Shown here: positions 1-64,000 of the stretch, one piece after another
How positions within the stretch are numbered: the stretch's first letter is position 1
Layout of the letters: each line of letters opens with the position of its first letter
DNA from: Candidatus Binataceae bacterium
GTDB lineage: Bacteria > Desulfobacterota > Binatia > Binatales > Binataceae
Length of the DNA stretch: 64,000 bases
Assembly (NCBI GenBank): GCA_035524375.1
Contig: DATKOZ010000035.1
Span: 135,663 to 199,662 of the forward strand
Direction: 5' to 3'
Program-made: the position numbers and the translations under genes
The notes under the pieces: generated by a model
The model's input: only the letters and a program-made list of their open reading frames with translations
Told to the model about the DNA's origin: nothing
Databases searched by the model: none

Positions 1-268
1 CGATGACTTCCGCGCCGAAATATTTGGTGACGGTCGCGCGCGTCATGATGTCGCCGGGCCGCTTGTAGGTGATACCGACACTGGCGACCGGCGGAGGGAG
101 CGGCTCGCCGACGTCGTCGGCGGCATCGTCCGCGGTGGTGTCATCGCCCGACGACATCGCGCATCCGGCGAGCGTAAGCGACATGAACATCAGAATCACG
201 GGAATTACCGCGATCCATCGCGGCCCTTTTTTCGTCGCGTCTGTCGCGATCGCTTTGTATGCCAGCAT
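1..268 (-). CDS. Putative lipoprotein; 5' end complete, 3' end runs off the window
   Basis: Reverse-strand ATG at 268 gives MLAYKAIATDATKKGPRWIAVIPVILMFMSLTLAGC: KK n-region, hydrophobic core and an LAGC lipobox. GC3 is strongly biased, as in real genes of this genome. It lies antisense to the listed 69..323 ORF, which I reject. Confidence 0.4.
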   Translation of the reverse strand, partial: MLAYKAIATDATKKGPRWIAVIPVILMFMSLTLAGCAMSSGDDTTADDAADDVGEPLPPPVASVGITYKRPGDIMTRATVTKYFGAEVI

Positions 269-292
269 GATTATCGGTAGTCTTGGCGGCCC

Positions 293-1636
293 ATGGCGGC
301 GAATAATTCCGGCGAGAAGATAGGGCTCCGCCCGCTGCTAATTTATGCGCAAGGACAGGGAAGTCTCAACCTTTGCTCGACGCTGCTCGCCCTCCATTTG
401 CTTTATTTTTATACCGACCGGATGGCGCTGTCCGCGACATTGGCGGGCATCGCGCTGTTTGCCGCGCTTACGCTCGATGCGTTGACCGACCCGCTGATGG
501 GCAACATCTCGGACCGCGCGCGCTTCAAATCGGGGCGACGGCGGCCGTTTTTTATCGCGGCGCTACCGATGGCGATCTGCTACTACCTGCTGCTCGCGCC
601 GCCGGCCGGCGTGAATCTGTTCGTGTGGCTGTTCTGCTTCGATTTCCTGATGCTGACGGCGCGCAAGGTTTACGAGACCGCCTACGGCGCGCTGATGCCG
701 GAACTTACGCTCGATTACGACGAGCGCACGCGCTTGGCGGCGCTGCGCCAGATGTGCGGCACCGTAGGGGATGTCAGCGGCGCGCTGTTGCCGTTTGCGG
801 CGGCATATTTTTTCTCGCGCGGCACGGATTTCAAGGCGGCGGGCGCGATCTGCGCGATCGCGGCGGCGGGAGGCGCGCTGCTGGCGTACCTCGGCTTGCG
901 CGAGCGTCCGGAATTCAGTGCGCTGGAAAGCTCGCGACTGGGGCCGGCGATGAAGGCCGCGATGGCCAACCGTCCCTTTATCATCCTGCTGCTCGCGACC
1001 GGATTTGCGGTGATGGCGATTAATTTCCCGACCGTACTGCTGCGGTTTATAGCCAAATACTGGCTTCACGATGACGACGCGGCGGCGCGGATGCTGGGGG
1101 CATATTTTGCGGGCGGAATCGTTTCCTACCCGTTCTGGATGAAAATCGGCGGGCGGGTGGAAAAGAAGCAGGCGTTTGTGGGCGCGCTTGCGTGCAATGC
1201 GCTGGCTTCGCTCACGTTCATGGCGGTTACGCCGGAGAACATCCGGATCATCATGTTCCTGATGGCGTTCAGCGGATTTTCCGCGATCGGGATGTGGATC
1301 GCGCAAATGTCGTCATCGGCCGACGTAATCGAGTGGGATGAGGAGCGTACCGGGCAGCGGCAGGAGGGCGCCTACGCGGGCCTGATTTCGATGTCGATCA
1401 AGCTTTCGGCCGCAGTCGCGATACTGCTGATCGGCCCGATGCTCAATTGGATCGGCTACCGGCCCGGGATGGCGGCGCTCACGCCGGCGGCGGAGAGCAA
1501 TCTGCGGCTGCTCTTTGCAATTGTGCCGGCGGTTATCTACTCGATGGGCGCGCTGGTCTTCATGCGATATCCGATCACCCGCGACATGCATTTCGAGATG
1601 CGCCAGCGCCTGGCCACCCGCAACGCCCCGGCGTGA
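293..1636 (+). CDS. MFS transporter, glycoside-pentoside-hexuronide (GPH, MelB-like) cation symporter family
   Basis: 447 aa with about 12 predicted TM segments. Has the GPH N-terminal signature LLYFYTDxxAL and a charged loop DRARFKSGRRRPF. The start is uncertain (293 or a downstream in-frame start) because only about 24 bp separate it from the divergent lipoprotein start. Confidence 0.75.
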   Translation: MAANNSGEKIGLRPLLIYAQGQGSLNLCSTLLALHLLYFYTDRMALSATLAGIALFAALTLDALTDPLMGNISDRARFKSGRRRPFFIAALPMAICYYLLLAPPAGVNLFVWLFCFDFLMLTARKVYETAYGALMPELTLDYDERTRLAALRQMCGTVGDVSGALLPFAAAYFFSRGTDFKAAGAICAIAAAGGALLAYLGLRERPEFSALESSRLGPAMKAAMANRPFIILLLATGFAVMAINFPTVLLRFIAKYWLHDDDAAARMLGAYFAGGIVSYPFWMKIGGRVEKKQAFVGALACNALASLTFMAVTPENIRIIMFLMAFSGFSAIGMWIAQMSSSADVIEWDEERTGQRQEGAYAGLISMSIKLSAAVAILLIGPMLNWIGYRPGMAALTPAAESNLRLLFAIVPAVIYSMGALVFMRYPITRDMHFEMRQRLATRNAPA

Positions 1637-1939
1637 AAAGGAGTGTCTGTAATTGGTCAGGAAATTGGGTTCGTTTCGTAATTTTTCTATTTTTCTCAGC
1701 CGAACTCCGATCGAACGGCGTTTTTCTTGCGCACCTGGCAGGCTGGTGTGGCCATCGCTTCCCTCCGCCTTGCGCTTTTCTCATTTCTCAACACCCTGCT
1801 AACCTGAACGCCCGGCATCGGCCATCGGAACGTGCCTAGCCGAAGGGGCGACCGCCGTGATTGTACTCTCTGCGCGCGCCGCACGTCAGGCTGAATCGTT
1901 CAGCTCTGAACTGGCTCGCCAGTAAGAGACGCATTTTGT

Positions 1940-2130
1940 GGATCGTCATCCTGAAGGCTAAGGCCTGAACGAAGTGTAGGGTCTCTCTATCCAAGCCAGC
2001 GAGATGCGCTGGCTTGACCGGTAGGCTTGTCCTGAGCCGTTCGACCTCGCTCAGGGTAAACTCCGCCGAAGGAATCCCGATCCTCTTCCGCGTCGCCGTC
2101 CCCTCCCCCTGTCACCCTGAGCGGAGGCTG
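1940..2130. repeat. Left-flank copies of a short dispersed repeat family (core CGCTCAGGRTGACA and its reverse complement)
   Basis: Copies at about 1945 (cgtcatcctgaagg), about 2057 (cgctcagggtaaac) and about 2108 (ctgtcaccctgagcgg). The same core recurs five times at 5811–6085 and once at about 6700, in the opposite orientation relative to most left-flank copies. Confidence 0.45.
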
Positions 2131-2270
2131 CCGGAGTCGAACGGGTCTCGCGCGCGAAGCCCGCGCAACCCAGTGCGCGGTAGCGCTGATGATGCGCTTT
2201 TATCGCGAGCGCATGACGGTATCGTCACGCGCTGACAATCTTACCACGAACAGGCAGTTTTCTTTCTTTC

Positions 2271-2873
2271 CTATTTGATGCGGCCAAGAATCCCTGTCAC
2301 AAGGTTCTGTCGCGCGAGTTCCGAACCCACAAACGGGTATCGGTTCTGCAGAAAACTCAACGTAATATTGCCTTGTGAGTAATCACGGGCAATTTCAAAT
2401 CTTAATTCGACTAACGGCTCGCTGTTTAACTTCAAAACATCGATCGTATGGGAAATCTGGCCAATCAAGGCATTTTCCAAACCATCTCCCGGCTGCACAT
2501 AAAAGCTCGCACAGTCCAAGACAAACCAGCCCGCTTGAATCGAAAAAGGGTCGAGCAGGCCCATCTTATCGCCCTTATCATGATTAATCCGAGAGCTGCA
2601 AAGCCGGTAATTGCTCCACTCATATGCCAGTTCCGGGTGTCGAGCTTTAGGCAAGAAGTGATCTACCGAGTAATCTGTAGGAAGCCAGCAGGCTGAGTAG
2701 GCGCAGATACTATTGTAGGCTGTTCGTAGGTCTTCTAGGCAGTTTTTCCAGAAACTATTTTTAGAAAATTGCTTGCTTGTGGGGCTTGGGCAGGACGCGA
2801 GAAACGAGAGCCCCGGAGTTCGAACCTTGCTGGCAAATCCGGCCGGTTCTGGCTGAGAGGAAACTGGTATCAC
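2271..2873 (-). CDS. HNH-family nuclease, PtuB/TIGR02646-like
   Basis: 200 aa. HNH motif CAYSACW…VDHFLPK…LCSSRINHDKGDK (Cys pair, D-H, N…K). GTG start overlaps the stop of the upstream ATPase gene (ctGTGAta). Low local GC. Confidence 0.7.
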   Translation of the reverse strand: MIPVSSQPEPAGFASKVRTPGLSFLASCPSPTSKQFSKNSFWKNCLEDLRTAYNSICAYSACWLPTDYSVDHFLPKARHPELAYEWSNYRLCSSRINHDKGDKMGLLDPFSIQAGWFVLDCASFYVQPGDGLENALIGQISHTIDVLKLNSEPLVELRFEIARDYSQGNITLSFLQNRYPFVGSELARQNLVTGILGRIK

Positions 2874-4744
2874 AGCTTCACTCCTTTACTTTCGGCGAAA
2901 AACAGCCACCTAGGCCAAAATTGATCATCCTCAGGAAGGACCTTCCGGAGCTCACCCGATACCCGATGAATAACCCCAGCATCCGGTTTTACCGTCGACA
3001 TAAGTTTCTTGGCCTCTTCCAGAATGGATTCACTTTCCCGTGAGCGAGCCTGGCGCAATTCGAATATTTCCGAGGTCAACCACCTGTCAACGCTGCCGTG
3101 GCGGATGAACGGGATCTCCGTGAATTCAGCTAACCCGCCGCCGGTTAACCGAAGATGGAACAGTTTGTCAGTACTGTCTGAGAATTCCGCCTCGATCGAA
3201 GCTAGAATGAGCGGAGAATGTGTCGCAACTATGGCCTGATACTGAAGTTCGTTACTAAGTATCGTTGCAACTTCCAGAAGTGCTGGTAATGCAACGCGCT
3301 GCCATTTTGGGTGCAAATGTGCTTCTACTTCGTCTATGAGTACCACGAGTTGCCGTTGTGGTGGGCGGTTTGAAAGTTTAGAGTAGATTTTATGTTCGTT
3401 CCAACACCAAACCAGAAGATAGGCCAAGGTAACGATACGTCTAACACCCGCAGACTCGTTAGTGAAAGGAACATCGCCGTAGGGGTGTTTAAGTGTCGGG
3501 ATCTCACGCGCCTCTCCGGGAATTCGGATGGATCGACCCGGCTTCAACGGAGACATATCAGGGGGCGAAAGCTTTTCCAGTACGGCACAGAAGGTCTCAA
3601 AAATCTCGCGCTGGTCGCTGCTATTTTGCCAACGAACCCAATCGCGTAGAAGCCCTTCTATTTGCCCTTCGAGTCCATTTAAAACTTCGTCACGGGAAAC
3701 CACCAATGCCGCAACGCGCTGCTCGCGCTGAATTGGCGAGTGCCGGGCAGGGTCCCACACGGCAAAGGAACCATCGACTCGGGCATAAACAACCAAGCCC
3801 GGAAGAGTTGGCCGCCCCTTGGGCGCGGGCCATTGCTGCGTGTTCCAGTCATAGCGGATTGTTATTGATTCTGGGCGACTCTTGCTGGCAGCGATTTCAA
3901 ACTTGATGCTGACCGCAGGGAGGGACTGGTCGGGATTCGGAAAAGCCGCCCGACCGGCCCAATGGCCGGTTAGCGCCCACCAAGCACATTCAAGGATAAA
4001 GGTTTTCCCGAGGCCGTTATCTCCTGTAATAATCGATAGCCGTTCCGCCGGCTGAAAGGAAAGGTGTGCGCTCGGACCAAGACCCTTCATCTCCAATAGG
4101 CGAAGCGTTCCGCCGACCTCTGGAACGCTGTCTGGCGCCGGCTTGATGACTTGCAGTAGCCTTTTATCAGAGTACGCTTCATCGGTATACAGCTCCTGCT
4201 TCCTATATACGGTAGCAAGGAACAATTTCTCGCGTTCTTCACGCGATACATAGAAATCTGAAAAGAGCCGATCTTCAATCGCCTTCGTCCCAACAGCGGT
4301 CTGCCAATTATGATTCCGATAGATCCAGATCGCTAACCACAATGCTGGTATAGCGTGAACCTTATCTATATCAAGTTCCTGTTTTAGAATATCTATATAG
4401 TTAGTGCTCCAACCCCAGAGATTCGTGTTCCTCGGATGAACAAATGCCCCACCCAAACGCCCCCTTGTGCGCGTACTTTGCGAGCCAGAAAAGGGATACT
4501 TGTGAACAATCCAGCCGCCCTCTCTACTTGAAGTGCGAAAGGGCTGGAAAAAATACTCAGAATTAGGGTTCGGTTTATAGTACGTGTCGAGAAATGCCTC
4601 TTCTTCGTGATTGATTGAAAATGGAATAGCCTTGCCAATCGGCAGTTGCGCCTTCTTGCATACTAGGTACGAGATTCCAAAAAACGGGTGAAGCGAACGA
4701 AGCTTCTCGATTGCCTCCTGAACGATTTCGAATCGGAAATACAT
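2870..4744 (-). CDS. ABC/AAA_21-type ATPase (PtuA-like) with a roughly 230-aa N-terminal domain of unknown function
   Basis: 624 aa. Walker A ITGDNGLGKTF at about aa 238; Walker B/D-loop LVVLIDEVEAHLHP at about aa 465; H-loop ATHSPLIL. The N-terminal 230 aa (W/Y-rich, YFFQPFRTSSREGGWIVHKYPF) match no family I recognise. Its ATG immediately follows the methyltransferase stop (TGAATG). Confidence 0.75.
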   Translation of the reverse strand: MYFRFEIVQEAIEKLRSLHPFFGISYLVCKKAQLPIGKAIPFSINHEEEAFLDTYYKPNPNSEYFFQPFRTSSREGGWIVHKYPFSGSQSTRTRGRLGGAFVHPRNTNLWGWSTNYIDILKQELDIDKVHAIPALWLAIWIYRNHNWQTAVGTKAIEDRLFSDFYVSREEREKLFLATVYRKQELYTDEAYSDKRLLQVIKPAPDSVPEVGGTLRLLEMKGLGPSAHLSFQPAERLSIITGDNGLGKTFILECAWWALTGHWAGRAAFPNPDQSLPAVSIKFEIAASKSRPESITIRYDWNTQQWPAPKGRPTLPGLVVYARVDGSFAVWDPARHSPIQREQRVAALVVSRDEVLNGLEGQIEGLLRDWVRWQNSSDQREIFETFCAVLEKLSPPDMSPLKPGRSIRIPGEAREIPTLKHPYGDVPFTNESAGVRRIVTLAYLLVWCWNEHKIYSKLSNRPPQRQLVVLIDEVEAHLHPKWQRVALPALLEVATILSNELQYQAIVATHSPLILASIEAEFSDSTDKLFHLRLTGGGLAEFTEIPFIRHGSVDRWLTSEIFELRQARSRESESILEEAKKLMSTVKPDAGVIHRVSGELRKVLPEDDQFWPRWLFFAESKGVKL

Positions 4745-5650
4745 TCAGAGGATCGTAGGCGCATCCCGCAGTTGGTCGACCATGTAACGGCAAAAATCGG
4801 CGTGTAGATCTATTCCGGTTGCACAGCGCCCAGAAGCCAACGCCACTCGTAAAGTCGTACCGGAACCTGCAAACGGATCAAGTACGCGGCCTCCAGGTGG
4901 GCAGCCAATTTTGAGACACCTTTCGACAAGTTCATCAGGGAATGGGGCGGTATCAATACCATTGGTGGGCTTCGGCCTTGCCGCAATGGTCCAGACGTCT
5001 TCCTCGACTACAACGTCGGCTAATGCTTGGCGATTAAAAAAGTAGTTTCTTGACTTCGCAAACATGAATACGTTTTCGTAGCTTCGCCGCGGTCGGTCTT
5101 TCACGGCTTCGGCAAGAGCATGTTTGCGATGCCAAATAATAGCACTGCGTAATACCCAATGTCGCTGTGCGAGTTCTAGTGCTGTACGCCAAGGTATTCC
5201 GATTACAGATTTTGGCCGGATGCCAATACCTACGCCGCCGCTCTTATCTACTGCACGTAAGCCGAACCGACGTTTTGCGCTCTTGCGGTCTATGCCCTGC
5301 GACTCGCCTTTGCCAGAATAGTAGGTATCGCCAAGATTCAGGAAGAGGAGACCGTCTTTTCGCAGAACGCGATACACCTCGCTCATGATATCGGCTATAG
5401 AGGTTATATATTCGGTAACTGTGTCTTCATGGCCGATTTGGCCTTGGATGCCATAATCGCGGAGCCAATAATAGGGGGGGGAAGTGACGACACAATCAAA
5501 CTGATCTTCTGGAAGGTGAGCGAGAACCGTCCTTGCGTCACCGCAATACACTTCCCATTTCTGGCGACGCCCGGTTGCGCCACACCAGCGTTTCAAATCT
5601 CTGGAGCACCCGGCAGTTCTGGCAACAAGTGGGCCCTCCCCCAGTCTCAC
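4745..5650 (-). CDS. DNA methyltransferase, beta-class N4-cytosine/N6-adenine (N6_N4_Mtase family)
   Basis: Motif IV VVTSPPYY precedes motif I LDPFAGSGTT (order IV→I, beta class; SPPY favours N4-cytosine). 301 aa; the true start may be downstream of 5650. Confidence 0.85.
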   Translation of the reverse strand: MRLGEGPLVARTAGCSRDLKRWCGATGRRQKWEVYCGDARTVLAHLPEDQFDCVVTSPPYYWLRDYGIQGQIGHEDTVTEYITSIADIMSEVYRVLRKDGLLFLNLGDTYYSGKGESQGIDRKSAKRRFGLRAVDKSGGVGIGIRPKSVIGIPWRTALELAQRHWVLRSAIIWHRKHALAEAVKDRPRRSYENVFMFAKSRNYFFNRQALADVVVEEDVWTIAARPKPTNGIDTAPFPDELVERCLKIGCPPGGRVLDPFAGSGTTLRVALASGRCATGIDLHADFCRYMVDQLRDAPTIL

Positions 5651-5804
5651 AGTTCCACCCTTTGCTGGCTGTGATGGTGGCGCCTGTGTTCGGGGACCAC
5701 GGGGGCGGTTTCGTCGGATTCAACGCGCACCATTTGGTTGTGCTTTATAGCATAGGTGGAAAGAGCGGCCAACTCTGGAGCGGGGTCTCAGCGACGCCGA
5801 ACGG

Positions 5805-6095
5805 GTAGGAATCGCTCGGGATGATAGAAAAAAGCAGCAGCCCGGCGCACCATCGGTTGCGCGCGCTGCGCGCGCGAGATCCTTCGACTCGTGCAACGCT
5901 CGCTCAGGATGACAAAAAGCGCGGGGCGAGGCGCGGAAAAAGATTCGGGATCCCTCGACTTCGGCTCGGGATGACAGAAAGAGGGCGGCATCCGGGATTC
6001 CTCACGCGCCGGCCTCGCGCGGGAATGACATGGAGAGGGGCAGGGCTCAGGGCTTCGGCTCGGATGACCAAAAAGGAGAGACTTCTCGGAGCCAA
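5805..6095. repeat. Degenerate tandem array (about 4.5 units of 60–70 bp) of the CGCTCGGGATGACAGAAAG repeat family
   Basis: Units begin at about 5811 (cgctcgggatgatagaaaaaag), 5890 (cgctcaggatgacaaaaag), 5957 (ggctcgggatgacagaaag), 6019 (cgcgggaatgacatggag) and 6058 (ggctcggatgaccaaaaag). Each is preceded by gat(c/t)cctcgact(t)cg. Confidence 0.55.
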
Positions 6096-6144
6096 ATGGT
6101 TCACGACCTTGCCGGGCCAACTCGGCAGCCGTACAATAACCCGC

Positions 6145-6375
6145 ATGAGCGGCCATCGAGCGCGGGTCGAGAAAGGGAGGCTGATTCTCGACGAGCCGAC
6201 AACACTGCCCGAAGGCACGGTTGTCGAGTTGGTCGCCGACGACGAGGGCGACGACCTTTCCGATAAGGAACGCCGCGCGCTCCACGAAGCGCTATCCGCG
6301 TCTTGGCAATCGGCTGAGCGGGGGCGTCTTCGCCCGGCATCGGCGATTGTGGACGAACTGCGCCATCGCCGGTGA
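6145..6375 (+). CDS. Type II antitoxin (ParD/Phd-like addiction-module antidote)
   Basis: Small acidic protein (…VVELVADDEGDDLSDKERRALHEAL…). Overlaps the downstream ParE-like toxin gene by 4 nt (ATGA). An alternative upstream start at 6064 (MTKKERL…) is possible. Confidence 0.6.
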   Translation: MSGHRARVEKGRLILDEPTTLPEGTVVELVADDEGDDLSDKERRALHEALSASWQSAERGRLRPASAIVDELRHRR

Positions 6376-6677
6376 GCCTACCGGTACGAACCACCCCCGA
6401 AGCGGACGCACAGATCCGCGCGATCGATAAATGGTGGCGCGAGAACCGCACCGCCTCATCCGAGCTGTTCGCTGACGAATTGGCCGCGGCGTTCGACCTC
6501 ATCGGTCATGCACCCGGCATTGGCCGCTCGTATCGGCGTTCTCCCGTATCAAGCACACGCCGCATCCTCCTTAAAGCCGCTCGCTATCACGTTTATTACG
6601 CGTCAAGCACCAATGAGGTGCGAGTGCTCGCAGTGTGGCATGCACGGCGCGGCGTTGGACCACCGCTTCGCGCATAA
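6372..6677 (+). CDS. parE: Type II toxin, ParE/RelE family
   Basis: 101 aa; EADAQIRAIDKWW…RSYRRSPVSSTRRILLKAARYHVYYASSTNEVRVLAVWHARR matches the ParE/RelE fold signature. Confidence 0.8.
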   Translation: MSLPVRTTPEADAQIRAIDKWWRENRTASSELFADELAAAFDLIGHAPGIGRSYRRSPVSSTRRILLKAARYHVYYASSTNEVRVLAVWHARRGVGPPLRA

Positions 6678-6753
6678 GGCGGGCGCGCCCCTGCCAGACA
6701 GGGCAGGATGACAAGCAATAGAGGGGGGAGCGGCGCGGACGATCCTGCATCCG

Positions 6754-7602
6754 TCAGCGCAAGCCCAGCAGCGAACCAACTATGACGCTCAGGAAGAGCG
6801 CCGCGTCCAAGATGACGTGCGACATCATCGATGCTTCCAGACCATGCCGGAGGTAGAGAGCGCCGAGAACGATTCCAACCCAGGTCTGCGGAAGCGCGAG
6901 CGCGACGATCGGGGCCAGGACGTTCCATTGATATGGGGCGGCGAACCCACGGTCCAAATGCACGAGCCCAAACGCATACGCTTGCAGGATGTTCGCGCAC
7001 CATAGAACGCCCCGTTGCGGCCTACCCGCCGGATCGCGCCAGAGTTGCGAAATTGCCAGCGCGCAAAAGGTGAGAACTACCAGTCTGTAGGCAACCTCTT
7101 CGTAGATGGCCGTGCCGGCGCTTGCGCTGAGCGCGCCGAACGCAAGCTGGCCCGGCATTTGTCGAACCGCTGGCGGACTGAAGCCCCGGCTCAATTTCGA
7201 GGGCCCGGAAATGGGCACGAATCTCAACGTGTGTTCCACGATGGCAGCCGCTCGCTCGGCTGCAATGCTGACCAGGGCATACAGCATCGCCGGCTTGAGA
7301 AAGCTGTGTAGCCGCCGGCCGGGCACTTCGTTTCTCAGCCGGGCCGACAACCATGGCGATCCGGGCAAGCCCAACTTCGGCACAAACCATACTGCCGCGG
7401 GCACCAAACACACCAGAATCAACGTCCCTCGATGAAGATGAAGCGGCCCGTTGCCGCTGATTGATTTTATCAACGGCAATTCGAGCGCAATGCCGGCGAC
7501 GGCAAGTCCGATAAAGGCGGCGGACTCCTTCGCCCAATCCAAGAGCCGCCCCGCAGGTGCCGGTGTATCGATTGGTGCGGATGATCCCAGCGGTTGCGTC
7601 AC
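6754..7602 (-). CDS. CPBP family intramembrane glutamic endopeptidase (CAAX protease/Abi-like)
   Basis: Multi-TM protein with the EExxxR motif (YEEVAYRLVV) and the FxxxH motif (AFGLVHLDRG). Confidence 0.75.
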   Translation of the reverse strand: MTQPLGSSAPIDTPAPAGRLLDWAKESAAFIGLAVAGIALELPLIKSISGNGPLHLHRGTLILVCLVPAAVWFVPKLGLPGSPWLSARLRNEVPGRRLHSFLKPAMLYALVSIAAERAAAIVEHTLRFVPISGPSKLSRGFSPPAVRQMPGQLAFGALSASAGTAIYEEVAYRLVVLTFCALAISQLWRDPAGRPQRGVLWCANILQAYAFGLVHLDRGFAAPYQWNVLAPIVALALPQTWVGIVLGALYLRHGLEASMMSHVILDAALFLSVIVGSLLGLR

Positions 7603-8423
7603 TTAATCGGTGGCAGGAAGTCGGGCATGTCCTTGGAGGCCTTGAGCTTCCAGGCCGGTTTGCGCTTCTGCAGGAAGGCGGTCACGCCCTCGTAGGCGTC
7701 GGGCTGCATCCCCGCCCACATGAACGTGCGCGTGTCCATCGCCTCGACTTCGTCGGCCGATTCCTCAGTCATGAACCGGTAGATTAGCCGCTTGGTCATC
7801 GCGACCGAGACCGGGGCGGTGTTATCCGCGATGTCTCGCGCCATCTCGCGGACCTTCGGCATGAATTCCGCGTCGGGCCACACATGGCTGACGACGCCGA
7901 ACTCAAGCGCCTCGCGCGCGCTGATGACCTTTCCCGTCATCAGCAGCTCGTTGGCGCGTGCCAGTCCGATCAAGCGCGGCACCGTCCACATGCTGAGCGC
8001 CTCGGGCGTGATCCCGCGCCGGACGAATACGAAGCCGATCTTGGCGCTCTCCGCCGCCACGCGAATGTCCCACTGCATCGGGAGCGTGATGCCGACGCCG
8101 ACCGCCGGGCCATTGATCGCGCCGATAATCGGTTTGCGGATGTTCCAAGGGCGCACCGAATGCGGCTGGAACGCCTCCCCGGTTTGCGCGCGCTTGTCAT
8201 AGTCGAAGGTCTCGCCGCCGGTGCCAAGGTCGGCGCCCGCGCAGAATGCGCGGCCGGCGCCGGTCACGACGATTACCCGCACATCGTCATTGGTGTCGAA
8301 TTCGGCGAATGCATCGTGCAGTTCCGCGCCCATCCGCTGGGTATAGGCGTTAAGCCGCTCGGGGCGGTTGAGCGTGATGGTTGCGACGCCGTCTTTAATC
8401 TCGGTCAGAACCTGGCTGGCCAT
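7599..8423 (-). CDS. Enoyl-CoA hydratase/isomerase (crotonase) family protein
   Basis: ITLNRPERLNA…VVTGAGRAFCAGADL crotonase signature. Confidence 0.85.
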   Translation of the reverse strand: MASQVLTEIKDGVATITLNRPERLNAYTQRMGAELHDAFAEFDTNDDVRVIVVTGAGRAFCAGADLGTGGETFDYDKRAQTGEAFQPHSVRPWNIRKPIIGAINGPAVGVGITLPMQWDIRVAAESAKIGFVFVRRGITPEALSMWTVPRLIGLARANELLMTGKVISAREALEFGVVSHVWPDAEFMPKVREMARDIADNTAPVSVAMTKRLIYRFMTEESADEVEAMDTRTFMWAGMQPDAYEGVTAFLQKRKPAWKLKASKDMPDFLPPIK

Positions 8424-8543
8424 GCGATGTTCCTCCTGCGGGCAAATCCGCGCTCCGCATTCGCGTTATAGCCCGCAATTGGCCGATTGGAAAAGCACAG
8501 GGACAACGATAGTTGGAAAGAGAGGTCCGGTAACCGACGCGCG

Positions 8544-9503
8544 TCAGCGGCGGACGGGGCGGGCCTCGGCCGTCTCGCTCACCGGATCGCTGGTGCTCAG
8601 CATATCGCGCCATCCTTTTCGGCGGCGGGAACCGCGCGGTTTGGCGCCAAGGCGCTGCAGGTGCAGTTCGAGGACATTCTTTAGTTCCTCGTTCAGGAGC
8701 TCGATTTCGACCTCCTCCGGCATTTTCGGACGCGGCTGGCCTTCGGCGACTCCACCCTGGCGCCGGCGCCCGTAAAGCTGTTGGAGTCGCAATTCCGCCT
8801 TTGCCAGAGAGGCTTTGTATTTGTAATCCAAATGGCCGAGGGCATCGGCGAGTCCGGCCAGCGCGACGAACCGGCGCCGCATCCGCCACCATTCGAACAT
8901 CGACACCAGCATCACGCCGAACATCAAAACCGCAGCCACTCCAATGCTTGCGGCGGTTGCGCGCCACCAGGTAAGGGCCTGCTGGTTCGCCTGCAATTCG
9001 TGGTTATCGGCGGTCAGTTCCTGCACCTGGCTTTGGAGCGATCTGATATCGTCCTGCGCCGACTCGGCCTTTTGGTTGGAATTACGCAATTGAGCCGCGG
9101 TACCGTTCAATTGCGATTGGAGCGTTTCCACCTGAGCGGCGAACGGATTTGGCACCTTAAGGACATCGCCCGCGACCAATTCATCGTCCGGATTAATTTT
9201 ATTGGCATGTGCCAGCGTCTCGGACGGAACTCCGAACATCTTTGCGACGCCGCCGAAAGTATCGCCGGGGCGAACGGTGTAGGGAATCATCGCGGCCGGA
9301 TGCTCGGAAACCGCGGCAGCCGGCGCAGCCGATTCAGTCTTCGGCTGGATTACGGGAGGAGTCTCAGGGCGTTCAACCGGTGCGGAAGGACCAATCGATG
9401 ATTCGGTTACGTCGGTCTGCGCCGTTGCGATTTGGCAGTATGCCGCGAAGGCGACCGCTACCGCCATCCCGGACAATGTCAGTTTGATTCGCCTGAGTCT
9501 CAT
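8544..9503 (-). CDS. LysM domain-containing membrane/periplasmic protein with coiled-coil
   Basis: N-terminal signal/TM; LysM YTVRPGDTFGGVAKMFGVPSETLAHANKI…GDVLKVP; coiled-coil segment; C-terminal TM. Confidence 0.7.
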   Translation of the reverse strand: MRLRRIKLTLSGMAVAVAFAAYCQIATAQTDVTESSIGPSAPVERPETPPVIQPKTESAAPAAAVSEHPAAMIPYTVRPGDTFGGVAKMFGVPSETLAHANKINPDDELVAGDVLKVPNPFAAQVETLQSQLNGTAAQLRNSNQKAESAQDDIRSLQSQVQELTADNHELQANQQALTWWRATAASIGVAAVLMFGVMLVSMFEWWRMRRRFVALAGLADALGHLDYKYKASLAKAELRLQQLYGRRRQGGVAEGQPRPKMPEEVEIELLNEELKNVLELHLQRLGAKPRGSRRRKGWRDMLSTSDPVSETAEARPVRR

Positions 9504-9742
9504 GGCGAAACCATCAATACATCAAGTATTCATCAGATGACCGCGCGGGTCTAGGGTTCAAGGGGAAGAAAGATTAATTCACGGCGCTAATTTCGTCTAA
9601 TCCGAGTGGAATCGAGCATTAGTGGCGCTGGTGGGCGTAGATGCTTCGCAGCCAAAGCATCGCGAACGACGCTGTTTGCCATGGCTGCGTTATGATAGCT
9701 AGGCATCATGAGTCAGAATTCTTTAACGAAAAGGTGCAGAAG

Positions 9743-10180
9743 ATGAGAACAAAATTTATTTTTCCAGCCGGAATACTGGCCATTGCCGTATCGATCGGGG
9801 TTGCAAACGCCTCTCAATTATTCGTCTACCCGAAAAATGGGCAAAGCGCCGAGCAAAAGGATCGCGACGAGTACGATTGCTACAAGTGGGCGAAAGAGAA
9901 CAGCGGCGTCAATCCGAACGCTCCCGCCCAGACGGCCAAACCGGGAGAACGAGCGGGCGCGGTTATCGGCGGTGGCGCCAAGGGCGCGGCACTCGGGGCT
10001 GGAATGGGCGCGATCGCGGGCAACGCCGGCAAGGGAGCCGCAATGGGAGCGGTTGGTGGCGCGGTTGTTGGGCGGCGGCAGCGGTTGATGAACGAAAAGA
10101 TGGAACACAGCATGACGACCCATACCTACCATCGCGCCTTTGCGGCCTGCATGGAGGGTCGCGGGTATACGGTGAAATAG
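9743..10180 (+). CDS. Glycine-zipper (Gly/Ala-rich) small secreted/outer-membrane protein
   Basis: Signal peptide MRTKFIFPAGILAIAVSIGVANA followed by GAVIGGGAKGAALGAGMGAIAGNAGKGAAMGAVGG. The start is taken at the internal ATG of the listed ORF 9641..10180. Confidence 0.6.
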   Translation: MRTKFIFPAGILAIAVSIGVANASQLFVYPKNGQSAEQKDRDEYDCYKWAKENSGVNPNAPAQTAKPGERAGAVIGGGAKGAALGAGMGAIAGNAGKGAAMGAVGGAVVGRRQRLMNEKMEHSMTTHTYHRAFAACMEGRGYTVK

Positions 10181-10425
10181 ATCGACAGACTGATTTAGCC
10201 CGGGTCTCGTTTTTCAAGCGTGATGTTAAATTCATAGGATGCAAGAAAACCCTTGATGGGGTTGGGTTCGATTTGGACGGTGTGTTGGAATTAGCCGCAC
10301 GAGCCTCCGATATGTCCGGGAAAGCGGCCGGAACGGCCCGCGGCGGGCCAGGACCAGCGTCGAAACTGCCAAACTTTGCGCAGAGAGGCGGGTCGCCATT
10401 TCAGATTGGTCAGGATTGGGGAGTG

Positions 10426-11175
10426 ATGATGGAGAACCCGCTCAATTTGGTAATCGGGGGTTTGCTCTTCGTACTGTTATGCGGCACGAGCGCGTATGGC
10501 GCGCCGACGTCGGGATTTATCGACGCGAATGGCATCAAGGTTCCCTACCTGATCGATGGTACCGGCGAACCGGTCGTATTGATCCATGGCCTCGATTCCA
10601 GCGCGGAAGCCACTTGGCAAAAGCCGGGCACAATGGAAGCGCTGGCGAAGAATCACCAAGTTATAGCGATCGATTTGCCGGGATTCGGACAATCCGGAAA
10701 TTCCGACGAGTCCACCGCATACGGCGACCGCTGGGTCGATGACGTAACGGCTCTTCTCAACCAACTGAAAATCCGCAGGGCGCATATCGTCGGCTACTCA
10801 ATCGGTGGGCTCGTCGCATTAAAATTCGTCGACGAGTATCCGGACCGCGCAATCTCCGCAACGCTGGGCGGGATGGGGTGGCTGGAAGCGGACAGCGGCC
10901 TGGAGAGAGACTGGGTGCGGAAGCAAAACCCGCTTGCCTTCGGCGTCAGCCAGCTCGCGCTAACGCGAGGCGATCTGGAGTCGATTCAGGTTCCAGTTAT
11001 TATACTCGTCGGCGACTACGATAAATCGAACGAGTTCTATGTAGCGCCCCTTCAAAAGCTGCGTCCCGATTGGAGGGTCGTTGCGATAAAAGATGCCAAT
11101 CACCTCACTTGCGTTTCCAAGCCGCAATTCATCGACGCACTCGTGAAATGGATCGATGCTAACCGACAAAAATAG
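10426..11175 (+). CDS. Alpha/beta hydrolase fold protein
   Basis: VVLIHGLDSS…nucleophile elbow GYSIGG. The start is reset to MMENPL (RBS ggggag upstream); the upstream 183 aa of listed ORF 9877..11175 overlaps the previous gene in another frame. Confidence 0.8.
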   Translation: MMENPLNLVIGGLLFVLLCGTSAYGAPTSGFIDANGIKVPYLIDGTGEPVVLIHGLDSSAEATWQKPGTMEALAKNHQVIAIDLPGFGQSGNSDESTAYGDRWVDDVTALLNQLKIRRAHIVGYSIGGLVALKFVDEYPDRAISATLGGMGWLEADSGLERDWVRKQNPLAFGVSQLALTRGDLESIQVPVIILVGDYDKSNEFYVAPLQKLRPDWRVVAIKDANHLTCVSKPQFIDALVKWIDANRQK

Positions 11176-11265
11176 CGGGGCAGCTCACAGTGAAGTCTAT
11201 TCTTGTTGGATGAAATCCGAGGAACCAAAAACCCGCTCTTCGGACGGGAACTCACCGATCTCCAT

Positions 11266-12258
11266 TTAGATGATCTTTCCCGCTGAGCGCGTGGGCGGAT
11301 GAAGGGCGGCATAGGCGGCACCGACCACTCCGCCGGTGGGGCCAAGCGCGGCGCGGACGATGTTTGCCTGCGAGTACATGACCTTGAAGGCGCGAGCATG
11401 CACTTGGGCCATCATCGTGCGGCGCATGTACGGCAGAGCGCCGGCCACTCCGCCGCCGATTACAACCAATTCCGGATTGAAGATGTTGATAAACGACGCA
11501 ACCGCGACGCCTAAGTAACCGCCCGCAATCGCGAACATTTCGCGAGCCAGCGAGTCGCGGCGCCGCGCCGCCGCCGCCATCTTGCGGACCGAAAAGTTTC
11601 CCTCAGGATCGGTTAAGTACGCGGGTAGAGGAGCCCCGGGGCGAAGTCCGCACCGCTTTTCGATCAACCCGCGCAGACCCGACGCTGACGCATATGCTTC
11701 AAGGCATCCGCGTGCACCGCAATCGCACGGCATTCCATCGGATTCGACGGTGATGTGTCCCAGCTCGCCCGCCATTCCGCCGCCGCCATGAACCAGCCTG
11801 CCGCCCACGATGAGCCCGCCGCCAACTCCCGTACCGAGCGTGAGCAGCACCACGTCCGTTTTGCCTCGCGCCGCGCCGCGCCAGTACTCGCCCAGCGCCC
11901 ATGCGTTGGCGTCGTTTTCGACCACGACCGCGCGGCCCATCAGCGATTCGAGCCTGCGTTTGAGCGGGTACGCGCTCCAAGCCTTCACGTGCGGCGCGGC
12001 CATCACAACTCCGCGATACACGTCGAGCGGGCCGGGAACCGCGACTCCAATTGCGTGTGGCCGCCCCCATCCGCGCCCACGCGCGGTTTCCAACAGGTGA
12101 TTCAGTTGTGCGGCGATATTTTCAGCGACTGCGCCGGCATCGCGCGTGGCATACGACGGAGCCTGCTCCATCAGGAGTACCTCTCCCGCAAGCGACACTG
12201 CGGCGCACCGGATATTGGTGCCGCCCATGTCCAGTCCCGCCACCCATCGGCGCGTCAT
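11266..12258 (-). CDS. ROK family sugar kinase (glucokinase/N-acetylglucosamine kinase-like)
   Basis: ATP-binding N-terminus GLDMGGTNIRCA and the ROK zinc motif CDCGARGCLEAYAS. Confidence 0.85.
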   Translation of the reverse strand: MTRRWVAGLDMGGTNIRCAAVSLAGEVLLMEQAPSYATRDAGAVAENIAAQLNHLLETARGRGWGRPHAIGVAVPGPLDVYRGVVMAAPHVKAWSAYPLKRRLESLMGRAVVVENDANAWALGEYWRGAARGKTDVVLLTLGTGVGGGLIVGGRLVHGGGGMAGELGHITVESDGMPCDCGARGCLEAYASASGLRGLIEKRCGLRPGAPLPAYLTDPEGNFSVRKMAAAARRRDSLAREMFAIAGGYLGVAVASFINIFNPELVVIGGGVAGALPYMRRTMMAQVHARAFKVMYSQANIVRAALGPTGGVVGAAYAALHPPTRSAGKII

Positions 12259-13007
12259 CGTCCGGCCGGATCCTCGGTTTTTCCGGAATGTTTCATAAGC
12301 GCCAGATATTCGCGATTTCCGGCCGCTCCTGCAATGGGCGATTCAATCGTGCCGATGCATTCAAGGCCGATCGATTCGGCGAACGCGACGACGCCCGCGA
12401 CCGCCTCTTGCCGGTGAGATTCTTTGCGCACGATGCCGCCCTTGCCGACCTTGCGCCGCCCAACCTCGAATTGCGGTTTGATCAGCGCGACGATCTCCGC
12501 GCGTGGCGCGGCGAGAGTGAGTACAGCGGGTATAACCAGGCGCAGCGAAATGAAACTGGTATCGATCGTCACCAGGTCGGGAACGTGCGGCATGTCGGCG
12601 GGAGTGGCCAGCCGGATGTTCATGCGGTCGAGCACGGTCACGCGCGGATCGTTGCGCAGTCTCATCACGAGTTGCCCGTAGCCGACATCGATAGCGATAA
12701 CGCGTTTCGCGCCGCGCCGGAGCAGAACGTCGGTAAAACCGCCGGTGGATGCGCCCACATCCATCGCCAGGCGGTCCGTGGGATCGATCCCGAAATGGTC
12801 GAGCGCCGCGATTAGCTTGTACGCTCCGCGTGAGGCATATTCGGGTCCGCCCGGAATCACCGTAAGCTCCGTTTCCGCCGTAACTTTCATGTCGGGCTTG
12901 CGCGCGGTAAGCGTACCGATGCGCACGCGCCCGGCCATTATCAGGCGCTGCGCGCTCTCGCGGCTTTCGGCCAGTCCGCGCCGCGCCATCTCGGCATCCA
13001 AGCGCAC
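12255..13007 (-). CDS. tlyA: TlyA family rRNA (cytidine-2'-O)-methyltransferase
   Basis: S4-like N-terminus and FtsJ-like SAM motif MDVGASTGGFTDVLL. Confidence 0.85.
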   Translation of the reverse strand: MRLDAEMARRGLAESRESAQRLIMAGRVRIGTLTARKPDMKVTAETELTVIPGGPEYASRGAYKLIAALDHFGIDPTDRLAMDVGASTGGFTDVLLRRGAKRVIAIDVGYGQLVMRLRNDPRVTVLDRMNIRLATPADMPHVPDLVTIDTSFISLRLVIPAVLTLAAPRAEIVALIKPQFEVGRRKVGKGGIVRKESHRQEAVAGVVAFAESIGLECIGTIESPIAGAAGNREYLALMKHSGKTEDPAGR

Positions 13008-13026
13008 GCGACCACCGGCGGCCTTG

Positions 13027-13314
13027 CTAGAAGGGGGTTTCGTCGTCGTCCTTTCCGCCGCCCCGGCCTTTGGGATTTGCCTCGAATGCGGCGGTGCGCA
13101 ATTCGCCGCCGGAGTCGCGGGTCAGAATTTCGATCTTTTGCTGCGCCTCGTCGAGCTTGCGGTTGAGCGTTTTGACCAATGCGATGCCGCGCTCGAAGGC
13201 CTCGATCGATTCTTCCAGCGTTAGTTCGCCCGAATCGATTCGGGTAACGATTGCTTCCAGGTATCTGAGTTCGTCTTCGAATTTCCTTGCTCGCGCCGCC
13301 ATCACAGTCCTCAA
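13027..13314 (-). CDS. xseB: Exodeoxyribonuclease VII small subunit
   Basis: FEDELRYLEAIVTRIDSGELTLEESIEAFERGIALVK; overlaps xseA by 4 nt. Confidence 0.85.
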   Translation of the reverse strand: MRTVMAARARKFEDELRYLEAIVTRIDSGELTLEESIEAFERGIALVKTLNRKLDEAQQKIEILTRDSGGELRTAAFEANPKGRGGGKDDDETPF

Positions 13315-14537
13315 TTCTGCCGCGCGATCGCGCGCGCCCTGATTCCGCCCCGGGACAGCCGGATGTCGAGTTCGTCGCCCGCCTCGACGGTCTGCGCATC
13401 GAGCACGGCGCGTCCATTGCGCCGGTTGACGACGATCGCATAGCCGCGATTGAGCACGCTCAGCGGAGATAGCGTGTCCAGACGCACTGCCAATTCGGCC
13501 AGCGCGGCGCGGCTTTTTTCGAGCGCGCGGGTGGCGCCATGCTCCAGCGATCGCGCCAGCGCCTGCGTGCGCAGGCGAATCTCGCGCACCATCGCGCCAG
13601 GAACGCGGATGCGGGCGGAGAGATCGTCGATGGTTTCGCGCAGGTCCGTGGTCCGCCGATCGATTGCGGTGAACAGCGCTGCCGCGGATGCATCAGCGCG
13701 CTCCTTCAGTTCCGCTTTGCTCGGCACGACCATCTGGGCGGCGGCGGTGGGTGTGGGCGCGCGAAGATCCGCAACGAAGTCGGCAATCGTGTAATCGATC
13801 TCATGGCCGACCGCGGAGACAACGGGGATCGCCGACTTGAAGATGGCGCGCGCGACGGCCTCCTCGTTGAATGCCCACAGATCCTCCAGCGAGCCGCCGC
13901 CGCGGCCGACAATCAGCACCTCCGCACGAGCATCGCGGTTGAGGTCGGCGATTGCGTCCGCAATCTCCTGTGCGGCGCCGTCGCCCTGCACCTTGGCGGG
14001 ACGGACAATCACGTGCAGATTGGGAAAGCGATCGAGCAGCACGCGCAGCATGTCGTGCAATCCCGCGCCGCCACGCGCGGTTACGATTCCCACGGTCTGC
14101 GGCAGGAATGGAATCGGCCGCTTGCGCGCAGGATCGAACAAACCCTCCGCTTGTAGCCGTTTCTTAAGTTGTTCAAAGGCAATCTGCAGCGCACCCGCGC
14201 CGCGCGGCTCGATCTCTTCGGCATACAGTTGAAGCTGGCCGCGTGCCTCGAACAGGCTGACGCGTCCGCGAACGATAATTTCGATTCCGTCGGTGACCTT
14301 GAAGCGCACGCGCGAGAATTCATTGCGGAACATCACAACGCTGATTGCGCCGCGCGCATCCTTGAGCGTGAAATAAAAATGATTCGACGGCGCAAGCCGC
14401 GCATTCGAGACTTCGCCCACCACCCAGCATTCGTCGAGATTGGACTCCAGCGTGTCGCGCACCATCCGCACTAAATCCGATACGGCGATCGGATTTGCGC
14501 GCATCCCCTCCGGGGAGAATTCAAGCGACTCGTCCAT
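13311..14537 (-). CDS. xseA: Exodeoxyribonuclease VII large subunit
   Basis: OB-fold N-terminus plus catalytic core (VGEVSN…GRGGGSLEDLWAFNEE). Confidence 0.9.
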   Translation of the reverse strand: MDESLEFSPEGMRANPIAVSDLVRMVRDTLESNLDECWVVGEVSNARLAPSNHFYFTLKDARGAISVVMFRNEFSRVRFKVTDGIEIIVRGRVSLFEARGQLQLYAEEIEPRGAGALQIAFEQLKKRLQAEGLFDPARKRPIPFLPQTVGIVTARGGAGLHDMLRVLLDRFPNLHVIVRPAKVQGDGAAQEIADAIADLNRDARAEVLIVGRGGGSLEDLWAFNEEAVARAIFKSAIPVVSAVGHEIDYTIADFVADLRAPTPTAAAQMVVPSKAELKERADASAAALFTAIDRRTTDLRETIDDLSARIRVPGAMVREIRLRTQALARSLEHGATRALEKSRAALAELAVRLDTLSPLSVLNRGYAIVVNRRNGRAVLDAQTVEAGDELDIRLSRGGIRARAIARQN

Positions 14538-14586
14538 CAGGCTTCAATTTAGCAAAATCGATCGAAATAAACCCGCCCGGCACTAG

Positions 14587-14740
14587 CAGGGTGTTGAGAT
14601 ACTCGTGGATATTGATAGCAATGCAACTCAGTTCTCAACACCCTGCGTGAAAGATGGCCTCTTTCCGCCATCTTCTCCCCCGCTCTTTCGCGGGGGAGAT
14701 AAGAGAGAGGGAGCAGGCTGTGATTTATCAACAGCCTGCT
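14587..14740 (-). other. Cluster of four consecutive stem-loops in the bioD–xseA intergenic region (possible terminator/attenuator or structured RNA)
   Basis: Inverted repeats at 14587–14645 (13-bp stems cagggtgttgaga/tctcaacaccctg), 14651–14674 (aagatggc/gccatctt), 14675–14698 (ctcccccgc/gcgggggag) and 14712–14740 (agcaggctg/cagcctgct, overlapping the bioD stop). Two loops share GAAAGAG. Confidence 0.4.
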
Positions 14741-15404
14741 AGAGCAGCTGTTCGACGATTTGCTTGGAGAGCGGCTCGCGATGGCGCATCCGGCCCAGGT
14801 ATCGCACGGAGGTCAGGCGGCGGAGCGAATCCTCATTGGTCTGCGATGCGATCGATTCCGCCGGCTCGACATCGCACAGGATGTAGCCCGCAACGTTCAG
14901 GCCGCGTGCCGCCGCATATTTTAATGTCAGCACGGCGGCATTGAGGCATCCTAATCGATTGCCGATAACGACGATGAGTTCCAAATTCAACCGGAGCGCC
15001 AAATCCGCGTAGTCGGTGTCCCAAGTGATCGGTACGGTAAGGCCGCCCGCGCCCTCAACCAGAACGGTATCGCTCTCCGACGCGATTTTATCGAAGCATC
15101 GCTTGATTTCGCCAAGATCGGGCGGCGCGATGCGGTCGATTTCAGCGGCTGCTGCGGGCGCGAGCGGAGATCGATAGCGATACGGACAGATCAGGTCGAT
15201 TGGCATCGCACATGACGCCGCGGCGGCGAGCGCTCTCGCGTCGGCCGGTTCGAGGGTTCCCTCGGCTTCTTTGCAATCGGTTTCCGCAGGTTTCATGACA
15301 CCGACGCGCATTCCGCGTGCGCGCAGCGCATAGGCAAGCGCGCATCCCACCGTGGTCTTTCCCACGGCGGTATCCGTGCCAGTGATTAGAAAACGCCGTC
15401 CCAT
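14739..15404 (-). CDS. bioD: Dethiobiotin synthase
   Basis: P-loop FLITGTDTAVGKTTV. Confidence 0.9.
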   Translation of the reverse strand: MGRRFLITGTDTAVGKTTVGCALAYALRARGMRVGVMKPAETDCKEAEGTLEPADARALAAAASCAMPIDLICPYRYRSPLAPAAAAEIDRIAPPDLGEIKRCFDKIASESDTVLVEGAGGLTVPITWDTDYADLALRLNLELIVVIGNRLGCLNAAVLTLKYAAARGLNVAGYILCDVEPAESIASQTNEDSLRRLTSVRYLGRMRHREPLSKQIVEQLL

Positions 15405-15419
15405 TGGGATTGTCTTAGC

Positions 15420-16787
15420 CTAGCTGGTGCGCTCGGTTACTTCGACAATCGCCGCACGCGTCACGTCGAGGAGTGTGTCGAGTTCGCTTTCAGTGATCGA
15501 TAGCGGCGGCATTAGGACGATCACATTGCCGAGCGGGCGAATGACGACACCTGCGTTGCGTGCGGCCATGATGACAGCCACGCCGATTTGGCGCTCGGTT
15601 TTGTACGGGACTTTTCGCGCAGGATCGTCCATCAACTCGATGCCGGCCATCATTCCGCACTGACGGATATCGGCGACATTCGCCAGCTTGGCGAATCGAT
15701 CGCGCAACCCGTCTGCAAGTTGTGCGATGCGCGGCTGGATTCGGTCGAGCACGGCTTCGTCGCGGAAGATTTTTAAATTCGCGCGCGCGACGGCCGCGGC
15801 GAGCGGATTTCCCGTATAGGTGTGCCCGTAATAGAAGGCGCGAAAATCCGCCGGCTCGCCCAGAAACGCCGAAAATATTTTTTCGCATGCGAGGGTCGCC
15901 GCAAGCGGCAAATATCCGCCGGTGATTCCCTTGCCCATGCATAATAGGTCCGGCTCAATCCCGGCATGTTCGGATGCGAACATCTTTCCGGTGCGGCCGA
16001 ATCCGGTTGCAACCTCATCGCAGACGATGAGCGCGCCCGCCTCGCGGGCCACCGCGGTGATGCCGCGCAGGAATTCCGCGGAGTGCGTCCAGATTCCCGC
16101 CGCGCCTTGAACCATCGGCTCGATCGCGAGCGCCGCAAGCTCGCGGCCATGCTCCTGGATGAATTGGCGCGCGGCAGACAGTGCTTCCTGGGTTGCCGCT
16201 TCGGGCGCCATTCCGCGCTGGAATCGAAATATGTGCGGCGGATCGGTCTTGATCGTTGAAAACAGCAGCGGACGGACGTGGCGATGGAACATCTCGCTGT
16301 AGCCGAGGCTGACCGAGCCGATCGTGTCGCCGTGGTAGGACTCAGTGAGTGTCAAAAAGCGCGTGCGATGGGGTTGGCCTGTAACTTGCCAATATTGGGC
16401 TGCCATCCGGGCCGCGACCTCGACCGCCTCCGCGCCCGAATCCGAATAGAACACACGCGAAAGCTCTGGCGGTGCGATTTCGACAAGCTCGCGCGCCAGC
16501 ATCGTTGCCGGAACGTTGGCCAGGCCCAGCATCGTCGAATGTGCAATCTGCTTCGACTGTTCGATGAGCGCGTCGTCGAGTTCGCGCTTGCGATGGCCGT
16601 GCACGTTGCACCACAGTGACGACACGCCGTCGAGGTACCGCCGCCCCTGCGTATCGATCAGGTAGTTGCCCTCGCCGCGTTCGATGATGAGCGGATCGGC
16701 GGCCATCCAGGTGCGCATCTGCGTGAACGGATGCCATACGAAACGATGGTCGAGTTCTTTGAGTTCGCGGTAGCGGGAATCGCTCAT
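15420..16787 (-). CDS. bioA: Adenosylmethionine-8-amino-7-oxononanoate aminotransferase
   Basis: Class III PLP aminotransferase, 455 aa, BioA-like throughout. Confidence 0.9.
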
Positions 16788-17155
16788 CCAGCCCGCCTCA
16801 CGCGTTGCGGCTTGCCTTGGATCGAATGTTTGCGTTCAGCACGCTGCCGGCTCTGGACGAAGGCGCGAAGCACGGCGTCGATCTGCGTCTGGTAGCGTCT
16901 GCCGTGCGCCTTAAGCCAATCAAGGATGTCGCCATCGAGGCGAATGTGAATGTCGCGCTTGGGATGTGGCAGGCCGATCACTATCGAATCGTCCCAGTCT
17001 TCCGGCAAGGCACCCTCGTCCCGATCCGCAAGCCGATCGACTTCCGCCTGGGGCATCGCGTTAACGCGCTTCCAGTCGGTCTTGCTGCCGCCGCGCGCGA
17101 TTCGGCGTCGGATCTCTTCAGCCGAAAAGCACGCGATATTTTCCTTGTTCCGCAT
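16784..17155 (-). CDS. BrnA-like antitoxin (DUF4415/COG3514), orphan (no adjacent BrnT)
   Basis: …IRLDGDILDWLKAHGRRYQTQIDAVLRAFVQ matches the BrnA signature. Start placed at MRNKEN (17155) to avoid overlapping higA. Its stop overlaps the bioA start by 4 nt (ATGA). Confidence 0.55.
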   Translation of the reverse strand: MRNKENIACFSAEEIRRRIARGGSKTDWKRVNAMPQAEVDRLADRDEGALPEDWDDSIVIGLPHPKRDIHIRLDGDILDWLKAHGRRYQTQIDAVLRAFVQSRQRAERKHSIQGKPQRVRRAG

Positions 17156-17160
17156 ATATT

Positions 17161-17451
17161 TCACGCGGCCCTCGGGCTGAATCGCTCGACGACGATCTCC
17201 GCCGCGCGCCGCCGGACTTGGGCGAGATCGTAATTTACCTGCATCCGCAGCCATAGATCCGCCGTCCCGCCGAAAGCCTTTTCGAGCCGGAGCGCCATTT
17301 CCGGCGTTACGGCGCTCTTGCCGTTGATGACGTTGTAAAGCTGCTGGCGCGTCACGCCAAGCCCTGCGGCAGCGGTGGCCACCGACAGGCCAAGATCATC
17401 GAGATTTTCCCGGATCAGTTCGCCGGGATGGGGCGGGTTCTTCATCGGCAT
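17161..17451 (-). CDS. higA: HigA antitoxin (XRE-family HTH)
   Basis: PGELIRENLDDLGLSVATAAAGLGVTRQQLYNVINGKSAVTPEMALRL (HTH_XRE, HigA-like). Confidence 0.75.
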   Translation of the reverse strand: MPMKNPPHPGELIRENLDDLGLSVATAAAGLGVTRQQLYNVINGKSAVTPEMALRLEKAFGGTADLWLRMQVNYDLAQVRRRAAEIVVERFSPRAA

Positions 17452-17470
17452 CGTCCGACACTCCTATCCT

Positions 17471-17749
17471 TCAGTGATAATCGATGAGATCGACATCGCA
17501 AACGTTCTCTCCGTCGAAACGAAAAATAATCCGCCAGTTCGCTCGCACCGTGATCGCCCAGAAACCCCGGAGACCGCCCTTGAGAGGATGAAGATGAAAT
17601 GCATGAACCTCCAAATCTTTCGGATTCCGAGCCGCGTCGAGCGCGGCAAGGATAACGCAAATTCGGCTTAGGTCCTCGGCGGGAACTTTCGATGAATCGT
17701 CTTTCTCATAGAGGCGTCTTAGGCCGCGATGCCGAAAGCGCGTTACCAC
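17471..17749 (-). CDS. higB: HigB toxin (RelE/ParE superfamily, plasmid-maintenance killer)
   Basis: 92 aa; FRHRGLRRLYEKDDSSKV…HPLKGGLRGFWAITVRANWRIIFRF is the HigB signature. Confidence 0.75.
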   Translation of the reverse strand: MVTRFRHRGLRRLYEKDDSSKVPAEDLSRICVILAALDAARNPKDLEVHAFHLHPLKGGLRGFWAITVRANWRIIFRFDGENVCDVDLIDYH

Positions 17750-17812
17750 TTAGTTATCTGTAAAACGTCAATTAACATTTGTCAACAGGCGCGAGGCTCG
17801 GAAACCCCGTGG

Positions 17813-18994
17813 CTAACTTATTAAGCCAAGTCCCCGGCCAGCCGCCGTGAACGCCATGACCGCTTCGTCCAGGTCGGCGCGCGTATGCGCGGCGGTCGGA
17901 GTCACGCGCAAGCGCGCGGTGCCTTCCGGAACTGTCGGCGGGCGGATTGCGATCACGTAAATTCCGCGCTCCAGCAGCCCGGCAGACATGTTGATCGCCG
18001 CATAAGACGCGCCAATCATCACCGGAATTATCGGGGTCTGCGTCGGCGCGATCGTGAAGCCGGCCGCGATAAGTTCCCCGCGGAGGTATTCGGCGTTGTC
18101 CCACAGCCGCTCGATCAGAGTCGGATCGGACTCGATGAGATTGAGCGCGGCGGATGCCGCGGCGGCCATCGCCGGGGGGAGCCCCGTCGAAAAGATGAAG
18201 CTGCGCGCACGATTAATCAGGAAATCGACAAGCGGGCTCGACCCGGCGATGTACGCGCCATACGCGCCGAGCGCCTTGCTTAGAGTGCCGGCGTGGATGT
18301 CGATTTCCTTTTCCAGTCCAAGCTTGGCCGCCAATCCTGCTCCTCCCGGCCCGACCACGCCGATGGCGTGCGCCTCATCGATCATCACGGCGGCGCGATG
18401 ACGCCGCGCAAGGTCCACGATTTCCGCAAGCGGTGCGCAATCGCCGTCCATGCTGAAGACCGAATCGGTGACAATTAGGCGCCGGCGTGCGTCGTGCGAT
18501 TCGCGGAGCAGCGCGGCCAGATGATCGACGTCGCGATGGCGATAGATCTGAATGGCCGCCTTGCTGAGGCGGCATCCGTCGATCAGGCTGGCGTGGTTCA
18601 GTTCATCGCTGAAGATCACATCGCCCGGGCCGGCCACGGCGGTAATCGCGCCGATGTTGGCCAAATAGCCGGAGCCGAATACCAATGCCGCCTCAACGCG
18701 CTTGAGCCGCGCGATGCGCGCTTCCAATTCATGCAGCGGGGCGAGGCTGCCGGCGATCAGGCGCGATGCGCCAGCGCCAACGCCGTAGCGGTCGATCGCA
18801 TCGGCCGCCGCGCGCTTTAATGCGGGATGCGCCGCCAAGCCCAGGTAATTGTTGGACGACAGCATGATGAATTGGCGCCCGTCCGCCTCGATTCGTGGCG
18901 CGTGAGCGCTGCCGATCTCGCGCAAATGGCGGCGCAAGGAATCGCGCCCAAGGGCGTCGAGCGCGGCGCGAAATTCGTCGTCCAAGATGCCCAT
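17813..18994 (-). CDS. bioF: 8-amino-7-oxononanoate synthase
   Basis: PLP-dependent acyltransferase with the BioF-type lysine motif (…FSTGLPPA…) and overall KBL/BioF similarity. Confidence 0.9.
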   Translation of the reverse strand: MGILDDEFRAALDALGRDSLRRHLREIGSAHAPRIEADGRQFIMLSSNNYLGLAAHPALKRAAADAIDRYGVGAGASRLIAGSLAPLHELEARIARLKRVEAALVFGSGYLANIGAITAVAGPGDVIFSDELNHASLIDGCRLSKAAIQIYRHRDVDHLAALLRESHDARRRLIVTDSVFSMDGDCAPLAEIVDLARRHRAAVMIDEAHAIGVVGPGGAGLAAKLGLEKEIDIHAGTLSKALGAYGAYIAGSSPLVDFLINRARSFIFSTGLPPAMAAAASAALNLIESDPTLIERLWDNAEYLRGELIAAGFTIAPTQTPIIPVMIGASYAAINMSAGLLERGIYVIAIRPPTVPEGTARLRVTPTAAHTRADLDEAVMAFTAAGRGLGLIS

Positions 18995-19123
18995 TATCGA
19001 TCGAGCTTAGCTCGCCAGCGCGCCGCTTGCACACCACTGGCGCTTGAAAGTACCGTTCCAAACGCAGCAGAATTGTAATGTATCGGCGGTGCAGCCAATT
19101 GGATTGCCTGCGCCGGCTGGGAA

Positions 19124-20170
19124 ATGGACAAAGATTCCGCGAATCAACCGCTCTCCAATCGGCGCCACGCGCTGCTGCTGGCCGCAGTGCAGGAGTTTAT
19201 CGCCACTGCCGGACCGGTGGGATCCGCGCAAATCGTTTCGCGTCATCAGCTCGGCGTGCGCGCCGCGATGGTTCGCAACCTGATGGCGGAACTCGAAGAG
19301 CGGGGCTATCTCCGTCAGCCGCATACCTCCGCCGGACGGGTGCCGACGGAGCGTGCGTTTCGCTACTACGTCGATCATCTGGGGACCGGGGCGCGAATCG
19401 GATTCGAGGACCGTGCCAAAATCGAATTACACTGCTCGGCCGGACCGCGCGGGTTGATCGATGTGTTGCGCGATACGCCGCGGCTGCTTGCGCTGATGAC
19501 GGGGCAGGCCGCACTGGTCATGGCGCCGCGGCTGGAAACGGCGATTCTCGAAAGCGTCAACCTGGTACGGCTGCGCGAGCGCCAGGTGCTCGCGATATTC
19601 ACGGCCAGTGGCGGTGGCGAACAGCATCGCATTGTTGAGACCGAACGCGACCACTCGCAGGACGAACTCGATCGGATGGCGCGCTACCTTAACGAGTCGC
19701 TCAAGGGCCGCACGCTGGAAGAAGCGCGAAAATGGATTGCGCTCCAGCTTGAGGAGGAGCGGGCGCGCTACGATCGCTTCATGCTTGAGGCGCTGGCCTT
19801 GGGCGGCGCGATCGCCGATCGCACGGGCAGCCCGGAATTGTATGTCGAAGGCGGACTTGGCGCGCTGGAGCAGCCGGAATTCTCCGACCGCGAGAAGATT
19901 CGCGGACTGCTGCGCGCGCTGGACGACAAGGCCGCGCTGTTGGAATTGCTCGAACGCGCAATCGAGAGCGGCGGGCTTACGGTTTCAATCGGCTCGGAAA
20001 ATAGCGATCCGCGCCTGTCGTCGCTGAGCGTAATCGCGGCAAAGTATGCCAGCGGCTCGATGCCGCCGGGGAGCCTTGCGGTGGTTGGTCCGGTCAGGAT
20101 GGACTACGACCGCCTGATTCCGCTGGTCGATTATACCGCACGGGCATTGTCGCGCCTGATGGAACCTTGA
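19124..20170 (+). CDS. hrcA: Heat-inducible transcription repressor HrcA
   Basis: HrcA winged-helix N-terminus LLAAVQEFIATAGPVGSAQI…VRNLMAELEERGYLRQPHTSAGRVPT. Confidence 0.85.
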   Translation: MDKDSANQPLSNRRHALLLAAVQEFIATAGPVGSAQIVSRHQLGVRAAMVRNLMAELEERGYLRQPHTSAGRVPTERAFRYYVDHLGTGARIGFEDRAKIELHCSAGPRGLIDVLRDTPRLLALMTGQAALVMAPRLETAILESVNLVRLRERQVLAIFTASGGGEQHRIVETERDHSQDELDRMARYLNESLKGRTLEEARKWIALQLEEERARYDRFMLEALALGGAIADRTGSPELYVEGGLGALEQPEFSDREKIRGLLRALDDKAALLELLERAIESGGLTVSIGSENSDPRLSSLSVIAAKYASGSMPPGSLAVVGPVRMDYDRLIPLVDYTARALSRLMEP

Positions 20171-20183
20171 GCGCGCGCAAGGT

Positions 20184-20573
20184 TTATTTTTTCGCACAAA
20201 ACTTTTGCGATCTCAGGTAGGCAACCGAGTTGTCGGTGAGTGGAGCGTCTGCCCTCGCATTCGCCTTGACGGCCGCGCCACTTCCCGGCTGGAAGTAGCA
20301 GGTCAGCTTAATCGACTGTCCGGCCGGGATCTGGAAATCCAGCGATTCCGGCAAGCTCGGCATATCAGGCGACCCCGTCCGCTGCGGTGTCCCGCCTCCG
20401 CCCGCCAGATCGTTGCACATCCGGACCGCATCGATAACGCAACTACCCGCGGGAGCGGGCTTGAGCTTGAACTTCGAAAGATCGACCACCGTACTGGGCT
20501 GGCTGCTCGTGCAAGCGGAAGCGACCAGCGCAGTCGCGGCTATCAGCGACAGCATTCGCCGCATGCGCTTCAT
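20184..20573 (-). CDS. Hypothetical lipoprotein
   Basis: Signal peptide with lipobox LVASAC; 129 aa; no recognised domain. Confidence 0.5.
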   Translation of the reverse strand: MKRMRRMLSLIAATALVASACTSSQPSTVVDLSKFKLKPAPAGSCVIDAVRMCNDLAGGGGTPQRTGSPDMPSLPESLDFQIPAGQSIKLTCYFQPGSGAAVKANARADAPLTDNSVAYLRSQKFCAKK

Positions 20574-20590
20574 GTCGGAACAACCTGTGA

Positions 20591-21901
20591 TTATGCGGCG
20601 GTAGAGGCGCGCGCGGGCGCATCGATGCGCGCGGGTTCCGCCAATTCGACTTTGCGGCAGCGTAGGATCAATTCGCTGCGGGCGATATAGGCCGCTTCCA
20701 GCACCTCGAAGCCGTGCCGCTTGAGAATCTCGCGCAGCGAATCCTGCGTGTAATGCGTGATGTGCTCGTCCTTGTAGCCGCCCGGCATCAGGAACCCGTA
20801 AATCGGTTCGACCGTGCGCCAGCCGATAGTGGCGTAGTCGGGCGTGCCGAGAATCAGCGTTCCGCCGTCGCGCAGCACGCGGCGCATCTCCCTGAACAAG
20901 ACTTCGTCGTACGGGATATGTTCGATAACTTGCGAGCTAATCACGCAATCGAAGATGCCGGACTTGAACGGCAGTGCGAACGAGGATGCGTTGACCAGCG
21001 GGATGCCGTAGCGGCGCAGGAAACGGAGCTTGGGGAAGCCAAAATCCATGCCGACAGCGTCATTCAGGCTCTGCACGATCAGGCTGGAACCGCATCCTGC
21101 GTCCAAAGTGAGGCCGCTGCCGCGCGCCCAGTTGACGGTGATTCGATGCCGCCGGCGCTGCCAGAAGCGCTGGAACGGAATCAGGCTGTAGAATGCACGC
21201 TCGTCGTAGTCGGCCGATTCCAGCGAGTTGCGAGTCTTCCAGAGGTTCCACACCGAGCCGGCAATCGTCATGCCGAATGCGAACAGGCGCGCATGCGAGC
21301 GGCCTGCGCCGCGCGGAAAATAGACGAATGGAACTTCGACAACGCTGAAGCCGCGCGCGTACGCGCGCACCAGGATTTCCTGGCAGACCTCGAAGTTTAC
21401 GCTGTTGAGCTTGAGGTTCTCGATCGCCGCGCGCCGGTAGAGGCGGAAACCGCTGGACATGTCCTGCACCGGCATCGACAGCACCCGATGCATCACGATG
21501 TTCAGGAACTTGCTGGTGGCCTTGCGGATGAAATCGGTATACGCCACGCCGCCGCGCGTGTAGCGCGAGGCAACCACGATGTCGGCGCGGTTGCGCGCCC
21601 GCCACATCTTCCCGACGAAGTCGGGATCGTGGGACATGTCCGCGTCAAGAGTGAGAACGTAGTCGCCGCGCGCCTCGGCAAATCCGGTCTCGATCGCGCC
21701 GGCATAGCCGCGGCGGCGCTCCTTCACCACACGCGCGCCGAGTTCGGTGGCGACGTCGGGCGTGCCGTCAGTCGAGCCGCCGTCCACGACGACGATCTCG
21801 AAGCTGATGTTCTCGCGATCGAACCACGCCTTAAGGCGCGGAATCAGCTCGCGCAGATTGGCGGCTTCATCCTTGACGGGCAAAACGACAGACAGGTCCA
21901 T
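20591..21901 (-). CDS. Bifunctional glycosyltransferase family 2 / class I SAM-dependent methyltransferase
   Basis: N-terminal GT2 (LSVVLPVKDEAANL…VVDGGSTDGT, DPM1-like). C-terminal methyltransferase type 11 (LDAGCGSS…DCVISSQVIEHIP). Confidence 0.8.
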   Translation of the reverse strand: MDLSVVLPVKDEAANLRELIPRLKAWFDRENISFEIVVVDGGSTDGTPDVATELGARVVKERRRGYAGAIETGFAEARGDYVLTLDADMSHDPDFVGKMWRARNRADIVVASRYTRGGVAYTDFIRKATSKFLNIVMHRVLSMPVQDMSSGFRLYRRAAIENLKLNSVNFEVCQEILVRAYARGFSVVEVPFVYFPRGAGRSHARLFAFGMTIAGSVWNLWKTRNSLESADYDERAFYSLIPFQRFWQRRRHRITVNWARGSGLTLDAGCGSSLIVQSLNDAVGMDFGFPKLRFLRRYGIPLVNASSFALPFKSGIFDCVISSQVIEHIPYDEVLFREMRRVLRDGGTLILGTPDYATIGWRTVEPIYGFLMPGGYKDEHITHYTQDSLREILKRHGFEVLEAAYIARSELILRCRKVELAEPARIDAPARASTAA

Positions 21902-22032
21902 AATTGCTTAGTTTCCTTTACGCATTATCGCTGGAAAAGGGAATAAGCGCAAAATTGGCTTTGCGGCACGAATTGTTGCTTTGGGATGCTTGCCCGCGGG
22001 CGCGGCGCACCGTAGCTTCGAGGAGGGTGGTC

Positions 22033-23310
22033 ATGATGCGGATGGCGGTGGGCGCACGGCGCAATTCAAGATTAGGCATTATTTCAGCTTTTGGGATGGC
22101 TTTCGCGGTCGTGGCGGCGACGCCGGCACTAGCGGCTCGGCCGCATAAACATCGCGCGGCGCAAAAGACCGCTGCTGAGAAGCCGCCGCCTCCATTGGCC
22201 GTCCCACTCGATCAAATCCACGTGCTGGGCGGAATTCCGGCGCCGTTCGAACTGGAGGCCAAAGCCGCCTATCTAATCGATGTGGACACCGGCGCAGTCC
22301 TGTATGCATACGCCGAGCATCAGAAGATGCAGCCGGCCAGCTTGGCGAAAATCATGACTTTCTACCTCGCCCTCAATGCGCTCAAGGCCGGCAAGATTAG
22401 CCTCGACACCAAGATGCCGGTGAGCGAACAGGCATGGCGCCTGTCAGTCGATCAAACCGTGTCGCACATGTTCCTTGAAGTGGGACAGCAGGTCGCCGTG
22501 CGCGATTTGCTCTACGGGCTGATGGTTTCCTCCGGCAACGATGCCGCGGTTGTCGTCGCGGAATACCTGGGCGGGAGCGCGGAGTCATTCACGAAGATGA
22601 TGAATGATGAAGCCGCACGAATCGGCCTGAGCGAAACTCACTTCGACAATCCCGACGGACTGCCGGCCGAGGGTGAGTACACCACCGCCTCCGACATGGT
22701 GAAGCTTGGCCATACGCTACTGCGCGACCATCCCGAAGCGCTGACCTACACGTCGGCCAAGGAATTCACTTTTCACGATATCGTGCAGCGAAATTTCAAC
22801 ACGTTGCTTTTTTACGATGCGCGCGTTGACGGAATCAAAACCGGCCATGTCGATGAAGCCGGATATCACTTGGTCGCATCCGCGAAATCCAATGGCATGC
22901 GGCTCATCTCGGCGGTGATGGGCACCAAGAACATGGAAAAGCGGCGGCTTGAAACCGACAAGCTGCTCGATTGGGCTTTCCGCACGTTCGTGGATTACCG
23001 GCCGAACCTGAAAGCGTCGGTCCCGGCGTCGCTCCCGGTGCGCGGCGGTGTCGCAGAAACCGTCGCGATTGGGCCGGCCACCGATGCGGTCTTTACGCTA
23101 CCGCGCGGCGAGGAGACCAAGGCCGCAATTCAGTTCACCCCCGCGGCGGCATACTTGGAAGCTCCCGTACCCAGCGGTTCGCAGGTCGGCGAGATTTCGA
23201 TCACGCTTGCCGGCAAGCCAATTGCCACCGTTCCGGTGGTAACACAGGCCGGCGTGGGCCGGGCGGGATTTTTCGAGCGGATGCGCCAGAAGCTGCATCG
23301 CGCGCTGTAG
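22033..23310 (+). CDS. dacA: D-alanyl-D-alanine carboxypeptidase (PBP5/6 family serine peptidase S11)
   Basis: SxxK (PASLAKIMT), SGN (VSSGNDAAV) and KTG (KTGHV) motifs; signal peptide. Start reset to MMRM (RBS aggagg); the listed ORF began at 21904. Confidence 0.85.
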   Translation: MMRMAVGARRNSRLGIISAFGMAFAVVAATPALAARPHKHRAAQKTAAEKPPPPLAVPLDQIHVLGGIPAPFELEAKAAYLIDVDTGAVLYAYAEHQKMQPASLAKIMTFYLALNALKAGKISLDTKMPVSEQAWRLSVDQTVSHMFLEVGQQVAVRDLLYGLMVSSGNDAAVVVAEYLGGSAESFTKMMNDEAARIGLSETHFDNPDGLPAEGEYTTASDMVKLGHTLLRDHPEALTYTSAKEFTFHDIVQRNFNTLLFYDARVDGIKTGHVDEAGYHLVASAKSNGMRLISAVMGTKNMEKRRLETDKLLDWAFRTFVDYRPNLKASVPASLPVRGGVAETVAIGPATDAVFTLPRGEETKAAIQFTPAAAYLEAPVPSGSQVGEISITLAGKPIATVPVVTQAGVGRAGFFERMRQKLHRAL

Positions 23311-23331
23311 CGGAAGCGGAAAGCAAACCCC

Positions 23332-23571
23332 TCATTTCTCGATCCGCAGGGTATAGATTCCATCGCGGGCCGATGATTCCAACATGATGTAGCCCTCGGC
23401 TTCGGCGGCGCGCGGAATGTCACGCGCGCCACGAGGATCGTCCAGTACTATCTCAAGTTGCTCGCCGCGGTGCATCTGCTCCAGCCGCACTTTCGTATGC
23501 GCCCAGTTGAGAGGGCATTTGACGCCTCGCAAATCGATCCGAATTGCCACGATTGCGAAAATTATCACAAG
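23332..23571 (-). CDS. TusA-like sulfurtransferase family protein (start uncertain)
   Basis: IDLRGVKCPLNW…LEIVLDDPRGARDIPRAAEAEGYIML matches the TusA/SirA fold (LDLRGLxCP). The listed ORF extends to 23817 but the N-terminal part is low-complexity. Confidence 0.5.
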   Translation of the reverse strand, partial: LVIIFAIVAIRIDLRGVKCPLNWAHTKVRLEQMHRGEQLEIVLDDPRGARDIPRAAEAEGYIMLESSARDGIYTLRIEK

Positions 23572-23801
23572 GAGTGCCAAATCATAAATGCCGCGCCACC
23601 GTGGAGATTTCCTCGCGCGCTCAAACTTGGCGACCCGTCGTCGATACCTCACGGCGGGAGATAATGCCGGATGTAGTGATATACGGTCGTCGCTGATTCG
23701 TGCGCGCGCTTGCGCTTGGATTCGCGGCGTGGTTTCGTTTGGATGGCGGCGCGGAATGGATGCTCCGTCGGAAAATTCAATCTTTGGAAAAATCGAATTA
23801 A

Positions 23802-24581
23802 ATGAATGCGAATGCACCGGCCGCCCGAGAAGAGGTAATCGAATACTCTAATTTTGCGTCGGTTGTGACCGGCGAAGGTGCATGGGCCCCGGCCGGCTTC
23901 CCGCTGCCCGATGGGAGTTTCTGGAAGTACTCGGAGCCCGACGCGGTTGTAATCGTGCAAGACGGTTTTCTGCGGGTTGCCGCGGTTCCCTACACGCGCC
24001 GGCATGACTCGATCCAGATTCTCGACAATGCCAAGCACATGTATTTCAGCACGCGCAGCTTCGAGTGTCCCAAGGGTGGCTCGATTTCATTTTCGCTCGA
24101 TCTATCCGCGACCATCGTTCATGGCGCGCCGGGCGATCTCTACGATGCCTTCGTGTCGTTCAACGTGCTGGATTTCTCGACCGGTGCCGCGCTGGATTTC
24201 TTCGTCGGCAACGATGTATTTGCCACCGTCTATGCCAAACTCCCATTCCCCGGCGTGCCTGTGAACGATCCCGTCCACGGTCCGCGCCATTTCTGCCTGT
24301 TCGAGGAGATGCACGGAATCACCAAGCCGGGCCAATTGCATCACTTCGAGATCGCTTACGATTCCGCCGCCGATCGCGTGACGTTTATCGCCGACGGCAA
24401 GGAAGTGCGGAGCTATTCCAATGTTCCCGTCAAGCTCGGACCATGCACCCTGGCGCTGGGCCTGATGAGCGAGAAGGACATCATGCCCGGCAAGGGCAGC
24501 GTTTCGTGCCGCGGGCAGGGCGCGGTTGGAAAATGGGGTAACGTCCGGATCGTGCGTTATTTTCCCGCAGCGCTGCCGTAG
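23802..24581 (+). CDS. Hypothetical protein (possible beta-sandwich/jelly-roll fold)
   Basis: 259 aa, good GC3 bias, no motif I can assign with confidence. Confidence 0.5.
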   Translation: MNANAPAAREEVIEYSNFASVVTGEGAWAPAGFPLPDGSFWKYSEPDAVVIVQDGFLRVAAVPYTRRHDSIQILDNAKHMYFSTRSFECPKGGSISFSLDLSATIVHGAPGDLYDAFVSFNVLDFSTGAALDFFVGNDVFATVYAKLPFPGVPVNDPVHGPRHFCLFEEMHGITKPGQLHHFEIAYDSAADRVTFIADGKEVRSYSNVPVKLGPCTLALGLMSEKDIMPGKGSVSCRGQGAVGKWGNVRIVRYFPAALP

Positions 24582-26476
24582 AGAATCTTCCGAGGATCGG
24601 GCGCGATCGCCGAGCCATCGGCGCGCATCGTGCGATGGTTGAAGTCGGGATGCTCGACGCGCAACGTCAAATCCGAATCGGCGGCATTTGCAGGCGTAGC
24701 GAACACGGCCCGGCCGTCATCGGATGTAGTCGCTTCCGCCAGGATCGCATCGCCGCTTCCGCGCAGCGATACGTGCACGCCCGTAACGGGCGGATGGTCC
24801 CCTTCTGGAAGATGGTCGTTGTCCAGCACGGTGACGCGCATGCTGCGCAAGTCGCGCGAGCGCTCCAATTCCACGCGCAGGTCGCGCAGATAGATCATCG
24901 GCTCGGCGAACACGCCCTTGATTCCCTCGCGGGCCGGCTCGCATGCCGGGTTGGCCTTGAGTTCCACCTGTTGCGCGGCCATCCCGTGGTCGGAAGTCAT
25001 GATGAACAGCGTTGAATCGAACAGGCCGCGCTTGCGCAGCAGATCGAGGACCGCGCCGATTCTCGCGTCGGTGCGATAAAGCGCTTCGCGCAGCCCCTCG
25101 TGATGCGGCCCATAGTCGTGCCCGGCGCCGTCGGTCAGTACGAATTCATGCGCGACGAACACCGGCGCCTTTTCGCCCGCATGCTCGAACAGATTCAGGA
25201 CCTGCGCCATCCCGCGCAAATCGACGATTTCCTCGCGATACATCGCGGCCTTGTTATCGGCCATCCAGCGCGGGCTCACATCGGAGATGAACTCCTGCGT
25301 CAGTTCGCGAAGCCGCTTCTTGTCGCCGACGACGCGCCGCTCGAAAACGGCATGATCGGCGCCGCGCCCCTGCGGTTCGTGAATCGACGCGGTAATCGCG
25401 CCCGGGCCGGCCACCCGCTTGAACGCCTCGTACAACGTCTCGACGTCGTGATTCAAAAAGCGCTCGGTCTCAAAAATGTTGCCCTGGATCGGCACGGTCT
25501 CGCGATGCTCGCGCAGGTGGAAGGTCGGGTTGACGACATCGTGATGGCCGCACCATGCGCCGGTTAGAATCGTCGAATGGCTGGGCCAGGTGATACTGGG
25601 GAAATTGACGATCGATCCATGCGAGAGCATCGCGCCGCGCGCAACCAAGCCGGCCAGATTCGGGATCGAGCCGGGATTATTCTCAAGCTGATAGCAAAGC
25701 TCGGAATGCGAAAGGCCGTCGAGCAGGAACATATATGCGCGCGCTGGCGGCGGTTCGGACGCGTCGATGATTCCGTCCAGCGGCGCACCATCCTGGCGCT
25801 TAATGTACACGCGTGACGGAGTTCCGGCGGCGCCGCGGCCGTCGATTTCCGGAAAGCGCATCAGCTTTGCAATCGTCGGTGCGATATCGACCGCGCGCGA
25901 CCCCAATTGAAAGCGTCCACGCCGCACTCCCGGCCCCGCGAATACCAGCGGCGCTCGCGATTGCACGACATCGAGCGCGCCATGCTGTCCCGGCTGGATG
26001 CCGTAGGTGTACGCCTTGGGACTGATGATCAGGTCGGGCCCGCGGGGACTGTCGAATACCTGCGCGATTCTCTCGTACGCGTAGGGATGGCTTACCACAT
26101 GCGGCTCAAGCCATGCGGCATTGGGATCCGTGGTCGGATGACCGCTTGCGCTTGCGGCTTCGAGCTCCTCCTCGATTGTCGAAATGATGTACGGGTCCTG
26201 GTTGGCGAGCGGATTTTCTCCGATCTGCTCGACGATTTTGAAAGATAACGCGCCGCGATCATCTACTTCGCGATGAAAGCGGATCATCCCGCGCCGCGAC
26301 CATACTTCGTACGCGCCGTTTCGCCACGTCGCGACGATATCGACCTGGTCGGCTGCGGGCGGTTTGGCCAGCAGCGCCAGGATCGCGCGGTTGCCGGATT
26401 CGTCTTGATGGGCGTCGAGGCCCTGGCCGCCTTTGCGTTCGGGTCCGTGTACTTGTGCCATTCGCAGGTTCCTCAA
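24557..26476 (-). CDS. Alkaline phosphatase superfamily protein (type I phosphodiesterase/nucleotide pyrophosphatase-like) with C-terminal carboxypeptidase-regulatory-like domain
   Basis: Metal-site region LLDGLSHSE…ITWPSHSTILTGAW…HHDV. C-terminal beta-sandwich RVTVLDNDHLPEG…TLRVEHPDF. Confidence 0.7.
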   Translation of the reverse strand: MRNLRMAQVHGPERKGGQGLDAHQDESGNRAILALLAKPPAADQVDIVATWRNGAYEVWSRRGMIRFHREVDDRGALSFKIVEQIGENPLANQDPYIISTIEEELEAASASGHPTTDPNAAWLEPHVVSHPYAYERIAQVFDSPRGPDLIISPKAYTYGIQPGQHGALDVVQSRAPLVFAGPGVRRGRFQLGSRAVDIAPTIAKLMRFPEIDGRGAAGTPSRVYIKRQDGAPLDGIIDASEPPPARAYMFLLDGLSHSELCYQLENNPGSIPNLAGLVARGAMLSHGSIVNFPSITWPSHSTILTGAWCGHHDVVNPTFHLREHRETVPIQGNIFETERFLNHDVETLYEAFKRVAGPGAITASIHEPQGRGADHAVFERRVVGDKKRLRELTQEFISDVSPRWMADNKAAMYREEIVDLRGMAQVLNLFEHAGEKAPVFVAHEFVLTDGAGHDYGPHHEGLREALYRTDARIGAVLDLLRKRGLFDSTLFIMTSDHGMAAQQVELKANPACEPAREGIKGVFAEPMIYLRDLRVELERSRDLRSMRVTVLDNDHLPEGDHPPVTGVHVSLRGSGDAILAEATTSDDGRAVFATPANAADSDLTLRVEHPDFNHRTMRADGSAIAPDPRKILYGSAAGK

Positions 26477-26639
26477 TTCGGTAAAGCTACATTCTGGCGC
26501 ATTGAGGGATATTTGCGCAAAGGTATGGTGCGGCGGATCGCGGGCGCAAATACATTAAATTCACGTGTTTGTAATATGTCGGCTTCTTTGCCATTTTGTT
26601 CGCGCATCCGGCGAACTTCGCGCTGGCATCGGAGGCGTT

Positions 26640-27197
26640 ATGATTCCATTGCTCTCGCCTGAGGAGGCGCAAAAGCGAGGCGCCGAGTCCGGGGTTCCAT
26701 CTCCGCTTACCACCGTCAATGCGTTCCGCGTGCTGCTCAACAATCCCGCCGTGGCGGGTCCGGCGGGCAGGATGCTGGCGGCGCTGTTGTTTGGCGGTTC
26801 CCTTGATGCGCGCCTGCGTGAATTAATCATCCTGCGCAATGGATGGCTCTCCGGTTCGGAGTACGAATTCTGCCAGCATGTTGCCGTTGCGCGTCGCCTC
26901 AAGATTCCCGAACAGGACATCCTTGGCGTTCGCGATCCCGCCAACTGCAAGTCGTTCAATGAGCTCGATCGCGCGGTAATCAAGATGACCGACGATTTGA
27001 TGAAAGGCACCGACATCGGCGCTGAAGTGTGGTCGATCCTCACGCGGACTTTTCAGGCGCCGCAACTTATCGAATTAGTTATGGTCGCCGGGTATTGGCG
27101 GCTCTTTGCGGCGTTTCTAAAGGCGGCACAGGTTCCGCTGGATGAAGGCGTTGCCAGTTGGCCAGAGGGCGTGAAGCCGCCGGCCGCACTTGGCTGA
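26640..27197 (+). CDS. Carboxymuconolactone decarboxylase (AhpD-like) family protein
   Basis: RELIILRNGWLSGSEYEFCQHVAVAR motif; RBS ggaggcg before the ATG at 26640. Confidence 0.75.
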   Translation: MIPLLSPEEAQKRGAESGVPSPLTTVNAFRVLLNNPAVAGPAGRMLAALLFGGSLDARLRELIILRNGWLSGSEYEFCQHVAVARRLKIPEQDILGVRDPANCKSFNELDRAVIKMTDDLMKGTDIGAEVWSILTRTFQAPQLIELVMVAGYWRLFAAFLKAAQVPLDEGVASWPEGVKPPAALG

Positions 27198-27227
27198 CTA
27201 TGGCGCGAAAGCGAGGAAAATCGAACG

Positions 27228-28097
27228 ATGGCATCGGGATTTGATTTTGGAAATGCGGCTGCGGCCGAACCGTACTGCGGGATGCTTGGGATTCGGCTCG
27301 AACATGCGGACAAGGACCGCGCAAAAATCGGGTTGCCGTTTCGCGAGGAGATAAGCAATCCGGGCAATCAAGTGCACGGCGGCGTCGTGTCATCGATGCT
27401 CGGAATCGCCGCGCGAATCGGCGCGCTCTCGGGGCTTGATATCTCCGCACCACCGCTGACGAATACGATTGAACTTCATTGCGCCTACCTGTCATCCGCC
27501 GTGGGCGAGGAGATGATCGGCGAAAGCCGTGTGCTGCGCCGTGGCAAGGAACTGACGCACCTCACCGCCGATGTAAAGACCGCGAATGGAAAGCCGATCG
27601 CGACCGGAACCGCGATATTCCGGAGCGTTCCCGGCCCGGAGGCTACCGCCGGGACGCCAGCCAACCCGCCATTTCCGGTTGAGGAGAGAGAGATTCCCCA
27701 ACTGGCGAAGATGCTGACCTCGGTCGCCTTCATCGGACGGCTTGGAATCCAGATGGATTACTATCATCAGGGGCGCGCGCGATTGCGCCTGCCGTATCGC
27801 GCCGATTTGGCCGACAGTGCGGGCTCGATGCATGAAGGCGCGCTGGGAGCACTGATCGATACGGCGGGAGCGATGGCGGCATGGTCGCTGGTGAAGGCGC
27901 AGCCGGGGATGCGCGTATCGACGATCTCAATCGACGTGAATTTTTTCGCATCGGCACCGGAGAAGGGTGTCGCCGCGTATTCGTACAATTATGCGCGCCG
28001 CAAGGAAGTGTATTTCAACCGCGTTGATGTGATCGCGGACGATGGGACGATCGTGGCGTCCGGTTCGGTGATCTATCGAATCGTGATCCCGGAGTAA
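27228..28097 (+). CDS. Tandem double hotdog-fold thioesterase (PaaI family)
   Basis: Two PaaI-like domains (NQVHGGVVSSMLG… and …MHEGALGALIDTAGAMAAW). Confidence 0.75.
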   Translation: MASGFDFGNAAAAEPYCGMLGIRLEHADKDRAKIGLPFREEISNPGNQVHGGVVSSMLGIAARIGALSGLDISAPPLTNTIELHCAYLSSAVGEEMIGESRVLRRGKELTHLTADVKTANGKPIATGTAIFRSVPGPEATAGTPANPPFPVEEREIPQLAKMLTSVAFIGRLGIQMDYYHQGRARLRLPYRADLADSAGSMHEGALGALIDTAGAMAAWSLVKAQPGMRVSTISIDVNFFASAPEKGVAAYSYNYARRKEVYFNRVDVIADDGTIVASGSVIYRIVIPE

Positions 28098-28101
28098 GGC
28101 G

Positions 28102-29199
28102 ATGGCGACCAAAAGCATGGCGGTGGTCCAGACCGGACCGCATAAGCTGGAAATCCGCGAGTTCCCGCTGCCCGAGATCGGCGCGGATGACGGCCTGCTC
28201 CGGATGGAGGCGTGCGGTATTTGCGGCAGCGACTACGAACAGTATGAAGGCGCGTTCGGCGGAATCCGCTATCCGGTAATCCCCGGCCATGAACCGCTGG
28301 GGATAATCGAAAAGATCGGCCCGGCCGCCGCGAAGCGATGGCAAGTCAAGGAAGGCGACCGCGTCGCCGTCGAGGTGATGCTTCCGTGCGGCTTCTGCGA
28401 GCAATGCCGGTCGGGACAGTACCGCCTGTGTTTCGGTAAAGGCCGCATGTCGGCCTACGGTTACACGTCATGCAAGGAGCCGCCGGCTTTGTGGGGCGGC
28501 TATGCGGAGTACATGTATCTCGACCCGCATACGGTGCTGCACAAGGTCTCGCACAAAATCGCTCCCGAAATTGCGGTGCTGTTCAATCCGCTGGGAGCGG
28601 GTATCCGATGGGCCGTGCAGATGCCCGGCACGACGATCGGGGACAGCATCGTGATCCTCGGGCCAGGACAGCGCGGTTTGGCCAGCGTTGTTGCCGCGCG
28701 CGAGGCGGGCGCCGACAAGATCATCGTCACGGGGCTGAAGCGCGACGCGAAGAAACTCGCGCTGGCGCTCGAATTCGGCGCGACGCACGCCGTCAACGCC
28801 GACGAAGTCGATCCCGTCGTCGCGGTGCGCGATATCACCGGCGGCAGGGGCGCGGACATCGCGGTGGATGTGGCGGCATTCTCCGCCGACACGGTGGTCC
28901 AAGGCATCGATATGGTGCGGCGCGGCGGGACGGTGGTGCTGGCGGGCACCAAGGGGCCCAATATGATCAAAGAACTGATGAGCGACAAGATCGTGTTCAA
29001 GGAAATTCGCATACTGGGCGCGATGGGGGTGGACTACAATTCGTACGCGCCCGCCGTGCGCATAATCGAATCGGGCCGCTACCCGCTTGAGAAGATGCAC
29101 ACGCATACGATGCCGCTGGAAAAGGCCGAACACGCGATCCAGATCCTTGCGGGCAAAATCCCCGGCGAAGAAGCGATTCACATCGCGCTCAAAATGTAG
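28102..29199 (+). CDS. Zinc-dependent alcohol dehydrogenase (MDR family, threonine/sorbitol dehydrogenase-like)
   Basis: CGICGSD, GHEPLG, and a structural zinc Cys cluster CGFCEQCRSGQYRLC. Confidence 0.85.
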   Translation: MATKSMAVVQTGPHKLEIREFPLPEIGADDGLLRMEACGICGSDYEQYEGAFGGIRYPVIPGHEPLGIIEKIGPAAAKRWQVKEGDRVAVEVMLPCGFCEQCRSGQYRLCFGKGRMSAYGYTSCKEPPALWGGYAEYMYLDPHTVLHKVSHKIAPEIAVLFNPLGAGIRWAVQMPGTTIGDSIVILGPGQRGLASVVAAREAGADKIIVTGLKRDAKKLALALEFGATHAVNADEVDPVVAVRDITGGRGADIAVDVAAFSADTVVQGIDMVRRGGTVVLAGTKGPNMIKELMSDKIVFKEIRILGAMGVDYNSYAPAVRIIESGRYPLEKMHTHTMPLEKAEHAIQILAGKIPGEEAIHIALKM

Positions 29200-29213
29200 T
29201 CTGGCCGCGTGAT

Positions 29214-31742
29214 TTACCGCTGCGGTTCGGGCGGGGAGGGAGGTTTTGGAGCGGGCGCGGATTGCGCCGGCTCCTGCACCACGCGGGTTTCGCTGACGGC
29301 GCGAGCGTGAATCGCCTCGGCCATCGACTTCAGCCGCTGGTCCACCAAATGATTGATTGTTCCCGAATCGCTGATTTTTCCGGCGCGAATCCCAGTCAGA
29401 ATCTCGATTCCATCGTCGATCGTATCCACCGGGTGGATATGGAATTTTCCTTGTTCAATCGCCGCGACCGTCTCCGCGTCAAGCATCAAATTGGCAACGT
29501 TCGATCGCGGCACCAGCACTCCCTGCGTGCCCGACAGGCCGATTGCCTTGCATACGCGGTAGAAGCCTTCAATCTTTTCGTTGACACCGCCGATCGCCTG
29601 CACCGTGCCGTGCTGATCGACCGAGCCGGTTACCGCAAGGTCCTGGCGAATCGGCACGCCCGACAGCGCGGATAGGAGCGCATACAGCTCGGTTGAACTG
29701 GCGCTATCGCCGTCAATTCCCGAGTACGACTGCTCAAAGCAGATCGACGCGGTCATCGCCAGCGGATGCGATTGCCCGAAGCGCGAGCGCATGAAGCCGC
29801 TCAGAATCATGATGCCCTTGTCGTGAGTGGAGCCGGACAGGCGCGCCTCGCGCTCGATGTTGATCACCCCCGCCTGACCGAGCGCGACCGTCGCGGTGAC
29901 GCGTGCGGGGCGGCCGAAGGCGTAACCGCCGACATCGAGCACGGCCAGTCCGTTGATCTGGCCCTCGCTCTTGCCCTTGATGTTGACGATAAGCGTACCT
30001 TGGGCGATCAGGCGGCGGATTTCTTCCTCGATGAAATTGAGCCGCAGCCGGCGCTCGCCAATCGCGCGTTCGACATGCTGCGCGCTCACGCGTTGGGAAT
30101 TTTCCCCGCGGGCGAAGTAGGCCGCCTCCCGCGCGAGATCGTCGATCGGCTCGAGCATCGCAAGCACCCGCGCACGATCGCCCGCCATCCGCATCCCAAA
30201 TTCTACGATCCGCGCAAGCGCGCCGGCTTCGAACGGCGGCAGCTTTTCGCGGCGCGCGAGGGCGCCTACTCGGCCGGCGTAATGGGTGGCCGCGGATGCA
30301 TCGGCGTCGACCGCCGGACGCATCTCGGCTTTCACCTTGAACAGTTCGGAGAAGTCCGGATCGTAGAAATAGAGCAGATTGTAAAGGTACCGCCCGCCAA
30401 TCACGACGACTTTGGCGCTGATTTCGATCGGCTCGGGCTTGAGGCCGCTGGAAAAGAACAGCGGAATCGGCTCCAGCGTTTCCAGCGTCATCCGCCCGGA
30501 CTTGAGCGTGCGCTTTAGCGTGTTCCATACGCCCGGTTCGATCACGGCATCCTCGAGGTCGAATACCAAATAACCGCCGTGCGATTTCAACATCGAGCCG
30601 CCGATGATCCGAGTGAAATTCGTGCCCTGGCGGCCCAGCGGATCGATCCAGCGCTCGATTGTGCCGAACAGATTGCGATAGGTGGGTGCGTCTTCGAGCA
30701 CGACCGGCGCTCCGTGCGTGCGCGAATTGTCCACCATCACGTTGACCTGGTACTCGAACCAGCGCGGGCCGTCATCGCCAAGTGGCGGCTGCATTTGATC
30801 GGGCGGCGGCTCGCGGAAGCGGTCGAGATGGGCCAGCATGTGCTCGGCCACGTTCTCCAGCCATGCAGTGACGCCGGGATTGTCGAAGTGATGCTTTAGC
30901 TGGTCGATCGACGGCGTGATCAGCCGTGCTGCGAATGCCCGTTCGACCGCGCGGATGTCCGCGATCATTTCGCGCACGATCTCCTGCTGGCGCATCATCA
31001 GGCCCCCCAGTTCGTTCTGGAGTTCCGTCTGCGCGATGCTCAGCTGTTCGCGCTCGGCCTCGGTCTTTTTCTCCATCGCGGCGCCGAGCGCGTCGGGCGA
31101 TTCGGGCATTTTGCCGTCGATCAGCGGAATGAAGATTACGCGGCCCTGCGGCGTGCTCTGGATCGCGAAACCGCGTTCGCGGGCGTGGTCCTCGAATTTT
31201 CCGAACAGGTCCTGCGCGCGCTTGTTGTATTTGTCGCGGAGCGCGGCGCGTTCCTGATCGAAATCCTCACGCCGGAATGCCTTGGGCAGCTGTTCGACGA
31301 CGAAATGAAGCAGCTCGGACATCCGAGTTCGGAGCTCCACTCCCTGCCCCGGCTTGAGATAGATCGCGGATGGCGATTCCGGACTGAGGAAATTATTGAC
31401 GTACACCCAATCGCCCGGCGTCGGCATTCCGGCCGCCCGCTCCGCCAGCAGGCGCATCACCGATTCGCGTTCATGGCGAGTGCGCAATCCGCTGACGAAG
31501 ACGTTATATCCGGGCCCTTCGATTCCGATCGCAAGGCGGATCGCGTCCAGGGCGCGTTCCTGGCCCAAGAGCGGCTCGGCGCGGCCGTCAAAGGCGGCAC
31601 GTTCGAGCGCCGCGGAATCGAGCGGAATCGGCGCGCGCAATTGGTCCGCCGAAAGCTCCGGATGAGGCGGTGCCGAGACGAGCGGCGCCGATGCGGTCAC
31701 GGCGGCAGTGTCGGGTTTCTCAGCCATGGTGCAAAAGTGCAA
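29214..31742 (-). CDS. Lon-like ATP-dependent protease (S16 family, LonB/COG1067-type)
   Basis: C-terminal S16 proteolytic domain with a Ser-Lys dyad context (DGDSASSTELYALLSALSGVPIRQDLAVTGSVDQHG…). 842 aa. Confidence 0.8.
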   Translation of the reverse strand: MHFCTMAEKPDTAAVTASAPLVSAPPHPELSADQLRAPIPLDSAALERAAFDGRAEPLLGQERALDAIRLAIGIEGPGYNVFVSGLRTRHERESVMRLLAERAAGMPTPGDWVYVNNFLSPESPSAIYLKPGQGVELRTRMSELLHFVVEQLPKAFRREDFDQERAALRDKYNKRAQDLFGKFEDHARERGFAIQSTPQGRVIFIPLIDGKMPESPDALGAAMEKKTEAEREQLSIAQTELQNELGGLMMRQQEIVREMIADIRAVERAFAARLITPSIDQLKHHFDNPGVTAWLENVAEHMLAHLDRFREPPPDQMQPPLGDDGPRWFEYQVNVMVDNSRTHGAPVVLEDAPTYRNLFGTIERWIDPLGRQGTNFTRIIGGSMLKSHGGYLVFDLEDAVIEPGVWNTLKRTLKSGRMTLETLEPIPLFFSSGLKPEPIEISAKVVVIGGRYLYNLLYFYDPDFSELFKVKAEMRPAVDADASAATHYAGRVGALARREKLPPFEAGALARIVEFGMRMAGDRARVLAMLEPIDDLAREAAYFARGENSQRVSAQHVERAIGERRLRLNFIEEEIRRLIAQGTLIVNIKGKSEGQINGLAVLDVGGYAFGRPARVTATVALGQAGVINIEREARLSGSTHDKGIMILSGFMRSRFGQSHPLAMTASICFEQSYSGIDGDSASSTELYALLSALSGVPIRQDLAVTGSVDQHGTVQAIGGVNEKIEGFYRVCKAIGLSGTQGVLVPRSNVANLMLDAETVAAIEQGKFHIHPVDTIDDGIEILTGIRAGKISDSGTINHLVDQRLKSMAEAIHARAVSETRVVQEPAQSAPAPKPPSPPEPQR

Positions 31743-31751
31743 GCCGGTTGG

Positions 31752-32129
31752 TTATGGCTTCCGCTGGTTGTTTTGGCGGATTTTCTTTTTGGGCAGCATG
31801 ATTGTCAGGACGCCGTTGGACCATTGCGTGACCGCCGCTTTGGCATCGATCGCGGTTGCGAACGAAAAGATGTTCTCCAGCGCCTCCCCGGACAGTGACG
31901 GGATGCGCACAGTCAGGCGCTGCCCGGATGCGTCCACCTGAATCTGGGACGGATCAGCGACGCGGGCGGTGATCCGCACTTCGTATCGATCGGCGCGATC
32001 GATTATCTGGGCGCGTTCGGCCTCTGCTCCGGGCCGGAATGATTTCCACGGGTCGATAAGCAGTTCGTCGAAGATTTCATCGAGCGCGCGCTCGAATTCC
32101 TCGATTCCAAAGCCGCGGCGGATGGACAT
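31752..32129 (-). CDS. Hsp20/alpha-crystallin family small heat-shock protein
   Basis: Alpha-crystallin domain …YEVRITARVADPSQIQVDASGQRLTVRIPS…GVLTIMLPKK. Confidence 0.85.
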   Translation of the reverse strand: MSIRRGFGIEEFERALDEIFDELLIDPWKSFRPGAEAERAQIIDRADRYEVRITARVADPSQIQVDASGQRLTVRIPSLSGEALENIFSFATAIDAKAAVTQWSNGVLTIMLPKKKIRQNNQRKP

Positions 32130-32164
32130 GGCGGATAGTTTTCCATGAAATTCGGAAAATTGTA

Positions 32165-32698
32165 ATGGCGCGCTTGCCTGCGCGGGACCAGCGGGATATC
32201 GTTCACTTCGTGGCGACGATATCCAAAATTCTGGCGGCGACCGATTTTTCCGAGGATTCCAGCCTTGCGCTGCAATACGCCGAGGAAGAGGCGCGCAAAT
32301 TCTCCGCCGAACTGATCGTCCTGCACGTCGATCAGCCGCTGGCTCCCGTGATTATGACTCCGGAGCTTGGCCCCGCGATGGACGTGGGCGCGATGAACCG
32401 GATTGCGGAGGAGCAGCGCCTGATGGCGCAGCGCGAGCTGGACAAAATCGTCCGCAAGCTGCGCGACGGCGGGCTCAAGGCCAAAAGCATGCTCAAGGTC
32501 GGGTCTCCGTTCCTCGAAATCCTGCGCACCGCGCAGACCGAAGGCGCAGATTTAATAGTCCTTGGCACGCACGGCCGCACCGGCTTGGCGCACGTTCTGC
32601 TGGGCAGCGTGGCCGAGCGCGTGGTTCAAAAGGCGCATTGCCCGGTGCTGACGATTCGCCACCCCGACCGCAAGTTCAAGCATCCGCTTGAGAAATAG
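32165..32698 (+). CDS. Universal stress protein UspA family
   Basis: ILAATDFSEDS…LIVLGTHGRTGLAHVLLGSVAERVVQKAHCPVLTIR. The true start is probably the GTG at about 32207, given only 35 bp to the divergent hsp20. Confidence 0.8.
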   Translation: MARLPARDQRDIVHFVATISKILAATDFSEDSSLALQYAEEEARKFSAELIVLHVDQPLAPVIMTPELGPAMDVGAMNRIAEEQRLMAQRELDKIVRKLRDGGLKAKSMLKVGSPFLEILRTAQTEGADLIVLGTHGRTGLAHVLLGSVAERVVQKAHCPVLTIRHPDRKFKHPLEK

Positions 32699-32774
32699 CG
32701 CCGGCCCTCGCCCCGTATCAGCCGCAAATCGCGCCCATTGAATCGGGCTCGCATCGGCTGTTAGTAAAGCCGTA

Positions 32775-34469
32775 ATGTTTTCGTCAAACCGCCGCCGCTC
32801 GCATGCGTTCGTCCTGTCCGCGTTTCTGTCGCTGGCCATAAATGCCGCCGTGCCGTGCGGCGTCATCGCCGCCCCGCCGGCGCAATCCGCCGTGGGGCAG
32901 CATGCGATGGTCGTCTCCGAGAGCGCCGATGCCACGCATGCCGGACTGGCAATTCTCAAGCAGGGCGGAAATGCGATAGACGCCGCATGTGCGACCGCGC
33001 TTGCAACCGGAGTAACCAACCCGGGCGCATCCGGAATCGGCGGCGGCGGCTTCATGCTTATCTATCTGGCCAAGCCGCATGCGCTTTATTCGCTCGATTT
33101 CCGCGAGACCGCGCCGCTCAAGGCAACTCCAGACATGTACATCCGTAACGGCAAGGCTGACGAAGAGCTGGCGCGCACGGGAGCGCTGGCGGTTGCGGTA
33201 CCCGGCGAAGTTGCGGGCATTGATGCCGCGCTCAAGCGCTTCGGAACGATGAAGTTCCAGCAGGTCGCCGCTCCGGCGGAAAAACTTGCACAGGCCGGCT
33301 TTGCCGCCAGCCCGCACCTGGCGGACGAAATCGCAAAGAACGCCGCTGCGCTGGGCAACGATCCGCAATTGCGCGAGGTGTTCATCACGGCGGCCGGCGT
33401 GCCGCACAAGGCCGGTGACACGATCGTCGAGAAAAATCTGGCCACTGCGCTGAAGGCGCTGGGCGACGATCCGGCGGCGAATTTTTATCATGGCGATGTT
33501 GCCCGGCACATCGTCGCGTTGATGAAGGCCGGCGGCGGAATCATTCGAAAGGCCGATTTGGCCGCCTACCAGCCGGTTTGGCGCGATCCGATTCATCATC
33601 CGTACAAGGAATATGAAGTGTACGCGATGCCGCCGCCGTCGTCGGGCGTGGTGATTCTGGAGATGCTGGGGATGCTGTCGTCGGGACGGCTGGCGGGGCT
33701 GGGCTTGAATTCAGCGCCGTATTTGGCGCGGCTTATCGAAGTGATGCGCCAGGGGTTCATCGAGCGCGCGCGCCTTGGAGATCCCGCATTTAATCCGGCG
33801 CCAATCGATACGATGCTGTCGGATGCGCATATCGCGGAACTTCGCGACCGTGCGATGCATCATAAGGCACAGCCGGATGCAGTTCCGGCTCACGATCACG
33901 GAACCTCGAATCTGATCGTGGCTGACAGCGCCGGCAATATCGCCGTGATTACCACCACGATCAACACGGCGTTCGGGGCAAAAATCTCCGTGCCCGGCAT
34001 GGGAATCATCCTGAACGACGAGATGGACGATTTTTCGGTCGCACCGGGAGTGCCGAACGCATATCAATTAGCGGGTGCCGCCGCCGATGAGATCAAGCCG
34101 GGCAAGCGCCCGCTCTCTTCAATGTCGCCAATCATTGTTACGAAAAATGGGCAGCCGGTGATGAGTGCCGGCGGCTCCGGCGGCCCGATGATCGTAACCG
34201 GAGTTCTGCAGGTGACGCTTAATCTGCTCGACTTCCATATGGGGGTGGCCGGCGCGGTTGCCGCCCCGCGCATCCACGAGCAGGCCTCGCCCGACGTGGT
34301 CAGCGTGGAGCCGGAAATTCCCGTTGCGGCTACCAGCGAGCTGCGCCAGATGGGTTATGCGCTTAAAATCACGCCTACGACCGGCGCAATCGGAGCGGTG
34401 ACGATTGCACCGGGGGATCTTCGCGGAGCGTACGACCCGCGCAAGGGCGGGGGAGCCGAAGGCTATTAG
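32775..34469 (+). CDS. ggt: Gamma-glutamyltransferase
   Basis: Signal peptide; nucleophile Thr region GTSNLIVAD; TTTINTAFGAKISVPGMGIILNDEMDDF; GGSGGP. Confidence 0.9.
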   Translation: MFSSNRRRSHAFVLSAFLSLAINAAVPCGVIAAPPAQSAVGQHAMVVSESADATHAGLAILKQGGNAIDAACATALATGVTNPGASGIGGGGFMLIYLAKPHALYSLDFRETAPLKATPDMYIRNGKADEELARTGALAVAVPGEVAGIDAALKRFGTMKFQQVAAPAEKLAQAGFAASPHLADEIAKNAAALGNDPQLREVFITAAGVPHKAGDTIVEKNLATALKALGDDPAANFYHGDVARHIVALMKAGGGIIRKADLAAYQPVWRDPIHHPYKEYEVYAMPPPSSGVVILEMLGMLSSGRLAGLGLNSAPYLARLIEVMRQGFIERARLGDPAFNPAPIDTMLSDAHIAELRDRAMHHKAQPDAVPAHDHGTSNLIVADSAGNIAVITTTINTAFGAKISVPGMGIILNDEMDDFSVAPGVPNAYQLAGAAADEIKPGKRPLSSMSPIIVTKNGQPVMSAGGSGGPMIVTGVLQVTLNLLDFHMGVAGAVAAPRIHEQASPDVVSVEPEIPVAATSELRQMGYALKITPTTGAIGAVTIAPGDLRGAYDPRKGGGAEGY

Positions 34470-34586
34470 GCTCGATTTCTCCTGTCCGGATTTGCTGATA
34501 ATTTGTGGATAATGACCCGTTCGCATTCGCAGCCTTGACGCGGCGACAGTAATTCACGCGGTCGGCTGACTCGCGGCGCGGCGCAC

Positions 34587-36734
34587 ATGGAATCCATCAA
34601 CCGCACTCCTTCAACAAAGCAAAACCCTGAGCCGCTCCAAGTCGAGGGTTCGGGGGAGGGAGATACGGCAGCCGCGGCCCCTGCCGAAGAGCAGCAAGAA
34701 TCGTCCGCGTTTCAACCGTTTTTTACGGCGTTTGGCGCGGGCAACGCGCAAGCCGGGGCCTGGCTCGCGCGACTGCTGATAGTCACGGCTCTGGTTTACA
34801 GCCGATGCTTAAAGGGCGAGTTCGTATACGACGACCACGAGTGGGCAAATCATCGATTTGTCGCGAACTGGTCGTTCATTTGGAAGTCGCTGGTTCACGA
34901 TGCATGGTGGTTCTCCAATCCCGATCATTCTCCCGCAAGTTCCTATTATCGGCCGTTTCTGGATATCTGGACCGCGCTGAATTTCCATCTGTTCGGTTTG
35001 GCTCCGTTCGGGTGGCACGCGGCGATGGTGGTTCTCTATCTGATCGTCGTGTGGCAGGTGTTTCGCGTATCTGTGCTGTTGGCGCGCGATCAGTGGACGG
35101 GTCTTTTGGCCGCGATGCTGTTTGCGCTGATGCCGGCGCACGTCGAGTCAGTCGCATGGCCGTCGGCGATCTGCCAGCCGTTGCTGGCGGGGTTCGAGCT
35201 GGCAGCATTCGAGTTGTACCTTCGCCGCCGCGAGATTCATCCGCCCGATGATCGACTCGTGCGATGGCTGGGCTGGTCGCTGTTGTCATTCGCAGGGGCG
35301 CTGCTGACTTATGAAAGCGCAGTAACATTTCCGCTTCTAATCGCCGCTCACACGTTCATTTTTCAGGAAGGGAAGAGCGATGGCGAAGCCGGCGGCGAGA
35401 ATCCTCCGGTAATGGAATCTGCGAGTTCAACGCTCAGAGATCGAGTACACGCGGCGGTCGCCGCGATGTCGCCATATGCGATCGCGGTGGCGGTCTACTT
35501 TGGCGTGCGCTTTTGGGTGTTGGGATTTATCAGCCGGTCATATCCGGGCAATCGCACGTCCGCGCTCGAAGTCGCGCTGACGCTTCCGGGCGCACTATGG
35601 CGGTACCTGATGATCCTCCTGCTCCCGTGGCGGGCCGGCCCGGTTCATCACATGGATATCGTCCAAAGCGCCGCGTCGCTGGATTTTCTTCTGCCGATGG
35701 CCGGGCTAATCGCGGTTTGCGCCGTGAGCTTCACGTTACTGAGAAATAACTCGCATCGCCGCCTGTATCTATTCTGTGCGGCGTGGTTTCTGATCGCGCT
35801 TGCGCCGATGCTCAATATCGGCGGTCTTTTTCTGCAGGCATTTATACAGGATCGCTACGTTTTCTTTCCTTCGTTCGGGTTTTGTCTCATCGCCGCCGAT
35901 ATGGCCGCCGGGTTCGCTCGCGGCAGCGAGTCGCGGGAGAGATCCGTTCTGATCGGAGCGCTGGCCGTGGCAGCCGGATACTCGGTACTGCTCATTCAAA
36001 TTGAAGGCCTATGGCACGACGACGCGACCCTGTTTTCGCGCTGCGTGACGCAGACTCCACTGGTCGAGTTTTGCCATAACCGGATGGGACTGGCACTCGC
36101 ATCGCGCGGCGACTATGCCGGTGCACGCGGAGAGTTCGAGCAGGCGGCGGCCCTTGTTCCGGATGATGGCTGGAACCTCTACGATCTCGGGTTGGTCTAC
36201 GAGCATTTGGGCGATCGGCATACTGCGGCGGTGAAAATGGCGGAAGGATTGAAGCACGCGGAGGACCCGTCGCTGGACAATTTCATCCGGCTCGCGTTCG
36301 TAGCCGATACCGCCGGTGACGCGAACTTGGCGAATGCCGCCCTTGCCCGCGCCGCCGATATGCCCGGCGGTGCCGAAGCCGCCGCCCTGACGCAAGCGCA
36401 GTTCCGGTTTCGTCACGGAGATAACAAAGGCGCCGAAGAATCGGCACGTCAACTGCTCAGCCGTGATCCGAACAATGCTCAGGCACTGGTTACTTTGGGC
36501 TCGGCCCTTTCGGTGGAGCATCGGTATGACGAGGCGCTGGCAGCCTACCGGCGTACCGTGGAAATTTCTCCCGACGCACCGTTGATTCACTACATGCTCG
36601 CATCGACGCTGCATCAATTGGGCCGCGATCGGGAGGCGCACGACGAATGCACAATCGCGATCGAGGCCGCGCCCAACGACCCCAATGCGCGTGCCCTGAT
36701 GTCCGCCATTGAGCATGGCGGCCCGGTGCGCTAG
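34587..36734 (+). CDS. TMTC-like membrane protein (DUF1736-type multi-TM domain + C-terminal TPR repeats), paralog 1 of 3
   Basis: N-terminal about 10 TM with FVYDDH and HAESVAW motifs; C-terminal TPR array. Same architecture as paralogs 2 and 3. Confidence 0.7.
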   Translation: MESINRTPSTKQNPEPLQVEGSGEGDTAAAAPAEEQQESSAFQPFFTAFGAGNAQAGAWLARLLIVTALVYSRCLKGEFVYDDHEWANHRFVANWSFIWKSLVHDAWWFSNPDHSPASSYYRPFLDIWTALNFHLFGLAPFGWHAAMVVLYLIVVWQVFRVSVLLARDQWTGLLAAMLFALMPAHVESVAWPSAICQPLLAGFELAAFELYLRRREIHPPDDRLVRWLGWSLLSFAGALLTYESAVTFPLLIAAHTFIFQEGKSDGEAGGENPPVMESASSTLRDRVHAAVAAMSPYAIAVAVYFGVRFWVLGFISRSYPGNRTSALEVALTLPGALWRYLMILLLPWRAGPVHHMDIVQSAASLDFLLPMAGLIAVCAVSFTLLRNNSHRRLYLFCAAWFLIALAPMLNIGGLFLQAFIQDRYVFFPSFGFCLIAADMAAGFARGSESRERSVLIGALAVAAGYSVLLIQIEGLWHDDATLFSRCVTQTPLVEFCHNRMGLALASRGDYAGARGEFEQAAALVPDDGWNLYDLGLVYEHLGDRHTAAVKMAEGLKHAEDPSLDNFIRLAFVADTAGDANLANAALARAADMPGGAEAAALTQAQFRFRHGDNKGAEESARQLLSRDPNNAQALVTLGSALSVEHRYDEALAAYRRTVEISPDAPLIHYMLASTLHQLGRDREAHDECTIAIEAAPNDPNARALMSAIEHGGPVR

Positions 36735-36744
36735 CGGATGAGTC

Positions 36745-38817
36745 ATGGCTTCGCGTGAGCGAAAGGCTGCCTTTAAGGAAGCGAACCCGTCTGCCGATTC
36801 GGAAGGATTACGACCGGAGCTGGCAGATGAAAGTGATCCAGTGGCGGCACTTGCTGCTGCCTACGGCAACCAGCGATCGTGGCTGATTCGGTCTATGATT
36901 CTCTCGGCGCTGGTATTTTCGCCGGCGCTATTCAACGAATTCGTTTTCGACGACTGGGATCAGATCGTCAGCAATCGATATATCGGCAACTGGGCGTTCG
37001 TCTGGAAATCTTTCGTCAATGACGTGGTGTGGTTTCGCAATCCGCTGAATCTCCCACAAAGTGCGTTTTATCGTCCATTTCACAGTGTCTGGCTGGCGGT
37101 CAACTTTTTTCTGTTCGGTCCACATCCCATGGGTTGGCATGCGGCGGCTATCGTACTGCATCTGACCGTGGTGTGGCTGGCATTCCGGGTTTCCACACGA
37201 TTGGCCGGTGACGCTTGGACCGGCCTGATCGCGGCAACCCTGTTTGCGCTGATACCCATCCACGCCGAGACGGTTTCGTATGCCGCAGCAGTCGCGCCGA
37301 TGATTGCGGCGGCATTCGAGTTCGGAGCCTTCGATTTATATTTGCGCTGTCGCTTGGATGTGGAAGGGGCCCAATCGCGATCGAAGTGGAACTCGGTCGC
37401 GTTGGCATTGTTCGGGTGCGCGCTTCTGAGCTACGAGAGCGCGGCGGTTTTTCCGCTGCTCGTCGCGGCGCATACCTTCATTTTTTCTCGAGACGCCGGT
37501 GATGCTGAACTTCCGGTTGCTGATCGGGGGAGTAAGGCTGCTGCTGCGGCATGGCCCTATGCGGTCATTTTGGCGATTTATTTGGGGCTGCGGTTGCGGG
37601 TGCTCGGTTTCCTCAGCCAGCCGCATCCCTTGAATTCGCCGACTTGGCCCGAGGCGGTCCTGACGATTCCGGCGGCGATCGCAGCTGACCTGAAATTGCT
37701 TGCGCTGCCATGGCTTGCCGCACCGACTCATTCCCTGGAATTCACAAATCGCGTTTGGTCGGTGGGATTCATTCTGCCGCTATTGGAGCTGTCGATCTTG
37801 ACCGCCGCAGGTTTCTTCGCGCTGCGGAGGCATCCGCATCGCCGGCTGTATCTGTTTTGCGCACTATGGTTTGCGATCGCGATCAGTCCGACGCTCAACC
37901 TTCGCGCACTTTTCTCGCAGGCCGCGATTCAGGATCGGTACCTTTATTTCGCGTCATTCGGCTTCTGCGTGATGGCCGCAGATCTGGCGGCGAGCTATGC
38001 GCGCGCTGGGGAACTGCAGGCGCGGTATGCAGCGATCGGGACGGCAGCGGTGGGATTGATATACGCAACGATTTTGCTTTCGGTCGAGCGATACTGGCAC
38101 GACGACGTCGCATTGTTCTCACGATGCGTCGAAGAATCGCCGGATGATTGGATTTGGCACAATGCTTTGGGGGTGACGCTTGCGGGGCGGGGTGAGTATC
38201 TAAAGGCACGCACCGAGCTGGACCGCGCTAATTCGCTGCAACCGGATCAGGTCGGCAATCTTTATTATCTGGCATTGGTGGATAAAAGGCTCGGCGATTT
38301 GCAGTCGGCAGAAGCAGCGACTGCTGCGCGGCTGAAGCTGGTCAAGCACCCCTCAGCCGCCGCATATGCCGAACTGGCACTGATCGCCGATTCCGCCGGC
38401 GACAAGGCGGGCACTGAGGCGGCGCTCAAACAGGCCGCCGCGATGACGGGCGGGCCGGAAATCGCGAGCTTGGCGCGTGCGGAATTGAAATTCAGGCATG
38501 GCGACACCAAGGGCGCTGTGCAAGAAACTAGCGGACTGATCGCGCATCCATCGAGCGATCCTGATCAGCGAATCTCGCTGGCAATGGAGCTGATGTCGGA
38601 GCATCGATACGCTGAGGCACTCGACGCATTCAAGCGGGCCGCCGCGCTGCGGCCCGGTGACGCCGGGCTCCATTATCGCATCGCATCGACACTTCACAGC
38701 CTGGGCCGCGATAGCGAAGCGCGCGACGAGTGCGCGCTGGCGCTCGCCAAACTGCCAAACGATCTTGACGCAATATCATTGATGGCCGAGCTAAAGCGCG
38801 GCGGCGCGCCGCAATAG
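36745..38817 (+). CDS. TMTC-like membrane protein (DUF1736 + TPR), paralog 2 of 3
   Basis: FVFDDWDQIVSNRYIGNWAFVWKS…; starts 11 bp after paralog 1. Confidence 0.7.
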   Translation: MASRERKAAFKEANPSADSEGLRPELADESDPVAALAAAYGNQRSWLIRSMILSALVFSPALFNEFVFDDWDQIVSNRYIGNWAFVWKSFVNDVVWFRNPLNLPQSAFYRPFHSVWLAVNFFLFGPHPMGWHAAAIVLHLTVVWLAFRVSTRLAGDAWTGLIAATLFALIPIHAETVSYAAAVAPMIAAAFEFGAFDLYLRCRLDVEGAQSRSKWNSVALALFGCALLSYESAAVFPLLVAAHTFIFSRDAGDAELPVADRGSKAAAAAWPYAVILAIYLGLRLRVLGFLSQPHPLNSPTWPEAVLTIPAAIAADLKLLALPWLAAPTHSLEFTNRVWSVGFILPLLELSILTAAGFFALRRHPHRRLYLFCALWFAIAISPTLNLRALFSQAAIQDRYLYFASFGFCVMAADLAASYARAGELQARYAAIGTAAVGLIYATILLSVERYWHDDVALFSRCVEESPDDWIWHNALGVTLAGRGEYLKARTELDRANSLQPDQVGNLYYLALVDKRLGDLQSAEAATAARLKLVKHPSAAAYAELALIADSAGDKAGTEAALKQAAAMTGGPEIASLARAELKFRHGDTKGAVQETSGLIAHPSSDPDQRISLAMELMSEHRYAEALDAFKRAAALRPGDAGLHYRIASTLHSLGRDSEARDECALALAKLPNDLDAISLMAELKRGGAPQ

Positions 38818-38818
38818 C

Positions 38819-40843
38819 ATGGCGGGCAAGACCGACTCCCATAGCGGGGCCAAGTTGGTTGTTCGTCCGGGCACCGAACGGGTTTGGCTGATTCGCATTC
38901 TAATCGTAACCGCGTTGTTCTACAGCCGCAGCCTTGGCAACGAGTTTGTTTTGGACGATTTGCCGCAAATTGTCCTCAATCGATACATCGCCAGCTGGTC
39001 GTTCGTTTGGAAGTCGCTGGTCAACAATGCGCTGTGGTTCGTCGATCCGCTCCATCCGCCGCCGGTGTCGTATTACCGGCCGCTACAGAACATCTGGTCC
39101 GCACTAAATTTCCATCTATTTGGACTGAATCCGATCGGCTGGCATGCGGCGATGCTCGCGCTTCATTTGCTGGTGGTTGTCCTCGTATTTCGTCTGGCGT
39201 CGATTTTGACCCGCAGCCCATTCACGGGATTGCTCGCAGCGGCACTGTTCGCGTGGATGCCGGTGCATGCCGAAGCAGTGGTATGGCCGGCGGCGGTAGC
39301 GACGCCATTGAGCGCGGCCTTCGAATTGGCCGCATTCGAGTTCTATTTGCGCAGCCGCGGCGGCGGCGCAAATAACCACAGTCGCCCCGGACTTGCAATT
39401 TCGCTCGGCTTGTTCGCCGGCGCCCTGCTTAGCTACGACAAGGCGATCGAATTTCCAGCTCTTATCGCCGCATACGCATATATTTTTCCGCGCGAATTAG
39501 TTGGCGAAAATCGCGCGGTTGAAAAGGCTGCCGCTGCGCCGATATCGACTCGCGGAAGCGCCGCGCTCATCGCCGCGTGGCCCTACGTGCTCGTAACGGT
39601 GGCATACATTACGCTGCGATATTGGGTGCTCGGATTCGTTTTCCATTCGAATCTCGGCAGCGATCTGACCGCGCGGGAAGCCGTGCTGACGGTCCCCGCC
39701 GCGATAACGCGGTACGTCGCGCTACTGGTGTTTCCGTGGATGGCCGATCCGGCCCATCCATTGGACTTCGCCGGCAGCGTCGCACAAGCGGAATTCTTGC
39801 TGCCGGCCACGGCATTGACCGCGCTTTTTATCTCGGGTTTTTTTCTGTTTCGCGCTCACCGGCATCGGCGCCTTTATCTGTTTTGCGCCGCATGGATGCT
39901 CATCACGCTTGGCCCGATACTCAAGCTTGATGCGCTGTTTCCGCTGGCTGCCATTCAGGATCGCTATCTTTATCTGCCATCGTTCGGATTTTGCGTAATA
40001 GCGGCCGACATTGCAGCCGGTTTCGTCGCAGAAGGCGAGCGCACCGCTCGAATCGCCTGGGTCGCAACCGCGGCGGTTGGGATCTTTTACGGATGGAATC
40101 TCTTCTCGGTGCAGCAATATTGGCACGACGAGGTTGCGTTGATCCGGCGTCACGTTCAAAAGTCTCCCGAAGCCGCCGCTTACCACGGTGGTCTTGGCAT
40201 GGCGCTGGTTGCACGCGGCCAATATGCCGATGCACGGACGGAACTTGAGATTGCCAAGAAGCTCTCGCCCGGCGACACGGAAAATCTGTACGATTTGGCG
40301 CTGGTTGAAGAGCGGCTGGGCGATTCGCGCGCCGCGGCGGAAGAAATGAACGCATGGCTTGAACACATCAAGTCGCCGTCGCCGGACGCATACGCAAAAG
40401 CTGCGCTGTTCGCGGATGCCGCCGGTGACACCACCGGCGCCAACGCGGCGCTGGCTCGCGCAGCCGCAATTCCGGGCGGCGCTGAAGTTGCCACTGTAAC
40501 GCGCGCACAGGTGCTGCTGCGACATGGTGATTCCAAAACCGCCGAGCGGGAACTGAGGAAGGTGCTCGATCGTCATCCTCTTAACGTTGCAGCGCTGGGC
40601 GCACTCGGTGCCTTGCTGTCAGATAACCGCCACTATGACGAAGCGCTCGACGTGCTTCAGCGTGCCGCATCGATCTCGCCCGAGGATCCCAATCTTCATT
40701 ACCAGCTTGCCACGACACTGTATCAATTGGGACGAAATCCCGAAGCGCAAGCGGAGTGTGCGGTTGCGCTTTCACGAGCGCCCTACGATCCTAATGCGCG
40801 TGCGCTGATGGCTCAAATCGAGCGTGGCGGAGCGCCGCACTAG
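38819..40843 (+). CDS. TMTC-like membrane protein (DUF1736 + TPR), paralog 3 of 3
   Basis: FVLDDLPQIVLNRYIASWSFVWKS…; starts 2 bp after paralog 2. Confidence 0.7.
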   Translation: MAGKTDSHSGAKLVVRPGTERVWLIRILIVTALFYSRSLGNEFVLDDLPQIVLNRYIASWSFVWKSLVNNALWFVDPLHPPPVSYYRPLQNIWSALNFHLFGLNPIGWHAAMLALHLLVVVLVFRLASILTRSPFTGLLAAALFAWMPVHAEAVVWPAAVATPLSAAFELAAFEFYLRSRGGGANNHSRPGLAISLGLFAGALLSYDKAIEFPALIAAYAYIFPRELVGENRAVEKAAAAPISTRGSAALIAAWPYVLVTVAYITLRYWVLGFVFHSNLGSDLTAREAVLTVPAAITRYVALLVFPWMADPAHPLDFAGSVAQAEFLLPATALTALFISGFFLFRAHRHRRLYLFCAAWMLITLGPILKLDALFPLAAIQDRYLYLPSFGFCVIAADIAAGFVAEGERTARIAWVATAAVGIFYGWNLFSVQQYWHDEVALIRRHVQKSPEAAAYHGGLGMALVARGQYADARTELEIAKKLSPGDTENLYDLALVEERLGDSRAAAEEMNAWLEHIKSPSPDAYAKAALFADAAGDTTGANAALARAAAIPGGAEVATVTRAQVLLRHGDSKTAERELRKVLDRHPLNVAALGALGALLSDNRHYDEALDVLQRAASISPEDPNLHYQLATTLYQLGRNPEAQAECAVALSRAPYDPNARALMAQIERGGAPH

Positions 40844-40894
40844 CGCTGAAGCGCGGATTTCGCCGGACTTGGCCGCGGACTAAACTCATCGACC

Positions 40895-42613
40895 ATGCCC
40901 GAGATCGCGCCCAGCGCTGAAGTGTCGCATAGCGGCGAATTGCATATCCCGCCGTCAGCCCCATCCGCTCGCGAGGCCGCGACGGTCGCTGTGCTGTCAT
41001 CGGCGTTGTTTCTATTTCATCTGGGATCGTTCGGGCTGTGGGAGCCGGACGAGGGCCGCTATGCCGAAATCGCGCGCGAAATGATCGAGAGCGGCGGGCT
41101 AATTGTGCCGCACCTGAACTACGTCGCATATATCGAAAAGCCGCCGCTACTCTACTGGGCAACAGCGCTATCGATGCGCATCTTCGGCGTGAATGAATTC
41201 GCGGCGCGCCTGCCGGTTGCGATCGCCGCCGTGATCGGCGTGCTCGCGGGTTATTATTTTGTGTATCGGGTTTTCGATCGCCGCCGCGCAATATTGGCCG
41301 CCGCGATTCTTGCGACCTCGCCGCTGTACGCCGTATTGGCGCAGACGCTGACCACCGACATGATGCTGGCCGCGATGGTGACGATCGCATGGTTCGCGCT
41401 CTTTCTTCACTGGCGCGAGGGTGGCAGGTGGTGCTGGATCGCATACGTGGCAATGGCGCTCGCGGTGCTTGCGAAAGGACCCGTCGGCGCGGCGCTGCCG
41501 ATTCTCGCCACGGCGGCCTTTCTTCTCTGGAACCGCGAATTGCGCGGTTCTATAGGAAGGTTTCGCGTCATACCGGGAATCGCGCTGATGCTCGCGATCG
41601 CTGCGCCATGGTTTGTAGTGGCGGCAATCCGTGAGCCGGGCTTCACTGATTTCTATTTCATCGGCGAACATCTCCGCCGCGCGCTCGATCCAACCTACAG
41701 CCACACCGAGCCGTTCTACTTTTATTTTCCGGTGATTGTATTGGGCCTGCTGCCGTGGTCGTTGATGTCGCCGCTGTTTGCATGGAGCGAAGTGCCGCCG
41801 AATCCGGCGCGCCGCTTCTGTATCTGTGCGGCGACGGTGACAATAGCCGCCTTCTCATGTGCAAACGCAAAATTGATTCCATACGTTCTTCCGGCGGCCG
41901 CGCCGATTTCTGTTTTGATCGCGGATGGCATCGCGACATGCGCATGGCCGGCGCCCGGAGCACGTGCGGCGGTGCGGCCTCCCGACTCGCGAATTTTGCG
42001 CGAGGTTGGCCCGCTGCTTTCTTTGATGGGCGTCGCCGCAATTGCATCCGCAATTGAGGCCGCGCATTTCAGGACGCCATATGTGATGGCAGTTAGGCCT
42101 GCTCTGGTTGCTATCGGCTTGATTATGCTGGCCGGCGGAATGGTGGCGACCGCGATGTTCCGGGCGCGCCGCGCGGCGGCTGGACTTGCCGCGATAACGA
42201 TCACGATGGCGTTCGCCCTGATTGCGGGAGGATGGGCGCGAATCGATGCGGAACCGCTGCGTTCGTATGCGGATCTTAGCCGCACCGTCGCAATGAAGGA
42301 GCCGGATGCCACCCTCATCTGCTACCATCGCTATGTGCAATCGCTGGCATTCTACAACCGCCGTCGCGTAATCCTTGTTGGCCAGCTCAACGAGCTGGAT
42401 TTCGGGGCAAAGCGTGCCGATGATGCCGCGCAATGGTTTCCAACCACCGACGAGCAGCTGCTCGCGCTGTGGAAGCAGCCGAAAAAGAGCGTGCTCTTGA
42501 TCGATCAGCCGGAACTGGAGCGGCTTGGAGCGCGGCTGGCTCCATACGAATTGATCGCCGCCGAGGGGCGCAAGCGCGCAATCATCAAAAGTGACGCAGC
42601 CGATTCCAAGTGA
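40895..42613 (+). CDS. Glycosyltransferase family 39/83 (ArnT/PMT-like, dolichyl/undecaprenyl-phosphate-sugar dependent)
   Basis: LWEPDEGRYAEIAREMIESGGLIVPHLNYVAYIEKPPLLYWA is the ArnT/PMT N-terminal signature; 572 aa multi-TM. Confidence 0.8.
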   Translation: MPEIAPSAEVSHSGELHIPPSAPSAREAATVAVLSSALFLFHLGSFGLWEPDEGRYAEIAREMIESGGLIVPHLNYVAYIEKPPLLYWATALSMRIFGVNEFAARLPVAIAAVIGVLAGYYFVYRVFDRRRAILAAAILATSPLYAVLAQTLTTDMMLAAMVTIAWFALFLHWREGGRWCWIAYVAMALAVLAKGPVGAALPILATAAFLLWNRELRGSIGRFRVIPGIALMLAIAAPWFVVAAIREPGFTDFYFIGEHLRRALDPTYSHTEPFYFYFPVIVLGLLPWSLMSPLFAWSEVPPNPARRFCICAATVTIAAFSCANAKLIPYVLPAAAPISVLIADGIATCAWPAPGARAAVRPPDSRILREVGPLLSLMGVAAIASAIEAAHFRTPYVMAVRPALVAIGLIMLAGGMVATAMFRARRAAAGLAAITITMAFALIAGGWARIDAEPLRSYADLSRTVAMKEPDATLICYHRYVQSLAFYNRRRVILVGQLNELDFGAKRADDAAQWFPTTDEQLLALWKQPKKSVLLIDQPELERLGARLAPYELIAAEGRKRAIIKSDAADSK

Positions 42614-43586
42614 TTCGAGGGCACCATCGCCCGGCCAAGCGCCCAAGCGCGGCGATCATCCATATCGTGCGTTTGTGATTCGCGCCGGCTTGGGCATCGC
42701 AATCGCGGTATTTCTGCTCTACCACTTCGGCGCGCGCGCGATCTTTCAAGCAATCGGCCGCGAGCGGCCCGCCTACTTCATCACCGCGGTGATAATTTAC
42801 ACATTGGGGCAATTGATCCCCGCGTGGCGATGGCAAATGCTTGCCGCAATCGTGAAAGTGCACGGCGCGTTCACCGAGTTCGCTTCGTACGTTTACATCG
42901 CGATGTTCACCAACTTGTTTGTGCCCGGATTGCTTGGTGGAGATGCCGCGCGCTCCATTTATCTGGGACGGCGGCATAGCCGGATGGGCGAGGCGGTTGC
43001 TTCGGTCGTCGCCGACCGGGCCCTGGGGCTGATCGTTCTGTTTTGGCTGGCAGCATTCGCGGCGATTTTTCTCAATTTCGCGGCGCTGCCGCCCGCAGTG
43101 ACACATCCGGTGATCGCGGTTGGCGCAGCAGCTATGGCGGGTTATCTCGCATCGCCATTGGTGGCGCGGCTGATCCATCTGATGCCCGGGCCGATTCGGC
43201 GCGCTGGCGGAATCGTCGCGCCGTATCTCCATCATCCGCTGGAATTGATCGGGCCGATCGGATTGTCGCTTCTGCTTCAGGTCGAGCTGGCATTTTGCCA
43301 GTTTGTGCTCGCGAGAGGGTTGGGGCTGCCGTTTGGACTTTCGCTGTTCGTGCTGTGCGTTCCGATTTCCAATGTATTCACCAGCCTGCCGCTGACGCTC
43401 GGAGGCATCGGCGTGCGTGAGGCCGCCAACGTTGCGCTATTCGGGATGGCTGGAATGAGAAAAGACGACGCGATCGCGCTGGGTCTTTTGTGGGATGCGG
43501 CGTTGATGCTCGGCGGTCTGGCCGGAGCGATCGCGTTTGTTACGACGCCCTCGCCCGGTTCAACCGGGCATCCCGGCAAGGAGTAA
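42591..43586 (+). CDS. Lysylphosphatidylglycerol-synthase-TM-domain (UPF0104) flippase-like protein
   Basis: Multi-TM protein with the GGDAARS… motif typical of LPG_synthase_TM/AglD-like proteins often encoded next to GT2/GT39 genes. Confidence 0.7.
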   Translation: MTQPIPSDSRAPSPGQAPKRGDHPYRAFVIRAGLGIAIAVFLLYHFGARAIFQAIGRERPAYFITAVIIYTLGQLIPAWRWQMLAAIVKVHGAFTEFASYVYIAMFTNLFVPGLLGGDAARSIYLGRRHSRMGEAVASVVADRALGLIVLFWLAAFAAIFLNFAALPPAVTHPVIAVGAAAMAGYLASPLVARLIHLMPGPIRRAGGIVAPYLHHPLELIGPIGLSLLLQVELAFCQFVLARGLGLPFGLSLFVLCVPISNVFTSLPLTLGGIGVREAANVALFGMAGMRKDDAIALGLLWDAALMLGGLAGAIAFVTTPSPGSTGHPGKE

Positions 43587-43611
43587 TCTGATCGGAAGAT
43601 CGCCGCCGACA

Positions 43612-43893
43612 ATGGAGCCTGACATCGAAAAAGTGCGTGGTGATTGGAATAAGCGCGGATTCGGCTGCGACGTATGGACCGATCCGCCCGGCCAGGTGTG
43701 GAACGGCTATGTTCATCCGGTGGACGAACTGCTGATGGTAGTCCAGGGGCGGCTCGAACTGGAGATCGACGGCAAGCCCGTCCAGCCAAAAACGGGCGAG
43801 GAGATTTTCATCCCCGCGCATGCTTGCCACACCGTACGCAACATCGGCGGCACCACCGCGCGATGGCTGTACGGCTACCGCGGCCGCACCTGA
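43612..43893 (+). CDS. Cupin domain protein
   Basis: Cupin motifs …HPVDELLMVVQGRLELEI…IFIPAHACHTVRNIG. Confidence 0.6.
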   Translation: MEPDIEKVRGDWNKRGFGCDVWTDPPGQVWNGYVHPVDELLMVVQGRLELEIDGKPVQPKTGEEIFIPAHACHTVRNIGGTTARWLYGYRGRT

Positions 43894-43922
43894 AGCATTT
43901 GCATCGATACGTTAGGGCAAAT

Positions 43923-44645
43923 TTATCGCGATGCGAACATGCGTCCCGCGCCGTAGGTGACTGCCGCCGCCGCAACCCCGGTCAGCATGCTCTCCAGACC
44001 GCTGCGCCACCACGGGCGGCTGGTGATGATTGTCTTTACGGCGCCAACCACGAATAACACGACGACGGTTCCGATCGCCGAGGCCATCACGCCGCGCGCC
44101 GGGTCGACGAACAAGTAGGGTGCAACCGGGACGGCTGCGCCAAGCAGATAGGAAAGTCCCACCGCAAAAGCCGAGCGCAGCGGCGGCTCGAAGGAAGATT
44201 CGTCGAAACCCAACTCCTCGCGCATCATGACGTTGCGCCATCTTTGCGGATCGGCGGTGATGTGCGCGACGATTTGCTCGAGAAGCGCGCCGCTGAAACC
44301 CTTGGCACGATAGATTTGATTGATTTCGTCGCGTTCGCGCTCGGGCCATCGATTGATTTCGTCGCGCTCGCGCTCGATTTCGCTCTGGTAAAACTCTATC
44401 TGCGAGCGGGCTGAGATGAATGCCGCCAGTCCCATCGAGACCGCCCCGCCCAGCATCTCCGCCAACCCCGCCATCACGGCGATGTTCCCGGTCGCAAACG
44501 CGCCTGCCACGCCGGAGGTCACCGCGAATGATGCCACCAGCCCGTCGTTCAACCCAAGCATCACGTCGCGCACCCAGGTGCCGCCGGCGGCATGCACCTG
44601 CTCGGTGTGATGGTCGTACTCGCGCCTGCGGACTGAGAGTGCCAT
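43923..44645 (-). CDS. VIT1/CCC1 family iron/manganese transporter; carries a 33-bp in-frame tandem duplication
   Basis: LGLNDGLVASFAVTSGVAGA motif. Start reset to MALSVRRREYDHH (44645); the listed ORF extended into the upstream kinase gene. See finding on 44318–44383. Confidence 0.75.
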   Translation of the reverse strand: MALSVRRREYDHHTEQVHAAGGTWVRDVMLGLNDGLVASFAVTSGVAGAFATGNIAVMAGLAEMLGGAVSMGLAAFISARSQIEFYQSEIERERDEINRWPERERDEINQIYRAKGFSGALLEQIVAHITADPQRWRNVMMREELGFDESSFEPPLRSAFAVGLSYLLGAAVPVAPYLFVDPARGVMASAIGTVVVLFVVGAVKTIITSRPWWRSGLESMLTGVAAAAVTYGAGRMFASR

Positions 44646-45445
44646 CAGGACTTCTTCGCTCCGCCGCGCGCCTTGCGCCGATCGATTTGCGATTTCATCG
44701 CCAAGATCTCGGCGACGATTCTGCGCGAATCTCCGCGCGCAGGCCGCCCTCCAAGGTATGCATACAGAAAATCGAGCCGCGCCGCGCGGCATAGAAAGCG
44801 CCCGATACTGCGATCCAGATGCACCAGATTAAGCATCCTGCGCTCCCACGAGACTGGCCGCTTGCCGCCGGGGCGCCGGAAATCTTCAAGGTCGATGAAA
44901 TAGACGCGATAACCGGTTAGGTTGTCGCCCTCGACCATGACGTTGGTCTCCTGAAGGTCGCGCGTGTACAGACCGGATTCGTGGAGCCGGCGCACCTGAC
45001 CGGCGACCGCGTGAGAGATGCAGCGAAGACGCCGGACGTCGCGGCCGCGAATCCCGCGCGGGCCAAGCGCGAAGCGGCTTAACGATTCGGCACGATCGAG
45101 CGGTTCGCTGATGAGATAACAGTAGCGAAGCGCGCCCGCATGATAGGCCTCAACCGCGGCGATCGGTTCGGGATGCGCCAAGCCGGCCGCCTTGAGCATT
45201 GCCGCACCCTTAAGCGCGCGCGCGGCGCGCGAGCCGCGCGCGCGTTCGGCAATCCCTCGCCGCCATGATGGACTCTCGACGCGTTTCAGGAACGCGCGGC
45301 CCGCGCCCGGTACATCGATGAAGCCGGCCAAGGTGCGGCCCTCCGCCTTAAGCGGGCGGAAATCCGGACCCTTAATCAGTTCCGCGGCCCTGAGCGCGGC
45401 GGCGCGCCACGCAGGCGAGCGCGCATGGAGAACTACCGTGCGCAT
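44645..45445 (-). CDS. Kdo/lipopolysaccharide kinase (InaA/RIO-like) family protein
   Basis: Kinase catalytic loop YTRDLQETNVMV and FIDLEDF (DFG-like); 266 aa. Confidence 0.65.
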   Translation of the reverse strand: MRTVVLHARSPAWRAAALRAAELIKGPDFRPLKAEGRTLAGFIDVPGAGRAFLKRVESPSWRRGIAERARGSRAARALKGAAMLKAAGLAHPEPIAAVEAYHAGALRYCYLISEPLDRAESLSRFALGPRGIRGRDVRRLRCISHAVAGQVRRLHESGLYTRDLQETNVMVEGDNLTGYRVYFIDLEDFRRPGGKRPVSWERRMLNLVHLDRSIGRFLCRAARLDFLYAYLGGRPARGDSRRIVAEILAMKSQIDRRKARGGAKKS

Positions 45446-45505
45446 TCGCGATCCAACCTATCAGGCCGCGGGTGTGGATCGCGATCCGTCGCGCGCGCCT
45501 GGCGC

Positions 45506-45916
45506 CTACTTCTTGGGCTCGACTTCCAGCTGCCCGCCGATGTGCGCCGGATGAAGCTGGCAGATATACGGGAAAACGCCCGGCTTGTCGGCGGTGAATT
45601 CCACCGTGGTGTCAGTACCGCGAGTGACAATCGTCGTGACGTTGTAGGCCGGGATGGAAAAGCCGTGCTGATTCGACGCGCCCGGGATGTTGTTCTTTAG
45701 CGTCAGCTTGACCTTGTCGCCCTGGTCAACAGTGATCGTGCTGGGCAACCAGAATTTCGCACCGTCGATTTCAACCGCAACCAGCGTGAAATGCTTGGTG
45801 CCCGGCTCCTGCGCCGCCGGTGCATCGGCCGCCCAAGCAAACCGAGCCGCACTCGGAAGCATCAATGCACCAACCGCCGCGAGCACGGCCATCGTCCGGA
45901 TAATCGTCTTGTTCAT
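45506..45916 (-). CDS. Cupredoxin (plastocyanin/azurin-like blue copper protein)
   Basis: Signal peptide; copper ligands in …NQHGF… and YICQLHPAHIGG (Cys-x2-His-x4-Met-like region). Confidence 0.8.
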   Translation of the reverse strand: MNKTIIRTMAVLAAVGALMLPSAARFAWAADAPAAQEPGTKHFTLVAVEIDGAKFWLPSTITVDQGDKVKLTLKNNIPGASNQHGFSIPAYNVTTIVTRGTDTTVEFTADKPGVFPYICQLHPAHIGGQLEVEPKK

Positions 45917-45962
45917 TGGAAATCCTCCTCCTTAACGCGATCGTGTGATTGTTTCGCAGCCG

Positions 45963-46982
45963 CTAGCCGTTGAACCGCTTTGCAAGCTTGCGCCATTGCG
46001 CGTCGTCGATCCCCGCATGGTAGGGGATGTAAAATGCGACGCGATCCAACAGGCCATCGTAGCGCTCATGCACTTTGTCGGCGATATCGTCGAACGTGCC
46101 CGATACGGTGTAGACGTCGAGCATTTCATCGGTAATTTGCTGACCCATTGCGGCCCAGTCGCCCTTGGCTGCCATCGCATTCAGGCGATCGCACACCTCG
46201 CCCCAGCCGTGGGTTTCCAACACCACCTTGTAGGTCCGCGTCGAAGCGTAAAATGAAATCTGCTGGCGGATTCCAGCGCGGGCGCGTTCGATTTCATCCT
46301 TGTTGTTGCCGACGATCACAAACGCGGTCGTCGCCATCGTGAAGTCCTTGCGCGAGCGTCCGGCCTTGGCCAGTCCCTTCTCGACGTTGGGGATCACGAA
46401 CTCGCGCAGGTACTTGGGCGAATTGAACGGATGCGCATGCAGGCCGTCGCACAGCTCGCCAGCCAGCCGGCAGATGTATTCATTCACGCCCGCAATGTAA
46501 ATCGGGATGTTCGAGTAATTGTGCGGCGGCGGGGTGAAGAACGGCGTCATTAGGGAAAAGTTGTAATACTTTCCCTTAAACGAAAGCTTCGAGCAGCCCT
46601 CGGACCAGCATTTGAAAATCGCGCGCAGCGACTGGATGTACTCGCGCAGGCGCGGCACCGGCTCGTCCCACTTGACGCTGAAACGCCGCTCGATATGCCC
46701 CTTTACCTGCGTGCCCAGCCCCAGCATGAAGCGCCCCTGCGACAATCCCGCCAAGTCCCATGCGGTGTAGGCGGTGACCATCGGGCTGCGCGGGAACGCG
46801 ATCGCCACGGACGTGCCGGTTTTGATCCGCTTGGTATGCTCCGCAATCAGCGCCGCCGGCAGAAAGCCGTCGTTGCCGGCCTCCGGCACCCAGATCGCAT
46901 CGAAGCCGGCATCCTCCGCCGCCCGCGCGATTTCGGGCACCTCGCGCAAATTGCGTGTGGCAAGTCCGGTGTCGAGTTTCAT
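45963..46982 (-). CDS. LLM-class flavin/F420-dependent oxidoreductase (luciferase-like monooxygenase)
   Basis: MKLDTGLATRNLREVPEIARAAEDAGFDAIWVPE TIM-barrel LLM N-terminus. Start at MKLD (46982) rather than 47045. Confidence 0.8.
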   Translation of the reverse strand: MKLDTGLATRNLREVPEIARAAEDAGFDAIWVPEAGNDGFLPAALIAEHTKRIKTGTSVAIAFPRSPMVTAYTAWDLAGLSQGRFMLGLGTQVKGHIERRFSVKWDEPVPRLREYIQSLRAIFKCWSEGCSKLSFKGKYYNFSLMTPFFTPPPHNYSNIPIYIAGVNEYICRLAGELCDGLHAHPFNSPKYLREFVIPNVEKGLAKAGRSRKDFTMATTAFVIVGNNKDEIERARAGIRQQISFYASTRTYKVVLETHGWGEVCDRLNAMAAKGDWAAMGQQITDEMLDVYTVSGTFDDIADKVHERYDGLLDRVAFYIPYHAGIDDAQWRKLAKRFNG

Positions 46983-47084
46983 AAAAGCAGTCTCCCGCGT
47001 GAAAATCTCAGAGGCGGGCGGATCGTAACAAGGCCCCAGCCCCATGAAAAGCCCCGCGATCGGACACGCCGGAGAGGGGAAATT

Positions 47085-47194
47085 GCGAAACCCCGCGCGG
47101 GTTTCGCGCTTCCTGTTTCACCCGGAGCCGTCCGAAAACGCCGTCCCGCCGTTTTCGGCACTGCGGGAAGTCCGAAACCCGTTAGGGGTTTCGG
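47085..47194. repeat. Three adjacent REP-like palindromes sharing CCGAAAMC…GKTTTCGG stems
   Basis: 47085–47109 gcgaaaccccgcgcgggtttcgcgc; 47132–47158 ccgaaaacgccgtcccgccgttttcgg; 47172–47194 ccgaaacccgttaggggtttcgg followed by gggttttctg. Confidence 0.45.
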
Positions 47195-47210
47195 GGTTTT
47201 CTGCCTCCGC

Positions 47211-48020
47211 TCACCGCGCGCGGCGGCGGAGGACATCGAGCAGGAGGCGAGGGTTGTCGCTGATGATTCCGTCCACGCCGATATCGAGCAGGCGGGTCAT
47301 CTCCGCCGGCTCATTCACAGTCCAAACGTGGACTTCAATCCCGAGCCGATGCGCGAATGCGACGCTCTCCGGCGTGACAAGCTGCCATGACTCGTAGCTG
47401 GGCGGAATCTGAAGGGCATCGCCCGGCGGGCGGTAATTGGCGTCGTGCGCCGCCATCGCCTGAAAAAATCCGCCGCCCTCAAGGTACGAAAAATTGGTTG
47501 GAATCCCCGGCGCAAGGCGGCGAACTTCGTCCAACGGCTCCTGATGCTCGCTGGCGACGACGACCATTCGGCTCATCCCGGCACGATCGATTACGCCGAG
47601 CAGGGGAGCGGCGAGGCTCGGCACAGTCTGCTTTATTTCGACGATGACGCGCATCTTAGGGAACGCCGCCATCACCTCGGACAGCTTGGGTGGCGCGATG
47701 CCTTTATCGCGGAACGGATGGGATGCGCCGCCGTCGAGCGTGAACATCCGGCCCGCATCGGCAGCGGCGACTTCGGCATAGGTCATTTCGCGGATGAGCC
47801 GGTTCTGGCCGCAGGTGCGTTTAAGGTTTTCGTCGTGACATACGACGATTTCGCCGTCACGTGTCATGTGAACGTCGAGTTCGATGTATTCGGCGCCGGC
47901 GGCGTTCGCTTCAGCGAAGGAAGGCATCGTGTTTTCAGGATGGGTGGCGGCGGCGCCTCGATGACCAATCGCGCGCGGCTTTGGCAGCGTGAAAAAATCG
48001 GATTTTAAGGAGTCGCGCAT
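47211..48020 (-). CDS. ugpQ: Glycerophosphodiester phosphodiesterase
   Basis: GHRGAAATHPENTMPSFAEA…ELDVHMTRDGEIVVCHDENL is the GDPD signature. Confidence 0.85.
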   Translation of the reverse strand: MRDSLKSDFFTLPKPRAIGHRGAAATHPENTMPSFAEANAAGAEYIELDVHMTRDGEIVVCHDENLKRTCGQNRLIREMTYAEVAAADAGRMFTLDGGASHPFRDKGIAPPKLSEVMAAFPKMRVIVEIKQTVPSLAAPLLGVIDRAGMSRMVVVASEHQEPLDEVRRLAPGIPTNFSYLEGGGFFQAMAAHDANYRPPGDALQIPPSYESWQLVTPESVAFAHRLGIEVHVWTVNEPAEMTRLLDIGVDGIISDNPRLLLDVLRRRAR

Positions 48021-48108
48021 CGCGAAAGTGACCTTAGCGGATTGGTGCGATCTTGTGGATGCGGTCGACGGATTTATCCACCAGCAGGCTGGGGACTGCG
48101 CGAGTTCC

Positions 48109-49626
48109 CTACAGGCCGCCGGTTGTGGCGGTGGAGCCGTCGTACGACGAATTCATCCGGCTAGAGAGCCGGAGAGTGTGGCGATGCCGATGCCGGTGCG
48201 TCGGCTCTGTAATGGTGCGCATCGAGACGTGATAACTCGGGGCCGCATGATGTGCGGCAATGGGCTTGGCGACAACTGTGGCGGCGTCGGCGAGCTTGGG
48301 GCTGATATCGGGAATCTCGGACAGCGCGGACTCGTAATGCTGCTTCATCTCGTCGAACAGCACCTGCATCCGCGGCGACACCGGCGGATGATTCTCGCCC
48401 AGATGCTGCAAGAGCGGGTTCACGTACGAGCCGCCCTTTTCGATCGCGAAATGGAGATGCGGGCCGGTGGACAATCCGGTCGAGCCGACCCGGCCGATAA
48501 ACTGGCCCACGCGGACATAGGCGCCCTGATGAACTCCTATCGAGGACAGGTGGCCATAGATGCTGACGACGCCGTGCGGATGTTGGATTCTCACGCAATT
48601 GCCCAACTCGCCCTGCCACCCCGCACTCTGAACGCGGCCATCAGCCACGGCCATCACCGGTTCGCCGTAGCGGGCGACGAGATCGACGCCGACATGGGGA
48701 CGATACTCATGGAGCAGCGGATGGTAGCGATGGAAGGTAAAGCCGGATGAGATGTATTTGAAATTAACCGGGAAGCGCAGCGCCTGAGGCCCAAGCACAC
48801 GGCCCTCTTCATCGTAGAGATGCGCGCGGCCCTCTTCATCTTCGAACGCGTAGGCCTTGAGCGTGCGGCTGCCGAAGGAAATCTGGGCGGCCTCGACCCC
48901 TTCGGCTAGGCGGTAAGTCCCGTCGCGGCTGACCTTCTCGCGGTATATCAGCTTGACGGCGGAGCCGGGCGCCAGATGATCAAGGTTGTGACGATCGCCG
49001 AAGGCATCCTGCAGAGTTGCGATAATCGGCCGCGGGATTCCGTTGTTGGCGGCGGCGCGCTGGAAGCTGTCGGTGATCGTGAAGCTCGATTTTACCGGGC
49101 GCTCGATATATTCGATCGGTGTGACGGCGGCCTTGATCACGCCTGAGCCAAGATGAGCCTCGATAATCGAGGACTTATAGCTGAGGTCATATCTGAAGCC
49201 GCGCAACTCGCCGGTGGCCGGATCTTTGTAGATCGTGAACGGATGGCCACTGTGCAAATCCCGGTCAGCGGTCAGTCCTTCGAAGTAGGACGCCCATTGC
49301 GCAGCGGCCTCTTCGTCCAGGCCGGCATCGCGGAGATAGCTTTCGATTGAAGCAGTCCGATCAAGGGTTGTGCTAATCATGATTGCAGGAGGCGCAGGAT
49401 CGATGGATTCGGAATCGCCAAAAATAATCGGCTGGTTACGTCCAGCGTCGAATTCCGCAAGCGGCGACCCGAAGGTGTCCGGGTTGGGCTGGATATACAC
49501 GACCAAGGCGGCAACCGTCGCAGCAATCCCGACGATTAGGCCGGTCAGTATGCGCAGCGACACTACCGCGTTCCTTCCCCGAGGCATCATAGGCAGAAAA
49601 CTAGGCCATTTTGCTGCCGAGCGCAA
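48109..49626 (-). CDS. M23 family metallopeptidase (LytM/lysostaphin-like), membrane anchored
   Basis: HxxxD…HxH motifs: HVGVDLVAR…NCVRIQHPHGVVSIYGHLS…STGPHLHF. N-terminal TM. Confidence 0.8.
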   Translation of the reverse strand: MRSAAKWPSFLPMMPRGRNAVVSLRILTGLIVGIAATVAALVVYIQPNPDTFGSPLAEFDAGRNQPIIFGDSESIDPAPPAIMISTTLDRTASIESYLRDAGLDEEAAAQWASYFEGLTADRDLHSGHPFTIYKDPATGELRGFRYDLSYKSSIIEAHLGSGVIKAAVTPIEYIERPVKSSFTITDSFQRAAANNGIPRPIIATLQDAFGDRHNLDHLAPGSAVKLIYREKVSRDGTYRLAEGVEAAQISFGSRTLKAYAFEDEEGRAHLYDEEGRVLGPQALRFPVNFKYISSGFTFHRYHPLLHEYRPHVGVDLVARYGEPVMAVADGRVQSAGWQGELGNCVRIQHPHGVVSIYGHLSSIGVHQGAYVRVGQFIGRVGSTGLSTGPHLHFAIEKGGSYVNPLLQHLGENHPPVSPRMQVLFDEMKQHYESALSEIPDISPKLADAATVVAKPIAAHHAAPSYHVSMRTITEPTHRHRHRHTLRLSSRMNSSYDGSTATTGGL

Positions 49627-49666
49627 CCCCTAACGATACCGAGTTTGCATTAGGTAGACTAATATC

Positions 49667-50086
49667 ATGGGTTATGCAGCGCTAGATGTCGGGAGGCATC
49701 GGATAGGCGTGGCCGTCGCTGGTCCAGCCGGAGCCGGTGCTTATCCATTAGGCACCATCGAGCGCAAGTCGTTCCACCATGACTCGAAGGCGCTCGCGGC
49801 GATGTTCGACGGGCGTGGCGTAACTACTATCATCGTCGGCCTGCCGCTCAATATGGACGGCAGCGACGGCCCCGCGGCACGCTCGGCGCGGGCGTTCTCC
49901 CGAAGGCTGGCAGAAGCCTTGGGTATCGCGGTTGAGCTGTTCGACGAGCGGCTGACAAGCTTTGAGGCGCGGGAGCGGATGCGTGGGATGGACTTCGGCA
50001 AGGGCAAGCGGAAACCGGCCACCGATGCGATCGCGGCGGCGGTAATCTTGGAAGGATGGCTGCAGGCGCGCCCGGAAAGAGTGTGA
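49667..50086 (+). CDS. ruvX: Holliday junction resolvase-like YqgF/RuvX
   Basis: ALDVGRHRIGVAVAG…IIVGLPLNMDGS. Confidence 0.85.
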   Translation: MGYAALDVGRHRIGVAVAGPAGAGAYPLGTIERKSFHHDSKALAAMFDGRGVTTIIVGLPLNMDGSDGPAARSARAFSRRLAEALGIAVELFDERLTSFEARERMRGMDFGKGKRKPATDAIAAAVILEGWLQARPERV

Positions 50087-51123
50087 TGCCCAGGTTATCG
50101 TCAATCATTTCGCGGCTGGCGGCCATCTCCGCGATTGTAATAATTGGCGCCGCGGGTGCGGGTTATTATTTATGGCTGAGGCCAACGGAGATCTTCAGCC
50201 CGCCGCGCATCGTGAAAATCGAACGGGGTGAGCGGTTTCAGCAAGTCGCGCGCGACCTGTCCGAAGCCGGTGTCGTCCGCAGCGAATTGGCACTGCGATT
50301 GTATGCCGGATTCAACGGTACCGCGCGGCAGGTGAAGCCGGGCGAGTATGCATTCTCAGGCGGCGAACGGGTCGCGGACGTGATGCGCCATCTGGTACGC
50401 GGCGATTTCAACGTTGTGACGGTTACGATCCCGGAAGGACTCACCCTCCATCAGATCGCCGAAAAGATAGGCGCGGCGGGGCTGGTCTGTCCTGATGATT
50501 TCGAGCGTGCCGCGCGCTCCGGTCCGATTGTGCAGGCGCTTGGCCTGACGCCACCGGGTGCGGAGGGGTATCTATTCCCCGCGACGTATCATTTTGCTCC
50601 GCACGCCACTGCCGATGAAATTCTGTTCGCAATGCTCGCGAAGTTCTCGGAGATCCTGACGCCGGAGAGGCAGGAGCGAATGTTCGCGCTTGGACTGTCA
50701 CCGCGCGAAGCGATCACGATGGCCTCGATTATCGAAAAGGAGGCGCACGTGCCGGGCGAACGGCCGGTGATTGCGGGGGTGTTCTACAATCGGCTGCGGC
50801 TCAAGATGCCGCTGCAGTCAGATCCGACGGCGGAGTACGATCTTGCGGACGAAACTATCCGCCCGGCGGAAGCGGTCCGAACACCATCCCCGTTCAACAC
50901 GTATCAAATTGCGGGCCTGCCACCGGGTCCGATCGCCAACCCGGGATTGAAATCAATCGAGGCCGCCCTTTATCCGACCGACACGAATGCTCTCTATTTC
51001 GTTGCCCGCGATGACGGCACGCACATTTTTTCGCGGACCTTTAGCGAGCACAAACGCGCGATCGCTGGTCATGCGCCGGTTGCGGAATCGCCGGTTCCGA
51101 CGGACGCAGGCGGCAAGAAATGA
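50086..51123 (+). CDS. mltG: Endolytic murein transglycosylase MltG (YceG family)
   Basis: N-terminal TM and YceG domain. ATG overlaps the ruvX stop (TGATG). Confidence 0.85.
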   Translation: MPRLSSIISRLAAISAIVIIGAAGAGYYLWLRPTEIFSPPRIVKIERGERFQQVARDLSEAGVVRSELALRLYAGFNGTARQVKPGEYAFSGGERVADVMRHLVRGDFNVVTVTIPEGLTLHQIAEKIGAAGLVCPDDFERAARSGPIVQALGLTPPGAEGYLFPATYHFAPHATADEILFAMLAKFSEILTPERQERMFALGLSPREAITMASIIEKEAHVPGERPVIAGVFYNRLRLKMPLQSDPTAEYDLADETIRPAEAVRTPSPFNTYQIAGLPPGPIANPGLKSIEAALYPTDTNALYFVARDDGTHIFSRTFSEHKRAIAGHAPVAESPVPTDAGGKK

Positions 51124-51200
51124 TGGTCGCCTTCGCAAATTCAATCACGCGCGGCCGTCTGGAAAACGCGGATAACGGCTGATAGCAGTGGCGTAATTCC

Positions 51201-51605
51201 ATGGATCAGGCAATGACCCGCAGCAAATGGTATCCAGTGCTGGGATGGTGCGTGGTGATCTTCGCGCTTTCCACCACCTGGTTTTCAGCTGCCAATACCT
51301 CGCGCGTGATCGAGCCAATTTTCGGGATGCTGTTTCCCGCGATGACTCCCGCCGCGATCGGAGTTTGCCACGTGCTGACCCGCAAGCTGGCTCATTTCAC
51401 GATCTATGCAGTCCTCTACTGGCTGCTCGCGCGCGGTCCACTGGCCGGAAGGCCGGGCTTGGCGTTGCTGCTATGTGTGATTTTCGCGCTCACCGACGAA
51501 GGCCATCAGTACTTCGTGATGGGCCGCAATGCGTCGCTCTACGATGTCGGCCTGGATTCCTCCGGCGCGCTGTTCAGCCGCTTTTTAATCACCGCGATCA
51601 AATGA
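51201..51605 (+). CDS. VanZ family protein
   Basis: 4-TM VanZ-like protein (…LAHFTIYAVL…ALTDEGHQYF…). Confidence 0.7.
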   Translation: MDQAMTRSKWYPVLGWCVVIFALSTTWFSAANTSRVIEPIFGMLFPAMTPAAIGVCHVLTRKLAHFTIYAVLYWLLARGPLAGRPGLALLLCVIFALTDEGHQYFVMGRNASLYDVGLDSSGALFSRFLITAIK

Positions 51606-51614
51606 TCAGCGCAC

Positions 51615-52286
51615 TTATGCGGTCTTGTCGCCGAGTGCCGATGTAATGCGATCGATTCTCGCGAAATAGGCGCGCAGATTTTTCAATTCGGACGGAATTT
51701 TCAATTCGCCCGTGAACGCGAAATAGAACAACTGGCCGTACAACGCAAAGTCCGCCAGCCCAATCCGGCCGGTCAGAAACGGCTTGTCCCCGAGCTGATC
51801 GTCGAATGGCTTAAGCGCCTCGCGCGCGCGTTCCCAATTGGCGTCATGGTCGGCGATCATCCGATCGACAAAGCCCATTCCGTATTTTCGCTCTCGGATC
51901 AGCCTCCAAAACGCGGCGCGGTCGGCGCCTTCGCGTTCGTGAACGGCCAGCTCGTCGGCGATCACAGCGCGATAAAGCGCATCCTCAAGCTGGGTGTCGA
52001 AATAATCCGCAAGCGCGAGGTGCACGCCGCGCCATCCGGGCGGGAAGATAGTCGGCTCAGGATACAACTCCTCCAGCCGGATCGCGATTTTCGCCGAATC
52101 GGCGATCGTCTCGCCGCTGTCGAGTGTCACGGCGGGAACCATTATCTGCTTCGATGCGATTAGCAACTCCTTGCGCTCAAGGTAATCGAGCTCGATTACT
52201 TCGAATTCGATGCCCTTGAAGGCGAGCAGCTTGCGCACCTTCGCGCAGAAGGGACTGCCGATAAATTGATAGAGTCGGGCTGCCAT
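51615..52286 (-). CDS. Glutathione S-transferase family protein
   Basis: Thioredoxin-like N-terminus LYQFIGSPFCAKVRKLLAFKGIEFEV…VPAVTL. Confidence 0.8.
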   Translation of the reverse strand: MAARLYQFIGSPFCAKVRKLLAFKGIEFEVIELDYLERKELLIASKQIMVPAVTLDSGETIADSAKIAIRLEELYPEPTIFPPGWRGVHLALADYFDTQLEDALYRAVIADELAVHEREGADRAAFWRLIRERKYGMGFVDRMIADHDANWERAREALKPFDDQLGDKPFLTGRIGLADFALYGQLFYFAFTGELKIPSELKNLRAYFARIDRITSALGDKTA

Positions 52287-52996
52287 TACGATGCTCCCTT
52301 GCGCGCGCTGGCGTCCAAACCGGCGAGCGCGCGCAGTATTTCATCAAGATCTGTCAGGGCGAGGGAAGGGCGCACGATTTCCGCAGTCGCGAGTTTCGCC
52401 ATGTCGATCGAATGTGCGATGCCGAGCGTTCTCATCCCGGCTTGTCGCGCGCCTTCGATTCCGGCGGGAGTGTCTTCAATAACCAGGCATTCTTCCGGCT
52501 GAATCGCGTCGCGGTTGCGAAGAAGATAGCCGAGCCTGCCCAATGCGATGACAAACGGGTCGGGCGCGGGCTTGCCGCGTTCGGCGTCCTCGGCCGTGAC
52601 GATATCGAGGAAAAGCTCGCGGAGCCCCGTGCCGCGGAGAGCCGCTTCGGCGTCGGCCCGCAGCGCGCCTGTTGCGACGATCAGTGGGAATCGTTCGGCG
52701 GCCGCGCGCACGAATCGTTCGGCGCCAGGATATGCCGTGGCGTTTTTGCTCGCCATCGTTACGAAAGCGCGCGATTTGCGCGCGATCAGTTCCCGCACGC
52801 GCGCGCCATCCTTCCCATGCTCGGCCATCACCGCCAGAAAGCAATCGTGATCGGTAAAGCCCACGAATCGTGTGTAGTAATCGGCGGGTGTAATTTCGAT
52901 GCCGTCCGGACGCAGCGCCTCGTTGAATGCTGCCAGATGGAGCGGTTCCGTGTCGGCAATTGTGCCGTCGAGATCGAATATGAGCGCGCGGATCAT
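52286..52996 (-). CDS. HAD-IA family hydrolase (beta-phosphoglucomutase-like)
   Basis: FDLDGTIADTE motif I; …IEDTPAGIEGARQAGM motif III. Confidence 0.8.
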   Translation of the reverse strand: MIRALIFDLDGTIADTEPLHLAAFNEALRPDGIEITPADYYTRFVGFTDHDCFLAVMAEHGKDGARVRELIARKSRAFVTMASKNATAYPGAERFVRAAAERFPLIVATGALRADAEAALRGTGLRELFLDIVTAEDAERGKPAPDPFVIALGRLGYLLRNRDAIQPEECLVIEDTPAGIEGARQAGMRTLGIAHSIDMAKLATAEIVRPSLALTDLDEILRALAGLDASARKGAS

Positions 52997-53478
52997 TTCA
53001 ATTGCCGTTTATGGCCACGCGCTGCACGTTGGAAGCGCGCACCCCAGACGTGTACGCGCTTCGGATCGATTCTGACGACAGGGTTTATGTCGCGCCGGAG
53101 GTTCATCGCTCGGTACTGCGGGTACTTGGCGCGAAGCCGGCGCATCGCGCGCGCGTATTCTTTTGTGTTTCGAACGATTCGCGCCGCTCCCGCGATCAGT
53201 ACGTAAGCCAGCTTGGTCCAATCTTCCTCATAATGATCGATGACTACCGCGACTCGTGGATTTTCCGCGATATTGCGCATGCGCTTCAGCGCCATCGCTG
53301 GAGCACGTTTGGGCTTGTTGTCGATCACGAAATAGATGCTTTCGCCGATGAAGCAATAGCACAGTGGGACATTATGCGGCGTTCCCTTCCGGTCCGCCGT
53401 CGCGAGATGGGCGACACGCGCTGCCGCAATAAAATCGCGGATGCGCGAATCATCGAACGATGCTTCGATTGCGGCCAT
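52993..53478 (-). CDS. Pyridoxamine 5'-phosphate oxidase-like (PPOX/F420-dependent) family protein
   Basis: …ARVAHLATADRKGTPHNVPLCYCF… split-barrel FMN-binding signature. Confidence 0.7.
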   Translation of the reverse strand: MAAIEASFDDSRIRDFIAAARVAHLATADRKGTPHNVPLCYCFIGESIYFVIDNKPKRAPAMALKRMRNIAENPRVAVVIDHYEEDWTKLAYVLIAGAARIVRNTKEYARAMRRLRAKYPQYRAMNLRRDINPVVRIDPKRVHVWGARFQRAARGHKRQLK

Positions 53479-53558
53479 CTACCAATGCTATCGGGTGTGA
53501 TTCAGCCGGAACAGGGCGCGAATTGACGCTGGCGCACTGGCGGCGGTAAAGATCGCTC

Positions 53559-55001
53559 ATGGAAGCGGAACAGGAAGCCAAGGTGAAGGCGCTGCGCGCC
53601 AAGCTTAACCACCCGGTCATCGATGCGGACGGTCATATGATCGAACCGCCGCCGCTGCTGAACCACTACTTGCACAAGGTCGGCGGCGCCGAATTGATCG
53701 AACGCTACCGGCGCGAACTTAAGGAACATCCGGTGGCGCCGCGCGGAAATCGCGAAACGGGGGACATGCGCGGCGTATGGTGGGGACTTAATAACGATGC
53801 CTACGACCTTGCCACCGTGATGGCGCCGAAGCTCCTTCACAAGCGATTGGAAGAAATAGGGATCGATTTCGCGATTCTTTACCCGACTGTCGGCCTTGCG
53901 ATTCCTACGACCTACGACGGCGATGTGCGGCGCGCCGCGTGCCGCGCGATTAACACGATGAATTCGGAAATCTGCGGCCCGCTTCGCGACCGGATAGCCC
54001 CGGCGGCGGTCATTCCGATGCATACGCCAGAGGAGGCGATCGCCGAGCTGGAGCATGCCGTGACGAAGCTCGGATTCAAGGTCGCGATGGTTTCGCCGGG
54101 CGTTGCGCGTCCGATCCCCGCGCTGGAAAAGAGCGCGCCGGAAGCTTTTCCATATGCCAGCTACTTCGATTGCTTCGGTCTCGACAGCATTTTCGATTAC
54201 GACCCGGTCTGGAGGAAGTTCATCGAACTGGGAGTCGCGGTCACTTCGCATGGCAGTGTGGGGTTGCGTTACCTTCCGCTAGGCCGGCGCTCGCCAACCA
54301 ACTACATGTTCAACCACATCGGGGCGCATGCCTATCAGCAGGGCGAATTGTGCCGCTCGATCGTGATGGGCGGCGTCCCGGCGCGCTTTCCGAAGTTGAG
54401 CGTCGGCTTCCTTGAATGCGGCGCGGGATGGGCCGTCGATTTGCTCCATTCGCTGGAAGAGCATTGGGAGAAGCGCAATCTCGAAGGAATGAAAAATTAC
54501 GATCCGTCGAAACTCGACCGGCCCCGGCTCCTTCAATTGCTGGCCGAATACGGTGGCAAGGATCTCCTTTCGGCGGCCTCCGACCCTGAGATGATGCGCT
54601 CGTATGGTGAAGGGATGGGCAAGGCGAACCGTTCAATTGAGGATCGCGACGAATGGGCACTGTGCGGAGTCAAGGAAGAACACGACTTCGCGAAGCTGTT
54701 CGCCAACTTTTTTTTCGGATGCGAGGGCGACGATCCAAGCGTGATGCGCGCGATGGACGCCGCGCACAATCCATTAGGAGTGCGCTTTCAAGCGATCTTT
54801 AGTTCGGATATCGGCCACTGGGATGTTCCGGATCTGAAGAACGTGCTGCTCGAAAGTCATCGCTTGGCCGACAAGGGCCTGATGTCCGCCGCCGATTATC
54901 GGGATTTTGTCTTTACCTATCCGGCGCGTTTGCATCTCAACGCCAATCCGGATTTCTTCAAGGGCACCGTGGTCGAAGGCACGATGAGCGCGGCGCGATA
55001 A
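53559..55001 (+). CDS. Amidohydrolase family protein (Amidohydro_2/PF04909-like)
   Basis: VIDADGHMIEPP… metal-binding start of amidohydrolase-2 TIM barrel; 480 aa. Confidence 0.75.
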   Translation: MEAEQEAKVKALRAKLNHPVIDADGHMIEPPPLLNHYLHKVGGAELIERYRRELKEHPVAPRGNRETGDMRGVWWGLNNDAYDLATVMAPKLLHKRLEEIGIDFAILYPTVGLAIPTTYDGDVRRAACRAINTMNSEICGPLRDRIAPAAVIPMHTPEEAIAELEHAVTKLGFKVAMVSPGVARPIPALEKSAPEAFPYASYFDCFGLDSIFDYDPVWRKFIELGVAVTSHGSVGLRYLPLGRRSPTNYMFNHIGAHAYQQGELCRSIVMGGVPARFPKLSVGFLECGAGWAVDLLHSLEEHWEKRNLEGMKNYDPSKLDRPRLLQLLAEYGGKDLLSAASDPEMMRSYGEGMGKANRSIEDRDEWALCGVKEEHDFAKLFANFFFGCEGDDPSVMRAMDAAHNPLGVRFQAIFSSDIGHWDVPDLKNVLLESHRLADKGLMSAADYRDFVFTYPARLHLNANPDFFKGTVVEGTMSAAR

Positions 55002-55021
55002 TAATTACGCGGCCGATACCG

Positions 55022-55765
55022 TCACCGGCGGTTTAGTTTCGCAAGCGCGCTTTGCGCCGCACCGCGTACGCCGGCATCGGTGTCGGACTCAAGACATCTG
55101 TTTAAGATTCTGGCCGCTTCCGCGCCCGTCTCGTCGATCCGGGAGAGCACGGAGACGGCGGCCAGCCGCACGAATCGGTTTTCGTCCGCAAGCGCGCGCT
55201 CGATCGCCGCGATTACATCGCCGCCGCAACATCCAAGATCGCGGATGCAATAGAGCGCCATCCGGTGAACGTTAGGCTCGCCATGGCCTGCGAGCTCGAG
55301 CAGGCGGGCGCGAATCTCATCCGGATGCCGTAAGCCGAGCCGGGTGAGAAGTTCCGCCGCCGACCATCTAACGTCGCTGTCGGGATTACCCAGCGCCTCC
55401 GCGATCGCGTCCACTGCGTCAATCCCGAACGCATCGCCATCGATCCGCGAAAGAGCAAATGCCGCGCCCCATCGCATCCGGGGGCTGGGATCGCGAAGGG
55501 CCGCGCGCAACATTGCCGCCGCCCGTTCATCGCTGGCGCCGGCAATTGCGGCCAGCGCTTTCGCTGCGCCGAGCTGAACCGATTTGGCCGCGGCGCCGAC
55601 GCATCGCACCAGTGCAGCCATCACTTCATCGGAGACGCGCTCGCCGGGTGCGGCGGCAATGTTCGCGATTGCGGCGGATTGGATGCGCGGATCGGCGCCG
55701 GAAAGGCCGTCAATCAAGCGCCGGTCTGTGTCGTCTGCCGCCAAGGGGGACCTGCTATGCGGCAA
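55022..55765 (-). CDS. HEAT repeat-containing protein
   Basis: Repeated …DPSPRMRWGAAFALSRI…/…NPDSDVRWSAAELLTRLG…/…DENRFVRLAAVSVLSRI… (PBS-lyase HEAT repeats). Confidence 0.7.
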   Translation of the reverse strand: MPHSRSPLAADDTDRRLIDGLSGADPRIQSAAIANIAAAPGERVSDEVMAALVRCVGAAAKSVQLGAAKALAAIAGASDERAAAMLRAALRDPSPRMRWGAAFALSRIDGDAFGIDAVDAIAEALGNPDSDVRWSAAELLTRLGLRHPDEIRARLLELAGHGEPNVHRMALYCIRDLGCCGGDVIAAIERALADENRFVRLAAVSVLSRIDETGAEAARILNRCLESDTDAGVRGAAQSALAKLNRR

Positions 55766-55842
55766 TGCTATCGGGCGCGATCCGGCCCCGACAAGGAGCG
55801 GCTATTCGGCTGGATCGCGCTATACTTCGGCAGGGGCCGGAA

Positions 55843-56820
55843 ATGAACGCTGCGAAATGGACTCTTGCCGCCATTGCGATTGTGGGCGCAAGCATCGCGA
55901 CGCTCCAGGCCATCGCGCAGTCGGGCACAACGACCGCCTGCGTGATCGGCGAGCCGCATGGCCCGACACCGCCGCGCGCACATCCGCGTGACCTTTTTGC
56001 TGCCGAGGATACGCGGTTAACAGTAACTTCGTTGGTGCCGGTCAATCCCAATTTGCAACCAAGCAGCGTTATGCTAGTTCAGGTTGATTCAAGTGGGACT
56101 CCAATCGCCACTTTGGGCCCGATGTATGACGACGGCACTCATGGCGACGCAGTGCCCGGCGACACCCAATACACCGCCCAGCCTACCCTGAATCCGCCGG
56201 CAGCAGGCCAGATATATCTGGCTGTCCAAGCCACCTACTCCAGTACTCCGGGATGTCGCCAGTCGAAAAACAATGACTGGGACATTGTTGTCTCGAGGCC
56301 ACGGGTCCCGGTTGCACAAATAAAAGCAGAGTGGAATGCCCATCAAGCGGCAATCCAGTTCTACGAAGGCGAAAAAAAGGATGGAGTCGATCCGGACCAG
56401 GCGAAACAAGACCTGAAGACTTTTATGATGGCGAGCTACGGTCCCAACGGTACTATCTATCCCGGATTAGTAGAAAAAGTGGCTACACCTTCGTTGGGTG
56501 GAAGGCTGATAATGATTACCTTTAGCTCCGGAGGGGTATTTGGCATCGCCGATTCGCCGCCGGACTTTTTGGAAGGTACGGGGGCCTCAAAAACGTCGAA
56601 ATCGCATATTGGCAAATCACTTGAAAGGCAAGGGGTGAGTACATCTGCGCGAAAACGCAAAGCACCCATTACCTACAACAGCAACAAGCTGTCTTCCCGT
56701 AGCAAACCCGCACAGGCACCCATACTGCCACAAGCGCGCCCTCCGGTCACCCAACAAGGCGCTGGCGGCCCCAATGCCAGCCAGGAGAAGGTCAAGCAGG
56801 CCACCGAGAGCAAGCCATGA
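55843..56820 (+). CDS. Secreted hypothetical protein, duplicate copy A (Ser/Lys/Pro-rich C-terminal tail)
   Basis: Signal peptide MNAAKWTLAAIAIVGASIATLQAIAQ; conserved core …LGPMYDDGTHGD…; about 325 aa; about 88% identical to copy B. Confidence 0.6.
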   Translation: MNAAKWTLAAIAIVGASIATLQAIAQSGTTTACVIGEPHGPTPPRAHPRDLFAAEDTRLTVTSLVPVNPNLQPSSVMLVQVDSSGTPIATLGPMYDDGTHGDAVPGDTQYTAQPTLNPPAAGQIYLAVQATYSSTPGCRQSKNNDWDIVVSRPRVPVAQIKAEWNAHQAAIQFYEGEKKDGVDPDQAKQDLKTFMMASYGPNGTIYPGLVEKVATPSLGGRLIMITFSSGGVFGIADSPPDFLEGTGASKTSKSHIGKSLERQGVSTSARKRKAPITYNSNKLSSRSKPAQAPILPQARPPVTQQGAGGPNASQEKVKQATESKP

Positions 56821-56980
56821 ACCACATCGCCGTGAGAGGGCTGCAAAACAGGCGCTCGCCGGGTGCGGCGGCAATGTTCGCGATTGCGGCGGATTGGATG
56901 CGCGGATCGGCGCCGGAAAGGCCGTCAATCAAGCGCCGGTCTGTGTCGTCTGCCGCCAAGGGGGACTTGCTATGCGGCAA
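56792..56980 (-). pseudogene. Truncated duplicate of the 5' end of the HEAT-repeat gene
   Basis: Its first 42 codons (MPHSKSPLAADDTDRRLIDGLSGADPRIQSAAIANIAAAPGER) are near-identical to the start of 55022..55765, then it diverges to a stop. Confidence 0.55.
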
Positions 56981-57057
56981 TGCTATCGGGCGCGATCCGG
57001 CCCCGACAAGGAGCGGCTATTCGGCGGGGTTGCGCTATACTTCGGCAGGGGCCGGAA

Positions 57058-58035
57058 ATGAACGCCGCGAAATGGACGCTTGCCGCCATCATAATTCTGG
57101 GCGCAAGCATCGCGATGCTCCAGGCCATCGCGCAGTCGGGCACAACGACCGCCTGCGTGATCGGCGAGCCGCATGGCCCGACAGCGCCGCGCGCAAATCC
57201 ACGTGATCTTTTTGCTGCCGAGGATACGCAGTTAACGGTAACTTCGTGGGTGCCGGTCACGCCCAATTTGCAACCAAGCAGCGTTATGCTAGTTCAGGTT
57301 GATTCAAGTGGCACTCCAATCGCCACTTTGGGCCCGATGTATGACGACGGCACTCATGGCGACGCAATGCCCGGCGACACCCAATACACTGCCCAGCCTA
57401 CCCTGAATCCGCCGGCAGCAGGCCAGATATATCTGGCTGTCCAAGCCACCTACTCCGGTACGCCGGGATGTCACCAGTCGAAAAACAATGACTGGGACAT
57501 CCTTGTCGTGAATCCACGGGTCCCGGATGCGCAGTTGAAAGCAGAATGGGATGCCAGGCATAAGGCGGTCGCGTTTTACAGAGCCGAGATTAATAACGGA
57601 GTGGATCCCGATCAGGCGAAACAAGACCTGAAGACTTTTATGATGGTGAGCTACGGTCCCAACGGTACTATCTATCCCGGACTAGTGCAAAAGGTGACCC
57701 TTCCCTTGCCGGGTGGCCGGTTGGTATTGATGACCTTCAGCTCGGGGGCGATGTCGGGCATCTCTGACCCCCTGCCAGACTTTTTGGAAGGATCGGGGAG
57801 CTCAAAAGCGTCGAAATCGCACGTTGGTAAATCACTTGAAAAGCAAAGGGTGAGTACATCTGCGCGAAAACGCGAAGCACCCATTACGCACAACGACAGC
57901 AAGCCGTCTTCCCCGAGCAAACCCTCACAGGAGTCCAGATTGCCCCAAGCGCCTCCCCCGGTCACCCAACAAGCCGCTGGCGGCTCCAATGCCAGCCAGG
58001 AGAAGGTCAAGCAGGCCACCGAGAGCAAGCCATGA
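57058..58035 (+). CDS. Secreted hypothetical protein, duplicate copy B
   Basis: MNAAKWTLAAIIILGASIAMLQAIAQ…; same architecture as copy A with scattered substitutions concentrated in the C-terminal half. Confidence 0.6.
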   Translation: MNAAKWTLAAIIILGASIAMLQAIAQSGTTTACVIGEPHGPTAPRANPRDLFAAEDTQLTVTSWVPVTPNLQPSSVMLVQVDSSGTPIATLGPMYDDGTHGDAMPGDTQYTAQPTLNPPAAGQIYLAVQATYSGTPGCHQSKNNDWDILVVNPRVPDAQLKAEWDARHKAVAFYRAEINNGVDPDQAKQDLKTFMMVSYGPNGTIYPGLVQKVTLPLPGGRLVLMTFSSGAMSGISDPLPDFLEGSGSSKASKSHVGKSLEKQRVSTSARKREAPITHNDSKPSSPSKPSQESRLPQAPPPVTQQAAGGSNASQEKVKQATESKP

Positions 58036-58124
58036 ACCACATCGCCGTGAGAGGGCTGCAAAACAGGCGCTCGCCGCAATCGCGCTGCTGGGCTCGGCCA
58101 GTCCGCGCCGCGATCACGCGCCAG

Positions 58125-59225
58125 TCAACGTTCCTCGCCGAACAGGAAAATCGAGAGTGCAATCATCCCGAATGTGAAATTCGGCAGCCATGCTGCCAGC
58201 CACGGTGCGATCAGTCCTGAACGTCCAAGCGAGGAAGTCAAGCCGAGCGCCAGCCAGTACCCGAACCCAATCAAGATTGCGAGGCCGAAGCTGCGGCCCA
58301 AGCTCAGGTTGCGCGGCAGTGGATCGAGGCTTAGCGCCATCCCGAGTGCGACCATGATTAAGCATGCCAGCGGCATCGCGTATTTGAGGTCGCGATCGAC
58401 GACATAGCCGCCGGGATCGAGACCCTTGCTTCGAAGGTCGTTGATATAGCGGTCGAGGTCCCAAAGGCTGAATTCTTCCGGGTCCAGCCGGAGCATCCCG
58501 AAATCGGCGGGCGTCAGCCCGAGATTGAGATCCCCTTTGCCGGTGGCGGTCACTGTACCGCCCCGGTCCAGTTGCATTTGGGTCATCCCGGTTGGAACCC
58601 ATCCATGTCCGTCCCAAGTGGCGGTCTTTGCGCGCGCGATACTTTGGACGCCGAAGTTATTATCCAGTTGATAATGGGTTACGCCGGTCAGCCGCGCGGT
58701 CTGGTTGTTGAAGCTTCCCGCGGAAACGAAACCGTCGCGCACGCGGATGAAAATTCCCCGGCTTGCGAACACCGCCTTGAGTTCACGCTTTTTGAGTTCA
58801 ACCTCGTACAGGTATTTTGCCTGCCGTGTGGCGATTGGGACCAGCGTTTCCGCCAGCACGAAATTGAATACCGAAATCAGCGCCGCGATTATCAGGATCG
58901 GCACCGCCATATCAACCCGGCTGATGCCAAGTTGCTGGCAGGCCAGTACCTCGCCGGACCGATTCAGCAGCGCGAATCCGAGCAACACGCCAGCCAGACT
59001 CGCAACCGGCAGGAGTTGCGAGACGGTCAACGGCAGCTTGAGGGCGAAATACTCCAATCCGATCAAACCGAGCCCGCCGTACCGGATCAGGTCGTTGAAG
59101 CGATCGAACATATCGCCCAGCATGTAAGCCGCCGTGAATGCGCCCAGGCAGACCATGAATGGGCCGAAAAATTGGCCCGCTAAAAAACGGTCGATAACCG
59201 GCGAAAGGCGCGGCCGGATTGTCAT
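58125..59225 (-). CDS. lptG: LPS export ABC transporter permease LptG
   Basis: YjgP/YjgQ family 6-TM permease. Start reset to MTIRPRLSPVIDRFL (59225), overlapping the lptF stop by 4 nt. Confidence 0.8.
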   Translation of the reverse strand: MTIRPRLSPVIDRFLAGQFFGPFMVCLGAFTAAYMLGDMFDRFNDLIRYGGLGLIGLEYFALKLPLTVSQLLPVASLAGVLLGFALLNRSGEVLACQQLGISRVDMAVPILIIAALISVFNFVLAETLVPIATRQAKYLYEVELKKRELKAVFASRGIFIRVRDGFVSAGSFNNQTARLTGVTHYQLDNNFGVQSIARAKTATWDGHGWVPTGMTQMQLDRGGTVTATGKGDLNLGLTPADFGMLRLDPEEFSLWDLDRYINDLRSKGLDPGGYVVDRDLKYAMPLACLIMVALGMALSLDPLPRNLSLGRSFGLAILIGFGYWLALGLTSSLGRSGLIAPWLAAWLPNFTFGMIALSIFLFGEER

Positions 59226-60418
59226 GCCGCCTGCCTGCTGCGCTCGAAGCGCTCGATCAGATCCCAAACGAAATCGCCCGGTCCGCGGCCCTGATCGCCG
59301 CGGTCGGACGCCGCCCGCCAGAACAACCATACGGCAAGCGCGGTGAACACCAAGTCAGGGATGCTCATCGCGACGAACGCATTTAGTTTTCCCCGCTGCG
59401 CAAGAGATTCACCAACCTTCATCAGCGAGTAGTAGAGAAAAAACAATGCGACCGCGACGCCGAAGCGTTCCGAATGGCCGCCGCGCGCCGGCTTCAGTCC
59501 CAGCGACACGCCCAAGAGTGCGAACAGGAGCGTTGCGACCGGGATGGTGAACTTCCCGGCCAGTTCGGTTTCGGCCTCGTAGTCGCGGGTGTGCGATGCG
59601 CGGGCATCCGAGATGCGGCGTTTCAAAGCTACGAACGGCAATTCGCTGACATCTTCTTCGCGGAACCGCAGTACCTCATCGGACACGCTCAGATCGTAGG
59701 TTCCAAAGCGGGTGACATGAGTCGCGTCGCTTTGTGCCTCAACGCCGTACACGGCCCCGTCGAACAATCGCAGCGTAATCTGGCTGTGTTCTTCATCGGG
59801 CACCAGCAGCCCGCGCTTGCCGATGATGGTGTTCCATTGATGCGGGTCGCGTCCGTCGGTAATCATCACGCCCTTAAGCGTGCCGTCGGTCTTGGACACT
59901 TCATCCACATATATGAGCAGACCGGGGAAATTGTCATTGAAAATTTTCTCCCGCAGCCCGGCGCTCGTGCGAGTCTGGCTCAGATGGTAAAGCTCCTGGC
60001 GCATGCGTCCGTTCGCCCACGGCCGGAGCGAAAACGCAAAGTATGTCGATGCGGCATAGACCAGGAACGCGACGGCCAGAACGGGTGCGGCCAGCCGGTA
60101 CAGGCTGATACCGCACGCGCGCGCCGCGATCATTTCCTGATCGCCGGACATCCGGCCAAATCCCATCAGCACACCCAACAGCAGCGCCATCGGGAACGTC
60201 AATTCGAGGAAGGCCGGCATGATGTAGGTCATCAGTCCGACGACCTCGCTCACCGCGACACCGTGATTGACGACCATCTCGATAAGCTTGAGCATCCGCG
60301 CCGTTACCAGCGCGAACGTCAATAGCGCGACGCCGACGCCGAATGGCGCCATCACTTCGAGCGCGACGTAGCGATCGAGGATGCCGGTTCCTGGAATCTT
60401 GCCCTTCACCTTCAGCAA
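59222..60418 (-). CDS. lptF: LPS export ABC transporter permease LptF
   Basis: YjgP/YjgQ family; ILDRYVALEVMAPFGVGVALLTF N-terminus. Confidence 0.8.
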   Translation of the reverse strand: MLKVKGKIPGTGILDRYVALEVMAPFGVGVALLTFALVTARMLKLIEMVVNHGVAVSEVVGLMTYIMPAFLELTFPMALLLGVLMGFGRMSGDQEMIAARACGISLYRLAAPVLAVAFLVYAASTYFAFSLRPWANGRMRQELYHLSQTRTSAGLREKIFNDNFPGLLIYVDEVSKTDGTLKGVMITDGRDPHQWNTIIGKRGLLVPDEEHSQITLRLFDGAVYGVEAQSDATHVTRFGTYDLSVSDEVLRFREEDVSELPFVALKRRISDARASHTRDYEAETELAGKFTIPVATLLFALLGVSLGLKPARGGHSERFGVAVALFFLYYSLMKVGESLAQRGKLNAFVAMSIPDLVFTALAVWLFWRAASDRGDQGRGPGDFVWDLIERFERSRQAA

Positions 60419-60540
60419 GTTTAAACAGGCGTGGCCCTGATTGAAACGCCCGCGAATGGATCATGAGCGGGCGCCCTGAGGCTCAGCGAAGGGTCTCGAG
60501 GGCCGGGGCGCGAAGCGGCGGGCTTTGGTATCATCTCGCG

Positions 60541-61386
60541 ATGGATCGCTTTCGAGGCAAGGGACGTTCAACTCGATTCGCTCCGGATCGCCCGCCGCCG
60601 CGTCCACGCGAAGAGGCTGGCGCTCCGGGTGGCGATGATCGCCAACTCGTGTATGGCGCCGAGCCGATTCGCGAGTTGATCGCGGCCGCACCTGGCGCAA
60701 TCCGCGTTCTGTATGTGAAATCGGGTGAGGAGCGGCGTTTTTCCGCGGAAATCGAGCGGGTTCGCGCCAGCGCCTCCGGGTCTGGTGGCGGGCGCGTCGA
60801 GTTTCTGGATGAAGCCGCGCTGGCGCGGGTCGCCGGCCAGGCCGCGCGCCATCAGGGAATCGCGGCCCTGATGCGCGAGTATCAATATGCGAACGTCGAT
60901 GATTTTTTGAGTGAAAAGCCGGATCCGATCGTCCTGGTCGACGGCGTCACCGACCCGCGCAATTTGGGCGCGCTGATGCGTTCAGCCGAAGGCGCGGGCG
61001 CCGGCGCTATCGTGCTGGCCCGCGACCGCACGGTCGGAATCACTCCCGCCGCGGTTAAGGCGTCGGCGGGCGCATGGATTCATTTGAAAATCGCGCGATG
61101 CGGCAATGTCGCGCGTACGCTCGAGGAGTTTAAGGAGGCCGGGTATTGGATCGCGGCGCTGGCTCCCGCCGGCGATACTTCGCTCTATAACCTCGATACG
61201 ACGCGCAAGCTGGTCATCGTGGTGGGATCGGAGGACCGGGGCGTTCGAGACATCGTTCGTAAAAATGCGGACTTCGTTGTAGGAATTCCGATGCGCGGCA
61301 AGGTCGCCTCGCTCAACGTATCGGTGGCCGCGGCCGTCGCGTTGTTCGAGGTATCGCGGCAGCGGGATGCGGCGAAAAGCCGGTAA
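60541..61386 (+). CDS. rlmB: 23S rRNA (guanosine-2'-O)-methyltransferase RlmB (SpoU/TrmH family)
   Basis: SpoU_sub_bind N-terminus (LVYGAEPIRELI) and SPOUT motifs (LVDGVTDPRNLGALMRSAEGAGA; IVVGSEDRGV; IPMRGKVASLNVSVAAAV). Start uncertain (60463 or 60541). Confidence 0.8.
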   Translation: MDRFRGKGRSTRFAPDRPPPRPREEAGAPGGDDRQLVYGAEPIRELIAAAPGAIRVLYVKSGEERRFSAEIERVRASASGSGGGRVEFLDEAALARVAGQAARHQGIAALMREYQYANVDDFLSEKPDPIVLVDGVTDPRNLGALMRSAEGAGAGAIVLARDRTVGITPAAVKASAGAWIHLKIARCGNVARTLEEFKEAGYWIAALAPAGDTSLYNLDTTRKLVIVVGSEDRGVRDIVRKNADFVVGIPMRGKVASLNVSVAAAVALFEVSRQRDAAKSR

Positions 61387-61467
61387 ACGCGCGGTGCGAA
61401 TCGTTTGCCTCTCCAAATCGGCTTGACAGGATGATAGGCTCCTAATAGCTTTTTCCCTTTGCTGTTG

Positions 61468-61539
61468 GCCGATGTAGCTCAACGGTAGAGCACCTGATTT
61501 GTAATCAGTAGGTTGCGAGTTCGATTCTCGCCATCGGCT
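61468..61539 (+). tRNA. tRNA-Thr (anticodon TGT)
   Basis: Cloverleaf gccgatg/catcggc acceptor, anticodon loop tttgtaa, T-loop ttcgatt. Confidence 0.8.
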
Positions 61540-61563
61540 TTTGGTCGGCATGATGACCTTAGC

Positions 61564-61649
<86 letters not shown>

Positions 61650-61678
61650 TTGAGCGGAGCGTTTGTTTTGGAGAGAGA

Positions 61679-61754
61679 GCGGGAATAGCTCAGTTGGTAG
61701 AGCGCGAGCCTTCCAAGCTCGGGGTCGCGGGTTCGAGTCCCGTTTCCCGCTCCA
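61679..61754 (+). tRNA. tRNA-Gly (anticodon TCC), CCA encoded
   Basis: Acceptor gcgggaa/ttcccgc, anticodon loop cttccaa, T-loop ttcgagt. Confidence 0.8.
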
Positions 61755-61842
61755 GTTTTACCCGGTCCATCGGATGGACCGGAGATGACGGAACCGCCGC
61801 GAGGATGTTCCTTCGAGGATGTAAAGGGCCGGAACGATGGAT

Positions 61843-61915
<73 letters not shown>

Positions 61916-61965
61916 TTCAAAAATTTTGCGCCGGCGAATCGGCGCGGTGATATTCGAGGTCGAGT

Positions 61966-62121
61966 ATGAGAGATTTAATCGGACTTGCGTGCGACGGATG
62001 CAAACGGCGCAATTACATAACCAGCAAGAACAAAAAGAAGCAGACCGACAAGTTTGCCATTAAGAAGTTTTGCCCCAACTGCCGCACCCATACGGTGCAT
62101 CGCGAGAGCAAGATTTCTTGA
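61966..62121 (+). CDS. rpmG: 50S ribosomal protein L33
   Basis: 51-aa ORF MRDLIGLACDGCKRRNYITSKNKKKQTDKFAIKKFCPNCRTHTVHRESKIS with a C4 zinc ribbon (CDGC…CPNC). Below the 60-aa cutoff of the supplied ORF track. Confidence 0.85.
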   Translation: MRDLIGLACDGCKRRNYITSKNKKKQTDKFAIKKFCPNCRTHTVHRESKIS

Positions 62122-62223
62122 GAGGCACGGGCTTACGCGGAAAATGGGTCGCGTCCGGCCGGACTTCGGTTGGCACGCGCGAATCGTTTCGAAACGGCGC
62201 CCCTTTTGAGGAGATGATGATCA

Positions 62224-62300
62224 GGGTCAGTAGCTCTAATTGGCAGAGCATCGGACTCCAAATCCGAGGGTTGCAGGTTCGAATCCTGCCTGGCCCGCCA
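62224..62300 (+). tRNA. tRNA-Trp (anticodon CCA), CCA encoded
   Basis: Acceptor gggtcag/ctggccc (one G·U), anticodon loop ctccaaa, T-loop ttcgaat. Confidence 0.75.
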
Positions 62301-62331
62301 GCCTATTTAGCGCTTGCTTTGAGAGGAGAAA

Positions 62332-62535
62332 ATGGATAGTCTGAAGAGTTACCTCGAACAGGGCGTAAACTTCGTTAAGGAAGCATGGACCGAGTTGTCG
62401 AAGGTCCACTACCCCTCGCCCAAGGAGACGATGCAGGCCACCGTGGTCGTGATGGGCTTGGCAGCTTTGTTGGCGGTATGGCTGGGAGTGGCCGATTTCT
62501 TCGCGGTGCGCGGCGTACGGATGTTGATTGGCTGA
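62332..62535 (+). CDS. secE: Preprotein translocase subunit SecE
   Basis: 67 aa, single C-terminal TM; FVKEAWTELSKVHYPSPKETMQATVVV. Confidence 0.85.
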   Translation: MDSLKSYLEQGVNFVKEAWTELSKVHYPSPKETMQATVVVMGLAALLAVWLGVADFFAVRGVRMLIG

Positions 62536-62614
62536 GGCGCGTGAGAACTAAGGATACGCCCGGCGCTTGACGCGAACAGGCCCGCATGGCGGGCCGGTGC
62601 AGAACGTGGAACCA

Positions 62615-63178
62615 ATGACCGAATCAGTTACAGAAGCGTCCGCTCCAGCCAAGAAGTGGTATATTGTGCACACTTACTCCGGCTACGAGCATAAGGCCAA
62701 AGCCGCGCTTGAAGAGCGCGTACGATTGCTCCACGTCGAGAGCAAGTTCGGCGAGGTACTGGTGCCCGTCGAGCGGGTGCAGGAACTCGGCAAGGGTGGC
62801 CAGCGCAAGGTTTCCAGCCGCAAATTTTTTCCCGGATACATTTTCGTGAACATGGTGCTGGACGACGAGACCTGGCACGTGATCAAGGATACTCCAAAGA
62901 TCACCGGCTTCGTCGGCCATTCTACCAATCCGCCCGAGGTTCCCGAATCCGAAGTCCGCGAGATTACCCAGCAGATGGCGGAAGGCGCGGTTCGGCCCAA
63001 GCCCAAGTTCCAATTCGAGGTGGGCGAGGCAATCAAGGTGATCGACGGACCGTTCCAGGACTTCAATGGGACAGTCGAGGAAGTGAAGCCCGACAAGGGC
63101 AAGGTACGCGTATTGATCTCGATCTTCGGCCGCGCAACTCCGGTCGAACTCGATTTCGTACAAGTGGAGAAGGCTTAA
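62615..63178 (+). CDS. nusG: Transcription termination/antitermination factor NusG
   Basis: KKWYIVHTYSGYEHKA NGN domain and C-terminal KOW (…FEVGEAIKVIDGPFQDFNGTVEEV). Start at MTESV preferred over 62567. Confidence 0.85.
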   Translation: MTESVTEASAPAKKWYIVHTYSGYEHKAKAALEERVRLLHVESKFGEVLVPVERVQELGKGGQRKVSSRKFFPGYIFVNMVLDDETWHVIKDTPKITGFVGHSTNPPEVPESEVREITQQMAEGAVRPKPKFQFEVGEAIKVIDGPFQDFNGTVEEVKPDKGKVRVLISIFGRATPVELDFVQVEKA

Positions 63179-63261
63179 CGGGCGGCGGAAGCCGCCGGCG
63201 CGGGGCCGATGCGGCCTTGGACGCCGATGTTTGACTTTGATTGACGGGAAGCTGAAATCGC

Positions 63262-63687
63262 GTGGCTAAGAAAGTTGTAGGACAGATCAAGCTCCAGATT
63301 CCGGCCGGGGCCGCAAATCCCTCGCCGCCGGTGGGCCCTGCGCTCGGCCAGCGCGGTGTAAATATCATGGAGTTTTGCAAGGCCTTTAACGCCCAGACGC
63401 AGAACATGCAGGGAATGACGATCCCGGTGATCGTGACCGTGTATGCCGATCGATCGTTCACCTTTGTAACCAAGAGTCCGCCCGCATCGAGCCTCCTGCT
63501 CAAAGCGGCCGGAATCGAGAAGGGCTCCGCAACGCCCAACAAGAACAAAGTCGGCAAGGTGACTCGCGCTCAGGTTGAGGAAATCGCCAAGCTGAAGCTC
63601 AAGGACCTTACCGCCGCCGATCTCGATGCCGCGATCAACACGGTGGCGGGAACCGCACGCTCGATGGGTATCGAGGTCGCCGGGTAA
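63262..63687 (+). CDS. rplK: 50S ribosomal protein L11
   Basis: [44 protein letters not shown]. Confidence 0.9.
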
Positions 63688-63713
63688 CGGCGCGAAAAGA
63701 GAGAGAAGCCACG

Positions 63714-64000
63714 ATGGCAGGGAAGAAATACCGCGAAGCGGCTAAAAAGATAGATCGAGATCGCCGCTATCCTTTGGAAGAGGCGATCAAGCTGACCGCC
63801 GCCACTAAACTGGCCAAGTTTGACGAGACCGTCGAAATAGCGGTCCGCTTGGGCGTCGATCCCCGTCAGGCCGACCAGAACGTCCGCGGCACCATCGTGC
63901 TGCCTCACGGCACCGGCGCGGTTGCGCGCGTGCTGGTGATCGCCAAGGGCGAGAAGGAGCGTGAAGCGCGCGAGGCGGGCGCGGACTTCGTCGGCGCCGA
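63714..64000 (+). CDS. rplA: 50S ribosomal protein L1 (3' end truncated by window end)
   Basis: [27 protein letters not shown]…[12 protein letters not shown]. Confidence 0.85.

Follow-up and report, generated by a model that had tools for sequence, protein, structure and literature searches.

A biotin biosynthesis operon that contains toxin-antitoxin (TA) genes lies within the window, the whole 64-kb stretch of DNA that was analysed, which comes from a MAG of Candidatus Binataceae, a lineage of uncultured soil bacteria. All six genes of the unit are on the minus strand, in the order bioF, higB, higA, a BrnA-family gene, bioA, and bioD, as an earlier sequence-only reading had described, and each was assigned to a family. 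The features are listed in the direction of transcription.

18995..19123, no strand assigned: divergent hrcA-bioF intergenic region, 129 nt from bioF ATG to hrcA ATG, presumed site of the bio promoter
17813..18994, minus: bioF (8-amino-7-oxononanoate synthase), at the head of the operon; TIGR00858 equivalog, 476 bits (cut-off 426); PF00155
17786..17812, minus: 27-nt stretch 3' of the bioF stop, outside the higBA cassette homology
17161..17785, minus: higBA cassette, 625 bp (promoter/operator, higB, and higA), delimited by DNA homology to locus L171
17757..17785, minus: candidate higBA promoter; -35 TTGACA (17785-17780), 17-nt spacer, -10-like TACAGA (17762-17757)
17471..17749, minus: higB toxin, 92 aa, GTG start; PF05015, E = 2.6e-18, full length
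17161..17451, minus: higA antitoxin, 96 aa, HTH-XRE; TIGR02607 HigA equivalog, 101 bits (cut-off 47.7); PF01381
16784..17155, minus: orphan brnA, 123 aa, DUF4415/BrnA antitoxin family; PF14384, E = 3.7e-12
16784..16787, minus: ATGA overlap of the brnA stop (TGA) and the bioA start (ATG); sequence GTGAGGCGGGCTGGATGAGCG
15420..16787, minus: bioA (adenosylmethionine-8-amino-7-oxononanoate transaminase); TIGR00508 equivalog, 501 bits (cut-off 405)
14739..15404, minus: bioD (dethiobiotin synthase), at the end of the unit; TIGR00347 equivalog, 143 bits (cut-off 83); PF13500
14572..14590, minus: terminator-like hairpin with T-run 3' of bioD; consensus scan, a pattern match only

The three bio genes all score above their equivalog cut-offs and are syntenic and co-oriented, in an order that is conserved in Binatia loci. 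A block of the hrcA-bioF intergenic region, ATTACAATT..TTTCAAGC, is conserved with two relatives, L001 and L091. No Rfam elements were found in the bioF-bioD region. A consensus scan of the minus strand identified no terminator-like sites between bioF and bioD, and the hairpin 3' of bioD is the only such site on the coding strand. The brnA stop and the bioA ATG overlap as had been read earlier, and there is a GAGG inside brnA, 8 nt upstream of the bioA ATG. This geometry suggests that the translation of brnA and bioA may be coupled.

The contig is metagenome-assembled and has a local GC dip at higB, which would fit a misassembly having joined TA genes to bio genes. This is scarcely credible, however, and was rejected, as the identical arrangement is present in ENA ERZ27256510 (a 233-kb contig) and in Logan SRR8879131 (a different run), two independent assemblies from different data sets. 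In addition, the gene overlaps at the junctions are precise and in frame, and a related islet is found at the same site in L001, the closest genome relative.

The higBA cassette and the BrnA-family gene

The gap between higB and higA is 19 nt (17452-17470), the distance given in the sequence-only reading. The match of HigB to PF05015, a HigB-like toxin domain of RelE/ParE fold, covers profile positions 2-91 of 91. HigB aligns with Proteus vulgaris HigB (4mct_B) over residues 1-92 (E = 1e-21), and the two proteins are identical at LHPLKG and at the DYH of the C-terminus; the His of LHPLKG and the C-terminal Asp-Tyr-His are presumably the active-site residues, from their roles in P. vulgaris HigB. 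HigA matches P. vulgaris HigA (4mcx_A) with E = 1e-16. On these comparisons the higB toxin is apparently intact.

The cassette is approximately 80% identical at the DNA level to the higBA of L171, which stands alone in an unrelated context, and the two HigB proteins share 75% identity. The first base of this homology is at the TTGACA of the -35 box and the last is at the higA stop, 5 nt before brnA. The candidate promoter overlaps an imperfect inverted repeat, TGACAA-N7-TTGACG, and L171 keeps the promoter motif together with a perfect TGACAA-N7-TTGTCA repeat. A generic sigma-70 consensus scan did not call the proposed promoter, the -10 of which, TACAGA, is weak. This -10-like box is 7 nt from the GTG start of higB, so it might be speculated that the transcript is leaderless. 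The motifs are consistent with a cassette that is self-promoted. With a candidate promoter inside the insert, the bioF promoter would not be the sole driver of a single expression unit. The earlier placing of the antitoxin within the bio expression unit agrees with the lack of a terminator-like site from bioF to bioD, but takes no account of the promoter that higBA appears to bring with it.

The GC3 of higB is 0.55, compared to 0.69-0.77 in the neighbouring genes, and this un-ameliorated composition suggests that its arrival was recent. Signs of an integron or transposon were sought around the cassette. A repeat search showed no flanking direct repeats, IS remnants, or attC-like site, only short chance-level repeats in 16700-17900, and there are no integrase or transposase genes among the called neighbours.

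The gene that follows the cassette contains the signature IRLDGDILDWLKAHGRRYQTQIDAVLRAFV. Its match to PF14384, which is carried by more than 150 BrnA homologues, scores 46.9 bits against a cut-off of 26.1 and covers profile positions 29-68, the C-terminal part only; the residues that are invariant in the family are kept. No match to solved structures was found with the BrnA sequence. An AlphaFold2 monomer has C-terminal helices at 75-84 and 89-111, after IHIRLD, which are RHH-compatible but unreliable at a mean pLDDT of 48.5. The start of brnA is an ATG at 17155 that is conserved in the L001 orthologue. Alternative starts are given by the mechanical ORF, at 17254, and by the public gene call, a GTG at 17164 that overlaps the higA stop as GTGA.

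The absence of a BrnT partner, noted in the sequence-only reading, was confirmed by tblastn of the whole 64-kb window with two intact BrnT queries (best E > 1). Nothing BrnT-like lies upstream of brnA, and the only stretch that can be faintly aligned is some 11 codons that overlap brnA itself. With no adjacent brnT, this is therefore an orphan brnA and not a BrnTA system. Elsewhere, close BrnA homologues sit 3' of an overlapping brnT, and canonical brnT-brnA pairs with a 38-nt overlap are present in L089 and L090.

The tight packing of the three TA genes, with 5 nt between higA and brnA or a GTGA overlap if the alternative start is used, and the lack of an obvious Shine-Dalgarno sequence before brnA could be taken to indicate a three-component system. 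The BrnA-like protein would then be comparable to the SecB-like chaperone of mycobacterial HigBA-TAC, or would be a second antitoxin or a regulator. Three observations largely refute this and make it very improbable: L171, the nearest relative of the cassette, is bipartite and its DNA homology ends at the higA stop; BrnT is the partner of the close BrnA homologues; and in L001 the brnA orthologue has mazEF and a brnT remnant in front of it rather than higBA.

The bioF-bioA site in related genomes

Across the Binataceae and Binatia, bioF abuts bioA in 17 genome loci (L002-L010, L014-L021) and in about 19 metagenome loci (L091-L126), so the TA genes do interrupt a unit that is contiguous in relatives, as had been proposed. 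An insertion carried universally by relatives, which the sequence-only reading had named beforehand as counting against it, is not what was found; inserts at this site are present only in the window and in L001, with some 35 related Binatia loci having none. In other phyla, the gap between bioF and bioA is filled by bioH/bioC-like or membrane ORFs and has no TA genes in it.

The insert in L001 is at the same site and consists of mazE, mazF (PemK, E = 1e-23), a brnT remnant, brnA, GFA, hicB, and hicA; its brnA is not adjacent to bioA. The brnT remnant is 23 codons of the 3' end of the gene. Between the window and L001, amino acid identity is 81% for BioF, 82% for BioA, and 76% for BrnA. The brnA genes are orthologues by reciprocal best hit and are sisters in 200 of 200 bootstraps in a tree among 70 homologues, with a dS of about 0.7. 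DNA homology between the two inserts begins at the brnA ATG and ends at the brnA stop, and on the other flank it ends at the bioF stop. The disruptions of brnT in the window and in L001 are independent and have different breakpoints. The insert is layered and not the result of one recent event. The earlier suggestion of a recent insertion would hold for higBA, which is specific to the window lineage, but not for the orthologous and older brnA.

The sister of L001, L091, has an empty site with a 33-nt spacer. The 27-nt stretch 3' of bioF in the window has a loose likeness to this spacer (common GCCTCG.G..(..)CTGTT.AC) and probably survives from the bioF-bioA spacer of the ancestor. A tree of bioF and bioA gives (window,(L001,L091)) in 300 of 300 bootstraps which, with the empty site in L091, indicates loss as well as gain. 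A single gain followed by loss in L091 assumes that the bioF and bioA tree reflects organismal descent; recombination of the locus between lineages gives the same pattern. An intact bioF-brnT-brnA-bioA intermediate was not found among the loci. The turnover of cargo among relatives, together with the borders of the cassette, thus defines a fast-turnover TA islet.

Between the window and L001, the dN/dS of brnA is 0.21 over the whole gene, compared to 0.12-0.18 for bioF (0.12), bioA, bioD, and hrcA. The gene appears to have been kept under purifying selection, though the low value could largely date from the period when brnT was still present. A functionless brnA, undecayed because the toxin was lost very recently or because the 3' end overlaps the bioA start, would agree with the recent arrival suggested by the GC3 of higB, with the lack of a BrnT within the 64-kb window, and with orphan antitoxins being common by-products of TA decay (PMC7192599). 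However, the window and L001 alike keep an unbroken brnA ORF of full length although brnT was disrupted independently in each, the constraint is not limited to its 3' end, and the invariant family residues are kept. A third lineage, L083, also retains brnA, here behind a brnT with an in-frame stop, which is a second, independent orphaning. A functionless leftover is thus an unlikely explanation, though one of some weight.

Purifying selection in the absence of a cis toxin would also be expected if the TA genes had been domesticated to make biotin synthesis respond to stress. Stress degradation of HigA might, for example, derepress the higBA promoter and raise bioA and bioD, or BrnA, as an RHH protein, might regulate the bio genes. 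Co-orientation, the lack of terminators, and the ATGA overlap do put bioA and bioD behind a putatively autoregulated TA promoter. On the other hand, the cargo is not conserved, with higBA in the window, mazEF, GFA, and hicBA in L001, and nothing in L091. Some 35 related loci do without any insert, the brnA of L001 is not next to bioA, and no operator-like repeat common to the islet and the region upstream of bioF was found. Adaptive wiring of this kind is improbable, and the idea, raised in the sequence-only reading, that biotin synthesis could be linked to TA-mediated stress control is unsupported. With cargo that differs between the two carriers and an empty site in L091, selfish turnover at a permissive site fits better than a conserved regulatory design.

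Probable history of the insert and comparison with known systems

The best explanation, to which we give a probability of roughly three in four, is that the bioF-bioA spacer is permissive in one sublineage of Candidatus Binataceae, where brnTA was gained and then replaced by higBA, leaving brnA as the orphaned survivor of a module whose toxin gene was overwritten. Type II TA cassettes would repeatedly land in this spacer, replace one another, and be lost. A brnTA module, co-oriented with the operon, would have been acquired by the common ancestor of the window organism and L001. In the window lineage, the 625-bp higBA of the Rts1/Proteus type would later have replaced everything from the old spacer to 5 nt before the brnA ATG, thereby removing brnT and orphaning brnA.

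HigB is predicted to be a ribosome-dependent mRNA endonuclease that HigA restrains, and HigA or the HigBA complex may repress the promoter of the cassette at the overlapping inverted repeat. Since no terminator intervenes and the genes follow each other at spacings of 19, 5, and -4 nt, bioA and bioD would be expressed by read-through from both the bioF and the higBA promoters. A ribosome that has completed brnA probably starts again on the bioA ATG that overlaps its stop, aided by the GAGG. The retention of brnA could plausibly be due to its 3' end holding the translation-initiation region of bioA, and/or to its product still neutralising a BrnT encoded elsewhere or on mobile elements. Most likely, it is the cassettes that benefit from being in the operon, where transcription is guaranteed and deletion is hard without harm to bioA and bioD; it is unlikely that the location serves by design to regulate biotin synthesis.

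A more speculative extension, which we consider doubtful, is that the bioF-bioA junction is an arena of TA against TA. Incoming higBA and mazEF would survive specifically if they inactivated the resident toxin gene and spared its antitoxin, and the orphan BrnA would be actively maintained as anti-addiction immunity or as an obligatory translated leader of bioA. If true, this would provide a natural and datable succession of cassettes, and a case of an antitoxin ORF recruited to form part of the translation-initiation region of a biosynthetic gene.

All of the parts belong to known families and only their location is unusual. The locus reveals no new type of system and no sign that TA activity controls biotin synthesis. 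Its value is as a reconstructable case of type II TA cassettes spreading and replacing each other inside a biosynthetic operon, with no transposon or integron signature detected. Both borders of the higBA cassette, at the -35 box and at the stop codon, are resolved to the base, and the origin of the orphan antitoxin is documented by the toxin remnant in L001. Gain, replacement, and complete loss are all seen among genomes whose flanking enzymes share 80–88% identity.

The cassette resembles HigBA of plasmid Rts1 and P. vulgaris (PDB 4mct, 4mcx) in its toxin-first order, the end-to-end match of the 92-aa HigB, the HTH-XRE HigA, and a candidate promoter overlapping an inverted repeat. It differs in being chromosomal and inside a biosynthetic operon, with no terminator before brnA, bioA, and bioD, and in having an activity that is predicted from sequence.

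Embedding of TA pairs in housekeeping transcription units has precedents. In Bacillus subtilis, ndoAI-ndoA is located between alr and the rsb-sigB genes. In Escherichia coli, mazEF is downstream of relA (bioRxiv 10.1101/048728). These pairs are likewise co-oriented with the surrounding genes, but their positions are species-conserved, whereas the cargo here turns over between close relatives and is placed between two enzymes of one pathway. No report of a TA pair inside a biotin operon was found in the literature searched.

Integration hotspots and defence islets hold varied cargo at one site between core genes, and integron TA cassettes are compact and promoter-bearing. The bioF-bioA site is similar in having different cargo flanked by conserved core genes, with compact, co-oriented cassettes, but it is within an operon rather than between operons, and no integrase or attC-like site was detected.

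BrnTA of Brucella abortus (Heaton et al. 2012, as summarised in PMC11980606) shares the PF14384/DUF4415 domain with the window BrnA, the close homologues of which are toxin first, behind an overlapping brnT (PF04365). Here BrnA is a long form of 123 aa and the toxin gene is absent, apparently overwritten by higBA in the window and cut to 23 codons by mazEF in L001.

Orphan antitoxins are frequent in the Klebsiella pneumoniae complex, with a median of nine per strain, and degrading TA pairs and anti-addiction have been proposed as their sources (PMC7192599). As in those cases and in anti-addiction modules, the antitoxin gene has been kept without a cis toxin. For annotation, the locus cautions against inferring a three-gene system wherever an 'orphan antitoxin' lies beside another TA pair. 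What differs here is that the orphaning event can be reconstructed, another TA cassette apparently having replaced the toxin, and that the stop of the orphan overlaps the start codon of a gene in an essential pathway.

Gene order and junctions between bioF and bioD

The window was assigned to Candidatus Binataceae (Binatia) from its BioA relatives, the best genome match being 82% identical. The genes identified in the biotin region are as follows.

Genes of the biotin region, in window coordinates
19124–20170, plus strand: hrcA, the divergent neighbour upstream of bioF
17813–18994, minus strand: bioF (TIGR00858, 476 bits, cut-off 426)
17471–17749, minus strand: higB, with a GTG start (PF05015, E = 2.6e-18, whole profile covered)
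17161–17451, minus strand: higA (TIGR02607, 101 bits, cut-off 47.7)
16784–17155, minus strand: brnA-family gene (PF14384, E = 3.7e-12)
15420–16787, minus strand: bioA (TIGR00508, 501 bits, cut-off 405)
14739–15404, minus strand: bioD (TIGR00347, 143 bits, cut-off 83)

The sequence-only reading had described six co-directional genes, a 19 bp separation of higB and higA, and a brnA stop overlapping the bioA start. All of this holds: the six genes are on the minus strand, the gap is 19 nt, and the overlap is the ATGA at 16784–16787. The BrnT partner that it reported missing is indeed absent, since tblastn with the BrnT proteins of two loci carrying intact brnT-brnA (L089 and L090) found none in the whole window (best E > 1). 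There are also no paralogues of the toxin–antitoxin (TA) proteins in the window outside the islet of TA genes between bioF and bioA. The next gene after bioD is xseA.

The mechanical ORF of brnA begins at 17254, within higA, and the public gene call starts at a GTG at 17164, in a GTGA overlap with the higA stop. In the closest genome relative (L001), the orthologue starts at the equivalent of the window ATG at 17155, 5 nt past the higA stop. At its other end, brnA contains a GAGG 8 nt before the ATG of bioA. The geometry of this junction suggests that translation of bioA may be coupled to termination of brnA. The sole terminator-like site on the coding strand is at 14590–14572, after bioD, with none between bioF and bioD; from this arrangement, transcription of bioA and bioD would run through the islet, starting at the promoters of bioF and higBA. 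A scan of the whole window against Rfam found only five tRNAs, far from the bio region and clustered within ~830 nt (61468-62297, plus strand).

The same gene string recurs in a 233-kb contig from ENA and in one from a Logan assembly of another run, and this agreement between independent assemblies excludes misassembly as its source. The public gene call on these identical contigs misses higB (17471-17749), leaving a gap from bioF to higA, likely because its GTG start has no Shine-Dalgarno sequence. Automated annotation would therefore display higA and brnA as two lone antitoxins.

The bioF–bioA junction in related genomes

The window proteins were compared by tblastn with 82 genome loci. In 17 Binataceae/Binatia genomes (L002–L010 and L014–L021) bioF abuts bioA, with gaps mostly of ~10–50 nt, and the same is true of ~19 metagenome loci (L091–L126). 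This comparison, proposed in the sequence-only reading, bears out its view that TA genes interrupt a bioF-bioA pair that is otherwise contiguous in relatives. The bioF–bioA gaps of other phyla, when checked for TA genes, contained bioH/bioC-like or membrane ORFs only. Not all Binataceae have the bioFAD order: in one subgroup (L011, L012, L013, L103, L105, and L107) bioA-bioD lacks a preceding bioF, and a small ORF resembling carboxymuconolactone decarboxylase, or other genes, are found upstream. Elsewhere in the operon, the bioA-bioD spacer is 15 nt in the window and 220–240 nt, non-coding, in four of the relatives (L003:9357-9591, L008:5812-6051, L014:9271-9492, and L018:9357-9575). A search of these long spacers for hidden small genes found no convincing ORF.

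Only one other compared locus, that of L001, has an insert at this junction. Its gene order is bioF, mazE, mazF, brnA, a GFA-domain gene, hicB, hicA, bioA, with the seven L001 genes all co-oriented and closely packed. The mazE product is 80 aa with no Pfam match, mazF is identified as PemK (E = 1e-23), and the brnA product is 76% identical to BrnA of the window. In the metagenome contig L091, sister of L001, the order is hrcA–bioF–bioA–bioD with a 33-nt bioF-bioA spacer and no insert, its BioA being 80% identical to that of the window.

It had been suggested that the islet ties biotin synthesis to TA-mediated stress control. Such an adaptive link is unsupported, as the cargo is not the same in the two carriers and the insert is absent both from L091, the sister of a carrier, and from ~35 other relatives.

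The higBA cassette and the orphan brnA

Among HigB relatives whose context could be used, the nearest (protein cluster P0136, 75–77% identity) form a free-standing two-gene higBA on the opposite strand between unrelated genes (L171). A near-identical HigB cluster, P0121, is listed on a 149-kb JGI contig. The higBA DNA of the window and L171 is ~80% identical, with homology running exactly from the TTGACA at window position 17785 to the higA stop at 17161, which defines a cassette of 625 bp. The cassette starts with TTGACA, a 17-nt spacer, and TACAGA, and the GTG start of higB follows after 7 nt. This candidate promoter is overlapped by an inverted repeat, which L171 has in perfect form (TGACAA-N7-TTGTCA) and the window in imperfect form. 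A generic promoter scan of the coding strand returned no match, so the proposal rests on conservation in L171 and not on the scan. In L001, a near-perfect 23-nt palindrome, ATATACGTGTA-G-TACACGTATAT, lies right after the bioF stop and ends at the mazE ATG (L001:3569-3602). This is probably the mazEF operator, suggesting that the mazEF cassette too came with its own control region.

HigB can be aligned over its whole length with HigB of Proteus vulgaris, including the conserved LHPLKG and terminal DYH, and HigA matches its P. vulgaris counterpart; by these alignments the module looks intact. From knowledge of the family, HigB would cleave mRNA as a ribosome-dependent endonuclease and be neutralised by HigA, and the higBA promoter would be repressed by HigA or HigBA. 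The GC3 of higB is 0.55 versus 0.69–0.77 in every neighbour, consistent with higBA being a comparatively recent arrival. No mobile-element genes or flanking repeats were found by the islet, a search for direct and inverted repeats across 16700–17900 having given only chance-level matches of 10–19 nt.

Close homologues of the window BrnA (66–68% identity), many of them from Binataceae, are encoded directly behind an 89-aa BrnT gene (PF04365), which overlaps the start of brnA by 38 nt in L089 and L090. The intact pair of L089 has a defence-island-like context (L089:2644-7881), being preceded by AbiEi and followed by an HTH gene, a patatin, and a SMODS/AGS-C (CBASS-like) gene. The same tblastn search that was negative in the window identified in L001 a 23-codon 3' remnant of brnT, corresponding to BrnT residues 67–89 at 83–87% identity, directly after mazF and immediately upstream of, and overlapping, brnA. 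A three-gene HigB–HigA–BrnA system is contradicted by the two-gene cassette of L171, by the pairing of BrnA homologues with BrnT, and by the L001 arrangement.

The window and L001 are homologous at the DNA level from the brnA ATG to the brnA stop, and on the bioF side the homology ends at the bioF stop. Among 70 homologues, the two BrnA group as sisters in 200/200 bootstraps, and each is the best hit of the other. Read most simply, brnTA was inserted once, in an ancestor, and the toxin gene was later destroyed independently in the two lineages: in L001, mazEF would have truncated brnT at codon 67, and in the window higBA would have removed it entirely. A third Binataceae lineage (L083–L087) combines an intact brnA with an upstream brnT that is interrupted by an in-frame stop (…DGRSV*TCPSP…; L083:3769-4041). 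This lineage is widely sampled, its BrnA cluster P0030 being listed on 29 contigs, of which 24 were examined. It is a case of independent BrnT decay with BrnA kept, so the orphaning of this antitoxin recurs.

Nei–Gojobori estimates between the window and L001 show purifying selection on brnA (dN/dS = 0.21, dS = 0.73). The corresponding dN/dS values are 0.12 for bioF, 0.13 for bioA, 0.18 for bioD, and 0.18 for hrcA, with dS of 0.94–1.11 in these four genes. The orphan gene is thus not decaying, although part of the divergence may predate the loss of brnT. The gene might be pure debris, but its conservation in three lineages makes this a poor fit.

BrnA is described as an RHH autoregulator and antitoxin in the summary that PMC11980606 gives of Heaton et al. 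2012, and the window protein may be taken as the same from its family. A PDB sequence search with it gave no match at E ≤ 1, and an AlphaFold2 monomer model from a 38-sequence alignment (mean pLDDT 48.5, pTM 0.25) was too poor to assess the RHH fold.

Turnover of the islet and its setting

A bioF+bioA tree of 791 columns recovered (window,(L001,L091)) in 300/300 bootstraps, with amino-acid identities of 87.7% between L001 and L091, 82.7% between the window and L001, and 80.3% between the window and L091. Given that brnA is common to the window and L001 and absent from L091, the islet was either cleanly lost in L091 or shifted by recombination of the locus. We infer at least four or five events: the gain of brnTA, the replacement by higBA, the insertion of mazEF, the gain of GFA/hicBA, and the loss in L091. 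All of these fell in one spacer of ~30–50 nt, within a clade that shares at least 80% identity in the flanking enzymes. The five units inferred to have come in all point the same way as the operon (chance ~0.03 under random orientation), which suggests that only insertions allowing read-through to bioA and bioD survived.

The higBA and brnA of the window are ordinary members of the HigBA and BrnA/DUF4415 families. In B. subtilis, ndoAI–ndoA is a TA pair co-transcribed with housekeeping genes. Another precedent, noted in 10.1101/048728, is E. coli mazEF downstream of relA, and orphan antitoxins are plentiful in other bacteria (PMC7192599). A literature search for a TA pair inside a biotin operon found no report, TA modules and biotin operons being mentioned separately. 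Mild novelty lies in the context: a fast-turnover TA islet within bioFAD, where the toxin of one cassette was demonstrably overwritten by another cassette and the antitoxin ORF that survived is fused to the start of bioA.

Upstream of bioF, a sigma-54-like motif (TGGAACG-N4-TTTCA, 19060–19045, minus strand), 51 nt from the bioF ATG, was dropped because neither L001 nor L091 conserves its TGG element. A conserved block beside it, ATTACAATT…TTTCAAGC, could serve in the regulation of the bio genes or of hrcA. The hrcA-bioF intergenic regions of L001 (2225-2350) and L091 (~990-1095) contain 110-130 nt extra that is missing in the window; a hairpin of the CCCCTCTCCCTTCAGGAGAGGGGG type within this segment points to the insertion of a small repeat or MITE-like element.

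Follow-up and report, generated by a model that had tools for sequence, protein, structure and literature searches.

Three consecutive genes of a Candidatus Binataceae bacterium encode true homologues of the eukaryotic TMTC O-mannosyltransferases, as judged from sequence comparison. The three genes represent, at one locus, a large and old expansion that is specific to the Binataceae lineage, and the ArnT-like and flippase-like genes directly downstream form an independent, separately conserved module, beside which the three were inserted. The three proteins (designated P1–P3) are most likely periplasm-facing, polyprenyl-phosphate-sugar-dependent glycosyltransferases, whose acceptor is probably protein. 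To the account as a whole, that is, TMTC-like GT-C enzymes acting on envelope proteins, a lineage expansion, and a separate downstream module, we assign a probability of roughly 0.6. P1–P3 are further members of a known, uncharacterised prokaryotic TMTC-like group, represented by, for example, AMJ42_05695 of Deltaproteobacteria bacterium DG_8 (Eisenhaber et al. 2021, PMC7801869); in the literature searched, we found no paper characterising a prokaryotic TMTC homologue and no report on glycosylation in Binatota. Compared by description, the proteins of that study and P1–P3 are alike in being full-length GT-C plus TPR homologues of TMTC, and differ in the large expansions, in tandem arrays, of the Binataceae subfamily.

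Three tandem TMTC homologues

P1 (34587..36734, 715 aa), P2 (36745..38817, 690 aa), and P3 (38819..40843, 674 aa) are encoded on the + strand of the 64,000-nt stretch of DNA analysed (the window), with stop-to-start gaps of 10 nt (P1/P2) and 1 nt (P2/P3); the three open reading frames which an earlier sequence-only reading had placed here are thus present, and each encodes the common architecture it had proposed, a membrane domain and, C-terminal to it, a TPR array. Matches to many Pfam TPR families cover the C-terminal part of the proteins (aa ~450–710), and the array of P1 starts at about aa 480. The source is an uncultured soil bacterium, and an NCBI MAG protein from Candidatus Binataceae matches P3 with 100% identity. 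Pairwise identity of the three is 46–50% over the full length, 48–51% in the membrane domain and 43–51% in the TPR domain; divergence of the TPR domain is only modestly above that of the membrane domain. The sole signal of a repeat search of positions 34300–41000 was the paralogy of P1–P3 (periods of 2083 and 2026 nt); insertion repeats flanking the genes were not found in this interval, and the window contains no TMTC-like copies beyond the three.

An HMM built on the membrane domain of the bacterial proteins matched, over the full length of that domain, all 12 animal TMTCs compared (TMTC1–4 of human, zebrafish, and fly) with 122–182 bits, and, reciprocally, an HMM of the animal TMTCs scored P3 with 95, P1 with 87, and P2 with 78 bits; the latter gave no match to the ArnT-like protein encoded downstream. 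In hhalign, the P1–P3-type membrane domain aligned with TMTC at a probability of 100% (E 1.5e-49, 393 columns), but only weakly with the ArnT-like family (92.7% over only 132 columns). A full-length profile match to TMTC1–4 together with a weak match to the ArnT-like family means that the three proteins had correctly been called TMTC-like. The label DUF1736 has to be dropped, since the corresponding Pfam family (PF08409) is unmatched by P1, P2, and P3 even at E<=10 and is matched by only one of 31 family members (E=0.057). Unlike PMT/GT39 enzymes, which carry PMT Pfam domains and a lumenal MIR domain, P1–P3 have no Pfam match to PMT, PMT_2, or MIR; a Pfam search with the isolated membrane domains at E<=10 retrieved nothing relevant. 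A profile of the membrane-domain alignment likewise found no match among PDB sequences at E<=10, and no structure of the TMTC family turned up in the copy of the PDB that was searched. TMEM260/DUF2723 was considered as an alternative family and rejected, judged by Pfam alone: DUF2723 is absent from the Pfam families of P1–P3 and, among the matches listed (25 of 28 families), from the 31-member alignment. Relatives of the TMTC-like proteins fall into 22,739 representative clusters (phmmer, E<=1e-3).

Fold, active-site motifs, and acceptor

The AlphaFold2 models have a pLDDT of 92–93. The multi-pass membrane domain foreseen from the sequence is present, although its helices number 11 and not about 10 (model with pLDDT 93); they are followed by 14 TPR helices, that is, about seven TPRs, and in the model of P3 the two parts span aa 19–434 and aa 438–668, respectively. 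Such small, compact bacterial homologues with confident models might offer tractable systems for the mechanism of TMTC. As Foldseek searches with the full-length model were swamped by TPR matches, the membrane domain was modelled alone and searched again. All matches in the PDB at E<=0.3 were then GT-C enzymes using lipid-linked sugars (STT3, AglB, Pmt4, ArnT, DPY19, PglB, Pmt1/2, Emb, and ALG3/9), for example STT3A (8b6l_I, E 1.6e-5) and ArnT (5f15, E 5e-4), with a TM-score on the query of about 0.5; transporters and other folds started at rank 32 (E about 0.3), where they were interleaved with two further Emb chains.

TMTC1–4 (CAZy GT105), which O-mannosylate cadherins and protocadherins, share with P1–P3 an 11-TM GT-C domain, the non-cytoplasmic TPR array after it, and a series of motifs, namely DD after TM1, YRP in loop EL1, PxH(A/V)ExV, and, in EL5, (E/D)RxxY; ahead of the TPRs both have a W-x-(D/E) junction, and (K/Y/H)E after TM5 is shared in part. 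The FV(Y/F/L)DD motif noticed earlier is present in all three proteins (FVYDD in P1, 34821–34835; FVFDD in P2, 36940–36954; FVLDD in P3, 38945–38959) and aligns with FV(H/Y/F)DD of TMTC, while the second one, given as HAE, reads HVESV in P1 (PAHVESV, 35133–35153) and follows that form only in P2 (PIHAETV, 37255–37275) and P3 (PVHAEAV, 39260–39280). YRP is found at 34944–34955 in P1 (YYRP), 37066–37077 in P2 (FYRP), and 39071–39082 in P3 (YYRP). The DD, YRP, PxHxExV, and DRYLY motifs align with M1, M2, HPxHTEAV, and M7 of TMTC (motifs as defined in PMC7801869). M7, ERxxY in TMTC, is retained as DRY(L/V)(Y/F) (QDRYVF in P1, 35847–35864; QDRYLY in P2, 37930–37947, and in P3, 39956–39973). The sequence-only reading would have fallen if the acidic pair had been lost on proper alignment; it is retained, aligned with the catalytic DD/DE of TMTC, ArnT, and PMT, and the claim stands in this respect.

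The active site departs from that of TMTC elsewhere. Loop EL4 (PWRAGPVH in P1, 35625–35648; PWLAAPTH in P2, 37708–37731; PWMADPAH in P3, 39734–39757) lacks the DNP and DW motifs, the Asp of DW being the proposed metal ligand of TMTC; (A/V/T)H stands in place of DW, with an almost invariant His where TMTC has Trp. The Lys of M4, KE(T/Q)xxT in TMTC and, like M7, a phosphate- and metal-binding motif, is replaced by Tyr or His, and by Tyr in P1, P2, and P3; the acidic residue next to it is Glu in P1 and P2, but Asp in P3 (position 207, within LLSYD, 39425–39439), unlike the Glu of the family. In the Binataceae subfamily, RxD has lost its Asp, and the bacterial proteins also lack the His-Lys of SHKSYRP. 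Because of the changes in DNP/DW, the Lys of KE, and RxD, the active site of P1–P3 differs from that of TMTC, and the proteins need not be active.

P1–P3 would reside in the inner membrane, with the conserved loops of the 11-helix domain on the periplasmic side and the solenoid of about seven TPRs following in the periplasm. To judge by TMTC, ArnT, PMT, and TfpW, a single sugar would probably be taken from a polyprenyl(undecaprenyl)-phosphate-sugar at the periplasmic face. Whereas the homology, the fold, the retained motifs, the expansion, and the missing linkage to the downstream pair are shown, donor type, protein acceptor, orientation, and sugar are inferred. Since the host is a bacterium, the donor would be an undecaprenyl-phosphate-sugar and not Dol-P-Man. 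The first Asp of DD, after TM1, may serve as the catalytic or acceptor-binding residue, phosphate and metal might be bound by Arg and Tyr of DRYLY, Glu or Asp of Y(E/D), and the His of EL4, and the sugar would most likely be transferred to Ser/Thr of envelope proteins picked by the TPR domain. A search for a polyprenyl-phosphate-mannose synthase had been proposed, with a fusion of a GT2 and a SAM-dependent methyltransferase in mind; this fusion is present (20591–21901, − strand), 13 kb from P1–P3 and on the other strand, and its GT2 domain, of the polyprenyl-phosphate glycosyltransferase class, is closest to a Dol-P-Man synthase; the fusion is only a candidate for the donor synthase of P1–P3.

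It is possible, if rather doubtful, that P1–P3 are active on envelope glycans or lipids instead, such as LPS core, O-antigen, exopolysaccharide, or peptidoglycan-linked polymers, with the TPR domain docking onto the assembly machines. Several bacterial GT-C structures, for example those of ArnT and EmbA/B/C, belong to enzymes with lipid or glycan acceptors, the sugar and metal motifs of TMTC (RxD, the Lys of KE, and DW) are altered, the NCBIfam TPR matches, all below cutoffs, resemble polysaccharide export proteins (PgaA, BcsC, and PrsT), and the organism has LPS machinery (LptF/G). However, the nearest proteins by sequence are the TMTCs, which are protein O-mannosyltransferases, the arrays are not flanked by a polysaccharide gene cluster, and the only characterised bacterial GT-C enzyme with TPRs acts on protein. 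This enzyme, TfpW of Pseudomonas aeruginosa Pa5196/PA7, is a pilin D-arabinofuranosyltransferase which O-glycosylates protein from a polyprenyl-phosphate-sugar and has 11 predicted TMs and, in periplasmic loop 1, a DDx motif that is essential (bioRxiv 10.1101/2020.04.19.049825). By description, it resembles P1–P3 in being a bacterial inner-membrane GT-C protein with a large periplasmic TPR domain; in contrast to tfpW, which adjoins its substrate gene pilA, the genes of P1–P3 have no adjoining pilin gene.

A separately conserved ArnT-like and flippase-like gene pair

Downstream of P3, at a gap of 51 nt, lies the gene of an ArnT-like GT-C protein (G4, 40895..42613, + strand), which overlaps by 23 nt with that of a flippase-like membrane protein (G5, 42591..43586, + strand); the latter matches the Pfam family LPG_synthase_TM, as expected from its earlier description as lysyl-PG-synthase-TM-type. 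G4 matches PMT_2, PMT, and Arnt_C (PF18583, E 1.4e-13) in Pfam and lacks a MIR domain. Its best full-length match is ArnT (PDB 5ezm, E 1.5e-46, residues 39–558 of 572), so that it is GT83-like, and, given Arnt_C as well, its assignment to GT39 is not sustained. G4 resembles ArnT (GT83, PDB 5ezm/5f15) in the full-length alignment with the enzyme of C. metallidurans, in PDEGRYAEIA (41045–41074; PDEGRYAEI in the comparison) and EKPP (41135–41146), and in Arnt_C. The score with the ArnT equivalog model NF009784 (203 bits) is below its cutoff (567), no arn genes (arnBCADEF) are found near G4, and the partner of G4 is an LPG_synthase_TM flippase-like protein and not ArnE/F.

The sequence-only reading had combined all five genes into one candidate protein O-glycosylation cluster. 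In such a dedicated pathway, the flippase-like protein would supply a lipid-linked sugar and the ArnT-like and the three TMTC-like enzymes would serve different acceptors. The five genes are indeed co-directional with short gaps (10, 1, and 51 nt, and the 23-nt overlap) and no evident terminator; promoter- or terminator-like sites between 34300 and 44100 do not exceed the number found in shuffled sequence, and polyprenyl-phosphate-sugar donors would serve all four GT-C enzymes. Against this, conservation of the neighbourhood makes a single pathway improbable. Among 80 related metagenome loci with G4 orthologues, the G5 orthologue follows wherever the contig extends that far, most have genes for Usp and gamma-glutamyltranspeptidase directly upstream of the ArnT-like gene, and a TMTC-like gene within 10 kb of the G4 orthologue occurs in none (0/80). 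The gamma-glutamyltranspeptidase gene of the window (32775..34469, + strand) bounds the 6.4 kb holding P1–P3 on the upstream side. Conversely, the TMTC-like arrays at other Binataceae loci have neither ArnT-like nor flippase-like neighbours. As G4 and G5 are kept together without TMTC-like genes and the arrays occur elsewhere without ArnT-like genes, two unrelated modules adjoin here. The ArnT signature motifs of G4 and its Arnt_C domain also argue against a common pathway and point to a lipid acceptor; the pair probably modifies lipid A or some other lipid or glycan of the envelope. In this organism, P1–P3 and the ArnT-like pair may still be co-transcribed, but for annotation the adjacency is accidental and not evidence of a pathway.

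Expansion of the family in Binataceae

That P1–P3 were described as a triplicated set understates the matter: the Binataceae MAG JBOHWK01 encodes at least 22 TMTC-like copies, with identities among all of them of about 45–50%, as compared to four TMTC paralogs in vertebrates, and many Binataceae loci carry tandem arrays of two to four such genes. Relationships among the paralogs are star-like, at 44–53% identity. In 80 paralogs, D46 (79/80), D47 (76/80), Y86, R87, and P88 (80/80 each), H313 (78/80), and D381 and R382 (79/80) are nearly always retained, and the most conserved parts of the proteins are the periplasmic loops EL1, EL2, and EL5 (54–60% identity), as compared to 39.6% in the TPR domain. 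It is very improbable that P1–P3 have lost catalysis and serve as membrane TPR proteins of a scaffold or chaperone-like kind, with only the GT-C fold retained: although several ligand-binding motifs of TMTC are altered, P3 deviates at position 207, and a large paralog family may include inactive copies, the retention of DD, YRP, His313, and DRY in 76–80 of the 80 paralogs and the superior conservation of the periplasmic loops are the pattern expected of a selected active site.

Taking P1–P3 as protein-directed glycosyltransferases, the conserved catalytic loops and the further drifted TPR domains would fit a single chemistry with many partners. We tentatively propose, as an idea less secure than the function itself, that a Binataceae genome encodes more than 20 TMTC-type protein O-glycosyltransferases with a common donor chemistry, each directed by its own TPR domain to its own envelope proteins and with the EL4 His replacing the metal ligand of DW, in a system parallel, and possibly ancestral, to that of TMTC1–4 and the cadherins. 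Such a radiation, if true, would amount to bacterial O-glycosylation with a separate enzyme for each substrate class, and if the paralogs are protein O-glycosyltransferases, an extensive unexplored envelope glycoproteome would exist in a widespread soil phylum.

Clustering of neighbouring genes revealed no consistent functional partner of the Binataceae arrays, and neither a polyprenyl-phosphate-sugar synthase gene nor a candidate substrate gene consistently adjoins them; the recurrent neighbours are housekeeping genes and include those of an enoyl-CoA hydratase, an SDR, a luciferase-like monooxygenase, a peroxiredoxin, and a sigma factor. A polytopic membrane protein of about 730 aa that recurs near some arrays was considered as a relative of the family and dismissed, as it has no detectable similarity. 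The relatives in Acidobacteriota are mostly encoded by one copy per locus, and they have kept the KE and Asp motifs.

Kinship and architecture of the TMTC-like proteins

Three neighbouring genes on the forward strand, P1 (34587-36734; 715 aa), P2 (36745-38817; 690 aa) and P3 (38819-40843; 674 aa), encode TMTC-like proteins that are 46-50% identical over their full length (membrane domain 48-51%, TPR domain 43-51%); no further TMTC-like copy was found in the 64-kb window. A protein 100% identical to P3 is present at NCBI, from a MAG of "Candidatus Binataceae bacterium". The window also encodes LptF/LptG, from which it follows that the host makes LPS and has two membranes.

In Pfam, P1-P3 match only TPR families, confined to the C-terminal ~230 residues; the N-terminal 440-480 residues have no match at E≤10, including PF08409 (TMTC_DUF1736) and PMT_2. 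Kinship was assessed with profiles: a membrane-domain alignment of 31 sequences (P1-P3, Binataceae, Acidobacteriota and one archaeal locus) was compared with the N-terminal regions of TMTC1-4 from human, zebrafish and fly (supplementary file 2 of Eisenhaber et al. 2021, PMC7801869). The HMM of the former matched all 12 animal TMTCs end to end (122-182 bits), and the animal HMM in turn scored P3 at 95, P1 at 87 and P2 at 78 bits and did not match G4, the ArnT-like protein encoded directly downstream of P3. In hhalign, the bacterial membrane domain aligned to TMTC with a probability of 100% (E 1.5e-49, 393 columns), as against 92.7% and 132 columns only for the ArnT-like family of G4; the bacterial profile had no match among PDB sequences. 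The label "TMTC-like", assigned in the sequence-only reading, is borne out by the two-way HMM matches and hhalign, and P1-P3 are very probably TMTC-family GT-C enzymes (probability about 0.9).

AlphaFold2 models of P3, built with an 80-sequence alignment, reached a pLDDT of 93 at full length and 92 for residues 1-445; in these, 11 membrane helices (19-434), with long loops behind TM1 and TM7, precede 14 TPR helices (438-668). As the N-terminus and an HRHRR loop (346-350) are basic, the positive-inside rule predicts that the DD loop, EL4, EL5 and the TPR domain are periplasmic. Down to E ~0.3, Foldseek matches of the membrane domain in the PDB were lipid-linked-sugar GT-C enzymes only (STT3A, AglB, Pmt4, ArnT, DPY19, PglB, Pmt1/2, Emb, ALG3/9), with a TM-score of ~0.5 on the query; transporters and other folds start at rank 32, mixed with two more Emb chains. 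With the full-length model the match list was dominated by TPR proteins.

Motifs are named here as in PMC7801869. M1 (DD) is present in P1-P3 as FVYDD, FVFDD and FVLDD. P1-P3 and their relatives retain YRP of M2 (SHKSYRP) without the His-Lys, and PxH(A/V)E(S/T/A)V of HPxHTEAV; the counterpart of M7 (ERxxY) is DRY(L/V)(Y/F). M4 (KE(T/Q)) is replaced by Y-E in P1 and P2, Y-D in P3 and H-E or Y-E in most Binataceae paralogs, whereas Acidobacteriota have K-E; likewise, the Asp of RxD in M3 is missing in Binataceae but present in Acidobacteriota. The DUF1736 loop lacks both DNP and DW, the Trp of the latter aligning with His (78 of 80 paralogs) and the Asp with Ala/Ser. It is because of this divergence that the PF08409 model misses P1-P3, and the earlier label "DUF1736" is not upheld; of the 31 aligned sequences, PF08409 touches one (E=0.057) and PMT_2 seven.

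Among 80 Binataceae-type paralogs, Y86/R87/P88 are invariant, and D46 (79/80), D47 (76/80), H313 (78/80) and D381/R382 (79/80) nearly so. Conservation is highest in the periplasmic loops EL1, EL2 and EL5 (54-60% mean pairwise identity), compared with 45.5% for the whole membrane domain and 39.6% for the TPR domain; the pattern is that of a conserved, predicted periplasmic active site joined to a faster-drifting, putative partner-binding domain.

Expansion in Binataceae

Of the 457 relatives found in a homologue search, the best matches that carry a name are nearly all from Binataceae, and many lie on a common contig. A scan of a genome collection, seeded with one peptide pattern only, yielded 76 loci; HMM search of these revealed tandem arrays, with 2-4 or more genes each, at many Binataceae loci and mostly one copy each at Acidobacteriota loci; MAG JBOHWK01 by itself has 22 or more copies, spread over ten contigs. 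Because all Binataceae paralogs are ~44-53% identical to P1, P2 and P3, with no clear one-to-one orthologue of any of the three among them, the expansion is old and star-like, and P1-P3 did not arise by a recent local triplication.

A search of a library of 1.84 billion representatives with the membrane domain of P3 gave 22,739 relatives at E≤1e-3, 338 of them at E≤1e-30. Eisenhaber et al. 2021 (PMC7801869) had already pointed out TMTC-like proteins of full length in uncharacterised prokaryotes, and P1-P3 belong to these known but uncharacterised proteins; our literature search found no paper characterising a prokaryotic TMTC-like protein and none on glycosylation in Binatota. Two features stand out: the >20-fold expansion of paralogs in Binataceae and the variant EL4 motif.

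On long-read "MFD" MAG contigs (L012, L018, L026-L028, L035), several TMTC-like copies are broken into 2-3 adjacent ORFs, which could be long-read frameshift errors or real pseudogenes. A ~730-aa polytopic membrane protein with ~9 hydrophobic segments recurs beside Binataceae arrays (L002, 14039-16291, reverse strand; also L006, L016, L020 and L032); it matches nothing in Pfam, and similarity to the TMTC-like family was not detected.

The ArnT-like and flippase-like neighbours

P3 is followed by G4 (40895-42613; 572 aa) and, overlapping it by 23 nt, G5 (42591-43586; 331 aa), an LPG_synthase_TM/flippase-like gene, all five ORFs pointing in the forward direction. The sequence-only reading had largely described the five genes correctly, but assigned G4 to GT39; the protein is instead ArnT-like (GT83-type), going by its full-length alignment with Cupriavidus ArnT (5ezm, E 1.5e-46), the shared PDEGRYAEI and EKPP motifs and the Arnt_C domain. 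On the ArnT equivalog model G4 scores 203 bits, well under the cutoff of 567.

The proposal that the five genes form a single protein O-glycosylation cluster is contradicted by synteny. A metagenome scan with G4 gave 80 loci with orthologues 51-68% identical; G5 comes after G4 wherever the contig extends far enough, and most of these soil and peat loci (L081-L160) have the order Usp - gamma-glutamyltranspeptidase (GGT) - ArnT-like - flippase-like, GGT usually abutting the ArnT-like gene. The window has the same order, split into 32165-34469 and 40895-43586 by a 6.4-kb block with P1-P3 between GGT (end 34469) and G4 (start 40895). No TMTC-like ORF lies within 10 kb of the G4 orthologue at any of the 80 loci, and neither an ArnT-like nor a flippase-like gene adjoins the TMTC-like arrays at other Binataceae loci, where the recurrent neighbours are unrelated housekeeping genes; the apparent cluster is thus a juxtaposition of separate modules. 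Flanking repeats around P1-P3 were not found, nor promoter or terminator signals above chance between the five genes; read-through transcription across them is possible in the host.

At L116 and L123, other, non-TMTC genes are inserted at the GGT/ArnT-like junction. A Kdo/WaaP-family LPS kinase-like gene (44645-45445), 1 kb downstream of G4/G5 on the opposite strand, fits an LPS-modification neighbourhood and is not conserved in related loci.

Proposed donor and acceptor, and other features of the window

The unusual fusion of a polyprenyl-phosphate-glycosyltransferase-type GT2 with a class I SAM methyltransferase (20591-21901, reverse strand), noted earlier, is real. Its GT2 domain best matches Pyrococcus Dol-P-Man synthase (5mlz, E 4e-29), then ArnC and GtrB; NCBIfam matches to AglJ and Dol-P-hexose transferase are both under cutoff. 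It is a candidate polyprenyl-P-sugar synthase; lying 13 kb from P1-P3 on the other strand, and with no homologue in the 80 G4 loci, its link to them is only a lead.

Each paralog would be an inner-membrane GT-C enzyme whose membrane helices hold an undecaprenyl-P-sugar between them. Right after TM1, the DD motif would work with its first Asp at the periplasmic face, with phosphate and metal bound by Arg382/Tyr383 (EL5), Glu/Asp207 and His313, and the sugar would pass to a nucleophile on a substrate gripped by the TPR solenoid. The case for a lipid-linked donor and periplasmic action is good. By analogy with TMTCs and TfpW, a characterised bacterial GT-C + TPR pilin glycosyltransferase (bioRxiv 10.1101/2020.04.19.049825), the substrate would most likely be Ser/Thr of an envelope protein, and a protein acceptor is favoured with moderate confidence; the main alternative is that a glycan or a lipid accepts the sugar, in which case the TPR domain would dock the enzyme to envelope machinery.

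Elsewhere in the window, all on the reverse strand, lie the anti-phage Septu genes PtuB (2271-2873; PADLOC E 4e-62) and PtuA (2870-4744; E 2e-230), adjoined by a type II DNA methyltransferase (4745-5650; E 4e-79); the low GC content of this stretch (0.525-0.53, vs ~0.61 elsewhere) points to a defence islet that was probably acquired horizontally. Two tandem paralogous proteins (55459-56820 and 56863-58035, forward strand) each have a short "choice-of-anchor X" match (NCBIfam NF041940), scoring barely over cutoff, and are possibly surface-anchored.

Follow-up and report, generated by a model that had tools for sequence, protein, structure and literature searches.

Roth and colleagues reportedly described short-junction tandem duplications, which are microhomology-mediated and RecA-independent, in Salmonella and E. 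coli. Concerted evolution through gene conversion is known between bacterial paralogs, for example the tuf genes and the rRNA operons. Choice-of-anchor X proteins carry a signal peptide at the N-terminus, and many members also have a sorting signal at the C-terminus; among the matches listed in a search of the choice-of-anchor literature, nothing concerned domain X or Binatota, a poorly studied, uncultured phylum.

In this study, we analysed a stretch of 64,000 nucleotides (the window) on contig k141_5046170 (233 kb), which comes from a Candidatus Binataceae MAG, the genome of an uncultured soil bacterium. The gene order at the locus is HEAT (-), X_A (+), X_B (+), lptG (-), and synteny is normal on both sides of the repeat. 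We consider it likely that an old head-to-tail duplication of X was followed by patchy gene conversion, with both copies under purifying selection.

Geometry of the repeat and its junction

A register scan gave a repeat period of exactly 1215 bp, with matching from position 55637 to 56861. The two copies lie head to tail with no sequence between them and show 129 differences over 1215 nt and zero indels (Table 1). Tandem Repeats Finder returned nothing because its longest period was 500, and the repeat was located by a repeat search together with the register scan. A third copy of the unit was not found within the window.

Table 1. Features of the duplicated locus (positions within the window).
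Feature	Position	Strand	Description
Intact HEAT-repeat gene	55022..55765	-	First TTG 55765; public gene call starts 55744, 240 aa; PF13646 at 4e-29
Duplication unit, copy 1	55637..56851		HEAT 5' end, 77-nt divergent spacer, X_A, 31 nt of 3' flank; period-1215 register without indels
Microhomology GCGCTCGCCG, left parental breakpoint	55637..55646		Within HEAT gene
Spacer HEAT/X_A, 77 nt, divergent	55766..55842		Copy at 56981-57057 with 3 differences
X_A	55843..56820	+	325-aa secreted-type protein, choice-of-anchor X domain; ORF; NF041940; identical to P0001
High-divergence block 1	56284..56397	+	Codons 148-185, first long helix; copy-2 counterpart 57499-57612
High-divergence block 2	56473..56583	+	Codons 211-247, three-strand sheet; copy-2 counterpart 57688-57798
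Identical stretch at unit end, 81 nt	56771..56851		Brackets the junction together with the unit's first 115 nt
Duplication unit, copy 2	56852..58066		HEAT 5' fragment, spacer, X_B, 31 nt of 3' flank; 89.4% identity to copy 1
Microhomology GCGCTCGCCG, novel junction	56852..56861		X_A 3' flank meets HEAT interior
Truncated HEAT 5' copy	56852..56980	-	43 codons with a single R->K change; absent from the public gene calls
X_B	57058..58035	+	325-aa intact paralog; 81% aa identity to X_A; identical to P0002
Microhomology GCGCTCGCCG, right parental breakpoint	58067..58076		In the 89-nt spacer between X_B stop and lptG stop

These results agree with the tandem 1.2-kb duplication proposed in the initial annotation, since two units were found in the same register. 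The boundaries given there (55642, 56857 and 58071) describe the same event placed 5 nt deeper inside the microhomology, and are thus equivalent to 55637, 56852 and 58066. The string that it reported as common to both junctions was recovered as a 44-nt sequence (atgaaccaca...ggcgctcgcc) at 56817-56860 and again at 58032-58075. Microhomology is indeed present at the breakpoints; its length is 10 nt instead of the claimed 9 bp, and it occurs three times, at each parental edge and again at the junction. By our own arithmetic, the chance of a 10-nt match at arbitrary breakpoints is ~4^-10.

The left end of the unit lies in the HEAT gene, whose N-terminal homology to relatives begins at residue 2-13. 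The open frame of the truncated HEAT copy continues as far as 56792, overlapping the end of X_A in antisense, and forms a 62-codon ORF (56792-56980, minus strand). A pseudo-HEAT fragment of 62 codons had been described here; the ORF exists, although the HEAT-derived stretch covers only 43 of its codons, or 36 if the gene-caller start at 55744 is correct. For HEAT, PADLOC gave only generic repeat matches. The two copies of the spacer differ at so few sites that each X copy has kept the same 5' region. Promoter and terminator scans inside the 1215-bp unit gave no signal above background.

The X proteins and their relatives

Both X ORFs have kept their full length (978 nt) free of indels and stops, and the two intact, diverging secreted-protein paralogs anticipated from the initial reading are thus present. 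Both are already annotated at NCBI. X_A comprises a signal-peptide-like N-terminus, a beta-sandwich (residues 31-151), an alpha/beta subdomain (residues 157-236) and a disordered Lys/Ser/Pro-rich tail (residues 245-325), with an AF2 pLDDT >85 over residues 31-244. A disulfide between Cys33 and Cys138 is predicted. By inspection, the hydrophobic helix at residues 5-25, followed by AIAQ, is a candidate signal peptide. The C-terminus is the hydrophilic disordered tail, and no sorting-signal-like hydrophobic end was seen. The NF041940 model, which spans only ~21 residues, scored 27.8 and 28.7 bits for the two copies (cut-off 25) at residues 93-113, where it matches the motif MYDDGTHGD..PGD..YT.

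Searches with X gave no match in Pfam, and neither did a PDB sequence search with the X family profile. Foldseek against PDB returned only generic Ig-like beta-sandwich matches (E ~3e-4, TM <=0.55) with no functional lead, and X matched no defence system in PADLOC. Purifying selection on both copies suggests that X_A and X_B are both probably functional extracytoplasmic proteins, and the two genes are presumably expressed.

The X family is tiny: its alpha/beta subdomain (residues 148-244) was found in 30 representative clusters (E <= 1e-3) among 1.84 billion. It includes two other independent tandem duplications, making three cases among about 25 loci. X homologs elsewhere lie in unrelated contexts, twice adjoining hydrogenase-type genes, so the neighbourhood gives no functional inference.

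Eleven relatives keep a block consisting of lptF-lptG, a conserved ~350-aa ORF and HEAT, all on one strand, and PNPOx is also present within the fetched sequence in 9 of the 11. The ~350-aa ORF is lipoate-ligase-like (PF21948 LplA-B_cat, scanned in L038). None of the eleven has an X homolog at the lptG-HEAT locus, suggesting that X arrived here in this lineage and was then duplicated. The GC3 of the X genes is 59-64%, compared with ~70% in the neighbours. The genome collection held no close relative (best lptG 76% identical), the metagenome contigs searched for X relatives held nothing above 59% identity, the protein collection likewise held no close strain, and no single-copy or three-copy relative was found in any searched collection. 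The ancestral single-copy state and the copy number in the population are therefore inferred.

Uneven divergence and its possible causes

The differences between the copies are distributed unevenly, with 4 in the first 206 nt (HEAT 5' end and spacer), 125 in the ORF and 0 in the 31-nt 3' flank. The near-identity that the initial annotation ascribed to the first ~220 bp was therefore confirmed, as were its many substitutions in the ORF. These substitutions do not simply cluster in the C-terminal half, however, since they form two separate blocks and the last 81 nt are identical. Homogenisation reaches the 3' end of the unit too, and not its 5' part alone.

Silent divergence varies more than tenfold along the unit. 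The non-coding ends differ at 4/237 sites (1.7%), whereas 4-fold sites differ at 7/81 (8.6%) in codons 1-147, the N-terminal domain, and at 10/23 (43%, a small count of sites) in the two high-divergence blocks; these three classes are distinct in pairwise Fisher tests (p = 0.007, 3e-4 and 3e-9). In the last 25 codons, 0/11 4-fold sites differ. The copies share identical runs of 115, 81 and 67 nt, compared with a permutation mean of 48 nt (20,000 permutations; P = 2e-4, 5e-5 and 0 for the three runs in decreasing order of length). Family-wide amino acid conservation likewise peaks in the N-terminal domain and the second helix, so constraint accounts for part of the unevenness, and constraint and conversion are separated only by the silent-site tests. 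The uneven silent divergence is compatible with recombination between the copies; gene conversion, one of two explanations offered at the outset, is supported by the three silent-divergence classes and the identical runs (P <= 2e-4). Diversity-generating retroelement-like mutagenesis was ruled out, as the spectrum is symmetric (78 transitions and 51 transversions) with no A bias.

The similarity of the unit ends, which include the presumably neutral HEAT fragment, would also suit a different history: a recent duplication with the ~2% divergence seen in the non-coding ends, after which homologous recombination with a diverged allele of some other Binataceae strain replaced the middle of one copy. 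X is a newcomer at the locus and has a low GC3, suggesting that foreign DNA entered here before. However, such an import must account for at least three divergence classes, and the two diverged patches flank a conserved one, which would require several imports. Furthermore, no donor-like sequence was found, nothing being closer than 59% amino acid identity. X_A and X_B are each other's closest relatives (81% versus <=59% for anything else), and they are equidistant from the outgroups in every region, including each block. For these reasons we regard the import of a diverged allele as unlikely, although this history and an old duplication with later conversion are hard to tell apart cleanly.

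Selection on the protein was weighed next to gene conversion as a cause of the pattern. The whole-gene dN/dS was 0.44 (NG86) or 0.55 (ML), with a bootstrap interval of 0.30-0.64, and no region of X exceeded 1; as a pairwise average, the ratio is compatible with a few positively selected sites. Block 1 gave dS 0.8 and dN/dS 0.41 by NG86 (dS 0.55 and dN/dS 0.75 by ML), and block 2 gave dS 1.1 and dN/dS 0.22 (NG86). For the folded C-terminal part (residues 148-244), dN/dS was 0.31 (0.16-0.57), and for the disordered tail (residues 245-325) it was 0.65-0.86, the value 1 lying inside the interval. As dN/dS is below 1 everywhere and the whole-gene interval does not contain 1, there is support for neither diversifying selection nor neutral decay. 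The initial annotation had suggested diversifying evolution of the coding part, which was not supported, and had called for a check by region; the neutral value of about 1 throughout was not observed.

It is accordingly very improbable that positive selection diversifies the C-terminal half, which might for instance form a variable surface for ligand binding. The amino acid differences do gather in two elements of the C-terminal subdomain, its first helix and its small sheet, and tandem duplication recurs in the X family; nevertheless, in addition to the low ratios, dS in the blocks (0.8-1.1) climbs in step with dN, which selection at the protein level leaves unexplained.

The contig belongs to a short-read metagenome assembly, as its megahit-style k141 name indicates, and an exact search of the metagenome contigs for the junction sequence gave 0 matches. 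Both observations would be in keeping with an assembly artefact, in which the alleles of a single-copy gene from two strains were placed in tandem, or the number of copies was wrongly called. An allelic bubble, however, is unable to make the new junction, in which the X 3' flank meets the HEAT interior, and the 10-nt microhomology there is far under any k-mer length. The copies differ at 129 sites and share no exact run above 115 nt, a length below k=141, so the assembler was able to separate them. Together with the length of the contig and the normal synteny on either side of the repeat, this makes an artefact scarcely credible.

Neutral decay of one copy after a redundant duplication is equally hard to credit: the ratio in the tail would allow it, but both ORFs are uninterrupted, the whole-gene interval excludes 1, and neither copy lies farther from the outgroups.

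Proposed history and comparison with known systems

Under duplication followed by gene conversion, the ancestor would have carried one X (+) between the minus-strand lptG and HEAT, replacing the lipoate-ligase-like gene of the relatives. An illegitimate join of two 10-nt GCGCTCGCCG sequences, one located 36-43 codons into HEAT and the other 31 nt beyond the X stop, would have duplicated the intervening 1215 bp, likely by RecA-independent template switching or slippage. Such a duplication would have broken no gene, leaving HEAT intact, an orphan fragment of the HEAT 5' end, and two complete X genes, each preceded by the same 77-nt spacer. Later homologous recombination between the copies (conversion or unequal exchange) may then have re-homogenised both ends and most of the N-terminal domain in several episodes, the order and number of which we infer, and the two blocks in the C-terminal alpha/beta subdomain would have retained the old divergence.

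A more far-reaching idea, which we think quite improbable, is that X represents a Binataceae-restricted secreted family whose C-terminal alpha/beta subdomain serves as a variable recognition module, with duplication and segmental recombination generating and shuffling variants. If this were true, the X family would parallel, on a modest bacterial scale, the mosaic families of surface proteins.

Read as an old duplication with later conversion, the locus offers a tidy natural example of a microhomology-mediated tandem duplication whose paralogs were retained and in part homogenised. As a case of bacterial gene-family growth it is clean and yet ordinary, and the example comes from Binatota, in a tiny orphan secreted-protein family. 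It may be of use in teaching, or for marking copy-number variation at the strain level. Existing knowledge of duplication, gene conversion and the biology of the organism is unchanged by the locus, and both genes were already in the public record.

Both X copies resemble choice-of-anchor X proteins in scoring above the NF041940 cut-off, and are so named by NCBI. Beyond the ~21 residues of that model, X belongs to a very small family without a Pfam model or a PDB relative. The repeat itself resembles short-junction duplications: it is head-to-tail and spacerless, with a 10-nt identity at each parental edge and a single one at the join; every gene survives, and part of one flanking gene has been copied. 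In contrast to the laboratory duplications of this type, which are unstable and identical, the X copies have had time to diverge by 10.6%. As in the conversion known from rRNA operons and the tuf genes, diverged tracts are interspersed with long identical ones, and silent divergence varies by more than tenfold; unlike in those systems, the homogenisation of X is partial, and its tracts reach exactly both ends of the homology.

Tandem duplication at the X locus

The gene X, encoding a putative secreted protein of 325 aa, lies in a 1215-bp unit that is present as two head-to-tail copies with 89.4% identity (129 differences over 1215 positions) and no insertions or deletions relative to each other; only these two copies were found within the window. 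A repeat search and a base-by-base comparison showed that identity between positions offset by 1215 begins at 55637 and ends after 56861. The 10-nt sequence GCGCTCGCCG was found at both outer edges and at the join, the layout expected if the outer two are the parental sites. These results bear out the tandem duplication and fit the microhomology-mediated origin proposed in the initial annotation, whose unit coordinates are equivalent to ours, falling within the 10-nt ambiguity of GCGCTCGCCG. That Tandem Repeats Finder did not report the repeat is due solely to its period limit of 500.

Features of the duplicated region and its surroundings (window positions)
Feature	Position	Strand	Remark
Duplication unit, copy 1	55637-56851		1215 positions
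Duplication unit, copy 2	56852-58066		1215 positions
GCGCTCGCCG	55637-46, 56852-61, 58067-76		10 nt
X_A	55843-56820	+	intact 978-nt ORF, 325 aa
X_B	57058-58035	+	intact 978-nt ORF, 325 aa
HEAT-repeat gene	55022-55765	-	PF13646 at 4e-29
62-codon ORF	56792-56980	-	HEAT fragment plus antisense of X_A 3' end
Amidohydrolase gene	53559-55001	+	PF04909
38-nt stretches with CAATGCTATCGGG	53483-53520, 55763-55800, 56978-57015		76% similar between sites
Terminator-like hairpin	55018-55032		between convergent amidohydrolase and HEAT genes
Counterpart of ligase-like gene region	55766-58124		in relatives, ligase-like gene flanked by lptG and HEAT
lptG/lptF overlap	59222-59330		109 nt, longest lptG ORF
Long ORF	60982-61551	-	probably spurious
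tRNA cluster	61467-62300		Thr(TGT)-Tyr-Gly(TCC)-Thr(GGT), then Trp

Two NCBI proteins of a Candidatus Binataceae MAG, both named "choice-of-anchor X domain-containing protein", have the same sequences as X_A and X_B, and the source contig is ENA ERZ27256510 k141_5046170 (233,503 bp). The repeat is unlikely to be an assembly artefact, since the longest exact stretch common to both copies (115 nt) is shorter than the k=141 in the contig name, and an allelic bubble could not have joined the 3' flank of X to the HEAT interior.

The two X proteins are 81% identical, in agreement with the description of diverging secreted-protein paralogs. The unit starts inside the HEAT-repeat gene, whose N-terminus shows homology to relatives from residues 2-13 onward, indicating that the copied 129 nt (43 codons from the first TTG, 36 from the start in the public gene call) are truly coding sequence. 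In copy 2, this fragment carries a single R-to-K change and its frame stays open, forming the 62-codon truncated HEAT copy noted initially, where the public record calls no gene. The 77-nt spacer between the HEAT and X starts was also duplicated, with three differences, so that both X copies retain the same upstream region. As a tandem event, the duplication left both HEAT and the convergent lptG gene to the right of X_B intact. The longest lptG ORF encodes 401 aa and overlaps lptF; in the public record lptG starts later and has 366 aa. Terminator-like sites were found neither between X_B and lptG nor between X_A and the HEAT fragment, which makes it conceivable that minus-strand transcription reads through the X genes in antisense.

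Mosaic divergence and selection

Silent divergence between the copies is heterogeneous: 4/237 in the non-coding ends and, at four-fold sites of X, 7/81 in codons 1-147 and 10/23 in codons 148-185 plus 211-247. These three main classes differ from one another (Fisher p=0.007, 3e-4 and 3e-9). Codons 186-210 differ at 1/10 four-fold sites and the last 25 codons at 0/11, and dS along X lies between 0.08 and 1.1. The copies share uninterrupted identical stretches of 115, 81 and 67 nt, compared with a mean longest run of 48 nt for 129 randomly placed differences (P <= 2e-4). Both the heterogeneity and the long runs favor gene conversion of the 5' part, one of the two explanations offered initially. 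Across the X family, the N-terminal domain and second helix are also the parts best conserved in amino-acid sequence, which explains some of the unevenness in dN but not that in dS.

Most simply, the duplication is old, and the copies later underwent gene conversion or unequal exchange with each other in several episodes. The untouched blocks would have kept a dS near 1, while both unit ends, and less recently the N-terminal domain, would have been re-homogenised. It is possible that the duplication is recent and that diverged DNA was imported later, but this requires more events as well as a donor, and none was seen. DGR-type mutagenesis was excluded because the substitution spectrum is symmetric, without adenine bias.

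The other initial explanation, diversifying evolution of the coding part, was not upheld by the per-region dN/dS values, which ranged from 0.22 to 0.86. For the whole gene, dN/dS was 0.44 (NG86) or 0.55 (ML), with a bootstrap interval of 0.30-0.64. The beta-sandwich domain (31-147) gave 0.42 and the folded C-terminal part (148-244) gave 0.31 (interval 0.16-0.57); the two high-divergence blocks gave 0.41 (NG86) or 0.75 (ML) for codons 148-185 and 0.22 for codons 211-247. The disordered tail (245-325) gave 0.65-0.86, with an interval that includes 1. Since dN/dS exceeded 1 in none of the regions computed and X_A and X_B are equidistant from every outgroup in every region, neither diversifying selection nor one-sided decay of one copy is supported. 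Judged from these patterns, both copies look functional.

The X family

An AlphaFold model of X built on 18 homologs was confident for residues 31-244 (pLDDT mostly above 85), where a beta-sandwich (31-151) is followed by a pair of long helices (157-179 and 184-199) and then by a sheet of three strands (210-236). A hydrophobic, signal-peptide-like helix (1-30) and a Lys/Ser/Pro-rich tail (245-325) were modelled with low confidence. NCBIfam NF041940 matched residues 93-113 just over the cut-off, Pfam gave no match, a Foldseek search of the PDB returned only generic Ig-like sandwiches, and the family profile had no hit among PDB sequences. Cys138 is near-invariant, and nearly every member also has Cys at position 33; from the leader and Cys138, we infer an extracytoplasmic location. 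A word-seeded search yielded 18 clusters, every named member belonging to Binataceae, and a profile of the 148-244 subdomain matched only 30 representative clusters (E <= 1e-3) among 1.84 billion proteins.

X loci elsewhere have unrelated contexts, and most are single copy. GCA_035541615.1 carries two adjacent X paralogs (65% identical; locus L005, 1-1863) beside a NiFe hydrogenase cluster, and a JGI 3300080930 contig carries two modules (49% identical; L048, 741-2288) fused in one 515-aa ORF, a type confirmed by a 482-aa representative with two matches. X_A and X_B are each other's nearest relatives, and in each duplicated case the partners are mutually closest by identity, which suggests independent local duplications.

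History of the locus

Among 42 related genomes retrieved through lptG (best identity 76%), 11 keep the neighbourhood lptF, lptG, a conserved ORF of ~350 aa and HEAT, all on one strand; PNPOx follows HEAT in nine, and in the other two the sequence of the locus stops inside HEAT or shortly beyond it. The ~350-aa ORF is lipoate-protein-ligase-like: the copy at L038 (11227-12285), the one scanned against Pfam, matched PF21948 (LplA-B_cat) and PF10437, and its stop overlaps the HEAT start. No X homolog occurs at this locus in any of the 11 relatives, and no lplA-like gene occurs anywhere in the 64-kb window; in this lineage X therefore took the place of the ligase-like gene, facing the other way, and was duplicated afterwards. 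HEAT and PNPOx have in this way become separated from the lptFG operon. The amidohydrolase gene lies between HEAT and PNPOx, adjacent in nine relatives, and is a lineage-specific insertion in the opposite orientation, a layout matching that of X. The GC3 of X is 59-64%, against ~70% in its neighbours, whereas homologs elsewhere resemble their flanks; this lends mild support to a foreign origin of X.

Both divergent spacers of roughly 80 nt, PNPOx(-)/amidohydrolase(+) and HEAT(-)/X(+), contain the 13-mer CAATGCTATCGGG, which lies 76-80 nt upstream of the start codon on the plus strand and 0-5 nt from that on the minus strand. It is expected by chance 0.16 times in the window and is absent from 97 other loci compared. 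On the minus strand it includes TAGCAT, which resembles a -10 hexamer and precedes the PNPOx ATG by 7-8 nt, so that CAATGCTATCGGG may act as a promoter, perhaps of a leaderless transcript. Farther right, the tRNA cluster lies downstream of a SpoU-type methyltransferase gene, and the long ORF there overlaps both this methyltransferase gene, at its end, and the first of the tRNA genes.

In sum, already annotated genes were duplicated here in tandem through microhomology, and the copies were later partly homogenised. The locus illustrates a well-known process well and represents no new kind of element.
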